Shown here: positions 1 through 32,591 of the stretch, piece after piece
How positions within the stretch are numbered: position 1 is the first letter of the stretch
Layout of the letters: the number at the start of each line of letters is the position of its first letter
Source of the DNA: Nanobdellota archaeon
GTDB taxonomy: Archaea; Nanobdellota; Nanobdellia; Woesearchaeales; JAGLGH01
Assembly: GCA_034723595.1 (NCBI GenBank)
Contig: JAYEPB010000100.1
Span: forward strand, 1 to 32,591
Direction of reading: 5' to 3'
DNA length: 32,591 nucleotides
Position numbers and translations under genes: made by a program
Notes under the pieces: generated by a model
The model's database searches: none
Told to the model about the DNA's origin: nothing
What the model saw: only the letters and a program-made list of their open reading frames with translations

Positions 1-7071: not shown

Positions 7072-8147
7072 GATTTATATAGCGCATTTTCATTCTCCGC
7101 ACTAATTAGATCTGCTGGTGTTAAAATCCAACTTGAGATCTGCCCAGATTCTGTATAGCCTAACTTTACGTAAGGGATATTTGTGTTCAGCGCTTCCAGA
7201 TGCCCCATTGCATGAGTATATGGGTCCTGGCATCCAGCGTCACCGTGGGTCTGAGAATCTTCCTTCAACCCCTTAACTTTTTCAAAATATATTGTGTTCA
7301 CAAGCTTAAATGTGTTGAATGCCCTTTGCATATTGCAGTTATATGTTTCAGGATCATCTGCAAATATCGCCCCGAATGCAGAAGCCTCTCCTATATATGC
7401 AGACTCGCTTACGCCAGAAATCTCTTTGAATCCACCCATCTTTTTAACATAAAATGTTAATTTACCTACTCCATTAAGATCTGAAATGCCATTAGCATCA
7501 ATTTTAACAGCAGTGAAATCTTTATTCTTAAGCCCTCCAAAAAGACTTTCAATATCAGCATCTTTGGGATTATCACCAAAAAATATAAACCTGACCTTAT
7601 AATGATTCTGGTCTTTGATTTCGTTTATCTTACTAAAATCCACAAGTTCCTTGCTGAAAAAAGCCTTGACTTCTCCTTTATCCATTATTGTTCTGTTCGG
7701 AAGAGCGTTATATACATACTCTGCAACTCCTGCAGTGTCTCTGACAAATATGTACTTGATAAATGGGCTTGTGATATATAAGAAATGAGTCACCCTGAAA
7801 GGCATATACCAATCGCGTGTCCAGCTTATTATAACTGGACCTTTTACAAGTGACGGCGCAAAACTGGTTTTTGCCCTTATAGCATCTGCCCTGCCTATGA
7901 TATAACCATCACAGTCATAGATTATGTCAATATTGGGAATATTTATCCTTGATGCAGTATCTCTGGCTGCGCTTGTTCCTGTAAGCACAGCGCCAAGGTT
8001 TATCCTGATTGAAGCAGATATCTGATCCTCAGCAATATGCTTCTGCTTATTTACGATGCTTAAGAAGAACCCAAGGATGATCATGCCAGCTATAAGGATA
8101 AAGATCCAGTTGAACTGTATCTCAATTGATCCTCTTTTTTTTATCAT
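7053..8147 (-). CDS. Pilin-like protein (class III signal peptide), 364 aa
   Basis: MIKKRGSIEIQFNWIFILIAGMIILGFFLSIV... is followed by a large extracellular domain. Its first 15 codons are duplicated 160 bp upstream. Confidence 0.75.
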   Translation of the reverse strand: MIKKRGSIEIQFNWIFILIAGMIILGFFLSIVNKQKHIAEDQISASIRINLGAVLTGTSAARDTASRINIPNIDIIYDCDGYIIGRADAIRAKTSFAPSLVKGPVIISWTRDWYMPFRVTHFLYITSPFIKYIFVRDTAGVAEYVYNALPNRTIMDKGEVKAFFSKELVDFSKINEIKDQNHYKVRFIFFGDNPKDADIESLFGGLKNKDFTAVKIDANGISDLNGVGKLTFYVKKMGGFKEISGVSESAYIGEASAFGAIFADDPETYNCNMQRAFNTFKLVNTIYFEKVKGLKEDSQTHGDAGCQDPYTHAMGHLEALNTNIPYVKLGYTESGQISSWILTPADLISAENENALYKSCPAIY

Positions 8148-8151
8148 TTTA
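8103..8151. repeat. 49-bp direct repeat, copy 1 (contains the real start of the 7053..8147 gene)
   Basis: gatccagttgaactgtatctcaattgatcctcttttttttatcatttta is identical at 8103-8151 and 8263-8311. Confidence 0.9.
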
Positions 8152-8262
8152 ATCTTGTTTATTCCTGTTTATTCAGTTTATTCATTTTAATTTTCGAAGT
8201 GGGTTGCGAATGCAGTGAGTAACCCGCTGTTTTTCCTAGGGTTTTAGCGGAGCTAAAAGGCT
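8152..8262 (-). other. 111-bp insert between the direct repeats, with GC-rich hairpins, a BRE/TATA-like box and three GAATAAAC repeats
   Basis: A perfect hairpin ttttagc-gga-gctaaaa lies at 8242-8258 and a gggtt...aaccc stem at about 8201-8225. Read on the minus strand, 8184-8198 is ttcgaaaattaaaat (BRE/TATA-like), ~41 nt upstream of ATG 8147. GTTTATTC occurs three times in 8156-8183. The GC-rich part stands out from the surrounding AT-rich DNA. Confidence 0.5.
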
Positions 8263-8307
8263 GATCCAGTTGAACTGTATCTCAATTGATCCTCTTTTTT
8301 TTATCAT
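8236..8307 (-). pseudogene. Truncated duplicate of the 5' end of the 7053..8147 pilin-like gene (23 codons, then TAG)
   Basis: The minus strand from ATG 8307 reads MIKKRGSIEIQFNWI (identical to the real gene), then SLLAPLKP and a stop at 8236-8238. Confidence 0.6.
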
Positions 8308-8311
8308 TTTA
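8263..8311. repeat. 49-bp direct repeat, copy 2
   Basis: Identical to 8103-8151. Confidence 0.9.
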
Positions 8312-8328
8312 TTTCTTTCAGAAATTTT

Positions 8329-8859
8329 TTACCAGGCACTTATCTCTGCGTATTCTCCTGTGCCCTCAAGCCGCAATACTGTTTCTGGGATTGCCACATC
8401 TACACAGAAGAATCCATTCCTGACTTGAAGTAATCCTATATTATAGCCATCTGCAGAAACACCTTTCATGAGGAACATGTTTTCGCCGGTGCAGTCTTTC
8501 CATGCATCATATATTAATGGATATTCTGAGTGGATGTTTTCTATGCGATATAAATCGGAACTAGTGATTTGAGAAAAACTTATGCATTTGTTTTGGGTAT
8601 CAACAAAACATACTTTATCAAACCTTGCAGGAATTTTAAGCGGCAGCTTTTTAACAGAGCCATATTGCGATTCTATCTTTCCCACTTGTGCCTTTATCTC
8701 GTTTGTCAGCTGCGTTATTATGAGATCCTCTGACTGATCGCCAAACATCTTGACCGCCTTATACCCATAAAGCAGGACAGCAGAGAATATTATCAATGCC
8801 AGTATATAGATGAAAACTTGCCCTGTTATTTGCGCTTTTTTGCATTTAATTTTAATCAC
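8329..8859 (-). CDS. Pilin-like protein (class III signal peptide), ~176 aa
   Basis: With the GTG at 8859 the N-terminus is (M)IKIKCKKAQITGQVFIYILALIIFSAVLLYGY. GGAG lies 5 nt upstream, and the start overlaps the giant gene's stop as GTGATTAA (translational coupling). The track start at 8907 is also GTG and would give an atypically long 25-aa leader. Confidence 0.65.
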   Translation of the reverse strand: MIKIKCKKAQITGQVFIYILALIIFSAVLLYGYKAVKMFGDQSEDLIITQLTNEIKAQVGKIESQYGSVKKLPLKIPARFDKVCFVDTQNKCISFSQITSSDLYRIENIHSEYPLIYDAWKDCTGENMFLMKGVSADGYNIGLLQVRNGFFCVDVAIPETVLRLEGTGEYAEISAW

Positions 8860-11800
8860 TTCTTCTCCTGCGAGATATCTTTTTAAGATCAGCCATAGTA
8901 TCTTCACCTTTCTTCTTTTTCACCTTAGCTGCATTATCTTTTTTAATTTCTTTTTTTGATATCTCCTCCAGCTTTTCAAATACCTCCTCTTTTTCTGGCT
9001 TTTTCTTTTCACCATTTTTCTCTTCTTTGCCAAGCGTAATCCATTCTTCATCAATTTTCTTTTTTGCAAGTTCAGGTTTGACAATATCTCTTAACTTTGA
9101 TATCTCTTCTGGTCTTTTAGCTATAATTTCTCTTTTCTTTCTTTCAATTTCTGATTTTTGTCTTGCTTCTTCTCTTCTTTTTCGCGCCAGTAGCTCACGT
9201 TTAGCAGGTACCTTGACATAAGGCTTTCGCTGAACAGGTCTTGGCTGCATCTTTTTTCCAGGAAATCCTGACTTTAGCTTGCTTAATACTTTTGTATCTA
9301 TAAATTGTTTTGTCTTTGCTCTCAGGTCTTTGAATATTTCTGGATTTTGCATATACCCATAATATCCTCCTCCAAGAATGGCGAGGATTATAATCAGAAG
9401 CAACAGGTATATCCATGTATGGGATTTTGGCATATCTTCAGGGTCTGTTGGATCAGTTCCTTTCTTAATCTCCACACCATCATCCCATCCATCTCCGTCA
9501 GTATCTGCACCCAATGGGTCTGTGCCATATCTCTCTTCTTCGCTATTGGTTAAGCCATCCTTATCCCAGTCTTCATCACCATCATTTATACCATTGCCAT
9601 CTGTATCCGGATTATTTGAATCCAGATCATATTCCCATTCCCATTCGTTTGACACTCCATCATTATCATCATCTTCTTTCCTGTCTGGAATGCCATCATT
9701 ATCATCATCATTATCAATAGAATCTGGTATCCCATCATTGTCATCATCATCATCTTCATCATTAGGTATGCCGTCGCCATCTATGTCATCATCAAGATGG
9801 TTTTCTATGCCGTCATTATCAAGGTCATTGTCTTCATCCACATCGTCAGAGTCTTTTATCCCGTCATTGTCATCATCATCATCTTCACCAGTGCATTCAC
9901 CTATAGCATTCAATGGGCTGTCTGCAGTATCGCACAGACTGTCATTATCATCATCAGGGTCTTCCCAGTTCTTAAGCCCATCCCCATCAATGTCATTATC
10001 CTGCTCATTAGGTATACCGTCACAGTCAAGGTCGTTCTGGGCGCATGCTGTGCATATGGAATCCTTGCATAGCAGCCCAGCATAACAATCACTATCTTCT
10101 ATGCAGTTCATATCCTGGCTGCATCTTTCAGGACATATATCTCCTCCACAGTCTATATCAGTCTCATGATTAATTAAAGTAAGATGATTATCTTCGCATG
10201 TATCTTTTTCTTTACATAATCCATATCTGCAGTTACCTGATTCACAATCGCTGTCTTTTTCGCAGCCGCTATCTAATGGGCATTTCTCGCATTCTCCACC
10301 GCAGTCAATTCCTGTCTCATTTCCATTCTTTATGCTATCATTACAAGATGATTCTGTGCATGTGCCATTTTGGCAGAATCCACTTGCGCAATGGCTATTA
10401 TCTGTGCATTTTGCTCCAATCTCGCATGTGCCTGTGTCCGAGCAAGTCCTGTCAAGGCAATCAGGATCAGCAGGATTAGTACAATCCTTATCGCATATGC
10501 CATCAGAATATGGATGGCAGCAGTCGCCTTCGCTTGATGTGCATATTCCGCAATCAGGATCTTCTCCTGTTAAGCAGTCACTATCGCATACTTCATCTGC
10601 ATCGCGATTACAGCATGCATCCCTTATATTAGTGCAATCTTCTGTTCTTATGCAGCTTTCTGTGTTAATGGTGCACTCGCTGCATTCAAGATATCCTCCG
10701 CCAAAGTAAGATGAACCATATCCTATGCAAGTATTAGATGTTAAGTTCTTGAAAAGATCTCCGTCACATTCTTCATTACCATCTACCAGTCCATTTCCAC
10801 AGGTGTTTAAATTGACGCATGATGATGTATCCAGGCTGCACTCATCACACTCTAGCTTTCCGCTTTCAAAATATAGTGGAGAATATCCTGGACAGCTATC
10901 ACTTGGAAGACCTGCGAAATAATCTCCATCACATGTTTCTCCCTGATCAATAATACTGTTGCCGCATTGAGGCGGAGCGATGCATGCCCCTGTATTCAGT
11001 TGGCAAGAATCGCAGGAAAGCTCGCCGTCAATAAAACCTTTAAGATCAGTACAGCTTTGCACTGCTCCAAAAGTATTGCCATCGCATGTTTCTCCTGAAT
11101 TAAGTATGCTGTCTCCGCAGATTCCAGAAACCCCCTCACATCCAGATGTGTCAAGATGGCAGCTTGTGCATATTATTTTTCCTCCAGTAAATATATTGTC
11201 ATAATCATGGCAATCATCTGGCACTGATCCCAGGTCGTTTCCATCGCATTCTTCACCAGGATCCAGTATCCCATTGCCGCATGAATCTATTGGGAAGCAT
11301 CCTGAAGTATCAATCATGCAATTATCAAGGCATCTGATTGTGCCTCCACTAAAATCAGGAATAGCCTTGCAATCACTGATTGCCCCATACACAGGTCCGT
11401 TCTTATCACATTGTTCTCCAGAATCAATGATTCCGTTTCCGCATCCAGGATGGCTGTCGCATCTTGATTTGTCCAGTTCACTGCAATCACTGCTGCATCG
11501 AAGTTCCCCTCCAAGGAATGTGCTGAAATCTGTGCATTCATCAATAATTCCAAATACAGGGCCATAAGTATCGCACAGTTCCCCTGGGTCAATGAATCCA
11601 TCTCCGCATCTTGGAGTCTGCTTGCAGAATACAGTCACACCATCTGTTGATTCAGTCTGGCTTTCTAGCCCAACCCTGTTGAGAGCCAGTACTTCAAAAT
11701 AATATGTAATTCCTACAGATAAATTAAGTCCTGTTATCCAATTCCATTCACTTCCATTCTCAGGATTTGATCCCCAGGTAGTATTTTCTGGTTGTGTGAT

Positions 11801-14800
11801 ATTATCTCCATTTTCATCAAAGATAGTATAGCTGTAATATCCTATATCAGATTCTGCGTCTTCTCCAAGCCATTTTACCCTTAGCTTGTCTGTGTCGCAG
11901 CTGAATTCTGGAAATTCATGGGTGGTTGAATCATTAGCATAAAGCATTTCTGGCGGAGTATTATCAGAGAATATTGTAATATTCGCATCCAGTGGTTTGC
12001 CAGAACTATCTACACACATAAAGTAAAGAACATTTGCTCCAGAGACAAGACCTTTAGCATTTCCCTGATGGACTCTCTCCAAACCATTATCATACCCATC
12101 AGAATTAACAAAGCTTGTAATCGTCTCCTCACTTAGACCCCAGAAGCATGATGCCTTCTTGTTTGTAACGAGATTCAGTTGTATCTCATTAGTCTGTGTT
12201 ATTATTTCCTGATAGGATAGATCAATAAAGAACTCTGTTTTTATATCAACTGAAAAGTCTATCTGCGCAACCTCTGATTTCCTTTCTGCCTTATCCATGC
12301 ATGCAACATAATACGAATAACTTGCTTTGTCAGATGATTCAATGTGAATCTCTTTTGTTTTTAATGCATTGAAATCATTTTCTTCTATTGGCTCATCAAA
12401 TGGAAATTGGAAATTATCATAAACCCCAGCTACCTCGCTATATCTGCATACAACATCTTCATTTGCTAATATTCTCAGGGTTGTATTCCTGTCCGCATCA
12501 ATTATAAGATTAGGGTCTGCTATAGCTTCTTCTATTATTGGCTCTTCTGTATCTACTCTTATCTTGAATTCTTTATAAGTTGCATCATAATGACCATCAT
12601 AACATTTCACATAGAATGAATATTCACTGTCATCTCCCTGATCGATTTCACCGAAATTGTTCCAGATATGGTTTATTCTCCCAGTTGTGGAAAACAGCAC
12701 ATAATAGCTGTCAAGTATTGTGGTGAGGTGGTTCTTATTGAAGAAATACTTGCATTCAGCATCATTATCTGTACTAATCTCTATGTCAAAGACATATTCC
12801 TGGTGAACCCCCCATGTTGGATTGACCATGACAATGTCCATGGTTTTGATTGCATTGCGGATGAACATAGAAGCATTTACTGCTTTGTTTGTAGCATAAT
12901 CCTCAGCCTCTATCTTAAGATCATGTGTGCCATCATTGACTGCAATAGTTCTGCTTTTCAATGTTTTATTCTGATTAGAAGCAGAGAAGTTCGATGCATA
13001 TTCAATATCATTTATCCTAAATTGCGATAATACGACCTTCTCATTATAATCTGCCTGAAAATTAATATATGATGTTGAGTATATTTCTTCATTATATGCC
13101 GGATTTAATGATTCCAGCACAGGAGGAACTGTATCAATTGTAAAAGGGATATAATATGCCTCATCCATTGCTAAATTATTATTTCCAATTGCGTCAATTA
13201 CAAGGAAATATGCATCACTGTCTGAAAAAGAGCCAGCAAAAGTAAATTCCACAGTATTTTGACCAATCCATTCATGGGTTGAACCAAACTGCTGGTTGAA
13301 CATGTCAGAGTCCACTTCCATATATATCTCTGCCCTGGTTATTCTTTGCGGCTTGACGATAAAAGTAACATTGATTTTTGCATTTGGACTATTAGAATAT
13401 AACTTATCTTCTATCTTCCTGCCTGGCTTTATGCCGTATTCTGCTATACACGGACCACTTGCATTTTCAGATGCATTGAATTTGATTGTCTGGATTGCAG
13501 CCTTGTTATTTGAAGGGTCTCTTGCATAATATTTAATCGTATTTTCGCCTTGATTTAATGTATATAGCACTGTTGTGCCTTCTGTAAAATTTAAGTTATG
13601 AATATTCAATTCTTCTTCAATGATGGAAATAAAATCATCTTCTGTGCTGCAGTGCCCGTCATTATCTAAGCATATGTAAAATCTATAGCAGCCGCCGTAG
13701 TTATCGCACTCTTCTGCATAATCTGCTACTGTCCTTTCAGTTCCAAAGCTGTGAGTCTTGTCTAATATCTTTATTTTAAGTATTTGTGGAAGGTTCTTCA
13801 CTATATTAGCAGGGATTATTGAAACATTTGGCGCAAAATAATCTTTCTGGCATGCTTTAAAATCCTCATCATAAGCTAAATCTCCTTGCGCCAAGTTTCT
13901 AGCGATATGATAGCAGTCCATCCATTCACCCAGGGTATTATAATTTTCATCAGCATCTTTGAAGCAAGTTCCTCCTGGGGCATACCATCTGCATACACTT
14001 GGATTGCATGGCTTGGCTGCGCTTTCACATGACACCTGATCTATGAAATCAAGGCATATTACTGAAGGGCAATACATCGCGCTAGTCCCGTCAAAAAAGC
14101 AACCATAATCAGAAGTTGACAATGCCTCTGCTTTTTCTTCTGTGCACATGTCATACACTTTGTTATATGCTTCTTTATTAGTCGCTCTATTTGTGCCATC
14201 CACAGAACAATATGGGCAATTTGGGAGGTATAAGTTTTTGCATACACCTATGCCTAATTCTGGGATAGTATCAACCCAATCACACACACCAAAGCCACAG
14301 TTGTCTGTCATGCAGGCTTCTTTGCTCTTATAATCATAACAATCCATGCTCATATCACAGCTATAGCATTTATCTATGGATGTTTGCGATTTATCAAGGA
14401 AGCAGAATTTTCTTTCAGAATATGACCCCAGACATAAGCTTTTATCTTTTTCAAAATACAGCCCATAGGGTCCTGCATCTTCACTTTCGCAGTTTCCCCT
14501 TAATGCGCACCCCACCAAACCGTTTGCGCCCACTACGCAAGAACACTCTGCATTGCCCCCAAAGGCAGCATCACAATCATCGCTGCCTCCAACCTGGTTG
14601 CAGTTCTTTTCTTCATGGAGAATATTATTCCCATCACAGTAGAATCCTCTATTCATCTTTGTTGAGAATAAGGCATCAACACTCTCAAAAAATGCTGTAT
14701 CATCTTCACCAGCAAATCCTGCTTCAGATACTAGGAAATCCTTATATCTATAATAAGTATATTCCTGCACGCAGAATTGGCTTTCATCATATTTCCCCCA

Positions 14801-15406
14801 GCATTCAAGATTGCCAAGCTGCGCATCTGCCTCTGTTTCAAACTCTGTGCTTTGCGCAGCATAATAGCCAGTTATAGTGTATGTATATTCACTATCCCAG
14901 TTTGCATCAATATCTTTAAAATAATTCTTAGTTGTTGTGACAAGTTCAATCTCCCCATCACAGCTTCCATAACTTGTATCAATGCATTTTCTTTCGACAA
15001 TATAATATTCAGCTTCGCATGGAGAAGTCCAGAGAAGATTAACTACTTTCTCTCCTTTTTCATAAGATATATCAAGTTCAATAGGCACTTCAAAATCTGC
15101 ATCACTGCATCCAAGATCCTCCAGTGGTGGCTGTTCCTCTTCTGCTTCACATTTAGTATTGCATGCATTACTAACCTCTTCTGGGAGAATTGTAGGCACA
15201 CCAAGATCATCAATCTGGTAAAATATACCTGTATCGCAGTCTGATTCAGGCATGATTGATCCACCGCCTTCAATCCCAATGTAACAGCAGCACACAGATG
15301 CTTCATCAACTCCTATTATACTCACAGAAAAGATTATTATGATAGTTGCCGCAAGAATGGAGATGGCTATTTGCCTTTTCCATGCATATTTCCTTGTTTT
15401 ATTCAT
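8852..15406 (-). CDS. Giant (2184 aa) cysteine-rich mosaic surface protein / putative adhesin with type I membrane topology
   Basis: The N-terminal signal/anchor reads KRQIAISILAATIIIIFSVSIIG. FN3-like segments and repeated Ig-like modules are delimited by D(T/N)xPPxx motifs. It contains six CGxGxxDxGExCD repeats, two CCxxxxDxxCDxDCxxxxDPDC motifs and GxDCGGxC motifs, plus a long acidic DxDxDG repeat tract. A TM helix WIYLLLLIIILAILGGGYYGYM (about 9350-9415) precedes a 165-aa K/E/R-rich tail (8855-9349). Confidence 0.85.
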   Translation of the reverse strand: MNKTRKYAWKRQIAISILAATIIIIFSVSIIGVDEASVCCCYIGIEGGGSIMPESDCDTGIFYQIDDLGVPTILPEEVSNACNTKCEAEEEQPPLEDLGCSDADFEVPIELDISYEKGEKVVNLLWTSPCEAEYYIVERKCIDTSYGSCDGEIELVTTTKNYFKDIDANWDSEYTYTITGYYAAQSTEFETEADAQLGNLECWGKYDESQFCVQEYTYYRYKDFLVSEAGFAGEDDTAFFESVDALFSTKMNRGFYCDGNNILHEEKNCNQVGGSDDCDAAFGGNAECSCVVGANGLVGCALRGNCESEDAGPYGLYFEKDKSLCLGSYSERKFCFLDKSQTSIDKCYSCDMSMDCYDYKSKEACMTDNCGFGVCDWVDTIPELGIGVCKNLYLPNCPYCSVDGTNRATNKEAYNKVYDMCTEEKAEALSTSDYGCFFDGTSAMYCPSVICLDFIDQVSCESAAKPCNPSVCRWYAPGGTCFKDADENYNTLGEWMDCYHIARNLAQGDLAYDEDFKACQKDYFAPNVSIIPANIVKNLPQILKIKILDKTHSFGTERTVADYAEECDNYGGCYRFYICLDNDGHCSTEDDFISIIEEELNIHNLNFTEGTTVLYTLNQGENTIKYYARDPSNNKAAIQTIKFNASENASGPCIAEYGIKPGRKIEDKLYSNSPNAKINVTFIVKPQRITRAEIYMEVDSDMFNQQFGSTHEWIGQNTVEFTFAGSFSDSDAYFLVIDAIGNNNLAMDEAYYIPFTIDTVPPVLESLNPAYNEEIYSTSYINFQADYNEKVVLSQFRINDIEYASNFSASNQNKTLKSRTIAVNDGTHDLKIEAEDYATNKAVNASMFIRNAIKTMDIVMVNPTWGVHQEYVFDIEISTDNDAECKYFFNKNHLTTILDSYYVLFSTTGRINHIWNNFGEIDQGDDSEYSFYVKCYDGHYDATYKEFKIRVDTEEPIIEEAIADPNLIIDADRNTTLRILANEDVVCRYSEVAGVYDNFQFPFDEPIEENDFNALKTKEIHIESSDKASYSYYVACMDKAERKSEVAQIDFSVDIKTEFFIDLSYQEIITQTNEIQLNLVTNKKASCFWGLSEETITSFVNSDGYDNGLERVHQGNAKGLVSGANVLYFMCVDSSGKPLDANITIFSDNTPPEMLYANDSTTHEFPEFSCDTDKLRVKWLGEDAESDIGYYSYTIFDENGDNITQPENTTWGSNPENGSEWNWITGLNLSVGITYYFEVLALNRVGLESQTESTDGVTVFCKQTPRCGDGFIDPGELCDTYGPVFGIIDECTDFSTFLGGELRCSSDCSELDKSRCDSHPGCGNGIIDSGEQCDKNGPVYGAISDCKAIPDFSGGTIRCLDNCMIDTSGCFPIDSCGNGILDPGEECDGNDLGSVPDDCHDYDNIFTGGKIICTSCHLDTSGCEGVSGICGDSILNSGETCDGNTFGAVQSCTDLKGFIDGELSCDSCQLNTGACIAPPQCGNSIIDQGETCDGDYFAGLPSDSCPGYSPLYFESGKLECDECSLDTSSCVNLNTCGNGLVDGNEECDGDLFKNLTSNTCIGYGSSYFGGGYLECSECTINTESCIRTEDCTNIRDACCNRDADEVCDSDCLTGEDPDCGICTSSEGDCCHPYSDGICDKDCTNPADPDCLDRTCSDTGTCEIGAKCTDNSHCASGFCQNGTCTESSCNDSIKNGNETGIDCGGECEKCPLDSGCEKDSDCESGNCRYGLCKEKDTCEDNHLTLINHETDIDCGGDICPERCSQDMNCIEDSDCYAGLLCKDSICTACAQNDLDCDGIPNEQDNDIDGDGLKNWEDPDDDNDSLCDTADSPLNAIGECTGEDDDDDNDGIKDSDDVDEDNDLDNDGIENHLDDDIDGDGIPNDEDDDDDNDGIPDSIDNDDDNDGIPDRKEDDDNDGVSNEWEWEYDLDSNNPDTDGNGINDGDEDWDKDGLTNSEEERYGTDPLGADTDGDGWDDGVEIKKGTDPTDPEDMPKSHTWIYLLLLIIILAILGGGYYGYMQNPEIFKDLRAKTKQFIDTKVLSKLKSGFPGKKMQPRPVQRKPYVKVPAKRELLARKRREEARQKSEIERKKREIIAKRPEEISKLRDIVKPELAKKKIDEEWITLGKEEKNGEKKKPEKEEVFEKLEEISKKEIKKDNAAKVKKKKGEDTMADLKKISRRRRSD
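9416..10048 (-). repeat. Coding repeat tract: thrombospondin type 3-like acidic Ca-binding repeats (DxDxDGxxDxxD), ~210 aa
   Basis: DNDIDGDGL, DDDNDGIKD, DLDNDGIEN, DIDGDGIPN, DDDNDGIPD (twice), DDDNDGVSN, DTDGNGIND, DTDGDGWDD. At the DNA level the tract is a run of GAT/GAC-rich codons, which creates spurious Ser/His-rich antisense ORFs. Confidence 0.75.
10652..11608 (-). repeat. Six tandem ~50-aa cysteine-rich modules (CG[DN][GS]-x3-4-GE-x-CD ... C-x2-C ... C), Myxococcus-type Cys-rich repeat-like
   Basis: CGDGFIDPGELCD.., CGNGIIDSGEQCD.., CGNGILDPGEECD.., CGDSILNSGETCD.., CGNSIIDQGETCD.., CGNGLVDGNEECD.. Each is followed by ...G(G/E)x(L/I)xCxxCxLDTSxC. Coordinates were derived by counting residues back from the stop. 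Confidence 0.75.
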
Positions 15407-15446
15407 TTTTTAGTTCCTGTTTAATTATTTTTTGTCAAATATTTCG

Positions 15447-16760
15447 TTAATTAGCAATATTAAATGTTATTGTCTGCCAATCTGTATATTCACCATCTGA
15501 TATCTTGATTGTAATTTCCTTTGTGCCCACCCACTGGTCTTCATCTATAATTAGATATGGCAGTTGCGGAACATATTCTATGCTTACATTATCCCCATCT
15601 GGTTCATAATATATCCTATGCTTGCCATAAGGCTCAAGCCAGTTTTTTATTTTATCGCTAAAATTATATATTACATTGCTTCCGGATTGCACAATAAGCA
15701 AGTCCTCATCATTTCCTATGATTGAATCTCCTACCTTTAAGTTAGGCAATTCCAATGAATCAATATAATGCAATGCTGGAGGTCTGTTTGCAATAAGCAG
15801 ATTTAATCTGAATGGGCTTCCGTCAATCAGATAAGAGCTGTCTTCAATCATAATGATATCATCAAATCCAGATGGTCCAATATCCCTCATTATGCCAGCA
15901 ATTCTTGCGCTGCCATATTGTTTTCCAAATGGTGAATTATCAATCATCAGGCATTCGGCATCAAGAATCATCCTGGCAAAAACATGGAGATTGTGCATCC
16001 GGAGAGGGATTCTCACTATGAAATCTTCAATTCGCGTCACATCATTTGTGGCTTTTTTTCTTATATCAAGTGGATAATTTATATCAACTACTGTTGATTT
16101 GTCATGGAAAGTTATATTTGCTGTTATATCGCCTTCACTAACTTCCAGATTTGCAAAATTCTCAAATCCTCTTGTGCATATTTTTATGTTATTTTCAATA
16201 TAATTTTTTAGCTGTTCTTTGATTGTGATAGGATTGGCAGGATCAGACAGACTCTCAAGTGAAGGGAATTTGACATAACCATAAAATCCCTGAAGTATGT
16301 GGGGATGGTTTATGCTCATGCTTGGGAAACTGTGAAAGGGATATTCTGGCATATATATTTTGTAGAAGCCAGTATCTTCTTTTAAAGATTTTTTAATTGT
16401 ATATGCTATATTTGCCTGCTCTGCCTCAATATATTGGTAATCTTCACCCTGTACCTCAAGAGAGAGGGGGATTAATCCGCCATCAACATCAAACAATGTG
16501 CCGCCACTTCGTCCAAACTTAAAAAATGCCTGATTTACCGTCAGGGCAACACAAGATTGAGCAAAATCCTGCAATTGCATGATATCTGCAGGAATCTGTC
16601 TGCTTTCTTCCACTTCTATCTCTGCCTCCTTTTCTCTTGTTTGACTTATCATTGTAAACATAATTAGGAATATGGCTATCAGCACCAGCCCTATTATGAT
16701 GAAAAATGTTATCTGTCCTTTCTGTTTCATTTTGTAATTCTTCCAAATTTTCTCGTTCAT
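15447..16760 (-). CDS. Pilin-like protein (class III signal peptide), 437 aa
   Basis: MNEKIWKNYKMKQKGQITFFIIIGLVLIAIFLIMFTMISQT... AGGA lies 6 nt upstream of ATG 16760, and a GTTTAAATAAA box at about 16788-16798 follows the upstream stop. An alternative start is ATG 16730 (MKQKGQ). Confidence 0.7.
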   Translation of the reverse strand: MNEKIWKNYKMKQKGQITFFIIIGLVLIAIFLIMFTMISQTREKEAEIEVEESRQIPADIMQLQDFAQSCVALTVNQAFFKFGRSGGTLFDVDGGLIPLSLEVQGEDYQYIEAEQANIAYTIKKSLKEDTGFYKIYMPEYPFHSFPSMSINHPHILQGFYGYVKFPSLESLSDPANPITIKEQLKNYIENNIKICTRGFENFANLEVSEGDITANITFHDKSTVVDINYPLDIRKKATNDVTRIEDFIVRIPLRMHNLHVFARMILDAECLMIDNSPFGKQYGSARIAGIMRDIGPSGFDDIIMIEDSSYLIDGSPFRLNLLIANRPPALHYIDSLELPNLKVGDSIIGNDEDLLIVQSGSNVIYNFSDKIKNWLEPYGKHRIYYEPDGDNVSIEYVPQLPYLIIDEDQWVGTKEITIKISDGEYTDWQTITFNIAN

Positions 16761-16802
16761 TTGATATCCTTATCTTCAACTCCCATCTTTATTTAAACTA
16801 TC

Positions 16803-19800
16803 TTATTTGCAGCATAAAGCACAACTACTTAAATAATTTTCAGAATCATAATAATAAGATTGTTCACCCCAATCATCATATTCTGTATATTCTTTAAGAT
16901 AAGAACATTTAATCTGGGAGTCCCGATTACCAATTGTAACATCATCAGTTGCCCCTAGTATTTCAAGTGATTCATAATAATCTGTGATATCCCCGCTTTT
17001 TGAGAGGGTTACCTTAAACATTAGCTCAAAATATGTGTCAGCATCAAGATTAATCCTTTCTTCAAAAGGGTTATTAGTGGATGTTATATCCGGATTGCAA
17101 CCCTCTCCTATGCCAACATTAATTACCCTATCTTCATCAGCAGCACATTGAACATCACTTTCAGAGTCGCATAAAACATAACATTCGTCATATATGAATT
17201 CGCATTCCCCTTGACCATTGCATTCATAATATTTTGATGCGCACGCCCCGCAAGTTCCGCCACACAGATCATCTCCACATTGCTTTCCTAAGCAATCTGG
17301 TATGCATATGCAATCATTATCATAATCCCCACTGGAACATTTTTCATTTAATTCAGTTGAGTAGCCAACGCAGCCAACGCAGCAGCAGCCATTATCATCT
17401 GTACAGCTGCAATCAGGGTCATAATCACAATCAGCCTCATTGCAGATTTTATCGCATCCACAGGATATTGTTTGCGCATAACTGCATTCACCCAGACTGC
17501 ACGAACCTTGCTTATAGCAATTAAAATCTAAACAATAATCTGGGCAGGAAATTTCTATTGACTCACCAAATTCCAGGCACCCATCATCATTATAATCCAT
17601 GCATATCTGATAATGGGTATCATCTATGCATTCCTTTGCTCCATAATATGGACATGTATCTTCACAAATCTTGCAGGCATCATTAAAGCAGCCAGATTCG
17701 CATTGTACTTCACTATAGGCACAATCACCACCACTGCAATATCCTGAATGATAGCTGATATTGTTTTCACAATAATCATTGCACACTAATGCGAAATAAG
17801 GACTCCATTCCATGCAAGAGTCATAGTCATATAATCCGCATGTCTTATACTCCATGCCTGTACCGCATTGCTTTGATCCAAATGCAGTGCATTCATTACT
17901 GCATGTCTCTATGGCGCTTGCATTAATCCTTAATTTGGATGTCAGGTCCTGCCAAATCTCTTCTCCAATCTCATATCTTGAGAATATATAGTAGTTGTTC
18001 CCAGTTTTATTGCAGGCAATAGTTTCACCAGGATTAGTCTGGTATATTTCATTATATTTCTCTACATATTGGCAAATATCAATAGTCTCAAATCCATCAT
18101 AAGTCAATGCTATGAAATTCGTGGGACATGTGTTTGCAGAGCCTGAGTATATGGTATAATCAATAGCTTTACCATATGCAGCAATAAGATGTTTGCCTCC
18201 AGCATGAGTAATGTATATCTTATCAAAGTTCTGCATGTTGTTTATAAAATCAACAGGTATTGCACTCACTTCCCCATATAGCATAGTCTTTGGACCCCAT
18301 CCGATAATCCAGTCTAGCATGGCATCCATCACACCCTTGAGAAGAGGGCTAAAGAAATTAAGCCAATTGTTATTTGGCAGAGAGACAGTAATAAGGGAAT
18401 CTTTATTGAATATGATTGATTCAATATCATGATTATACCACCCTTTTCTATTATCACAGCTGACAAACTTGCCAGATGGCGCATCCTCTTCAGATACTTT
18501 TGCATCCTTGCACAAATTTGCGATTGGGTCACTCATCAGATTTTCTGAATCTATTGGCACATTGTAGCTTGTTCCTATAATAACATTGTCTTCATAACTC
18601 AGTATGCAGACATTATTGATGCAGGGAACTTGATACCCATCCCTGTTACAATTTTCAGGAAGTATATTCTTATATTCAGGAAGAGTCTTGTCATAGTCAT
18701 CGCAGTATAATGTGTACTTTTTTATGCTTTTTTCAGTAGCCATATTAATCATTGCCTGTGCTATCTGTTTTGTTCTGGATGTCCATTCTCCATCCTCACA
18801 ATATCTATCAAGGAAAGAATCTCCGTCTGCAACACAGATTGGTTTATCTGTATCAGTATAGAACTTATCAGGATTATCATTGCTGCCTGAAGATCCAGCC
18901 ATAGTTACCAGGCATTGATCTGCTCTTTGGCAGAATCCAACTTCTTCTTTATCCCAAGCTTCTTTTAGCTCTACTTCCACCCATTCTCCGTCATAGCATC
19001 TGTATCCATAGAAAGTGTCCAGGGTGCTGTCACTGATCTGGTTAGCTACGCAGTTAGTTCCATCCCAGCATTCGTCTACAGGGCAGCATGAACTGCTGCC
19101 AGAAATAGGAGATATACTAGCTGAAAGGTTTGTTTCTGTTATTTCTTTCCATTCACCCCAGTAACTGCAATAGGCATTAGATCCCAATGCTCCAGTTACA
19201 ATAGTGCATCGCTCTTTATCTTTAATAAGCTGTGTATCATTATGGAGGTCTTTTAATTCTAACAAGTATCCTTTGCCAGAATACCTCGCATTTTCTGCTA
19301 TTGCGCATCCAAGGAATTCCCCATTATAATTTATTACTTCTGCTATTTGCGCTCCATCTTCTGTAACATATGTGCCTTTCCTTATCGTTTGGCTCTTCCA
19401 GCATCCTCCATTTCCATCTGGGTCATTATAATATTCTTCTCCATCATCTGCCTCACCGCAGCAAAGGCTGCCAGTCCATATAAGAGGTTCGCCTGCAGGT
19501 GATTTTGCTTCATTGCATGATTCTCCTGTTGGGTCGCGATCATCATCAATATTGTCAAGGTCTGTTTGCAGCTCAGAATAGGTTGTGCAATAGTATGTTA
19601 CACCCCCTGTTTGTATGCTCTCTCCAGTCTCTAATCTTGTCCCTTTTCCAGGACTATAGATTGCGCTTATAGTTGAGTGTGGGTTGTCTTCTCCAGTACA
19701 TTCAGCAATCCTTCCTCTTATGCCATCATCATAACAAAGGAAATGATGCTCTGCGATATTTAATCTTGTTTCTGTAAAGTCAATTAAATTGTCTTGAGGA

Positions 19801-21134
19801 ATTGTTATAGGCTCAGATACAGCTTCATCATGGATTAAGCTATTAGGGGATTTGCAGACATGCCAGTTATTGCCGTCAGACACTGCGCTCTTTCCAAAGC
19901 ATTCAATATCAATTATTCCTCCCTGCGCTCCTTGTGCCATTATCCATTGCCAATAAGTCTCTCCGCTGCCAAAAGGTCCTGCATCCTGGGACTCATATGT
20001 GTCAAAACACACATCTCCTGAATCTACCATGCTGCAGTCATATCCATAATCAGATGTCATTACAAATACCTGAACTTGATCTGTAATATTTTCACCAATT
20101 TCAATAACAGTTGTTTGTGTCTCTCCAATATAAGCGCTGCTTGCTGGAAACATATACCTTTCAATGCTATCTTTATTTAGTTTCCCATTTGATTTATTAC
20201 GAAGATGAAATGTCAATGTAGTGTTTGAACTTATCTTTTCCACGAATTTAAGATTATCAGTTCTATATACTATTGTATGATTTATGTATGTTACTTCTAA
20301 AGACATATCTTCAAATCCCAAACCCTCATCACTTTCTACCTCTGTCATGCCTTTATATATCTCAAGGGTATATGTCTCTTCTGGCTCTGCTGTAAATATT
20401 CCTGTATTGACATAATGACCTGTGCATTGGTCATTCGTATCAATATGGAACATGTAAAGATCACCGTCTTCTGCAACAGTAGCCCCTGCGCTATTTGTTA
20501 TCTTAGCATACAATTCTGTATTATAAAGATAACACCCTTTAAGAATAAATCTCCATGATACTTGTTGGGTTTCCGGTACTTCAAAATCGACTGATTCATG
20601 CTGGATTGCTGTGCCTTCATAATGAAAGTTTACTTTTTTTGATGTAGGGGTCTTATGAATCTCAGGAATGTCTTCTTCATCTATTGTTACTATCACTGAC
20701 CATTCATCTACAAGGATTCCTGAATCATCTCCGCAGCATTCCCCCTCCCCATTGTCAGCATCAGCATTCCAGTCAGAGGCACCACAATCAACATCAGTGC
20801 AAAACTCTTCAATGCTATCATAATCCGAATAGTAAGCATATGTACTTGCATAATCACCATGGGTCCAGAATGTTGTAAGATATATCTTTTCATCATACTG
20901 GCATGGTCTGTCTTCCATTGTGCATTCTGTTGGACAATCTGGAGTATCCTTTCCAGTCTCATCTATGGGGCAGTCTTTCACTAGTGCTCCGCAGCTTGTA
21001 TTTCCATATGCGCAGTCATTTGGATGGATAGAGATTGGCGCATAAACAGAACTGCTTATTAAAATAAGGATTAATAATAAGAACAGAAACAATGATTGCT
21101 TCTTATATGTTATAATGCATACTTTATTTTTCAT
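16803..21134 (-). CDS. Giant (~1443 aa) secreted cysteine-rich protein
   Basis: The ATG at 21134 gives MKNKVCIITYKKQSLFLFLLLILILISSSVYA/PIS, a Sec-type signal peptide, with GAGGA upstream. The track start at 21185 is GTG. CCG(D/E) acidic motifs are present (GECCGDDSG, LCCGEADDGEEYYNDPDGNGGCW). A 247-aa segment near the C-terminus (about 17163-17903) holds ~44 Cys and includes CIPDCLGKQCGDDLCGGTCGAC. No C-terminal TM helix is present. Confidence 0.8.
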   Translation of the reverse strand: MKNKVCIITYKKQSLFLFLLLILILISSSVYAPISIHPNDCAYGNTSCGALVKDCPIDETGKDTPDCPTECTMEDRPCQYDEKIYLTTFWTHGDYASTYAYYSDYDSIEEFCTDVDCGASDWNADADNGEGECCGDDSGILVDEWSVIVTIDEEDIPEIHKTPTSKKVNFHYEGTAIQHESVDFEVPETQQVSWRFILKGCYLYNTELYAKITNSAGATVAEDGDLYMFHIDTNDQCTGHYVNTGIFTAEPEETYTLEIYKGMTEVESDEGLGFEDMSLEVTYINHTIVYRTDNLKFVEKISSNTTLTFHLRNKSNGKLNKDSIERYMFPASSAYIGETQTTVIEIGENITDQVQVFVMTSDYGYDCSMVDSGDVCFDTYESQDAGPFGSGETYWQWIMAQGAQGGIIDIECFGKSAVSDGNNWHVCKSPNSLIHDEAVSEPITIPQDNLIDFTETRLNIAEHHFLCYDDGIRGRIAECTGEDNPHSTISAIYSPGKGTRLETGESIQTGGVTYYCTTYSELQTDLDNIDDDRDPTGESCNEAKSPAGEPLIWTGSLCCGEADDGEEYYNDPDGNGGCWKSQTIRKGTYVTEDGAQIAEVINYNGEFLGCAIAENARYSGKGYLLELKDLHNDTQLIKDKERCTIVTGALGSNAYCSYWGEWKEITETNLSASISPISGSSSCCPVDECWDGTNCVANQISDSTLDTFYGYRCYDGEWVEVELKEAWDKEEVGFCQRADQCLVTMAGSSGSNDNPDKFYTDTDKPICVADGDSFLDRYCEDGEWTSRTKQIAQAMINMATEKSIKKYTLYCDDYDKTLPEYKNILPENCNRDGYQVPCINNVCILSYEDNVIIGTSYNVPIDSENLMSDPIANLCKDAKVSEEDAPSGKFVSCDNRKGWYNHDIESIIFNKDSLITVSLPNNNWLNFFSPLLKGVMDAMLDWIIGWGPKTMLYGEVSAIPVDFINNMQNFDKIYITHAGGKHLIAAYGKAIDYTIYSGSANTCPTNFIALTYDGFETIDICQYVEKYNEIYQTNPGETIACNKTGNNYYIFSRYEIGEEIWQDLTSKLRINASAIETCSNECTAFGSKQCGTGMEYKTCGLYDYDSCMEWSPYFALVCNDYCENNISYHSGYCSGGDCAYSEVQCESGCFNDACKICEDTCPYYGAKECIDDTHYQICMDYNDDGCLEFGESIEISCPDYCLDFNCYKQGSCSLGECSYAQTISCGCDKICNEADCDYDPDCSCTDDNGCCCVGCVGYSTELNEKCSSGDYDNDCICIPDCLGKQCGDDLCGGTCGACASKYYECNGQGECEFIYDECYVLCDSESDVQCAADEDRVINVGIGEGCNPDITSTNNPFEERINLDADTYFELMFKVTLSKSGDITDYYESLEILGATDDVTIGNRDSQIKCSYLKEYTEYDDWGEQSYYYDSENYLSSCALCCK

Positions 21135-21230
21135 AAGATAATTCCTCTTTTTAGTATCCTTGTGTGAAATCCTCTGATATCTCACAAGATATTATAATGT
21201 ATTGCTATACTTGAATATTCATCAAACTGG

Positions 21231-21246
21231 TATTTAAACCTTTCTA
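21231..21246 (-). promoter_or_regulatory. BRE/TATA-like box (AGAAAGG-TTTAAATA) upstream of the second giant gene
   Basis: The reverse complement of 21231-21247 is atagaaaggtttaaata, the same motif class as the other boxes. It implies a ~70-nt leader for ATG 21134, or ~23 nt for GTG 21185. Confidence 0.35.
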
Positions 21247-21353
21247 TAATCTTACCTCCATTCATCGAGTATATCTTATATAATCAAAAACTAAAAACAT
21301 ATGTTTAAATATTTAATAAAAATCTATTCTAACTTGAGCTTTTTACTAAGAAA

Positions 21354-22250
21354 ATGAAAAGAGTAGATATCAAGACAGGATTCTTATGCAATAACAATTG
21401 TAGGTTCTGCATCCAGGCTGACAATAAACTTAAAGGCAATAGGAGTTTTGAAGATATAAAAGAGGATTTGATTGGCTCAAAAGAAAGATGCGAAGGAGTA
21501 GTCTTTACAGGCGGAGAAGTCACAATAAGGAAAGACTTCTTTGATCTTGTCAAATTAGCCAAAGAATTGGGCTATAAGACAATACAGATACAGACAAACG
21601 GAAGGATGTTTGCATCATTGGATTTCTGTAAAAAAACAATTGCTGCTGGCGCAACAGAGTTCAGCCCTGCCTTGCATGGCTATTGCAAAGAACAGCACGA
21701 TTATCTGACTCGTTCCTCTGGCAGTTTCAATCAGACTGTCAAGGGCATCAAAAACCTTAAATCCTTGGACGCTTATGTCCTGACTAACACAGTTGTAGTC
21801 AAGCCAAATTACACAAATCTGCCTCAGATTGCCAGATTGCTAGTTAAACTTAATGCAGACCAGTTTCAGTTCGCATTTGTCCATCCTATGGGGAATGCAT
21901 GGAAAAATTTTAATAACATTGTTCCCCGTATTTCCTTGGCAGCACCCTATATGCATAAAGGCCTGCAGATAGGTGTTGATGCAGGAAAAAGAGTTATGGC
22001 AGAAGCAATGCCCTACTGCCTTATGCAGGGTTATGAGGATTATGTTGCTGAAATAGTGATTCCTGAGACAGAGATAAGGGGGAAGAAATATCAGAATACT
22101 GACCATTTTGATAAACAGAGGAAAGAACAAGGCAAAGCAAAATTCCCTCAATGCAAAAAATGCAAATATGAGGATATATGCGAAGGGCCATGGAGAGAGT
22201 ATCCTGAGAAGCAGGGACACACAGAATTTCAGCCTATTGATGATATTTAA
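21354..22250 (+). CDS. Radical SAM enzyme (COG0535-like) with a C-terminal CxxCx5C motif
   Basis: CNNNCRFC is a CxxxCxxC motif at residues 12-19. GGEVTIRKDF is the SAM-binding GGE motif and IQTNG follows. The C-terminus reads FPQCKKCKYEDICEGPWREY. It is paralogous to the C-terminal half of the next gene. Confidence 0.85.
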   Translation: MKRVDIKTGFLCNNNCRFCIQADNKLKGNRSFEDIKEDLIGSKERCEGVVFTGGEVTIRKDFFDLVKLAKELGYKTIQIQTNGRMFASLDFCKKTIAAGATEFSPALHGYCKEQHDYLTRSSGSFNQTVKGIKNLKSLDAYVLTNTVVVKPNYTNLPQIARLLVKLNADQFQFAFVHPMGNAWKNFNNIVPRISLAAPYMHKGLQIGVDAGKRVMAEAMPYCLMQGYEDYVAEIVIPETEIRGKKYQNTDHFDKQRKEQGKAKFPQCKKCKYEDICEGPWREYPEKQGHTEFQPIDDI

Positions 22251-22382
22251 TAAGAGCCAATGCATCTTATTTTTTGAGGATTATTGCTGTTTAGAATGGA
22301 ATACTTATGGATCCAGGGAAAAATGCGATAAGATTAAGGATACATTTTTATTAAAGCCATATATTTCATATAAGGAAGGGGG

Positions 22383-22402
22383 TAAAAAGTATACTTTTTA
22401 TA
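22383..22402 (+). promoter_or_regulatory. 18-bp perfect palindrome TAAAAAGTATACTTTTTA overlapping a TTTTTATA box ~25 nt upstream of ATG 22421
   Basis: I read the palindrome directly (22383-22400). The TATA-like tttttata lies at 22395-22402, which gives leaderless geometry for the GT-radical SAM gene. Confidence 0.4.
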
Positions 22403-22420
22403 GAATTTCAATGTACAAAA

Positions 22421-24496
22421 ATGAAAATAATGCACATATCACCAATAAGGTGGCATCCTTGTTTTACTGAATTAATAAAAGAGCAGAGTAATGGACATAC
22501 CATACTTTTTGTTAAACTTGATTTGATTGAAAAAGATAAGTCTTATGAGGTTGTCAATGATGCAAGAGATGACTGCATACGAATAAAGAACATTAAAAAA
22601 TGCTGTGATCAGAATTATGATTCTAAGCTCAATATCATATTCAATAACTTGTTGAAGGAACACAAGCCAGATATAATTCATCTGCATGTTTTTTCCGGAA
22701 TAAGCCTGCTCCCGATATTGAATGCAGCCTCAAGCTTGGATATAAAAAAGATATTAACACTTCATGACCATTCTTTATTATGCATTAAAGGTCTATGTTA
22801 TAATCAGGATAACAAATGTGAATTAACTACATTAGCACAGTGTGATTGCCAGGAATGTCTGGAGCACTCATCTAAGAGCAATATCTCATTAAATTCCTAT
22901 AATCAGCGTAGGAAGATGTGGATAGAATCTATCATCAACCAATGTGACAAGATAATCTGTCCATCCAATTATCAGAAAAAGCAGATGACCACTTTATTTG
23001 GCAAAGATGCTAAAATCATATATTTATATTATGGTATTAAGTTGCCTAAATTCAAACAAGAGCAGAAAAAAATTAGCATGCCAGTTTTTGGATATTTAGG
23101 CACAACATCATGGATAAAGGGAATTAGATTAATAGAAGAAGCTATTAAAAAATTAAAAGGTTATGATTTTCGCATATTAATGGGATTCAGCAAATTGAGC
23201 AATCAAGATAACGCATTTTTTAAGAAAATTGACAAAAACAATGAAATTATAATTAAACAGGATATATCCAGAAATGCTTTATATCATCAGTTCTTCAGCC
23301 AAATAGATTACCTGATAATACCTTCAATCTGGAATGAGACTGGACCAATGACTTTATTGGAGTCATTTTATTATAAGGTACCTGTAATTCTATCTAATAA
23401 TGAAAGCATGGTGGAAAAGATAAGAGGGAATAAAAGTTCTATGGTCTTTAATAGCATTGATGAATTAGTTCTCATCATGAAACAGATTATCAATGGAGAT
23501 ATAAAAAAAGAAGAAAAAGATTTGTTTGCTGCCAAGAATATTGCCCAGTATTCTGAAGAGATAATTGAAATATATAAAGATGTGATGGCAGCTAAACAAA
23601 AAGGTTTATTTCTAAAACTTGGATATGAATGCAACAATAATTGCATTTTCTGTGTTACAGGCGATAATCACCCTAGAAAATTCATAGATCTTGAAATAAT
23701 TAAAGAAACTTTAAGAAAAAACAGGGGTAAATTCAATTCATTGGTCTTAACTGGAGGAGAACCAACAATCAGGAAGGATTTTTTTAAGATTTTAGACCTT
23801 GCTTATAGGCTGGGATATAAGATATTATTACAGACAAATGCAAGAATTTTCTCATATGAAACATTTTGTGATAACCTTAAAGGCTATAATTTAAAATTCA
23901 GCATTAATGTGAATTCTCCTGATTTCAGGATTCATGATGAAACTACTGGAGTAAAAGGCAGTTTTGCCCAGACTATCAAAGGCATTCAAAATCTACAAAA
24001 ACATGATTTTGAGATATTGGGCAAAATAATGCTGACACGCATCAATTATAGGCATGTTCTGGAAACTGTGAAATTTATAGCGCAGCTTGGGATTAGGGAT
24101 ATATGGCTTGTTTTTTTGACACCTTACGGCTCAGCTAAGATTAATTTTAATGATGTTATACCTGGATATTCGCAAGTCATGCCTTTTGTAAATCAAGCGC
24201 TTTTATGGGCAAAAGAGAACAGCAATATAAAGATGGGCATTGAAGGATTCCCTTATTGCTGCATAAATCAGGAATTCAGGCAATTAGTGACAGAAGAGAA
24301 CTTCAATAAAGATTCCCTGCAGGGCATATATGCTGGAGATGACAATTATGAGTATAATTGCAAATATGAAAGAGTTTTCACCCAAAAACAGAAGTTTGAC
24401 AACTGCAATGAATGCAGATATAATAATAAATGCGAAGGAATATATAAAGAGTATGTTAAGCATAATGGTAAAGGGGAATTTAAACCTATAAAATGA
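22421..24496 (+). CDS. Fusion protein: GT4-type (GT-B) glycosyltransferase (N-terminal ~390 aa) + radical SAM domain (C-terminal ~300 aa)
   Basis: The GT part contains MKIMHISP..., HKPDIIHLH, LTLHDHSLLC with a Cys-rich insert (CDCQEC), and PSIWNETGPMTLLESFYYKVPVI (the E-x7-E region). The radical SAM part contains GYECNNNCIFC, LTGGEPTIRKDFF, LLQTNA and a C-terminal FDNCNECRYNNKCEGIYKEY. Confidence 0.8.
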   Translation: MKIMHISPIRWHPCFTELIKEQSNGHTILFVKLDLIEKDKSYEVVNDARDDCIRIKNIKKCCDQNYDSKLNIIFNNLLKEHKPDIIHLHVFSGISLLPILNAASSLDIKKILTLHDHSLLCIKGLCYNQDNKCELTTLAQCDCQECLEHSSKSNISLNSYNQRRKMWIESIINQCDKIICPSNYQKKQMTTLFGKDAKIIYLYYGIKLPKFKQEQKKISMPVFGYLGTTSWIKGIRLIEEAIKKLKGYDFRILMGFSKLSNQDNAFFKKIDKNNEIIIKQDISRNALYHQFFSQIDYLIIPSIWNETGPMTLLESFYYKVPVILSNNESMVEKIRGNKSSMVFNSIDELVLIMKQIINGDIKKEEKDLFAAKNIAQYSEEIIEIYKDVMAAKQKGLFLKLGYECNNNCIFCVTGDNHPRKFIDLEIIKETLRKNRGKFNSLVLTGGEPTIRKDFFKILDLAYRLGYKILLQTNARIFSYETFCDNLKGYNLKFSINVNSPDFRIHDETTGVKGSFAQTIKGIQNLQKHDFEILGKIMLTRINYRHVLETVKFIAQLGIRDIWLVFLTPYGSAKINFNDVIPGYSQVMPFVNQALLWAKENSNIKMGIEGFPYCCINQEFRQLVTEENFNKDSLQGIYAGDDNYEYNCKYERVFTQKQKFDNCNECRYNNKCEGIYKEYVKHNGKGEFKPIK

Positions 24497-25383
24497 AAAT
24501 TTTAGTGCCTCTATCTAATCTTGAAGAAGTTAAGCCTTTATGTACTGCTGGCGCTGATCAGTTTTATTGCGGATTAGTCCATAAGAATGAATCTCTTAAT
24601 GACAGGCCAAATATAGGGAATTTTAATTTTACTGATATTGATGAACTCTCAAAAGCAGTAGATATTGTCCATGGCTTGGGAAAAGATATGTTTTTAGTGA
24701 TTAATAACATCACTCCTGATTTAGAGTCTGCTCTTAGTCAGGCACGAATTGCTGAGAAGCTGGGGATAAAAGGGGTTATTGTATCTAATCCTTTAGTTCT
24801 GAAGAGGATAAGGGAAGAGAAATTAAAATTAGATGTATGCGCAAGTTGTTTAACTGGAGCGTTAAACAGCCAGGCTATAAATTTCTTTCAGAAGTTAGGC
24901 GCAAAGCTTATTCATTTACCCAGGCATGTAGGAATAAAAGATTTAGAGATGATTTCTAATAATCTCGAGGGGATTGAACTATCTGTTTTTGGCATGAATG
25001 GCATGTGCATAAATATTGAAGCATACTGCTCATTGCATTACCTGAAAAATGAGTTCTTTATACCTTGCAATAATTTCAAAACAATTGAATTGGCTGGTGA
25101 AGGGTCATTGTCAAAGACTGAGATGAATAAAAAGATTAATTCTCCTAAGATTAGCTGTGGAATCTGCGCATTTAAAAGATTTAAAAAAATAGGGATAAGT
25201 TCAATTAAAATTGAGGGCAGAGGCATATCTACTAATAAAAAGATAATAAATGTGTCTATTGTAAAGGAAGCTTTAGACTTAGCCAATGAAAACATTAATG
25301 ATGCAGACTTTCACTTGCTCTGCAAAAGATTATTTAAGAAACATTTTAATGAAGATTGTAAAGTGGAATATTGTTACTTTTAA
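24493..25383 (+). CDS. Peptidase U32-family protein, UbiU-like Cys pattern
   Basis: MKILVPLSNLEEVKPLCTAGADQFYCGL...NFNFTDIDELSKAVDIVHGLGKDMFLVINN...GVIVSNP...ELSVFGMNGMCINIEAYCSLH...IKIEGRG follows the U32 family layout. Cys lie at about 172, 179, 192 and 222/225. The ATGA start overlaps the upstream stop. Confidence 0.7.
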   Translation: MKILVPLSNLEEVKPLCTAGADQFYCGLVHKNESLNDRPNIGNFNFTDIDELSKAVDIVHGLGKDMFLVINNITPDLESALSQARIAEKLGIKGVIVSNPLVLKRIREEKLKLDVCASCLTGALNSQAINFFQKLGAKLIHLPRHVGIKDLEMISNNLEGIELSVFGMNGMCINIEAYCSLHYLKNEFFIPCNNFKTIELAGEGSLSKTEMNKKINSPKISCGICAFKRFKKIGISSIKIEGRGISTNKKIINVSIVKEALDLANENINDADFHLLCKRLFKKHFNEDCKVEYCYF

Positions 25384-25385
25384 AG

Positions 25386-26117
25386 ATGGAAAAAGCAATT
25401 CATTTTAGGGCAATCCATAATTTGGATAGAATTAAAATCAAGGATATAGGCAGATTTTACTTTGGCGAAGAGTTTTGTGATCGGCTATTGCCTAGCAATC
25501 AGGAGATGAAAGAAGTAGTCAATAAAGCAAGAGAGTCAAATAAGGACATTTCCTTGTTGATACCCCCCTTGTCTGAGACAGGCCTGAAAAAGGCCATATC
25601 ATTGATTAATTTATTAGATTCTGGCAGTGAGGTTATTGTAAATGATTATGGGGCATTAAATCTTGTTGCTAATGAATTCGAGAATCCTATCATTATAGGG
25701 AGAGTAATGGGGAGAAACATACTTCAGGCTTTGAATATATTTAATAATGACAAAGATTTAATTAAGGAAAATATCCTTCTATTTGGTTCGAGAATTAAAG
25801 GCATCGACGTGGATTACTTTAATGCCAATAAAATTAATCCTATCTTGGCTAAGATTTTAGACTTTTCATTTTATAGGGGCCCCTTTTTTTGGACAGTGAC
25901 AAGGAGATGCGCATTTAATAGCAATTCCCAAAGTCTGCATAAATTTGCAGCCTGCAAAAAAGAATGTTTAAAAAACAAGGCAATAATTAAGAATACGCTA
26001 GTTAATAAAAGGTTTTTATTAGAAGGTAATAAGATAATTAATCTTGAAATGACTGCCAGAAAAAAGATAAACTATGGGTTATTTAAACGAGTAGTCTATA
26101 AGCTAAAAGAGAGTTAA
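25386..26117 (+). CDS. U32-related protein, UbiV-like Cys pattern
   Basis: MEKAIHF...RFYFGEEFCDRLLPS...ISLLIPPLSE...VIVNDYGALNLV. Cys lie at about 31, 175, 190 and 194 (C..., then C-x14-C-x3-C). The track start at 25371 is non-ATG; the ATG at 25386 lies 2 nt after the upstream stop. Confidence 0.6.
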   Translation: MEKAIHFRAIHNLDRIKIKDIGRFYFGEEFCDRLLPSNQEMKEVVNKARESNKDISLLIPPLSETGLKKAISLINLLDSGSEVIVNDYGALNLVANEFENPIIIGRVMGRNILQALNIFNNDKDLIKENILLFGSRIKGIDVDYFNANKINPILAKILDFSFYRGPFFWTVTRRCAFNSNSQSLHKFAACKKECLKNKAIIKNTLVNKRFLLEGNKIINLEMTARKKINYGLFKRVVYKLKES

Positions 26118-26118
26118 G

Positions 26119-27027
26119 ATGAATTTACCTAACGAAATAATCATAGAATTGACAAGAAAATGCAATCTGGATTGTGATTTTTGTTTTAACAAGCAAGGAA
26201 CTTATAATTCATGCGGGATTTCGCAAAAAGAGATTTTTAAAGTATTGCAGGAAGTTTCAGATTCTGGAATCAAGGCAGTGAGATTTACAGGTGGAGAGCC
26301 GTTCTTAAGAAAAGACTTATGCGAAATACTAAGAAAAGCCAAATCATTGGGCATGTATGTGATTCTCAACACTAATTCGTTTCTAATAGATGAAGGAAAT
26401 AAAGATTGTTTTAATTATGTTGATTTGGTTCTTTTTTCCTTGCATAATACTGCGCGATTTGAAAAAGTAAAAGAAAAGATGGATATGCTGAAAGATTATA
26501 ATTTGAAAATTATGCTTGGCACTATCCTTATACAACTAAATATAGATCCTCTTGAGGATTATTATGATTTCATCTCTAAATTAGATAGCAAAAACTTTGT
26601 AGAATGGTTCTTATTAAGACCAATACCAAATAAGTCCAATAAGAAGCCAATAACTAAAAAAGACATCAGAATCATCTATGAAAAAGTTGTGCAATATAAT
26701 AAGGAATATAATATGGATATTAAAATTGCAAATGCCTTGCCTTTCTGTGCAATAGATGAAGATTTACAATCTATCTGCAAAGGAGGGCATTTTGATTCTG
26801 GTTATACCAGGCTGGTTATTGATGCTGCTGGGAATTATAAAGCAGATTATTTTTCAAACATTTTAGGAAATATCAGTTCAAGCAATATTCTTGATGTATG
26901 GAATTCCAGAGAGATTAAGGATATTCGTGAATTTAAGAAGATTGATGAGAAATGCAAGACCTGCTGTCATCTCACAAAATGCAGAGGAGGCTTGATTGGA
27001 AAAGAATATTTGCGCAAGTTTGCCTGA
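26119..27027 (+). CDS. Radical SAM enzyme with a C-terminal SPASM/twitch-type auxiliary cluster domain
   Basis: CNLDCDFC is the CxxxCxxC motif and FTGGEPFLRKDL follows. The C-terminal region reads PFCAIDE...CKGG...VIDAAGNYKADYFSNILGNISSSNILDVWNS...CKTCCHLTKCRGG. The start lies 1 nt after the upstream stop. Confidence 0.8.
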   Translation: MNLPNEIIIELTRKCNLDCDFCFNKQGTYNSCGISQKEIFKVLQEVSDSGIKAVRFTGGEPFLRKDLCEILRKAKSLGMYVILNTNSFLIDEGNKDCFNYVDLVLFSLHNTARFEKVKEKMDMLKDYNLKIMLGTILIQLNIDPLEDYYDFISKLDSKNFVEWFLLRPIPNKSNKKPITKKDIRIIYEKVVQYNKEYNMDIKIANALPFCAIDEDLQSICKGGHFDSGYTRLVIDAAGNYKADYFSNILGNISSSNILDVWNSREIKDIREFKKIDEKCKTCCHLTKCRGGLIGKEYLRKFA

Positions 27028-27040
27028 TGAAATTTGAAAA

Positions 27041-28282
27041 TCAAATATTATTGAATTTTGCATATACTTTAAAATTTAATCCATTGGCAATTTTATATGC
27101 TGTGCTGCCAATATCATAATGGTTATTGATTGAAAGAATTTGTATTGCTTTTCTTATGTCTTCTCTATATTTCTTATTTAAGAATAAATCCGTGTTTTTG
27201 ATGAATTCTTTCGTCTTATCATCTAATTCTGCTTTTTCTCGTGTTTTTTGATTATTTAATATTGCCAGCAATTTTTTGTCATGGTCTTTGCAAATAATGT
27301 TTTTATTTAATTTGAGCTTATGATAATTCTCAACTTTTTGCACTGCCTCAACAATATCAATCTTCCCAAGCGGCTGGTTATTTATCAAGTCTGTGGATTT
27401 GCTGACATAGTTTGTTCTTACTAAATTCTCTTTTGGAACAACATTATATCCGCCGCCATGTTCTGATGCAATAATGGGGATGCCCATATGATTTGCTTCT
27501 ACAAGGACTCTTGGACATGATTCTAGATTTGCTGTTGAAGGGAATAACATAACATCTATATTTTTAAGGAATTCCCATATCCTTTGGTGAAGAATTGGTT
27601 TGCCTTCATTTATATGGATATAATTTCTTTGATCAATTTTATGCTTATTCAACAATGAGATTATTCTATCGCGAGAATATTCTGCTTGCGGCTTGCCGCA
27701 TGCGAGAAATTGTATATTTTTCTCTTTTAATGATTTAGATGATTCTATAAATATTTGCAAAGCCTGATCAAAGTTTTTTTCTTTCGATAGATGCCCTAAC
27801 CAGCCCAATACAATCTTGTTCTCTTGTTTATGTTTTTCGATTTTTGGGTGATTTTGAAAAGAATGCATGACTGGAAAACATACAGAGGTATTTTTTTCAT
27901 TTAAATGAGAGAAAAGTTTTATATAAAACTGTCTGGTAAATTCTGAAGGGATTATTAATTTGTCATTTTCATTCGAATATTTTGAACAAAGCTTTTCCTG
28001 CATCAAATATCCCCCCCAAAGAGTTGTGTGGATATCTCTTACTATGGTAAAATTTTTGTTGTATTTTTCTCTCAAATAATGGAAAATCCAGTCATAAGGT
28101 CCAGAATTGGTCAATAGTACATCTTCATCATTAAAACTTTTAATTTTTCTTAATATATCAAGAAAATGCATGCCCTTGGCATTAGGTTGTTCTGATAAAA
28201 AGCATGAATTATAGTAATAACATAAATTAGCCCCAAATTCGTTATTATTTTTATAATTGCAATAGATTATCATTCTTAGCAT
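27041..28282 (-). CDS. GT-B fold glycosyltransferase (GT4/GT1-like)
   Basis: GWLGHLSKEKNFDQALQIF... and MLFPSTANLESCPRVLVEANHMGIPIIASEHGG match the E-x7-E-type C-terminal domain motif. The N-terminal domain is divergent. Confidence 0.65.
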   Translation of the reverse strand: MLRMIIYCNYKNNNEFGANLCYYYNSCFLSEQPNAKGMHFLDILRKIKSFNDEDVLLTNSGPYDWIFHYLREKYNKNFTIVRDIHTTLWGGYLMQEKLCSKYSNENDKLIIPSEFTRQFYIKLFSHLNEKNTSVCFPVMHSFQNHPKIEKHKQENKIVLGWLGHLSKEKNFDQALQIFIESSKSLKEKNIQFLACGKPQAEYSRDRIISLLNKHKIDQRNYIHINEGKPILHQRIWEFLKNIDVMLFPSTANLESCPRVLVEANHMGIPIIASEHGGGYNVVPKENLVRTNYVSKSTDLINNQPLGKIDIVEAVQKVENYHKLKLNKNIICKDHDKKLLAILNNQKTREKAELDDKTKEFIKNTDLFLNKKYREDIRKAIQILSINNHYDIGSTAYKIANGLNFKVYAKFNNI

Positions 28283-28354
28283 AAGTTATATATATGTAAC
28301 TAAGAATACTAAGAAACATAGTTAATTTAAAAAGTTTTGGGGGTTTTTAGAGAT

Positions 28355-29503
28355 ATGAAGATTTGCATAGTTACTTTTGAATATCCTCCGCAAATTGGAG
28401 GGATATCTCATGCTGTGAATAGGATAGCTAAGGGGCTTTTAAAAAAAGGGGTTGAAATGCATATTGTTGCAGTCACTCCAAATAATAGAACATCTTTCTC
28501 TGAAAATTCTGTTTCTGAATCTGGAAATGCTATTGTTCATCGATTTGGTCCATCTAGCGGAGATCTTAAGCATATCTCTGGAAAAGAAGCTGAGGATCTT
28601 TCCAATTACCTTATAGAACTTGATAAAGAACATGATTTTGACTTGTTTCATGCATTTACAATTTTCCCTTGCGGCTATATCACTGTGAAAATTGCAAAAA
28701 AATTAGGCAAACCAGTGATAGTAAGCGGCAGAGGAGAAGATGGAGCAATTGACCTCAATAGCCATAATCTTGAAGAAAAAAGATGGGCTGTCAAAAATGC
28801 GAATTATCTAACTTTTGTCAGCACTGAAATGATGAATCATGTTGATTGCTTTGAAAGATGTAAATATAAATCAAAAGTCATACTCAATAGTTTAGATCCC
28901 TCTGAGTTCTATTTTTTGCCCCATTTTAAAAAACCTGAATTAAAAGGTTTTGTAATAGGCATCGCCACCACAATAAGAGAGATTAAGGGTTTTGAATATC
29001 TCTTAGAGGCTTTTGCAAGATTTTCTAAGAAATATGAATCTACTTTGATTTTAGCAGGAGATTTTAGGACAATTGACCTTAAAAAAAAATACTTATTATT
29101 GATTCATAAATTAGGAATTAGAAATAAAGTTGTAATTACTGGACTTATAAAGCATAAATTCATTCTTAACTATATTGATTTAATGGATGTTTATGTGCTG
29201 CCTTCTGTTTTTTCTGAAGGATGCCCTAATTCTTTGCTTGAAGCAATGTATTTAGGAAAGCCTGTTATTGGATCTGATATTGGAGCAATCCCTGAGATAA
29301 TAGAGCATAAGAAAAATGGTCTTCTATTTGCTTTAAAAAATGTGGCTGGGATTTATGAAAATCTGATCTTACTTAAAGAGGATAAAGAACTTTGCAAAGA
29401 AATCAAAAGTGAAGTAAAGAGGACAATTATTCAAAAATTCAAGTATGATAAAGAACCAAAAAGATGGTTTAAAATATATAATGAAATTATTAAATTACCT
29501 TAG
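28355..29503 (+). CDS. GT4-family glycosyltransferase
   Basis: MKICIVTFEYPPQIGGISHAVNRIAKGL... and LPSVFSEGCPNSLLEAMYLGKPVIGSDIGAIPEIIEHKKNGLLF are classic GT4 motifs. The track start at 28337 is TTG; the ATG at 28355 has GGGGGT ~10 nt upstream. Confidence 0.85.
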   Translation: MKICIVTFEYPPQIGGISHAVNRIAKGLLKKGVEMHIVAVTPNNRTSFSENSVSESGNAIVHRFGPSSGDLKHISGKEAEDLSNYLIELDKEHDFDLFHAFTIFPCGYITVKIAKKLGKPVIVSGRGEDGAIDLNSHNLEEKRWAVKNANYLTFVSTEMMNHVDCFERCKYKSKVILNSLDPSEFYFLPHFKKPELKGFVIGIATTIREIKGFEYLLEAFARFSKKYESTLILAGDFRTIDLKKKYLLLIHKLGIRNKVVITGLIKHKFILNYIDLMDVYVLPSVFSEGCPNSLLEAMYLGKPVIGSDIGAIPEIIEHKKNGLLFALKNVAGIYENLILLKEDKELCKEIKSEVKRTIIQKFKYDKEPKRWFKIYNEIIKLP

Positions 29504-29519
29504 GCTATTGATATATTTT

Positions 29520-29628
29520 ATACCACCAGTCTGTGACTGGTGTAATCAAGTGGTATTAAATATGCTCAATAGGAAGTGACCCGAGGCGAAGCCGAGCATG
29601 CCACCAGTGTTTCACTGGTGGTGGTCAC
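29520..29628 (+). other. GC-rich structured intergenic element with twin CCACCAGT/ACTGGTGG hairpins
   Basis: Hairpin 1 is caccagtc-tgt-gactggtg (29524-29542, 8 bp). Hairpin 2 is ccaccagtg-ttt-cactggtgg (29601-29621, 9 bp). An outer gtgacc/ggtcac pairing links 29576-29581 with 29623-29628. An alternative ataccac/gtggtat pairing links 29520-29526 with 29550-29556. The mini-hairpin sequence GCGAAGC is embedded near 29586. Confidence 0.45.
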
Positions 29629-29669
29629 GGACTTTTGACAAATTATATAATCAGAAAAAGATGCAGAAG

Positions 29670-32591
29670 ATGGGAAAAAGAATTATGTTTTATTGCCATT
29701 ATAGTGTAGGTCTTGGCCATTTTGTCAGGACATTTGCATTAGCCAAAGGCATAAAAAGAGTAAATCCAAATTCTGAGATTTTAATTGTTTCAGGCGGCGC
29801 ACCAGTTCCCATTAAATTGCCAGATGGAATACAAGGGATTAAAATTCTTAATTTGCCGCCACTTAGAGAATCACAAAACAACAGGGAATTAGAGCCATTG
29901 TCTGATGAATCAGCTGATGAAGTAAAAAAATCAAGGATAATTCAAATAATTAAGGCATATAGATTATTTAAACCGGATTTTTTATTTGTCGACCATTTCC
30001 CATTTGGAAGAATTGAACTAAAATATGAAATAACTGCTCTGCTTGATATTGCGATGAATTCTAATAAAAAACCAAAAATAATTTCCAGCATAAGAGACAT
30101 GGCTTTTGTGGAAAAAGATCATGAAGAAGAAACTGGACAGATGATAGAATACTTTTTGAACAAATACTTTGATTATTTATTAGTTCATTCTGACTATAGA
30201 GTAACTTGCATTGAAGATGAATTTGAGATATTAAAACAAGTTAAGATTCCTATAATCTATACTGGTTATGTCTGTTCAATGTCTGAAGAAGAGATTAAAG
30301 AAAATGTTAAAGAAAAGGTTAATTATACTGATGCAGATTATCCTTACGCAAAAAATGAAAAATTAATATTGGTTAGCGCAGGTGGAGGAAGGAGTTGCTT
30401 TGAGCTTATCAAAAAAACAATTGAGGCAAAAGAAAAATTAGACAAAAATAAAGTGAAATCAAGATTCTTGATACTGGCTGGCCCTTTCTTAAGCGAAGAG
30501 GAATTTTTATCATTAAAAGAACTTGCAAAAAAACATAGAGGTATAAGTCTAAAGCGATTTATACCTGATTTCATTGATGTTTTAAAACAAGCCGATGTTT
30601 CAATAAGCAATGTTGGATATAATACTACTGTTGAACTCCTATTGACTAAGACTAAATCCTTATTAATCCCCCATATCAAGAATTCTGTGATAAACAAGGA
30701 ACAGCTTGAACGAGCTAAAAAAATAAAAAACATAATCTCAGCAGAGATTCTTGATCCAAGAGAACTGAATCCAATGAAGATTGCGGATTGTTTGAACAAA
30801 TTAATGAGTTCTAAGCAAAATCAGGGTGATAGCAAACAATTTGAAGTTGATCTGAATGGCGCTGAATTTGCAGGAGAATTCATAAGCAATCTTAATAAGC
30901 CTTGCAGGGTATTTTTCAGAGATGATGATGTTCATGAAGTGACAGATAAGTTTATTGATTTAAATAATCTATTTTCAGATAAAAACATTCCAATACATTA
31001 TTCAGTCATACCTTGCACAATGTCTAAAAATTTGATTGAATACTTAAATAATATTAAGAAAAAACAACATAATATTGAGATAGGTCAGCATGGCTGGAGC
31101 CATAAAAAACATGGAGATTCTGTAAGCTATGAATTTGGCGATAAAAGGAGCTATTCTGAGCAATATGAAGACATTTCTAAAGGCAGGAATAAAATAGAGT
31201 CTAATTTTGAAATAAATCCAAATCTTGTTTTTACTCCGCCTCACAATAGATTAAATTCAGATACAATCAAGGTGCTTGAAAAACTTGATTTCAGGATAAT
31301 CTCTTCATCATGCTATTCTGATGAATACAATAAAATAAGACCTCCTCAAAAAATAAGGGATATTCCTATTTGTCTGGATTTATTTATCAAAATAGATGAC
31401 AAGTGGATATTAAAGGATAAAAGAGAACTAATAAAAGAGTTTTTTATTAAAAAGCAGAATGGAATAGTTGGCATAATGATTCATCATAAGTTTTTCAGTG
31501 ATAAAAAAGAATTTGAATTATTGAATGAGTTTATTGATCTTATGATTAGAGAAAAAGTACAATTTAAATCATTTGCGCAAATAAATAACTATTTAAAACA
31601 ATCAAAAAAAACAATTGCCTATCTCAGATCTAACTATCTTCCTGCTTCTGAAAACTTTATATATCAGGAAATTAAGAATATAAATCAATCTGATTCATGT
31701 TATGCAGCTGTAATTTCAGTTGTTAGGGAAAATGAAAATATATTCTCTGGAGTAGAGGTCATTGAGCAGCCACGATTCAAATCTTTACACACTGCCAATT
31801 ACCCATTCATAAAAAATTCACAGCTTAAGCTTTACAGCCAATTCATGAACTTTTGCGCAGATGAAATAATGTCAAGGGATGTTTCTTTGCTTCATGCCCA
31901 GTTTGGTGATGATGGGCTGTTCTTTTTGCCATTAAAAAGAAAAACTGGGCTGCCTTTAGTTGTATCTTTTAGGGGTTTTGATTTATACAGGCTGCCAAAT
32001 CAGTTCCCAAGGGTATATAATCCTTTATTCAAAGAAGCTGATTTGTTCTTGGTTAGGTCTAATTCCATGAAAAAAGATTTGATTAATTTGGGATGCCATG
32101 CTGAAAAAGTAAATGTGCATCATTCATCAATTGATTTAGATGAGATTGATGCAATCCTAAATAAAATACAAAATAAAGAAATAAGAGTCAATACAGAAAC
32201 AATAAAAGAGGAAAAAAGAGTTAATGAGAAAATTAAACTTATTTTCGCAGGAAGGTTTGTTGAAAAGAAGGGAATCTTTGATATTATTAAAGCGTTTTCA
32301 GGATTAAAGCAAGAGGGCAAGGATATTGAACTGAAGTTGATTGGCGACGGTCCCCTAAAAAAACAGGCAGAAAAAATGGTTTATGATTTGGAAATCAAAG
32401 ATATAACTTTTATGACCTTCTTAAGTCATGAAGATCTGATAAAAGAGATTAAAAAATCAGATATATTTGTTCTTCCAGGCAAAACTGCAAAAGACTGCAA
32501 TAAAGAAGGCATTCCTGTTATATTAATGGAAGCAATGGCTTGCGGCTTGCCTGTTGTTTCAACATTCCATTCAGGAATCCCTGAGTTAGTT
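29670..32591 (+). CDS. Partial CDS (continues past the right edge): tri-domain fusion of a MurG/COG4671-like GT-B glycosyltransferase, a polysaccharide deacetylase (CE4/DUF2334-like) and a GT4 glycosyltransferase
   Basis: Absent from the ORF track (no stop in the window). Hand translation in the frame of ATG 29670 is open to 32591 (~974 codons). It begins MGKRIMFYCHYSVGLGHFVRTFALAKG, and the first domain continues with ...LILVSAGGGRS...ILAGPFL...ISNVGYNTTVELL. From about 30900 it reads CRVFFRDDDV...IGQHGWSHKKHGD...FTPPHNRL. From about 31610 it reads ...VVSFRGFDLY...LIFAGRFVEKKG...FVLPGKTAKDCNKEGIPVILMEAMACGLPVVSTFHSGIPELV. In-frame ATGs also exist at 29598, 29661 and 29685. Confidence 0.75.
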   Translation, partial: MGKRIMFYCHYSVGLGHFVRTFALAKGIKRVNPNSEILIVSGGAPVPIKLPDGIQGIKILNLPPLRESQNNRELEPLSDESADEVKKSRIIQIIKAYRLFKPDFLFVDHFPFGRIELKYEITALLDIAMNSNKKPKIISSIRDMAFVEKDHEEETGQMIEYFLNKYFDYLLVHSDYRVTCIEDEFEILKQVKIPIIYTGYVCSMSEEEIKENVKEKVNYTDADYPYAKNEKLILVSAGGGRSCFELIKKTIEAKEKLDKNKVKSRFLILAGPFLSEEEFLSLKELAKKHRGISLKRFIPDFIDVLKQADVSISNVGYNTTVELLLTKTKSLLIPHIKNSVINKEQLERAKKIKNIISAEILDPRELNPMKIADCLNKLMSSKQNQGDSKQFEVDLNGAEFAGEFISNLNKPCRVFFRDDDVHEVTDKFIDLNNLFSDKNIPIHYSVIPCTMSKNLIEYLNNIKKKQHNIEIGQHGWSHKKHGDSVSYEFGDKRSYSEQYEDISKGRNKIESNFEINPNLVFTPPHNRLNSDTIKVLEKLDFRIISSSCYSDEYNKIRPPQKIRDIPICLDLFIKIDDKWILKDKRELIKEFFIKKQNGIVGIMIHHKFFSDKKEFELLNEFIDLMIREKVQFKSFAQINNYLKQSKKTIAYLRSNYLPASENFIYQEIKNINQSDSCYAAVISVVRENENIFSGVEVIEQPRFKSLHTANYPFIKNSQLKLYSQFMNFCADEIMSRDVSLLHAQFGDDGLFFLPLKRKTGLPLVVSFRGFDLYRLPNQFPRVYNPLFKEADLFLVRSNSMKKDLINLGCHAEKVNVHHSSIDLDEIDAILNKIQNKEIRVNTETIKEEKRVNEKIKLIFAGRFVEKKGIFDIIKAFSGLKQEGKDIELKLIGDGPLKKQAEKMVYDLEIKDITFMTFLSHEDLIKEIKKSDIFVLPGKTAKDCNKEGIPVILMEAMACGLPVVSTFHSGIPELV

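Follow-up and report, generated by a model that had tools for sequence, protein, structure and literature searches.

A rare fusion of a GT4 glycosyltransferase with an HxsC-like radical SAM domain in a DPANN archaeon: a candidate maturase of peptides or surface proteins

In HXS systems, the radical SAM enzyme HxsC, together with HxsB and HxsD, matures a ribosomally made His/Ser-rich protein. The four-gene system (HxsA, HxsB, HxsC and HxsD; TIGR03975-03979) was shown in 2026 to be anti-phage and to block the entry of phage DNA, with HxsC implicated in the maturation of HxsA and binding HxsD (PMC13128918). The evidence there for direct action of HxsC on HxsA comes from genetics and docking, and the only modification reported was a +8 Da change on an SHRSS motif (PMC13128918). 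Pseudomonadota account for 99.7% of canonical systems. Here, we describe two HxsC-like radical SAM genes that stand side by side in a Nanobdellota archaeon, one of them fused to a glycosyltransferase, and compare their locus with HXS and with other systems that resemble it in part.

A glycosyltransferase and a radical SAM domain in one protein

The window (the whole 32,591-nucleotide stretch of DNA that was analysed) encodes a 691-aa protein in which a GT4 glycosyltransferase precedes a radical SAM domain (Table 1). Pfam matches above the gathering score were obtained for Glyco_transf_4 at residues 75-206 (46.7 bits) and Glycos_transf_1 at residues 211-362 (42.6 bits), followed by Radical_SAM (PF04055) at residues 401-553 (76.4 bits; threshold 29.5). 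A first-pass annotation, made from the sequence alone, had read the protein as a complete GT4 joined to a complete radical SAM domain; these matches bear it out, and all of the motifs it quoted from the fusion and its neighbour were found (CNNNCIFC/CNNNCRFC, GGEPTIRKDFF/GGEVTIRKDFF, QTNA/QTNG and a C-terminal CX2CX5CEG). The same annotation had named a frameshift or assembly error joining two genes as grounds for rejection. An identical protein with the same neighbours was assembled independently from SRR26901924 in Logan, the junction aligned unbroken in all 28 of the full-length homologs, which come from ENA, Logan, NCBI and JGI and show 36-92% identity, further fusion loci were found in two additional collections, and AlphaFold2 gave a single confident body (pLDDT 88.5, pTM 0.88), so that such an artefact is vanishingly improbable.

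The fusion gene is real, and it is rare. Among 1.84 billion proteins the family forms only about a dozen clusters at 50% identity, its carriers are Omnitrophota and DPANN archaea, and the closest proteins are unnamed or have generic names only. Literature searches on glycosyltransferase-radical SAM fusions, on radical SAM clusters of DPANN and Omnitrophota and on clusters combining U32 proteins with radical SAM enzymes turned up neither a description of the family nor a characterised enzyme of this architecture, in keeping with the earlier remark. No relatives of the fusion were found in viral contigs. The organisms that carry it are anaerobes of ultra-small size that likely depend on a host.

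Table 1. Positions of the genes and domains discussed, numbered from the first letter of the window.
Feature	Position	Strand	Basis
Free-standing HxsC-like radical SAM protein, 298 aa	21354..22250	+	PF04055, NCBIfam, AF2
GT4-HxsC-like radical SAM fusion, 691 aa	22421..24496, stop codon included	+	ORF, Pfam, NCBIfam, homologs, AF2, Foldseek
Fusion: GT-B N-terminal (acceptor-side) Rossmann domain, residues 1-205	22421..23035	+	Pfam Glyco_transf_4
Fusion: GT-B C-terminal (nucleotide-sugar donor) domain, residues 206-367	23036..23521	+	Pfam Glycos_transf_1
Fusion: HxsC-like radical SAM domain, residues 396-691	23606..24493	+	PF04055, NCBIfam, invariant cysteines
U32-family protein (UbiU/TrhP-like), 296 aa	24493..25383	+	Pfam Peptidase_U32, 99.3 bits
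Partner protein, 243-248 aa, probably a diverged U32 paralog (UbiV-like role)	25371..26117	+	hhalign
Radical SAM/SPASM protein, 302 aa, final gene of operon	26119..27027	+	Pfam Radical_SAM, Fer4_12, SPASM
Glycosyltransferase (Glycos_transf_1), 413 aa	27041..28282	-	Syntenic in L094
GT4 glycosyltransferase, 388 aa	28337..29503	+	Syntenic in L094
Multidomain protein, at least 977 aa, running past the window end	29661..32591	+	Glyco_tran_28_C, DUF2334/polysaccharide deacetylase and GT4, in order

Two Rossmann domains in a GT-B fold with an EX7E motif identify the N-terminal half as a retaining GT4 glycosyltransferase. The motif (E306...E314, nt 23336-23362) and K233 of the donor domain are invariant in an alignment of 29 family members, suggesting that this half is probably active, and the donor domain as a whole is invariant or well conserved down to 36% identity. 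The best Foldseek matches of the fusion were likewise retaining GT4 enzymes (SPS Tll1590, MshA, BshA, PglA and PimA), with target-normalised TM-scores mostly of 0.6-0.7 and a probability of 1.00. An insertion in the N-domain with four invariant cysteines (C121, C133, C141 and C143; nt 22781-22849) is probably a metal site. Some variants (P0033, P0036, P0037, P0038 and one at locus L020) keep the N-domain alone, fused to the radical SAM domain, which ties binding of the substrate to the radical chemistry.

Likeness of both radical SAM domains to HxsC

In the fusion, the CX3CX2C motif (C404/C408/C411, nt 23630-23653), GGEP (residues 445-448) and four auxiliary cysteines (C613, nt 24257-24259; C662/C665/C671, nt 24404-24433) are all invariant. 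The 298-aa protein encoded just upstream (PF04055, 70.9 bits against a Pfam threshold of 29.5; AF2 pLDDT 96.4) shares this layout: its CX3CX2C cysteines are C12, C16 and C19, GGE occupies residues 53-55, and C222, C267, C270 and C276 are the auxiliary cysteines. The two regions are 34% identical over 296 residues (E = 2e-51), confirming the neighbour as a free-standing paralog of the fused domain. SPASM (PF13186) was absent from both proteins in Pfam; each has only the four auxiliary cysteines, compared with the seven-cysteine motif of SPASM.

For both proteins the top two NCBIfam families were HxsC4 and HxsC, each well short of its cut-off. HxsC4 (NF038332; cut-off 500) scored 164 bits over the full length of the 298-aa protein and 116 bits against the fusion, and HxsC (TIGR03977; cut-off 267.9) scored 98 and 101 bits; for both domains the third-placed family trails by over 30 bits (in the fusion it scores 68 bits). 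Named plasmid matches were annotated HxsC proteins, and the canonical HxsC of Aeromonas pAsa4 has the same CX3CX2C, GGEP, PxC and CX2CX5CxG motifs, with the four cysteines and the glycine in register, at an identity of only 23%. The family of the 298-aa protein is very large in DPANN archaea (2756 matches, the best 120 of these 2756 at 63-95% identity) and conserved across them, and the gene is therefore neither a fusion-specific duplicate nor a private partner; by sequence, it is a second HxsC-like enzyme from a conserved DPANN family.

Relatives of the fusion carry further parts of HXS systems, and in several of them the fusion occupies the place of HxsC among these parts. A gene for an HxS-repeat peptide adjoins the fusion, or a split form of it, in five loci (L006, L102, L093, L020 and L007), four of which also have HxsB and HxsD-like genes (all except L007). 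Among the three loci scanned for HxsB (cut-off 370 bits), scores were 380.5 in L093, 376.3 in L006 and 370.2 in L020; in L102 the recurrence of the arrangement was judged by similarity. At L007 the gene with HSSHGS repeats begins 7 nt past the fusion stop, and at L020 an N-domain-radical SAM protein, a full GT4, HxsD, HxsB and HxsA are encoded, in that order, by separate genes inside one HXS operon. The HxsA3-like peptides beside fusion loci end in HxSHxSY, and the cognate peptides in relatives are small (75-95 residues) and encoded in adjoining genes. Among about 14 lineages with the fusion, HXS parts lie nearby in just 5, and an HxsB, HxsD or HxsA-like gene was present in 24 of the 50 long loci that have the radical SAM domain without a glycosyltransferase. 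On a plasmid of Clostridium perfringens, genes for an NHLP-type precursor and a sugar nucleotidyltransferase share a cluster with one for an HxsC-like radical SAM protein. In the 32.6-kb window, HxsA, HxsB and HxsD were absent when sought by tblastn with L093 and L089 queries, a peptide HMM and a regular expression for H.S repeats, and they were likewise absent from the 92% relative L094 and the 62% relative L092.

The fusion gene instead leads a tight operon of four genes, the others encoding, in order, a U32 protein, its probable paralog and a radical SAM enzyme with a SPASM domain. The U32 start overlaps the fusion stop by 4 nt, and a U32 gene also follows the fusion in L006, L092 and L094. 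Its partner, always 3' of the U32 gene in the loci compared, had no match in a Pfam search and aligned with the U32 set in hhalign over 132 columns (77% probability, E = 2e-5); the ATG at 25386 is likely its true start. The 302-aa SPASM protein, kept in L006 (49%), L092 and L094, scored below every curated cut-off, those of NirJ2, HxsB and viperin included. Farther downstream, the multidomain protein has a 1039-aa ortholog in L094 that is followed by a DegT-radical SAM-SPASM fusion, and upstream the window encodes pilin-like and giant surface proteins. Scans of the window for tRNAs and Rfam families were empty, and PADLOC 2023, a release without an HXS model, returned only generic viperin-like (pVip) similarity. 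What these results establish is the architecture together with the cysteine motifs of HxsC type, the conservation of the family and the gene neighbourhoods.

Candidate substrates and the role of the glycosyltransferase

Membership of the radical SAM half in the HxsC clade makes a peptide or surface protein, and not a free sugar, the most likely substrate. We therefore propose that the fusion is a bifunctional maturase that glycosylates and radically modifies such a substrate, a proposal to which we give an even chance; what we infer is the identity of the substrate, what each half catalyses and which step comes first. Counting against it are the lack of HxsA, HxsB and HxsD in the window, L094 and L092, the small number of fusion lineages with HXS parts nearby, the low HxsC and HxsC4 scores and 23% identity to canonical HxsC, and the dominance of sugar enzymes in the cluster of the window lineage. 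A catalytically intact, retaining-type GT4 would be rigidly joined to an HxsC-type radical SAM domain with a second, four-cysteine Fe-S site. Its acceptor domain would bind a Ser/Thr/His-rich peptide or surface protein, which the glycosyltransferase half would O-glycosylate from a nucleotide sugar, and the radical SAM domain would afterwards modify that substrate too, by radical chemistry like that of HxsC. The U32 pair of the translationally coupled operon may form an O2-independent hydroxylase. The coupling of this pair and a SPASM radical SAM enzyme to the fusion, with glycosyltransferases downstream, suggests an extensively modified glycopeptide or glycoprotein of the cell surface as the end product.

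A bolder and, in our view, unlikely extension is that DPANN archaea, Omnitrophota and some CPR bacteria possess an expanded, glycosylating HXS system, in which the GT4-HxsC fusion would work with U32 hydroxylases and further radical SAM enzymes. Its product might be a His/Ser-rich surface peptide that is anchored in the membrane and both glycosylated and radically modified, or decorated pilin-like or giant adhesin proteins, and might keep viruses from entering or help these ultra-small episymbionts to attach to a host. In the most radical form, the radical SAM domain would cross-link the peptide with the sugar just transferred to it, to our knowledge a type of bond not yet known in RiPPs.

The first-pass annotation had the transferred sugar itself undergo radical modification. 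In that case, the GT4 would place a sugar on a non-peptide acceptor (a glycan, polyprenyl-linked sugar, cyclitol or small molecule) and the radical SAM domain would then modify that sugar by epimerisation, dehydrogenation, decarboxylation, deamination or C-C bond formation, within an anoxic pathway to an unusual cell-surface glycan. Much of the genomic setting would suit this: the neighbours in the window are glycosyltransferases, including the GT28C/deacetylase/GT4 protein, the DegT-radical SAM-SPASM fusion in the L094 continuation of the cluster fits radical sugar chemistry, other glycosyltransferase-radical SAM-SPASM fusions occur in L092 and L086, and Omnitrophota loci hold DegT aminotransferases, YdjC, a carbamoyltransferase, B12-radical SAM enzymes and PMT_2, although PMT-family neighbours would also suit O-glycosylation of protein. 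The top sequence match among solved structures was also to BlsE, a sugar-nucleoside decarboxylase (1.4e-12), but this match is limited to the radical SAM core (residues 394-563). The BlsE model (TIGR04466; cut-off 400), the sole sugar-modifying radical SAM model among the matches listed, scored 58.3 bits with the 298-aa protein, 42.7 bits with the N-domain-radical SAM protein of L020, and was not among the 25 best families of the fusion. BlsE and DesII were among the top fold matches, where GDGT-MAS, SkfB and viperin score equally; fold searches with the whole fusion and with the 298-aa paralog returned generic GT4 and radical SAM matches that do not discriminate between substrates. With a radical SAM clade that is HxsC-like and HXS-associated, and HxS-repeat peptides adjoining five fusion loci, the closest relatives suggest otherwise, and we hold modification of the sugar to be somewhat unlikely.

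We give little credence to a lipid head-group as the substrate, whereby the glycosyltransferase would put a hexose on a membrane lipid, possibly a host archaeal lipid, for the radical SAM domain to rearrange. There is precedent for a glycosyl transfer step followed by ring contraction by a radical SAM enzyme (review PMC13459092), such a rearrangement being proposed for calditol synthase Cds and for hopanoid cyclitol ether formation by HpnI/HpnK/HpnJ. YdjC and B12-radical SAM genes in L004 echo HpnK and HpnJ, GDGT-MAS was the top fold match of the 298-aa paralog, and the small size and likely host dependence of the anaerobic carriers would fit a lipid of this kind. Against this, similarity specific to Cds, HpnJ or Tes was lacking (the Tes model, with a cut-off of 450, reached 52 bits), lipid-synthesis genes are absent from the window, and the association with HXS peptides would be left unexplained. 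Equally improbable is a degenerate GT4 half that transfers no sugar and only docks the substrate in place of the approximately 100-residue N-terminal domain of canonical HxsC: that extension is missing from the fusion and some variants have only the GT N-domain and radical SAM domain, but EX7E, K233 and the donor domain are kept in 29 members down to 36% identity, which implies selection for catalysis, and a separate complete GT4 accompanies the N-domain-only variant in L020.

A glycosyltransferase-fused HxsC-type domain offers a tractable route to the chemistry of this radical SAM clade and to its possible coupling with glycosylation, since small cognate peptides lie next door in relatives, split and domain-deleted variants exist and the operons are compact enough for co-expression. 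HXS-like systems now reach beyond Pseudomonadota to DPANN archaea, Omnitrophota, CPR bacteria and Myxococcota, where they are elaborated with U32 proteins and several independent fusions of sugar enzymes to radical SAM domains. This elaboration suggests that organisms living attached to other cells carry out anaerobic chemistry on glycopeptides or surface glycans that is as yet unexplored.

Comparison with known systems

Several described systems resemble the locus in logic. The DegT-radical SAM fusion of the same cluster in L094 echoes the pairing of DesI with DesII and of BtrS with BtrN, but similarity to BlsE, DesII and BtrN is limited to the common radical SAM core, none of the three is fused to a glycosyltransferase, and DesII and BtrN models were absent among the matches listed. 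Cds and HpnI/HpnK/HpnJ share the principle of glycosyl transfer followed by radical rearrangement of the attached sugar, and differ in their lipid substrates, their separate proteins and the lack of a specific sequence relationship. UbiU/UbiV, TrhP and RlhA are U32-family O2-independent hydroxylases, and the U32 protein with its probable diverged paralog 3' of the fusion recalls the UbiU-UbiV pair; the UbiU model, however, scored 79 bits against a cut-off of 440 for the 296-aa protein, and the partner was recognisable by profile comparison alone.

In mycofactocin biosynthesis, MftC, a radical SAM/SPASM maturase, acts at a C-terminal Tyr, and MftF is a glycosyltransferase. By analogy only, this places a radical SAM enzyme and a glycosyltransferase on one scaffold derived from a ribosomal peptide, and the HxS peptides associated with the fusion likewise end in Tyr. 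In contrast to the fusion, MftC and MftF are separate proteins, MftF is not a GT4 and MftC is a SPASM enzyme; the mycofactocin radical SAM model scored 36 bits (cut-off 265), putting homology no further than the superfamily.

To HXS, the radical SAM domains show a resemblance in sequence, and relatives of the fusion show one in gene content too. The fusion departs from it in carrying a full GT4 where HxsC has its N-terminal domain, in its association with short, HxsA3-like peptides with a hydrophobic segment where canonical HxsA is peptidoglycan-binding, in its Omnitrophota and DPANN hosts, and in the addition of U32 and SPASM partners beside it, within a window that itself lacks HxsA, HxsB and HxsD. 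The fused and the free-standing radical SAM domain nevertheless have the HxsC layout from CX3CX2C through GGEP and PxC to the C-terminal CX2CX5CxG, and the neighbours of the fusion in relatives include genuine HxsB genes, HxsD-like genes and genes for His-Xaa-Ser repeat peptides.

Architecture and conservation of the fusion

Both open reading frames of the first-pass annotation were confirmed at their positions, and the architecture proposed there, a GT4 glycosyltransferase joined to a radical SAM (rSAM) domain, was borne out by three Pfam matches above gathering scores in the 691-aa product. Radical_SAM was the sole Pfam domain (above gathering score) of the neighbouring 298-aa protein, which aligned end to end with the rSAM region of the fusion at 34% identity (E = 2e-51), as expected of the paralogues they had been taken to be. 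The junction is genuine, because an independent Logan assembly yielded a 100% identical protein flanked by the same neighbours, both domains occurred together in ~35 clusters in a database search, the linker aligned unbroken in 28 full-length members (36–92% identity), and AlphaFold2, given an alignment of family members, predicted a single confident body (pLDDT 88.5, pTM 0.88) in which the rSAM barrel would start right after the final GT-B helix. Together, these observations exclude an assembly or frameshift artefact.

In the family alignment, the glycosyltransferase half has an invariant EX7E motif (E306, E314) and K233, as well as four invariant cysteines (C121, C133, C141, C143) within an insertion of its N-domain that is probably a metal site. 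Invariant in the rSAM half are C404/C408/C411, GGEP (445–448) and a second cysteine set, C613 with C662/C665/C671. Foldseek neighbours of the N-terminal half were retaining GT4 enzymes: sucrose-phosphate synthase, MshA, BshA, PglA and PimA. Four variant proteins (P0033, P0036, P0037, P0038) and the gene at locus L020 keep glycosyltransferase residues 1–205, lack the donor domain (~206–385) and resume shortly ahead of the rSAM domain. The main role of a GT-B N-domain is acceptor binding; in these variants the acceptor-binding module therefore stays coupled to radical chemistry, which fits both activities working on one substrate.

An exhaustive profile search of 1.84 billion 50%-identity clusters yielded about a dozen full-length representatives. 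By genome records, most carriers were Omnitrophota, among them Ca. Velamenicoccus archaeovorus with its complete genome, and a few had other MAG labels; the closest relative of the window's fusion was in a Nanoarchaeota MAG (91%). No relatives were found in the viral contigs searched. Type IV pilus or type II secretion genes (T2SSE ATPase, MshEN domains, N_methyl pilin, PilM/PilO, secretin) adjoin the fusion in several Omnitrophota loci. In three or four Omnitrophota lineages a ~320-aa gene with a weak DUF483 match (21 bits, below cut-off) lies directly 5' of it, and in protein P0050 a DUF483-like domain is joined to the same type of HxsC-like rSAM.

Relationship to HxsC and its partners

Three lines of evidence identify the rSAM domain, at sequence level, as HxsC-like, HxsC being an rSAM enzyme of the His-Xaa-Ser (HXS) system alongside the repeat peptide HxsA, HxsB and HxsD. 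The two best NCBIfam matches of the 298-aa protein and the fusion were HxsC4 (164 and 116 bits, respectively) and HxsC (98 and 101 bits), ahead of other families at 68–74 bits, with all scores far under the curated cut-offs of 500 (HxsC4) and 267.9 (HxsC). Named matches in a protein search of plasmids were annotated HxsC proteins. Canonical HxsC from Aeromonas pAsa4 shares CX3CX2C, GGEP, PxC and a C-terminal CX2CX5CxG, although aligned identity was just 23%. Neither protein had a Pfam match to SPASM, and solved structures with a similar sequence or fold were generic rSAM relatives only (BlsE, SkfB, GDGT-MAS, viperin-like enzymes, DesII, SuiB).

Gene context at relatives of 47–53% identity is decisive. 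After the L093 fusion come an HxsD-like gene, HxsB (380.5 bits, against a cut-off of 370) and a gene for an HxsA3-like peptide of 88 aa. At L006, HxsD-like, HxsB (376.3 bits) and HxsA-like genes lie directly upstream of the fusion, an arrangement repeated at L102, and at L007 a long HSSHGS-repeat gene begins 7 nt past its stop. The L020 operon encodes the N-domain–rSAM protein, a complete GT4, HxsD, HxsB (370.2 bits) and an HxsA-like peptide as separate genes, in that order. Common to these peptides are a VKDE.G.ISKE.ILKIG leader, a hydrophobic segment and, at the C terminus, an HxSHxSY tail. Every HxS-repeat peptide adjoining a glycosyltransferase fusion ends in Ser-Tyr, and several adjoining rSAM-only genes end in GGWC or GGW; all contain K-[IVL]-G before a hydrophobic stretch, resembling a processing site. 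A type IV prepilin peptidase (A24) gene adjoins the L006 fusion. Of 50 rSAM-only loci spanning 15 kb or more, 24 had an HxS-repeat gene, HxsB or HxsD, so the clade's association with HXS genes reaches far outside the fusions.

The 298-aa gene is a conserved lineage component and not a private, recently made copy of the fusion's domain: its family is very large (2,756 matches, the best 120 at 63–95% identity). Among sources giving names, members were from Woesearchaeota and Nanoarchaeota only. On Woesearchaeota contigs its orthologues adjoin Cdc6 and PolD and stand first in arrays of paralogous HxsC-like rSAM genes, several with HxsB, HxsD and HxS-repeat genes nearby; arrays reach six or more such domains, including 616-aa and 1161-aa multi-rSAM proteins. 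A second HxsC-like gene close to the fusion recurs across several lineages. A Clostridium perfringens plasmid (NZ_CP075938.1) encodes an HxsC-like rSAM with 30% identity to the 298-aa protein, together with an NHLP-type precursor, two DUF6365 proteins, a sugar-phosphate nucleotidyltransferase, a second rSAM, MtnK and MetK, in what looks like an uncharacterised glyco-RiPP cluster.

Gene neighbourhood in the window

A translationally coupled gene set begins with the fusion, whose stop overlaps the start of a U32-family gene; next come a ~245-aa partner with U32 kinship by profile comparison only (77% probability) and a SPASM rSAM gene. The partner's listed TTG start (25371) overlaps the U32 gene; an alternative ATG at 25386, 3 nt past the U32 stop, gives 243 aa, the length of the L094 orthologue. 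This four-gene order is kept in relatives at 92% (L094) and 62% (L092) identity and in Omnitrophota L006, where the four proteins are 52%, 51%, 42% and 49% identical. Two glycosyltransferases and a GT28C/deacetylase/GT4 protein lie 3' of the cassette. Beyond the syntenic glycosyltransferase stretch, the next gene at L094 encodes a DegT fusion, and other loci hold further sugar-enzyme–rSAM fusions, PMT-family transferases, DegT, YdjC and carbamoyltransferase. With DegT, glycosyltransferase and GT28C each fused to rSAM in the same clusters, sugar-enzyme–rSAM fusion therefore arose repeatedly.

Features of the window, the fusion protein and related loci
Locus	Position	Strand	Feature
Window	3010-3927	-	305-aa protein, N-terminal MazE/AbrB-type domain
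Window	4082-4537	+	AsnC/Lrp-family regulator
Window	6035-8907	-	Four consecutive pilin-like ORFs (161, 176, 364, 192 aa)
Window	8852-15406, 15447-16760, 16803-21185	-	Giant cysteine-rich proteins (2184, 1460 aa) and a 437-aa one
Window	21354-22250	+	298-aa rSAM paralogue
Window	22421-24496	+	691-aa fusion
Window	24493-25383	+	U32 gene
Window	25371-26117	+	U32 partner
Window	26119-27027	+	SPASM rSAM
Fusion	residues 75-206		Glyco_transf_4
Fusion	residues 211-362		Glycos_transf_1
Fusion	residues 401-553		Radical_SAM
L094	11361-13134		DegT aminotransferase + rSAM + SPASM fusion
L092	2473-7035		1520-aa protein, several glycosyltransferase-family matches + rSAM + SPASM
L086	1-1421		GT28C + rSAM + SPASM fusion
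L093	14017-14283		HxS-repeat peptide
L006	9614-9910		HxS-repeat peptide
L020	15167-15412		HxS-repeat peptide
L102	4146-4415		HxS-repeat peptide
L007	2800-3522		HxS-repeat peptide
L088	8001-16894		HxsC-like rSAM array
L089	7731-11697		HxsC-like rSAM array
L040	9986-19947		HxsC-like rSAM array
L096	15995-28882		C. perfringens plasmid cluster
L002	8526-9896		Pilus/secretion neighbours
L095	8400-9770		Pilus/secretion neighbours
L093	9009-9956		Pilus/secretion neighbours
L003	12727-22031		Pilus/secretion neighbours
L014	9027-9998		~320-aa DUF483-like gene (orthologues L003, L009-L012, L015, L016)

Upstream, the opposite strand encodes two giant surface proteins rich in cysteine and holds four ORFs with signal peptides of archaeal pilin type. 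The four ORFs had no Pfam match; their N-termini (e.g. MRDKKGQMEIFGLVIIV, MIKKRGSIEIQFNWIFIL) resemble archaeal class III (type IV pilin-like) signal peptides. The giant proteins and their 437-aa companion, transcribed divergently from the rSAM/glycosyltransferase cluster, are candidate glycosylation targets; their sole Pfam signal was a sub-threshold bacterial TSP3 repeat (23.6 bits against 25). In the 2184-aa protein, one repeat region is acidic and rich in D, and the C terminus carries a hydrophobic anchor. For the MazE/AbrB-type protein and AsnC/Lrp-family regulator, a link to the cluster was not evident.

Predicted function and comparison with known systems

Reading function from homology and gene context only, we place about even confidence in the fusion being a bifunctional maturase that would glycosylate and radically modify a ribosomal peptide or surface protein. 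The model of the first-pass annotation, in which the rSAM domain would modify a sugar once it has been transferred to a non-peptide scaffold, is a serious though less favoured rival: the gene sits amid sugar enzymes, and the window's lineage is without HXS partners, with no HxsA, HxsB or HxsD found in the 32.6 kb of the window. The maturase and sugar models may meet in a glycopeptide that also carries tailored sugars. With its donor domain and catalytic motif conserved, the glycosyltransferase is probably active, and a degenerate-glycosyltransferase model is less likely, as is a lipid head-group model.

Recent work established that the HXS system acts against phages; in it HxsC binds HxsD, HxsA maturation needs HxsB and HxsC, and a +8 Da change arises on an SHRSS motif. 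The same study reports that Pseudomonadota hold 99.7% of HXS systems (PMC13128918). A literature search found no description of the fusion, the U32/SPASM cassette or the DPANN/Omnitrophota spread. HXS systems and GT4 enzymes were each known before; it is the GT4–HxsC-like fusion, with its cassette and its spread in these lineages, that appears undescribed.

What the first reader, a model, noticed from the sequence alone, without database searches (positions are those of the whole stretch)
21354..32591. Whole cluster: three radical SAM domains, U32 hydroxylase-like pair, five GT domains and a deacetylase adjacent to the giant surface-protein locus
Taken together the block looks like a pathway for an unusual, anaerobically tailored glycan or glycoconjugate. 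Radical chemistry plus O2-independent hydroxylation plus de-N-acetylation are all represented. It is divergently transcribed from the giant Cys-rich surface protein gene across a 168-220 bp promoter region, depending on which start is used for the giant gene. Plausible products are a decoration of the adhesins or pilins, or a capsule- or pseudomurein-like polymer. No flippase, oligosaccharyltransferase (AglB) or nucleotide-sugar synthesis gene is in the window, so the pathway is incomplete here.
Basis: inference. Interest (0 to 1): 0.7.

Follow-up and report, generated by a model that had tools for sequence, protein, structure and literature searches.

The report
Sugar-adding radical-SAM peptide-maturation gene cluster
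This archaeal gene block is a real, conserved cluster that joins sugar-transferring enzymes to oxygen-independent radical and hydroxylating enzymes, and in related genomes the same genes belong to a system that matures small His-x-Ser repeat peptides, a combination that has not been described before.

Summary
That is three radical SAM (rSAM) domains, a U32 pair, five glycosyltransferase (GT) domains and a deacetylase. The unannotated partner gene (g4) is shown here to be a divergent, UbiV-like U32 protein.

The genes are not a chance juxtaposition. The same families recur together in DPANN archaea, Omnitrophota and other phyla, repeatedly fused to one another (GT4-rSAM, GT28-rSAM, rSAM-GT2-deacetylase).

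The main correction concerns the target. The three rSAM domains belong to families that, in relatives, sit inside complete His-Xaa-Ser (HXS) peptide-maturation operons:
- g1 is 73% and g5 is 62% identical to genes flanking an HxsA-like/HxsB/HxsD operon in a Woesearchaeote.
- g2-type GT4-rSAM proteins are the only HxsC-like gene in three HXS operons.

My best reading is a glycosylating, hydroxylating variant of an HXS system, not a free glycan pathway or an adhesin decoration. No HxsA, HxsB or HxsD gene lies in the window, so this stays inferred (about 0.45).

Two further points:
- The window carries a 1.5-kb deletion that removed a PMT-type GT-C transferase, which is intact in sister strains.
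- In a sister contig the cluster continues past the window end into a sugar aminotransferase-rSAM fusion.

The parts
21186..21353 (.). Divergent intergenic region between the giant Cys-rich protein gene (16803-21185, minus strand) and g1. A+T-rich, with TATA-like boxes (TTTAAA at 21233, TATATAAT at 21277, TTTAAATA at 21304).
   Evidence: Sequence read. The arrangement is conserved only in sister contigs L111-L113.
21354..22250 (+). g1: stand-alone radical SAM protein of the HxsC-like clade (CNNNCRFC; C-terminal C..CxxCx5C auxiliary motif).
   Evidence: Pfam. NCBIfam best hits HxsC4 164 bits and HxsC 98 bits, both sub-threshold. 73% identical to the L043 ortholog that faces an A24-like/HxsD/HxsB/HxsA-like operon. 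2751 homologs at E<=1e-10.
22243..22407 (+). Pseudogene remnant: the last 55 codons of a PMT/PMT_2-type GT-C glycosyltransferase. About 1532 bp are deleted relative to sister strains.
   Evidence: tblastn 94.5% over 55 aa. L111 and L004 overlap by 77 nt at 100% and together carry the intact gene. The N-terminal half scores PMT_2 38.4 and PMT 29.5 bits. The junction shows GAGATAT microhomology.
22421..23575 (+). g2, N-terminal half: GT4 (GT-B) glycosyltransferase domain with an intact EX7E motif and four invariant Cys (C121, C133, C141, C143).
23576..24496 (+). g2, C-terminal half: HxsC-like radical SAM domain (CNNNCIFC; C613; C662xxC665x5C671).
   Evidence: g2-type proteins are the only HxsC-like gene in the HXS operons of L006, L020 and L114, and they give the same sub-threshold HxsC scores.
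24493..25383 (+). g3: U32 family protein, UbiU-like, with a conserved CX6C..C..CX2C cysteine set. Its start overlaps the g2 stop.
   Evidence: Pfam 99.3 bits. 29% identity to E. coli UbiU over 191 aa. Cys conservation.
25386..26117 (+). g4: divergent U32-like TIM-barrel protein, UbiV-like (C31...C175x14C190x3C194). The conserved partner of g3.
   Evidence: g3 lies directly beside g4 in 13 metagenome loci.
26119..27027 (+). g5: small radical SAM/SPASM protein.
   Evidence: Pfam. 62% identical to the L043 ortholog that lies beside the HxsA-like precursor gene. Fused to GT2 domains in L006 and L108, and in L086 to GT2 plus a deacetylase.
27041..28282 (-). g6: GT-B glycosyltransferase (Glycos_transf_1), the only cluster gene on the minus strand.
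   Evidence: Conserved only in the sister contig L004.
28337..29503 (+). g7: GT4 glycosyltransferase.
   Evidence: The best NCBIfam hit is BshA, at 100 bits against a cut-off of 274.
29523..29629 (.). 107-nt insert with two hairpins (CCACCAGT-N5-ACTGGTG), flanked by imperfect 20-nt direct repeats. Not part of the pathway.
   Evidence: No Rfam match.
29661..32591 (+). g8 (cut by the window end): a triple fusion. GT28-like domain (about 29661-30860), DUF2334/NodB-type deacetylase (about 30912-31517) and GT4 domain (about 31785-32591).
   Evidence: The full length is 1039 aa in L004, where it is followed by a DegT-rSAM/SPASM fusion.

Best explanation
The block is the enzyme side of a glycosylating variant of a His-Xaa-Ser (HXS)-type radical SAM maturation system.

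Shown:
- g1 and the C-terminal half of g2 are HxsC-clade rSAM domains.
- g5 is an rSAM/SPASM protein whose ortholog sits beside an HxsA-like precursor gene.
- g3 and g4 form a conserved UbiU/UbiV-like U32 pair, each with a four-Cys motif.
- These families, together with GT4, GT28 and GT2 domains and the NodB-type deacetylase, recur together and are repeatedly fused to one another across phyla.

Inferred mechanism:
1. A small membrane-anchored precursor carries a charged leader, one hydrophobic helix and C-terminal HxS repeats. Its gene is encoded elsewhere in this genome.
2. The rSAM enzymes modify it in the cytoplasm.
3. The U32 pair performs an O2-independent hydroxylation. I speculate that the target is the His imidazole or another sp2 carbon.
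4. The GT domains add sugars. GT4 fused to the HxsC-like domain (g2) would couple peptide recognition to glycosyl transfer, probably onto the repeat Ser residues.
5. The deacetylase, and the downstream DegT-rSAM gene, convert HexNAc or hydroxyl groups to amino groups.
6. In sister strains a PMT-type GT-C would add lipid-linked sugar outside the membrane. In this strain that gene is deleted.

A defence or cell-surface role is possible by analogy with HXS. It is not shown here.
For: - Domain calls.
- g4 is U32-like. The UbiV motif is taken from PMC6747719.
- Co-conservation and fusions:
  - L006 (Omnitrophota) carries HxsD, HxsB, an HxS precursor, g2, an A24-like gene, PMT_2, g3, g4 and g5-GT2-GT2.
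  - L086 carries rSAM/SPASM-GT2-deacetylase, GT28-GT4-rSAM, g2, g3, g4 and GT28-rSAM.
  - L108 carries two HxS precursors, the U32 pair and rSAM-GT2-deacetylase.
  - L003, L105 and L106 show related gene sets.
- Orthology to HXS loci: g1 is 73% and g5 is 62% identical to L043 genes that flank HxsA-like, HxsB (467 bits against a cut-off of 370), HxsD (52.7 against 50) and an A24-like gene.
- g2-type proteins are the sole HxsC-like gene in L006, L020 and L114.
- The proteins in the HxsC slot give the same sub-threshold scores as window g1 and g2.
- HxsB, HxsC and HxsD mature HxsA experimentally (PMC13128918).
Against: - No HxsA-like ORF, Hxs leader, HxsB or HxsD was found in the window, in L004 or in L086.
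- Only 3-4 of about 15 distinct g2 loci, and 3 of 9 long g4 loci, show HXS core genes within 10 kb.
- Five GT domains, a NodB deacetylase and an NDP-sugar-type aminotransferase look like oligosaccharide assembly, which does not need a peptide.
- The fold neighbours of g1 are mixed: lipid, sugar-nucleoside, peptide and nucleotide enzymes.
- No biochemical data exist for any member.
- The proposed target of the U32 pair is pure inference.
Confidence: 0.45

Rival explanations
1. One reading: a stand-alone pathway for an anaerobically tailored glycan or glycolipid. GT4 and GT28 enzymes build a lipid-linked oligosaccharide. The rSAM domains fused to GTs, together with the deacetylase and the DegT-rSAM fusion, diversify the sugars after transfer (epimerisation, oxidation plus transamination, de-N-acetylation). 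A GT-C exports the product to an acceptor. This would be an Arn-like logic using radical chemistry.
For: - Five GT domains and a NodB/DUF2334 deacetylase.
- A DegT domain of the LegC/PseC/ArnB type fused to rSAM/SPASM.
- A PMT_2 GT-C in sister strains and in L006 and L106.
- Bac_transf and Wzy_C in L006; an NAD-dependent epimerase in L108.
- The closest solved relative of g1 by sequence is BlsE, a sugar-acid decarboxylase.
- Most g2 and g4 loci show no HXS core genes.
Against: - g1, g2C and g5 belong to clades that occupy HXS operon positions in relatives.
- HxsC is a protein-modifying enzyme.
- The window holds no flippase or priming transferase.
- The BlsE similarity is limited to the rSAM core, and the fold neighbours are mixed.
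Confidence: 0.33
2. The cluster decorates the adjacent giant Cys-rich surface proteins or the type IV pilin-like proteins encoded to its left.
For: - Divergent arrangement with the giant gene, kept in sister contigs L111-L113.
- Seven or eight archaeal class III-signal pilin-like genes lie in the window.
- g2 homologs lie next to type IV filament genes in L002, L114 and L105/L008.
- PMT-type GT-C enzymes glycosylate proteins (established knowledge).
Against: - The adjacency is conserved only among near-identical strains.
- More distant g1 orthologs sit beside Cdc6/PolD.
- No giant proteins or pilins lie near the A24-like genes of other loci.
- The GT-C that would perform external protein glycosylation is deleted in this very strain.
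Confidence: 0.12
3. The genes are unrelated neighbours. For example, the U32 pair could be an RNA or quinone hydroxylase and the rSAM genes viperin-like defence genes that merely sit among GT genes.
For: - Weak pVip core matches in PADLOC, 36-77 bits.
- The characterised U32 enzymes act on quinones and RNA.
Against: - Repeated co-occurrence and multiple independent domain fusions across phyla.
- The U32 pair is embedded in rSAM/GT/DegT contexts in all 9 long g4-anchored loci.
- UbiU scores 79 bits against a cut-off of 440; the viperin model scores 57 against 180.
- No UbiT/SCP2 gene is present.
Confidence: 0.03

Closest known systems
HXS (His-Xaa-Ser) system: HxsA/HxsB/HxsC/HxsD. TIGR03976-03979; shown to be an antiphage system in 2026 (PMC13128918).
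   Same: - g1 and g2C have HxsC and HxsC4 as their best family matches.
- In relatives, orthologs and homologs of g1, g2 and g5 sit in operons with bona fide HxsB, with HxsD or HxsD-like proteins (above cut-off only in L043) and with HxS-repeat precursors.
- The auxiliary Cys motif is present.
   Different: - The window has no HxsA, HxsB or HxsD.
- HxsC scores are about 100 bits against a cut-off of 268.
- The precursors in relatives are short membrane-anchored peptides with no peptidoglycan-binding domain.
- HxsC is fused to GT4.
- Extra modules are present (U32 pair, GTs, deacetylase, DegT, GT-C, A24-like protein).
- The hosts are DPANN, Omnitrophota and Myxococcota, whereas the published survey puts 99.7% of systems in Pseudomonadota.
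UbiU-UbiV, the O2-independent, prephenate-dependent U32 hydroxylase heterodimer (PMC6747719, PMC10990095).
   Same: - Two adjacent U32-fold genes.
- g3 shows a UbiU-like CX6C...C...C pattern.
- g4 shows a UbiV-like pattern, with the first Cys far upstream and then CX14CX3C.
- The pairing is conserved in 13 loci.
   Different: - UbiU scores 79 bits against a cut-off of 440, and g4 is invisible to Pfam.
- There is no UbiT/SCP2 gene and no quinone pathway context.
- The pair is embedded in rSAM/GT clusters.
- The substrate and the oxygen donor are unknown.
Arn pathway: ArnB (DegT), ArnC (GT2), ArnD (NodB-type deformylase) and ArnT (PMT_2-type GT-C).
   Same: The same enzyme classes co-occur: a DegT aminotransferase, a GT fused to a NodB-type deacetylase, and a PMT_2 GT-C (in sister strains and relatives).
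   Different: - There is no ArnA.
- The oxidation step would be radical SAM-based.
- The window has GT-B rather than GT2 enzymes.
- The GT-C is deleted here.
- All scores are far below the Arn equivalog cut-offs (ArnB 165 against 631).
Radical SAM sugar-tailoring enzymes of aminoglycoside and nucleoside antibiotic pathways (BtrN with BtrR; BlsE; DesII). The role of BtrN with BtrR is recalled from my own knowledge.
   Same: - The rSAM/SPASM-DegT fusion mirrors the pairing of an rSAM dehydrogenase with an aminotransferase.
- BlsE is the best PDB sequence match for g1 (E 3e-13).
   Different: - Similarity is limited to the rSAM core.
- The BlsE family score is 58 against a cut-off of 400.
- No cyclitol or nucleoside genes are present.

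Membership tests
HXS (His-Xaa-Ser) system | An HxsC radical SAM maturase (TIGR03977 or NF038332, above cut-off). | tested here: not met
   g1 scores 98 (HxsC) and 164 (HxsC4). g2 scores 101 and 116. The cut-offs are 268 and 500. These are nevertheless the top hits, and proteins in the HxsC slot of HXS-complete loci score the same.
HXS (His-Xaa-Ser) system | An HxsB radical SAM/SPASM maturase (TIGR03978) in the locus. | tested here: not met
   None in the window, L004 or L086. Present above cut-off in relatives L006, L114 and L043.
HXS (His-Xaa-Ser) system | An HxsD small partner protein (TIGR03976 / PF27806). | tested here: not met
   jackhmmer found no window ORF. Present in about 20 related loci.
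HXS (His-Xaa-Ser) system | An HxsA substrate with His-Xaa-Ser repeats. | tested here: not met
   The six-frame repeat scan and the leader HMM found none in the window. 18 related loci have one. The rest of the genome could not be searched.
U32 O2-independent hydroxylases (UbiU/UbiV type) | A U32 TIM-barrel domain in both partners. | tested here: met
   g3 scores 99.3 bits on PF01136. g4 is supported by hhalign at 96.5% and by Foldseek, where 5D88 is the top hit.
U32 O2-independent hydroxylases (UbiU/UbiV type) | Four conserved Cys able to bind a [4Fe-4S] cluster in each subunit. | tested here: met
   g4 has C31, C175, C190 and C194 invariant or nearly so across 57 sequences. In g3, CX6C is conserved in all homologs and the further C and CX2C in most. 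Metal binding itself was not tested.
U32 O2-independent hydroxylases (UbiU/UbiV type) | Membership of the UbiU/UbiV equivalogs, with the UbiT accessory and a quinone pathway. | tested here: not met
   UbiU scores 79 bits against a cut-off of 440. No SCP2/UbiT gene or quinone gene is in the window.
U32 O2-independent hydroxylases (UbiU/UbiV type) | Heterodimer formation and prephenate-dependent hydroxylation. | not testable with these tools
   Only the conserved adjacency is known: 13 loci.
Radical SAM superfamily | A CX3CX2C motif and the Radical_SAM domain. | tested here: met
   g1 has CNNNCRFC, g2 has CNNNCIFC and g5 has CNLDCDFC. Pfam scores are 67-76 bits.
GT4 / GT-B glycosyltransferases | Glycos_transf_1 / Glyco_transf_4 domains with the EX7E motif. 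| tested here: met
   E306..E314 is invariant in the g2 family. EX7E can be read in g6, g7 and g8c.
Arn-like lipid-linked aminosugar transfer pathway | A PMT_2/ArnT-type GT-C present and intact. | tested here: not met
   Only a 55-codon remnant remains in the window. The gene is intact in sister contigs (PMT_2 38.4 bits).
Prokaryotic viperin (pVip) defence | A match to the viperin equivalog above cut-off. | tested here: not met
   viperin_w_prok scores 57 bits against a cut-off of 180. PADLOC pVip gives core matches only.

The most novel reading that the evidence does not exclude
A previously undescribed, cross-domain class of 'glyco-HXS' systems. In these, HxS-repeat peptides are matured by HxsC-type rSAM domains physically fused to glycosyltransferases, and are further oxidised by a new UbiU/UbiV-like U32 subfamily. 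The g4 family has at least 1324 representative clusters. This would be the first U32 hydroxylase acting on a peptide or glycan substrate, and the first HXS-type system in archaea.
Probability: 0.35. Interest if true: 0.85.

Novelty: new variant of a known kind. Interest (0 to 1): 0.68.

Why it matters
- HXS systems were characterised only in 2026 and were reported as almost exclusively proteobacterial. Here the same core appears in DPANN archaea, Omnitrophota, CPR and Myxococcota, wired to glycosyltransferases, a deacetylase, sugar aminotransferases and a GT-C. This points to a glycosylated, radical-modified peptide product of unknown chemistry.
- The work defines a large uncharacterised UbiV-like U32 family that is always paired with a UbiU-like partner and lies outside quinone and RNA contexts. 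This widens the possible substrate range of O2-independent hydroxylases.
- The repeated GT-rSAM fusions give concrete, clonable targets for enzymology.
- Because the hosts are ultra-small episymbionts, the product may matter for host contact or virus defence.

Tried and rejected
- **Viperin or other defence assignment.** Only weak rSAM-core matches were found.
- **UbiUVT quinone pathway, or a TrhP/RlhA RNA hydroxylase.** Scores are far below the cut-offs and the gene context is wrong.
- **Inferring the substrate from structure.** The g1 AF2 model (pLDDT 92) matched lipid, sugar, peptide and nucleotide rSAM enzymes about equally, so it was uninformative.
- **Pilin precursors beside the A24-like genes of related loci.** None were found.
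- **An early conclusion that the adhesin adjacency is absent from the closest relative.** This was wrong: L004 simply starts inside the GT-C gene, and L111-L113 show the adjacency.
- **The 708-aa ORF at 901-3027 as a kinase related to the g1-kinase fusions.** No similarity was found.
- **Rfam match for the hairpin insert.** None.
- **Literature searches** for GT plus rSAM plus U32 clusters, and for archaeal HXS systems, found nothing relevant.
- **One NCBIfam query (L072) was in the wrong frame** and is ignored.
- **Extending the sister contig L004 downstream** was not possible, because the look-up caps had been reached.

Full report
**1.

The window is low-GC (about 30-40%).

| Gene | Coordinates | Strand | Content |
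|---|---|---|---|
| g1 | 21354-22250 | + | radical SAM (rSAM) |
| g2 | 22421-24496 | + | GT4 + rSAM fusion, 691 aa |
| g3 | 24493-25383 | + | Peptidase_U32 |
| g4 | 25386-26117 | + | no Pfam hit |
| g5 | 26119-27027 | + | rSAM/SPASM |
| g6 | 27041-28282 | - | GT-B glycosyltransferase |
| g7 | 28337-29503 | + | GT4 |
| g8 | 29661 to window end | + | GT28-like + DUF2334/NodB deacetylase + GT4 |

g2 through g5 overlap or abut, which suggests translational coupling. The spacer to the divergent giant gene is 168 or 219 bp, depending on the start used. No NCBIfam equivalog cut-off is reached by any of the eight proteins, so none is a standard-pathway ortholog.

**2. The 'U32 pair' is real**

g4 has no database family, but three lines of evidence place it in the U32 fold.
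- Its homologs keep four Cys: C31, C175, C190 and C194. The pattern is CXnCX14CX3C. UbiV uses CXnCX12CX3C (C39, C180, C193, C197) to bind its [4Fe-4S] cluster (PMC6747719).
- A 57-sequence g4 profile aligns to a U32 profile with 96.5% probability and E 8e-10.
- An AF2 model (pLDDT 94) has the U32 protein Mk0906 (5D88) as its only PDB match at E<=1e-3.

g3 keeps a UbiU-like CX6C...C...CX2C set and is 29% identical to E. coli UbiU. The g4 family is large, with 1324 representative clusters at E<=1e-3. When I anchored a metagenome scan on g4, a g3-like gene lay directly beside it in 13 loci.

**3. The genes are co-conserved and repeatedly fused**

The source is a DPANN archaeon. The closest named genome is 'Nanoarchaeota archaeon RS_10_27' (91% identity), and g1 homologs are labelled Woesearchaeota or Nanoarchaeota. 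Full-length GT4-rSAM proteins recur down to 33% identity, mostly in Omnitrophota.

Gene neighbourhoods:
- Additional rSAM genes occur in 12 of 13 g2-anchored loci of at least 10 kb. Some of these loci are near-duplicates.
- All nine long g4-anchored loci carry rSAM genes, and most also carry GT and/or DegT genes.

The same domain families are fused in different combinations in different loci:
- GT28-GT4-rSAM/SPASM (1520 aa), rSAM/SPASM-GT2-DUF2334 and GT28-rSAM in L086;
- rSAM/SPASM-GT2 and rSAM-GT2-deacetylase in L108;
- g5-GT2-GT2 in L006;
- rSAM-PEP-utilizer-GT2 in L042.

**4. Sister strains define the boundaries and reveal a deletion**

Contigs L111-L113 (g1 95% identical) show giant genes, then g1, then the N-terminal half of a PMT/PMT_2 GT-C (38.4 and 29.5 bits). 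L111's tail overlaps L004's head by 77 nt at 100% identity. L004 continues through the GT-C C-terminus, g2 to g8 (1039 aa) and a DegT-rSAM/SPASM fusion. The aminotransferase half of that fusion is of the LegC/PseC/ArnB sugar-nucleotide type.

The window matches L111 up to position 22246 and matches L004 from position 22242. About 1532 bp are missing, and only the last 55 codons of the GT-C survive, at 22243-22407. The junction lies at a GAGATAT microhomology. A second assembly, L001, shows the same deleted arrangement. Its independence from the window's sample is unknown.

**5. The turn: these are HXS-family radical SAM genes**

The best family matches of g1 and g2C are HxsC4 and HxsC. Following that lead gave the following.
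- L114 (g2 48% identical) reads MshEN, MshEN, g2, HxsD, HxsB, leader-bearing precursor.
- L006 (Omnitrophota) reads HxsD-like, HxsB (376 bits against a cut-off of 370), an HxS precursor ('...HQNHSSHASHGSY'), g2, A24-like, PMT_2-like, g3, g4, g5-GT2-GT2, B12-rSAM.
- L020 reads g2-type, HxsD, HxsB, precursor, g5-like, A24-like.
- In these three loci the g2-type protein is the only HxsC-like gene, so it occupies the HxsC slot.
- In the Woesearchaeote locus L043, the g5 ortholog (62% identity) sits beside an HxsA-like gene, HxsB (467 against 370), HxsD (52.7 against 50) and an A24-like membrane protein. These are transcribed divergently from the g1 ortholog (73% identity).
- L110 repeats g1 with HxsB and a precursor.
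- L108 links two HxS precursors with the U32 pair and rSAM-GT2-deacetylase fusions.

Across all fetched loci, HxS-repeat ORFs occur in 18, HxsB-like genes in 22 and HxsD-like genes in about 20. Proteins in the HxsC slot of these complete operons give the same sub-threshold HxsC scores as window g1 and g2. The low scores are therefore a trait of this clade and do not argue against the role. HxsB, HxsC and HxsD were shown in 2026 to mature HxsA, through N-terminal processing and a +8 Da change. The published survey placed 99.7% of systems in Pseudomonadota (PMC13128918).

**6. What is missing here**

None of HxsA, the Hxs leader, HxsB, HxsD or the A24-like protein is present in the window, L004 or L086. 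Most g2 and g4 loci also lack them within 10 kb.

**7. Interpretation**

Shown:
- The cluster is a coherent module of HxsC-type and SPASM rSAM enzymes, a UbiU/UbiV-like pair, GT-B transferases and a deacetylase.
- In relatives its components are embedded in HXS operons.

Inferred (about 0.45):
- The enzymes act on an HxS-repeat, membrane-anchored peptide encoded elsewhere in the genome.
- The GT domains glycosylate that peptide.
- The U32 pair hydroxylates it without O2.

The number of GT domains, the NodB deacetylase, the sugar-type DegT and the GT-C all fit it well. The two readings may both be partly right, for example a glycan built on the peptide.

Decoration of the neighbouring adhesins or pilins (about 0.12) rests on an adjacency that is conserved only among near-identical strains. 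More distant g1 orthologs lie next to Cdc6/PolD. However, g2 homologs do sit beside type IV filament genes in three other distinct loci.

**8. Novelty**

I found no paper describing GT-fused HxsC proteins, archaeal HXS-type systems or a U32 pair in such clusters. One preprint only notes that GT1 and radical SAM domains co-occur in giant Omnitrophota proteins. I rate this a new variant of a known kind, of clear interest to radical SAM, RiPP and U32 enzymology.

Noticed in passing
window 22243-22407: A 55-codon remnant of a PMT/PMT_2-type GT-C glycosyltransferase. About 1.5 kb is deleted at a GAGATAT microhomology relative to sister contigs L111 and L004, so this strain lacks the external transferase of the cluster.
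   Followed up: yes
window 29523-29629: A 107-nt insert with two hairpins (CCACCAGT-N5-ACTGGTG), flanked by imperfect 20-nt direct repeats and absent from sister contig L004. It looks MITE-like. It has no Rfam match and no other copy in the window or in the fetched loci.
   Followed up: partly
window 4538-8907 and 15447-16760 (minus strand): A run of at least eight genes whose N-termini look like archaeal class III (type IV pilin) signals, for example MKKGQGLSMNVIIIAVLALIVLV. Several have Cys-rich C-termini. They are interleaved with the two giant Cys-rich proteins (2184 and 1460 aa), none of which has a Pfam family.
   Followed up: partly
related loci L006, L020, L029, L043, L047, L108, L110, L114: The HxsA-like precursors share a leader, roughly KK(L/I)xxF(L/V)x(D/E)ExG-x-I-S-K, then one hydrophobic helix, then HxS/HxN repeats ending in Y or W. 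The invariant Gly, together with an A24 (prepilin peptidase)-like membrane protein found in 12 of 80 genome loci, suggests prepilin-peptidase-like leader removal.
   Followed up: partly
L002, L114, L105/L008 (and the window): GT4-rSAM (g2-type) genes lie immediately beside type IV filament components: a T2SSE ATPase, two MshEN-domain proteins, an N_methyl pilin with PilM/PilO/secretin, and archaeal pilins. The association recurs but was not quantified.
   Followed up: no
window 22421-23575 (g2 GT4 domain): Four Cys are invariant in 20 homologs (C121, C133, C141, C143; pattern C-x11-C-x7-C-x-C) within the N-terminal GT-B lobe. This may be a Zn or Fe-S site, which is unusual for GT4 enzymes.
   Followed up: no
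L109, L110 and proteins P0222, P0290: In other Woesearchaeota, the g1 ortholog heads a multi-rSAM operon in conserved synteny with Cdc6 and PolD. Some g1 homologs (74-86% identical) are fused to an APH/fructosamine-type kinase domain.
   Followed up: no
L043:2291-4147 and L042:15369-17396: Further unusual rSAM fusions occur in related loci: rSAM with a branched-chain polyamine synthase C-terminal domain (BpsA_C), and rSAM with a flavodoxin-like FMN reductase.
   Followed up: no

What the first reader, a model, noticed from the sequence alone, without database searches (positions are those of the whole stretch)
24493..26117. Adjacent UbiU/UbiV-like U32 pair inside a glycan cluster
Two translationally coupled U32-family genes are present. 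The first has Cys at about 172/179/192/222-225 (C-x6-C-x12-C...C). The second has one N-terminal Cys (about 31) plus C-x14-C-x3-C at about 175/190/194. As I recall it, this mirrors the four-Cys 4Fe-4S ligand layouts reported for E. coli UbiU (three mid-protein Cys plus a later one) and UbiV (one N-terminal Cys plus a C-terminal trio). UbiU and UbiV form a heterodimeric O2-independent hydroxylase; the related U32 enzymes RlhA and TrhP hydroxylate RNA. Here the pair is embedded between radical SAM and glycosyltransferase genes. Small-genome archaea of the DPANN type generally lack quinone biosynthesis. The pair may therefore be an anaerobic hydroxylase acting on a sugar, lipid carrier or protein substrate, which would be a new role for the family.
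Basis: partly seen in the sequence, partly recalled or inferred. Interest (0 to 1): 0.75.

Follow-up and report, generated by a model that had tools for sequence, protein, structure and literature searches.

The report
Cryptic two-subunit U32 iron-sulfur enzyme
Two adjacent genes encode a paired iron-sulfur enzyme that resembles the oxygen-free hydroxylase UbiU-UbiV; the pair, whose second subunit no annotation database recognises, is widespread in anaerobes and here sits among radical-SAM and sugar-transfer genes rather than quinone genes.

Summary
Gene A (24493-25383) is a Pfam U32 protein. Gene B (25386-26117) has no Pfam or NCBIfam hit. However, its family profile matches the A-type U32 profile at 95-96% hhalign probability, and its best fold match is the only solved U32 structure (5d88).

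A keeps Cys1-3 plus a distal Cys, as UbiU does. B lacks Cys1 and has an N-terminal Cys plus Cys2-4, as UbiV does.

The pair is not a one-off. The B family has about 1,300 representative clusters. In 46 of 51 B genes examined, an A-type U32 gene lies beside it on the same strand. The hosts include Clostridia, CPR bacteria, DPANN archaea, Omnitrophota, Chloroflexota and Desulfotomaculum.

Neither protein is a UbiU or UbiV orthologue. B shows no special kinship to UbiV, and no quinone genes lie nearby. Radical SAM genes are the most enriched neighbours, and one archaeon fuses B to a radical-SAM/SPASM-like protein. Six related loci also carry His-Xaa-Ser repeat peptides with Hxs-type maturases.

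Most likely this is a heteromeric U32 oxidase working with radical SAM enzymes on a glycan or peptide. Activity, substrate and heterodimer formation remain untested.

The parts
21354..22250 (+). Stand-alone radical SAM protein (298 aa), CxxxCxxC at residue 12, Cys-rich C-terminus. Related to HxsC/HxsC4.
   Evidence: Pfam Radical_SAM E 1.9e-19. The best NCBIfam hits are HxsC4 (164 bits, cutoff 500) and HxsC (98 bits, cutoff 268), so it is related but not a member.
22421..24496 (+). Fusion protein (691 aa): GT4/GT1 glycosyltransferase joined to an HxsC-like radical SAM domain. Its stop overlaps the start of gene A (ATGA).
   Evidence: Pfam Glyco_transf_4, Glycos_transf_1 and Radical_SAM. NCBIfam HxsC4/HxsC below cutoff. 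The same 691-703 aa fusion precedes A in L002, L005, L033-35 and L060. Junction read.
24493..25383 (+). Gene A: U32 TIM-barrel subunit (296 aa). Its ligand set is UbiU-type: C172-x6-C179-x12-C192 plus a distal C222-x2-C225. It has an extra conserved C-terminal pair, C289 and C294.
   Evidence: PF01136 E 2.6e-28. hhalign against UbiU gives 99.2%. The wide A family scores 99.8% against UbiU, 99.8% against TrhP and 99.5% against RlhA. AF2 pLDDT 85.4, and the top Foldseek hit is 5d88. Cys conservation and alignment to UbiU C169/176/193/232 are.
25386..26117 (+). Gene B: cryptic U32-like TIM-barrel subunit (243 aa). Its ligand set is UbiV-type: C31 ... C175-x14-C190-x3-C194. These are its only cysteines.
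   Evidence: No Pfam or NCBIfam hit. All four Cys are at least 99% conserved in 124 relatives. hhalign against the A-type U32 family gives 95-96%. AF2 pLDDT 77.8, and Foldseek's top and only significant hit is 5d88. The Cys align with UbiV C39/180/193/197.
26119..27027 (+). Radical SAM/SPASM protein (302 aa) starting 1 nt after the stop of B. It is the module that is fused to a B domain in a Nanobdellota archaeon.
   Evidence: Pfam Radical_SAM, Fer4_12 and SPASM. It is 33% identical over 295 aa (E 2e-43) to the N-terminal half of P0035, the 687-aa fusion whose C-terminus is a B domain. Homologues lie within 10 kb of the pair in L002, L004, L005, L011, L014 and L018.
27041..28282 (-). GT1-family glycosyltransferase (413 aa).
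   Evidence: Pfam Glycos_transf_1 E 3.2e-14. Conserved in the same position in L033-35 and L060.
28337..29503 (+). GT4/GT1 glycosyltransferase (388 aa from the TTG start).
   Evidence: Pfam Glycos_transf_1 E 2e-28 and Glyco_transf_4. NCBIfam hits to BshA-like and GT4 families, all below cutoff.
29598..32591 (+). Large multidomain protein (more than 998 aa) that runs off the end of the window: GT28-like domain, DUF2334/polysaccharide deacetylase, then GT4/GT1.
   Evidence: Open frame found. Pfam Glyco_tran_28_C, DUF2334, Polysacc_deac_1, Glyco_transf_4 and Glycos_transf_1. The full-length 1039-aa orthologue in L033 is followed by a DegT-rSAM-SPASM fusion and a carbamoyltransferase.

Best explanation
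Genes A and B most likely encode the two subunits of a heteromeric U32-type iron-sulfur enzyme.

- A is a recognisable U32 TIM barrel. Its cluster would be held by C172, C179, C192 and a distal Cys (C225 or C222), which is the UbiU arrangement.
- B is a highly diverged U32 barrel. It has lost the first Cys of the family motif and supplies a Cys after strand 1 instead (C31 plus C175, C190, C194), which is the UbiV arrangement.

The pair is the middle of a four-gene, translationally coupled unit: GT4-rSAM fusion, A, B, rSAM-SPASM. That unit lies inside a glycosyltransferase-rich cluster.

Every characterised U32 enzyme (UbiU-UbiV, TrhP, RlhA) is linked to hydroxylation without O2. By analogy, the pair most likely performs an O2-independent hydroxylation or oxidation on an intermediate that the neighbouring radical SAM enzymes also handle. 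The pathway would tailor a cell-surface glycoconjugate or a ribosomal peptide or glycopeptide, not a quinone.

Shown here: family membership, ligand equivalence by alignment, the obligate pairing, and the link to radical SAM.
Inferred: Fe-S binding, the heterodimer, hydroxylase chemistry and the substrate class.

Rough sub-confidences:
- Heteromeric Fe-S U32 enzyme: 0.8.
- Works with the rSAM enzymes: 0.65.
- Hydroxylase on a non-quinone, non-RNA substrate: 0.35-0.4.
For: Family membership:
- A is PF01136. Its wide family matches UbiU, TrhP and RlhA at 99.5-99.8%.
- The B family matches the A-type family at 95-96%.
- The top fold hit for both models is 5d88.

Ligand equivalence:
- Joint alignment puts A172/A179/A192 in the columns of UbiU 169/176/193 and TrhP 170/177/193.
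- It puts B175/B190/B194 in the columns of UbiV 180/193/197, and B31 in the column of UbiV C39. A225 aligns with UbiU C232.
- These residues are the experimentally defined ligands (PMC6747719).
- They are 90-100% conserved.

Obligate pairing:
- 46 of 51 B genes have a same-strand adjacent A. Of the 34 with at least 1 kb of flank on both sides, 31 do, and one more has a convergent A.
- Both gene orders occur.
- Mantel r = 0.935, with 0 of 2000 permutations reaching it. Paralogous pairs within one genome co-diverge.

Radical SAM link:
- Radical_SAM is the top Pfam family among 128 neighbouring genes, with 16 members.
- The order GT-rSAM, A, B, rSAM is conserved in Nanoarchaeota and Omnitrophota.
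- P0035 fuses an rSAM-like/SPASM module to a B domain and lies beside an A gene.

Sugar context:
- rSAM domains are fused to GT4, GT2, GT28-like and DegT domains.
- Deacetylase, epimerase, PMT_2 and carbamoyltransferase genes are present.

Precedent:
- U32 enzymes act as two-module units. UbiU-UbiV form a heterodimer. TrhP1 and TrhP2 always co-occur and both are required. About half of RlhA1-subfamily homologues carry a second U32 motif.
- B-methyltransferase fusions fit the logic of hydroxylation followed by methylation.
Against: - There is no biochemical evidence. No U32 enzyme has yet been shown to hydroxylate in vitro.
- All known U32-linked substrates are aromatic or heteroaromatic rings, not sugars.
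- Heterodimer modelling could not be run.
- AF2 gives the Cys loops of both proteins pLDDT below 50, so cluster geometry is unverified.
- B shows no specific kinship to UbiV (9% against 14-16% for TrhP and RlhA), so the shared layout may be convergent.
- In Clostridia the pair often stands without rSAM or GT neighbours, so the family's function need not be tied to this cluster type.
- The window clade lacks the Glu aligned with the essential TrhP E162 and RlhA E161. It has Ser164 there, with Glu162 two residues earlier (alignment; essentiality).
- Prephenate supply in a DPANN archaeon is doubtful (general knowledge).
Confidence: 0.45

Rival explanations
1. The pair is an RNA hydroxylase, a functional analogue of TrhP, TrhP1/TrhP2 or RlhA that makes ho5U or ho5C. 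Its position in the rSAM/GT cluster is incidental or regulatory.
For: - The A-type family is as close to TrhP and RlhA as to UbiU (99.8% and 99.5%).
- Tandem U32 paralogues with a methyltransferase are the B. subtilis tRNA solution.
- Sakai et al. predicted that an uncharacterised clostridial U32 subfamily replaces TrhP.
- In Clostridia the pair stands alone.
- In L036 the neighbours include a TYW1-like tRNA rSAM and nucleotide-metabolism genes.
Against: - Start and stop codons overlap or abut those of the GT-rSAM and rSAM-SPASM genes.
- The same order is kept across domains of life.
- B is fused to an rSAM-like/SPASM protein.
- A scores 61 bits against the TrhP model (cutoff 534). It lacks the TrhP C-terminal motif and the DUF3656 domain of RlhA.
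Confidence: 0.12
2. The pair is not a hydroxylase. It is an Fe-S redox or scaffold partner for the adjacent radical SAM enzymes, acting in electron delivery, cluster maintenance or substrate presentation, or it performs another Fe-S-dependent reaction such as dehydration or reduction.
For: - Radical SAM is the dominant neighbour.
- The B domain is fused to an rSAM-like/SPASM protein whose CxxxCxxC motif is lost. This suggests B can supply something that module lacks.
- A carries three further conserved Cys (C222 or C225, plus C289 and C294) that could hold a second site.
- The role of the clusters in known U32 enzymes is itself unresolved.
Against: - Both proteins keep full TIM barrels with conserved non-Cys residues. 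In B these include GxEFC, NDxG, GR and ExD. That looks like an enzyme, not a ferredoxin.
- Many pairs occur with no rSAM nearby.
- Every genetically characterised U32 system is tied to hydroxylation.
Confidence: 0.2
3. The pair is a true UbiU-UbiV orthologue that hydroxylates a prenylated quinone precursor anaerobically.
For: - The ligand layouts are identical in type.
- UbiU is the best NCBIfam hit for A and for other A-type members.
Against: - A scores 79 bits against a cutoff of 440, and B does not hit the UbiV model at all.
- No UbiT/SCP2, UbiA/MenA or quinone methyltransferase was seen in the window, in the gene tables of the relatives' flanks, or among the 25 commonest Pfam families of 128 neighbour genes. 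The remaining neighbour families were not listed.
- UbiUVT is reported only in alpha-, beta- and gammaproteobacteria.
- The hosts here (Nanoarchaeota, Saccharibacteria, Clostridium) generally lack quinone synthesis (general knowledge).
Confidence: 0.02
4. The proteins are what the old family name says: collagenase-like U32 peptidases that process a peptide or surface protein, for example leader removal from an HxS-repeat precursor.
For: - The family was historically annotated as PrtC/HP0169 collagenases.
- Related loci encode ribosomal HxS-repeat peptides that need processing.
Against: - Conserved four-Cys Fe-S motifs rather than a protease catalytic set.
- The loci with peptides already carry an A24-like membrane peptidase.
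- The current literature reassigns the Fe-S-bearing U32 subfamilies to oxidase roles.
Confidence: 0.03

Closest known systems
E. coli UbiU-UbiV (YhbU-YhbV), the O2-independent, prephenate-dependent hydroxylase of ubiquinone biosynthesis
   Same: - Two adjacent U32-fold genes.
- One subunit has Cys1-3 plus a distal Cys (UbiU CX6CX16CX38C; A CX6CX12CX29CX2C).
- The other lacks Cys1 and uses an N-terminal Cys plus CXnCX3C (UbiV C39...CX12CX3C; B C31...CX14CX3C).
- The ligands align column by column.
   Different: - The proteins are not orthologous: A scores 79 against a cutoff of 440, and B has no hit.
- B is not detectably closer to UbiV than to TrhP or RlhA.
- There is no UbiT and no quinone genes nearby.
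- The hosts are anaerobes and small-genome lineages outside Proteobacteria.
- A has three extra conserved Cys.
- B escapes PF01136, whereas UbiV matches it.
B. subtilis TrhP1/TrhP2 (YrrO/YrrN), with the methyltransferase TrmR (YrrM)
   Same: - Tandem U32 paralogues in one operon, both required and always co-occurring.
- A methyltransferase is associated. Some B-family members are fused to class I methyltransferases.
   Different: - Both TrhP1 and TrhP2 are recognised U32 proteins of subfamilies PepU32#5 and #3.
- The substrate is tRNA U34.
- No radical SAM partners are reported.
- The methyltransferase domains fused to B are generic and not TrmR- or CmoA-like.
TrhP (YegQ) and RlhA (YdcP), single-chain U32 RNA hydroxylation factors
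   Same: - The A-type family matches them at 99.5-99.8%.
- Cys1-3 of A and Cys2-4 of B fall in their CX6CX15CX3C columns.
   Different: - They carry all four Cys in one chain plus C-terminal domains (DUF3656 in RlhA).
- A and B split the pattern into two complementary incomplete sets and lack those domains.
Mk0906 of Methanopyrus kandleri (PDB 5d88), the only solved U32 structure
   Same: It is the best Foldseek match of both AF2 models (B: E 1.2e-6, TM 0.55; A: E 9.5e-9).
   Different: - Only 14-16% identity.
- Function unknown.
- It was solved as a single 'peptidase domain' without clusters, so it gives no information on the Cys loops.
HXS antiphage system (HxsD-HxsB-HxsC-HxsA) of Pseudomonadota
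   Same: - The window's two upstream rSAM domains are most similar to HxsC/HxsC4.
- Six related A-B loci carry HxS-repeat peptides. Four of them also have HxsD and HxsB-like rSAM genes, and a fifth (L028) has an HxsB-like rSAM.
- HxsA is matured by rSAM enzymes.
   Different: - The canonical system has four genes, no U32 proteins and no glycosyltransferases, and 99.7% of instances are in Pseudomonadota.
- The window has no HxsA, HxsB or HxsD gene.
- Its rSAMs score far below the Hxs cutoffs.

Membership tests
Peptidase U32 superfamily (PF01136; 'U32 oxidases') | Match to the PF01136 profile above the gathering score | tested here: met
   Met for gene A: 99.3 bits against a cutoff of 22.4. Gene B is treated in the next row.
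Peptidase U32 superfamily (PF01136; 'U32 oxidases') | Gene B: match to PF01136, or demonstrable homology to U32 proteins | tested here: inconclusive
   The direct Pfam and NCBIfam test fails: no hit at E 10, and only 3 of 77 relatives hit weakly, best E 0.011. Remote homology is positive: hhalign of the B family against the A-type U32 family gives 95-96%, E 3e-9, and the B HMM hits clostridial U32 partners at 1e-8 to 1e-5. B is best described as a cryptic, highly diverged member.
Peptidase U32 superfamily (PF01136; 'U32 oxidases') | (Beta/alpha) TIM-barrel fold like 5d88 | tested here: met
   The AF2 models (B pLDDT 77.8, A pLDDT 85.4) show alternating beta/alpha elements. Foldseek's top hit for both is 5d88.
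Peptidase U32 superfamily (PF01136; 'U32 oxidases') | Four conserved Cys in a CX6CX15CX3/4C motif (PMC6747719) | tested here: not met
   Neither chain has the full canonical motif. A has Cys1-3 and lacks Cys4. B has Cys2-4 and lacks Cys1. Each compensates with a remote conserved Cys, exactly as UbiU and UbiV do.
UbiU (NCBIfam NF047963, equivalog) | Score above the curated cutoff (440 bits) | tested here: not met
   A scores 79.2 bits, and only residues 1-181 match. Other A-type members score 42-111 bits.
UbiU (NCBIfam NF047963, equivalog) | Ligand set C169, C176, C193, C232 (CX6CX16CX38C) | tested here: met
   A172, A179, A192 and A225 align with them. They are 93-100% conserved in 30 partners. 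Which of C222 and C225 is the fourth ligand is not resolved.
UbiV (NCBIfam NF047965, equivalog) | Score above the curated cutoff (275 bits), or specific similarity to UbiV | tested here: not met
   B has no NCBIfam hit. hhalign of the B family against UbiV gives 9-14%, which is no better than against TrhP (14%) or RlhA (16%).
UbiV (NCBIfam NF047965, equivalog) | Ligand set: one N-terminal Cys outside the motif plus CX12CX3C (C39, C180, C193, C197) | tested here: met
   B31, B175, B190 and B194 fall in the same alignment columns. They are invariant in the family.
UbiU-UbiV system | Physical heterodimer, each subunit binding one [4Fe-4S] cluster | not testable with these tools
Only indirect support exists: adjacency in 46 of 51 cases, both gene orders, and Mantel r = 0.935.
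UbiU-UbiV system | Association with UbiT (SCP2) and ubiquinone pathway genes; proteobacterial distribution | tested here: not met
   No such genes were seen in the window, in the gene tables of the relatives' flanks, or among the 25 commonest Pfam families of 128 neighbour genes. The remaining neighbour families were not listed. The hosts are non-proteobacterial. The rest of the genome could not be examined.
UbiU-UbiV / TrhP / RlhA | Prephenate-dependent, O2-independent hydroxylation | not testable with these tools
   This needs genetics or biochemistry. No chorismate mutase or shikimate genes were seen in the flanks examined.
TrhP / RlhA | Curated model score; C-terminal TrhP motif or DUF3656; essential Glu eight residues before Cys1 | tested here: not met
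   A scores 61 bits against the TrhP cutoff of 534. Only PF01136 is found in A. In the window clade the aligned position is Ser164, with Glu162 two residues upstream, whereas most other A-type members keep the Glu (alignment).
HXS system (HxsA-D) | HxsC/HxsB equivalog scores; an HxsA peptide with HxS repeats; HxsD | tested here: not met
   The window's rSAMs score 98-164 bits against cutoffs of 268-500. The window has no HxS-repeat ORF and no HxsD or HxsB-like homologue. These features are met in related loci L002, L014, L030 and L061, not here.

The most novel reading that the evidence does not exclude
The A-B pair could be the first U32 Fe-S oxidase devoted to a protein, peptide or glycan substrate. 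It would work as a third component with radical SAM/SPASM maturases in an extended Hxs-like pathway of CPR bacteria, DPANN archaea and Omnitrophota. One possibility is hydroxylation of the imidazole ring of His in His-Xaa-Ser repeat peptides that are also glycosylated. Another is oxidation of a sugar intermediate.

These hosts generally lack the shikimate pathway. The enzyme would then have to use an oxygen donor other than self-made prephenate. The complementary incomplete Cys sets (Cys1-3 plus a distal Cys, and an N-terminal Cys plus Cys2-4) would be an ancient, general design of heteromeric U32 enzymes rather than a quirk of UbiU-UbiV.
Probability: 0.3. Interest if true: 0.8.

Novelty: new variant of a known kind. 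Interest (0 to 1): 0.62.

Why it matters
U32 proteins are the only known enzymes linked to hydroxylation with an organic oxygen donor (prephenate). Only three substrates are known: a ubiquinone precursor, tRNA U34 and rRNA C2501. Most subfamilies are uncharacterised.

This work adds four things.

1. A partner family of about 1,300 representative clusters is invisible to Pfam and NCBIfam and is annotated as hypothetical, yet it almost always sits beside a U32 gene. Many 'single' U32 enzymes in anaerobes are therefore probably heteromers.
2. The odd split of Fe-S ligands seen in UbiU and UbiV recurs in an unrelated branch. This gives a sequence rule for spotting such heteromers.
3. There is a genomic link between U32 enzymes and radical SAM maturation machinery, including fusions. 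That points to a substrate class outside quinones and RNA.
4. Two cultured hosts, Clostridium sp. DSM 8431 and Desulfotomaculum copahuensis, make the hypothesis testable.

If the DPANN and CPR versions are active without a shikimate pathway, the question of the oxygen donor reopens.

Tried and rejected
- Sequence search of A, B and their profiles against PDB chains gave nothing useful. Even the A profile hits 5d88 only at E 0.93.
- hhalign of the narrow B alignment (7 sequences) against the A family or UbiV gave only 7-14%. The signal appeared only with wide alignments on both sides.
It listed only proteins at least 85% identical, so the profile added little.
- The search for related loci with the 77-sequence alignment failed because no stretch was conserved enough. 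The 7-sequence alignment worked.
The second prediction job went to A alone.
- Model coordinates are not exposed, so Cys-Cys distances could not be measured.
- Rfam found nothing in the window.
- PADLOC gave only generic viperin-like rSAM similarity.
- The methyltransferase domains fused to B were tested as possible CmoA or TrmR. They are generic, with the DVU_1556 family as best hit, below cutoff.
- A search for an HxsA-like peptide, HxsD, an HxsB-like rSAM or an A24-like peptidase in the window was negative.
- A literature search for U32 together with radical SAM and glycosyltransferase found no paper describing this cluster type.
- True UbiUV orthology and the peptidase reading were considered and rejected (see rival explanations).

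Full report
**1. What is in the sequence**

The + strand carries four tightly packed genes:
- 22421-24496: a glycosyltransferase GT4/GT1 fused to a radical SAM domain.
- 24493-25383: gene A, 296 aa.
- 25386-26117: gene B, 243 aa.
- 26119-27027: a radical SAM/SPASM protein.

The junctions are an ATGA overlap, a 2-nt spacer and a 1-nt spacer.

A further radical SAM gene (21354-22250) lies upstream. Downstream are three glycosyltransferase-type genes. The last of these is a multidomain protein (GT28-like, DUF2334/deacetylase, GT4) that runs off the window.

Homologues and gene calls in relatives support that start.

The window's closest relatives are MAG proteins labelled Nanoarchaeota (A is 91% identical to one). 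The window is the whole contig.

**2. Are both proteins U32?**

A is clearly U32:
- PF01136, E 2.6e-28.
- hhalign against UbiU gives 99.2%.
- The AF2 model has pLDDT 85.4, and its best Foldseek match is the only solved U32 structure, 5d88.

B is not recognised by Pfam, NCBIfam or PDB sequence search. Four lines of evidence still place it in the superfamily:
- Its AF2 model (pLDDT 77.8) is a beta/alpha barrel. Its top Foldseek hit, and its only hit with E <= 1e-3, is 5d88.
- An HMM built from 124 B-family members hits the U32 partner proteins of Clostridia at 1e-8 to 1e-5. The match covers the beta3-alpha3-beta4 region: 'EVVVNDwGvL' against 'DAVIVSDLGLV'.
- Three of 77 B-family members touch PF01136 weakly.
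- Once both alignments are made wide, hhalign of the B family against the A-type family gives 95-96% probability (E 3e-9 to 2e-8) over 213-236 columns.

B is therefore a cryptic, strongly diverged U32 homologue.

**3. Cysteine ligands**

Pelosi et al. showed experimentally that UbiU binds its [4Fe-4S] cluster through C169, C176, C193 and C232. UbiV binds its cluster through C39, C180, C193 and C197. Most other U32 families carry CX6CX15CX3/4C (PMC6747719; positions checked on the K-12 genes).

A joint alignment of A, B, four more A-B pairs, UbiU, UbiV, TrhP and RlhA gives clean columns:

| Position | Present in | Absent from |
|---|---|---|
| Cys1 | A172, UbiU169, TrhP170, RlhA169 | B, UbiV |
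| Cys2 | A179, B175, UbiU176, UbiV180, TrhP177, RlhA176 | - |
| Cys3 | A192, B190, UbiU193, UbiV193, TrhP193, RlhA192 | - |
| Cys4 | B194, UbiV197, TrhP197, RlhA196 | A, UbiU |
| N-terminal Cys | B31, UbiV39 | - |

- In a separate alignment of 30 A-type proteins with UbiU, C232 falls on A225.
- The four Cys of B are its only cysteines and are at least 99% conserved in 124 relatives that average about 25% identity.
- In A-type proteins, C172 and C179 are 100% conserved. C192, C222, C225, C289 and C294 are 90-93% conserved.

A and B thus reproduce the peculiar complementary split of UbiU and UbiV. A carries three more conserved Cys than UbiU needs (one of C222/C225, plus C289 and C294). That may be a second metal site (inference).

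**4. The pair is a family, not a one-off**

A profile search of 1.84 billion representatives found 1,324 B-family clusters with E <= 1e-3 and 634 with E <= 1e-10. Nearly all are 230-290 aa.

Scans of GTDB genomes and JGI metagenomes, plus contig look-ups, gave about 45 non-redundant loci. The hosts include:
- Omnitrophota and Iainarchaeota.
- Another uncultured archaeon, and Nanobdellota.
- Saccharibacteria, Peribacteria and Elusimicrobia.
- Chloroflexota, Desulfosarcinaceae and Eggerthellaceae.
- Many Clostridia MAGs.
- Two cultured organisms: Clostridium sp. DSM 8431 (two pairs) and Desulfotomaculum copahuensis.

Of 51 B genes, 46 have an A-type U32 gene directly beside them on the same strand. 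Of the 34 with at least 1 kb of flank on both sides, 31 do. One more (L036) has a convergent A, and two (L013, L046) are lone.

Both gene orders occur. The A and B distance matrices correlate (Mantel r = 0.935; 0 of 2000 permutations reach it). The two pairs in one Clostridium genome each find the same nearest neighbour for A and for B. This pattern is what one expects of an obligate heteromer, but it is not a physical demonstration.

**5. Relation to characterised U32 enzymes**

- NCBIfam's best hit for A-type proteins is UbiU, then TrhP. All scores are far below the cutoffs: 79 against 440 and 61 against 534 for the window protein.
- By hhalign the wide A family is equally close to UbiU, TrhP and RlhA (99.8%, 99.8%, 99.5%). 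It is distant from UbiV (32%).
- The B family is not closer to UbiV (9%) than to TrhP (14%) or RlhA (16%).
- 'UbiU/UbiV-like' is therefore accurate for the architecture and ligand layout, but not for orthology. The shared layout could be ancient or convergent.
- The literature gives precedent for two-module U32 units. UbiU-UbiV form a heterodimer. B. subtilis TrhP1 and TrhP2 are tandem, both required, always co-occur, and share an operon with a methyltransferase. About half of RlhA1-subfamily homologues carry a second U32 motif.

**6. Context and likely role**

In the window's clade the order GT-rSAM fusion, A, B, rSAM(-SPASM, sometimes fused to GT2) is conserved. It is seen in Nanoarchaeota-type contigs and in an Omnitrophota bacterium whose proteins are 42-51% identical. 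This implies transfer between domains.

Those clusters hold radical SAM domains fused to GT4, GT2, GT28-like and DegT aminotransferase domains. They also hold polysaccharide deacetylase/DUF2334, NAD-epimerase, PMT_2 (a GT-C glycosyltransferase), asparagine synthase-like and carbamoyltransferase genes. The radical SAM enzymes therefore very probably act on sugars or glycoconjugates.

Across the more distant loci, Radical_SAM is by far the commonest Pfam family among 128 flanking genes (16 members). Saccharibacteria loci have eight or more radical SAM-motif genes each.

In a Nanobdellota archaeon, an A gene lies tail to tail with a 687-aa protein (P0035). Its N-terminal half is 33% identical to the window's 26119 rSAM-SPASM protein but has lost the CxxxCxxC motif. 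Its C-terminus is a complete B domain.

Six B-family representatives are fused to class I methyltransferases.

No quinone gene, UbiT or riboswitch is present in the window.

In Clostridia the pair usually stands alone or next to metal-transport genes. The link to rSAM/GT clusters is therefore a property of the small-genome lineages and some others, not of the whole family.

**7. An unexpected link to His-Xaa-Ser systems**

The window's two upstream radical SAM domains are most similar to HxsC and HxsC4, but score below the cutoffs.

Scanning all loci found small ORFs of 70-134 aa. Each has a conserved leader ('SFIKDEKGSISKQSLLSLG'-like) and C-terminal (His-Xaa-Ser) repeats of 3-10 units. They lie within about 6 kb of the A-B pair in six independent loci:
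- L002, Omnitrophota.
- L004, two copies.
- L014, Iainarchaeum.
- L028, Peribacteria.
- L030, Elusimicrobia.
- L061, whose A is 50% identical to the window's.

Four of these loci (L002, L014, L030, L061) also encode HxsD and an HxsB-like rSAM of about 470 aa. L028 has an HxsB-like rSAM. Three of the four (L002, L014, L061) also carry an A24-like membrane peptidase. No other ORF in about 0.75 Mb of six-frame translation matched the repeat pattern.

The canonical HxsD-B-C-A system was shown in 2026 to be an antiphage system of Pseudomonadota. Its rSAM enzymes mature HxsA through cleavage and a +8 Da modification in an HxS repeat (PMC13128918). That system contains no U32 proteins or glycosyltransferases.

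The window itself has no HxsA, HxsB or HxsD, so this is a lead and not a classification. It widens the candidate substrates from 'glycan' to 'peptide or glycopeptide'. An aromatic His side chain would fit the known preference of U32 systems for aromatic or heteroaromatic rings (inference).

**8. Verdict**

- The pair is a UbiU/UbiV-style heteromeric U32 Fe-S enzyme in architecture.
- It is almost certainly not a quinone enzyme.
- It is genomically tied to radical SAM tailoring enzymes in a sugar-rich cluster.

It is also a member of a large, unannotated, cross-phylum family. Its chemistry and substrate remain inferred.

I rate it a new variant of a known kind, with interest of about 0.6. It is neither an artefact nor already explained. 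It yields a testable rule (complementary split Cys sets mark a U32 heteromer), a cryptic partner family, and cultured hosts for experiments. But no new mechanism is demonstrated.

Noticed in passing
L002 4103-4387; L004 1-276 and 1132-1461 (minus strand); L014 3708-4181; L028 14498-14782; L030 16141-16422; L061 6462-6791: Small ORFs with a shared leader and C-terminal His-Xaa-Ser repeats (HxsA-like) lie within about 6 kb of the A-B pair in six loci from different phyla. Four of them (L002, L014, L030, L061) also have HxsD and an HxsB-like rSAM, L028 has an HxsB-like rSAM, and three (L002, L014, L061) have an A24-like peptidase. None is present in the window.
   Followed up: partly
L036 1826-3889 (minus strand), protein P0035; A gene at L036 972-1829: A Nanobdellota archaeon has a 687-aa fusion of an rSAM-like/SPASM module and a complete B domain, convergent with an A-type U32 gene. 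The fusion's N-terminal half is homologous to window 26119-27027, but its CxxxCxxC motif is lost and only C22 remains.
   Followed up: partly
Proteins P0073, P0078, P0082, P0140, P0143, P0149 (B-family representatives): B domains are fused N- or C-terminally to class I SAM methyltransferase domains. The best NCBIfam match is the DVU_1556 family, below cutoff, and they are not CmoA or TrmR. Their genomic context could not be looked up.
   Followed up: partly
window 24493-25383 (residues C26, C222, C225, C289, C294): A-type proteins conserve more Cys than a single 4Fe-4S cluster needs: a CxxC at 222/225 and a C-terminal C289-x4-C294 (90-93% conserved), plus C26 in 60%. UbiU lacks these. This may be a second metal site. 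It was not modelled because coordinates are not exposed.
   Followed up: no
L016 4939-5034; L021 5508-5601: NiCo (nickel/cobalt) riboswitches precede a czcD-like cation-efflux gene two to three genes upstream of the A-B pair in two Clostridium MAGs. Other Clostridium loci have FeoB, P-type ATPase and HMA-domain genes nearby. The intergenic gaps of about 200 nt make a shared operon uncertain.
   Followed up: no
window 8852-15406 (minus strand) and 16803-21185 (minus strand): Two giant ORFs (2184 and 1460 aa) are transcribed divergently from the cluster. They have almost no Pfam signal, only one bacterial TSP3 repeat. Their GC content (0.36-0.43) is higher than that of the cluster (0.30-0.35). 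They may be surface proteins and candidate glycosylation targets.
   Followed up: no
L002 / L007 (Omnitrophota, GCA_026387355.1) compared with the window: The bacterial Omnitrophota cluster shares gene order with the archaeal window (691-aa GT-rSAM fusion, A, B, rSAM) at 42-51% protein identity. It is closer than many archaeal versions, which suggests cross-domain transfer of the module.
   Followed up: partly
L011 6180-7798 and 9001-10654; L009 and L015 (Clostridium sp. DSM 8431): Some genomes carry two A-B pairs. A Saccharibacteria contig has them in near-tandem among about eight radical SAM-motif genes. The cultured Clostridium has two unlinked pairs, one followed by an HxsB-like rSAM-SPASM gene.
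   Followed up: partly
window 3010-3927 (minus strand) and 4082-4537 (plus strand): A 305-aa ORF has an N-terminal MazE/AbrB-type antitoxin domain, and an Lrp/AsnC-family regulator lies beside it. ORFs 901-3027, 5435-8907 and 15447-16760 have no Pfam match.
   Followed up: no
L013 10001-10783; L046 9950-10744: Two loci have a B gene with no detectable A-type partner beside it. In L046 the next gene looks like a GT2 glycosyltransferase. In L013 the upstream gene is LptD/OstA-like.
   Followed up: partly
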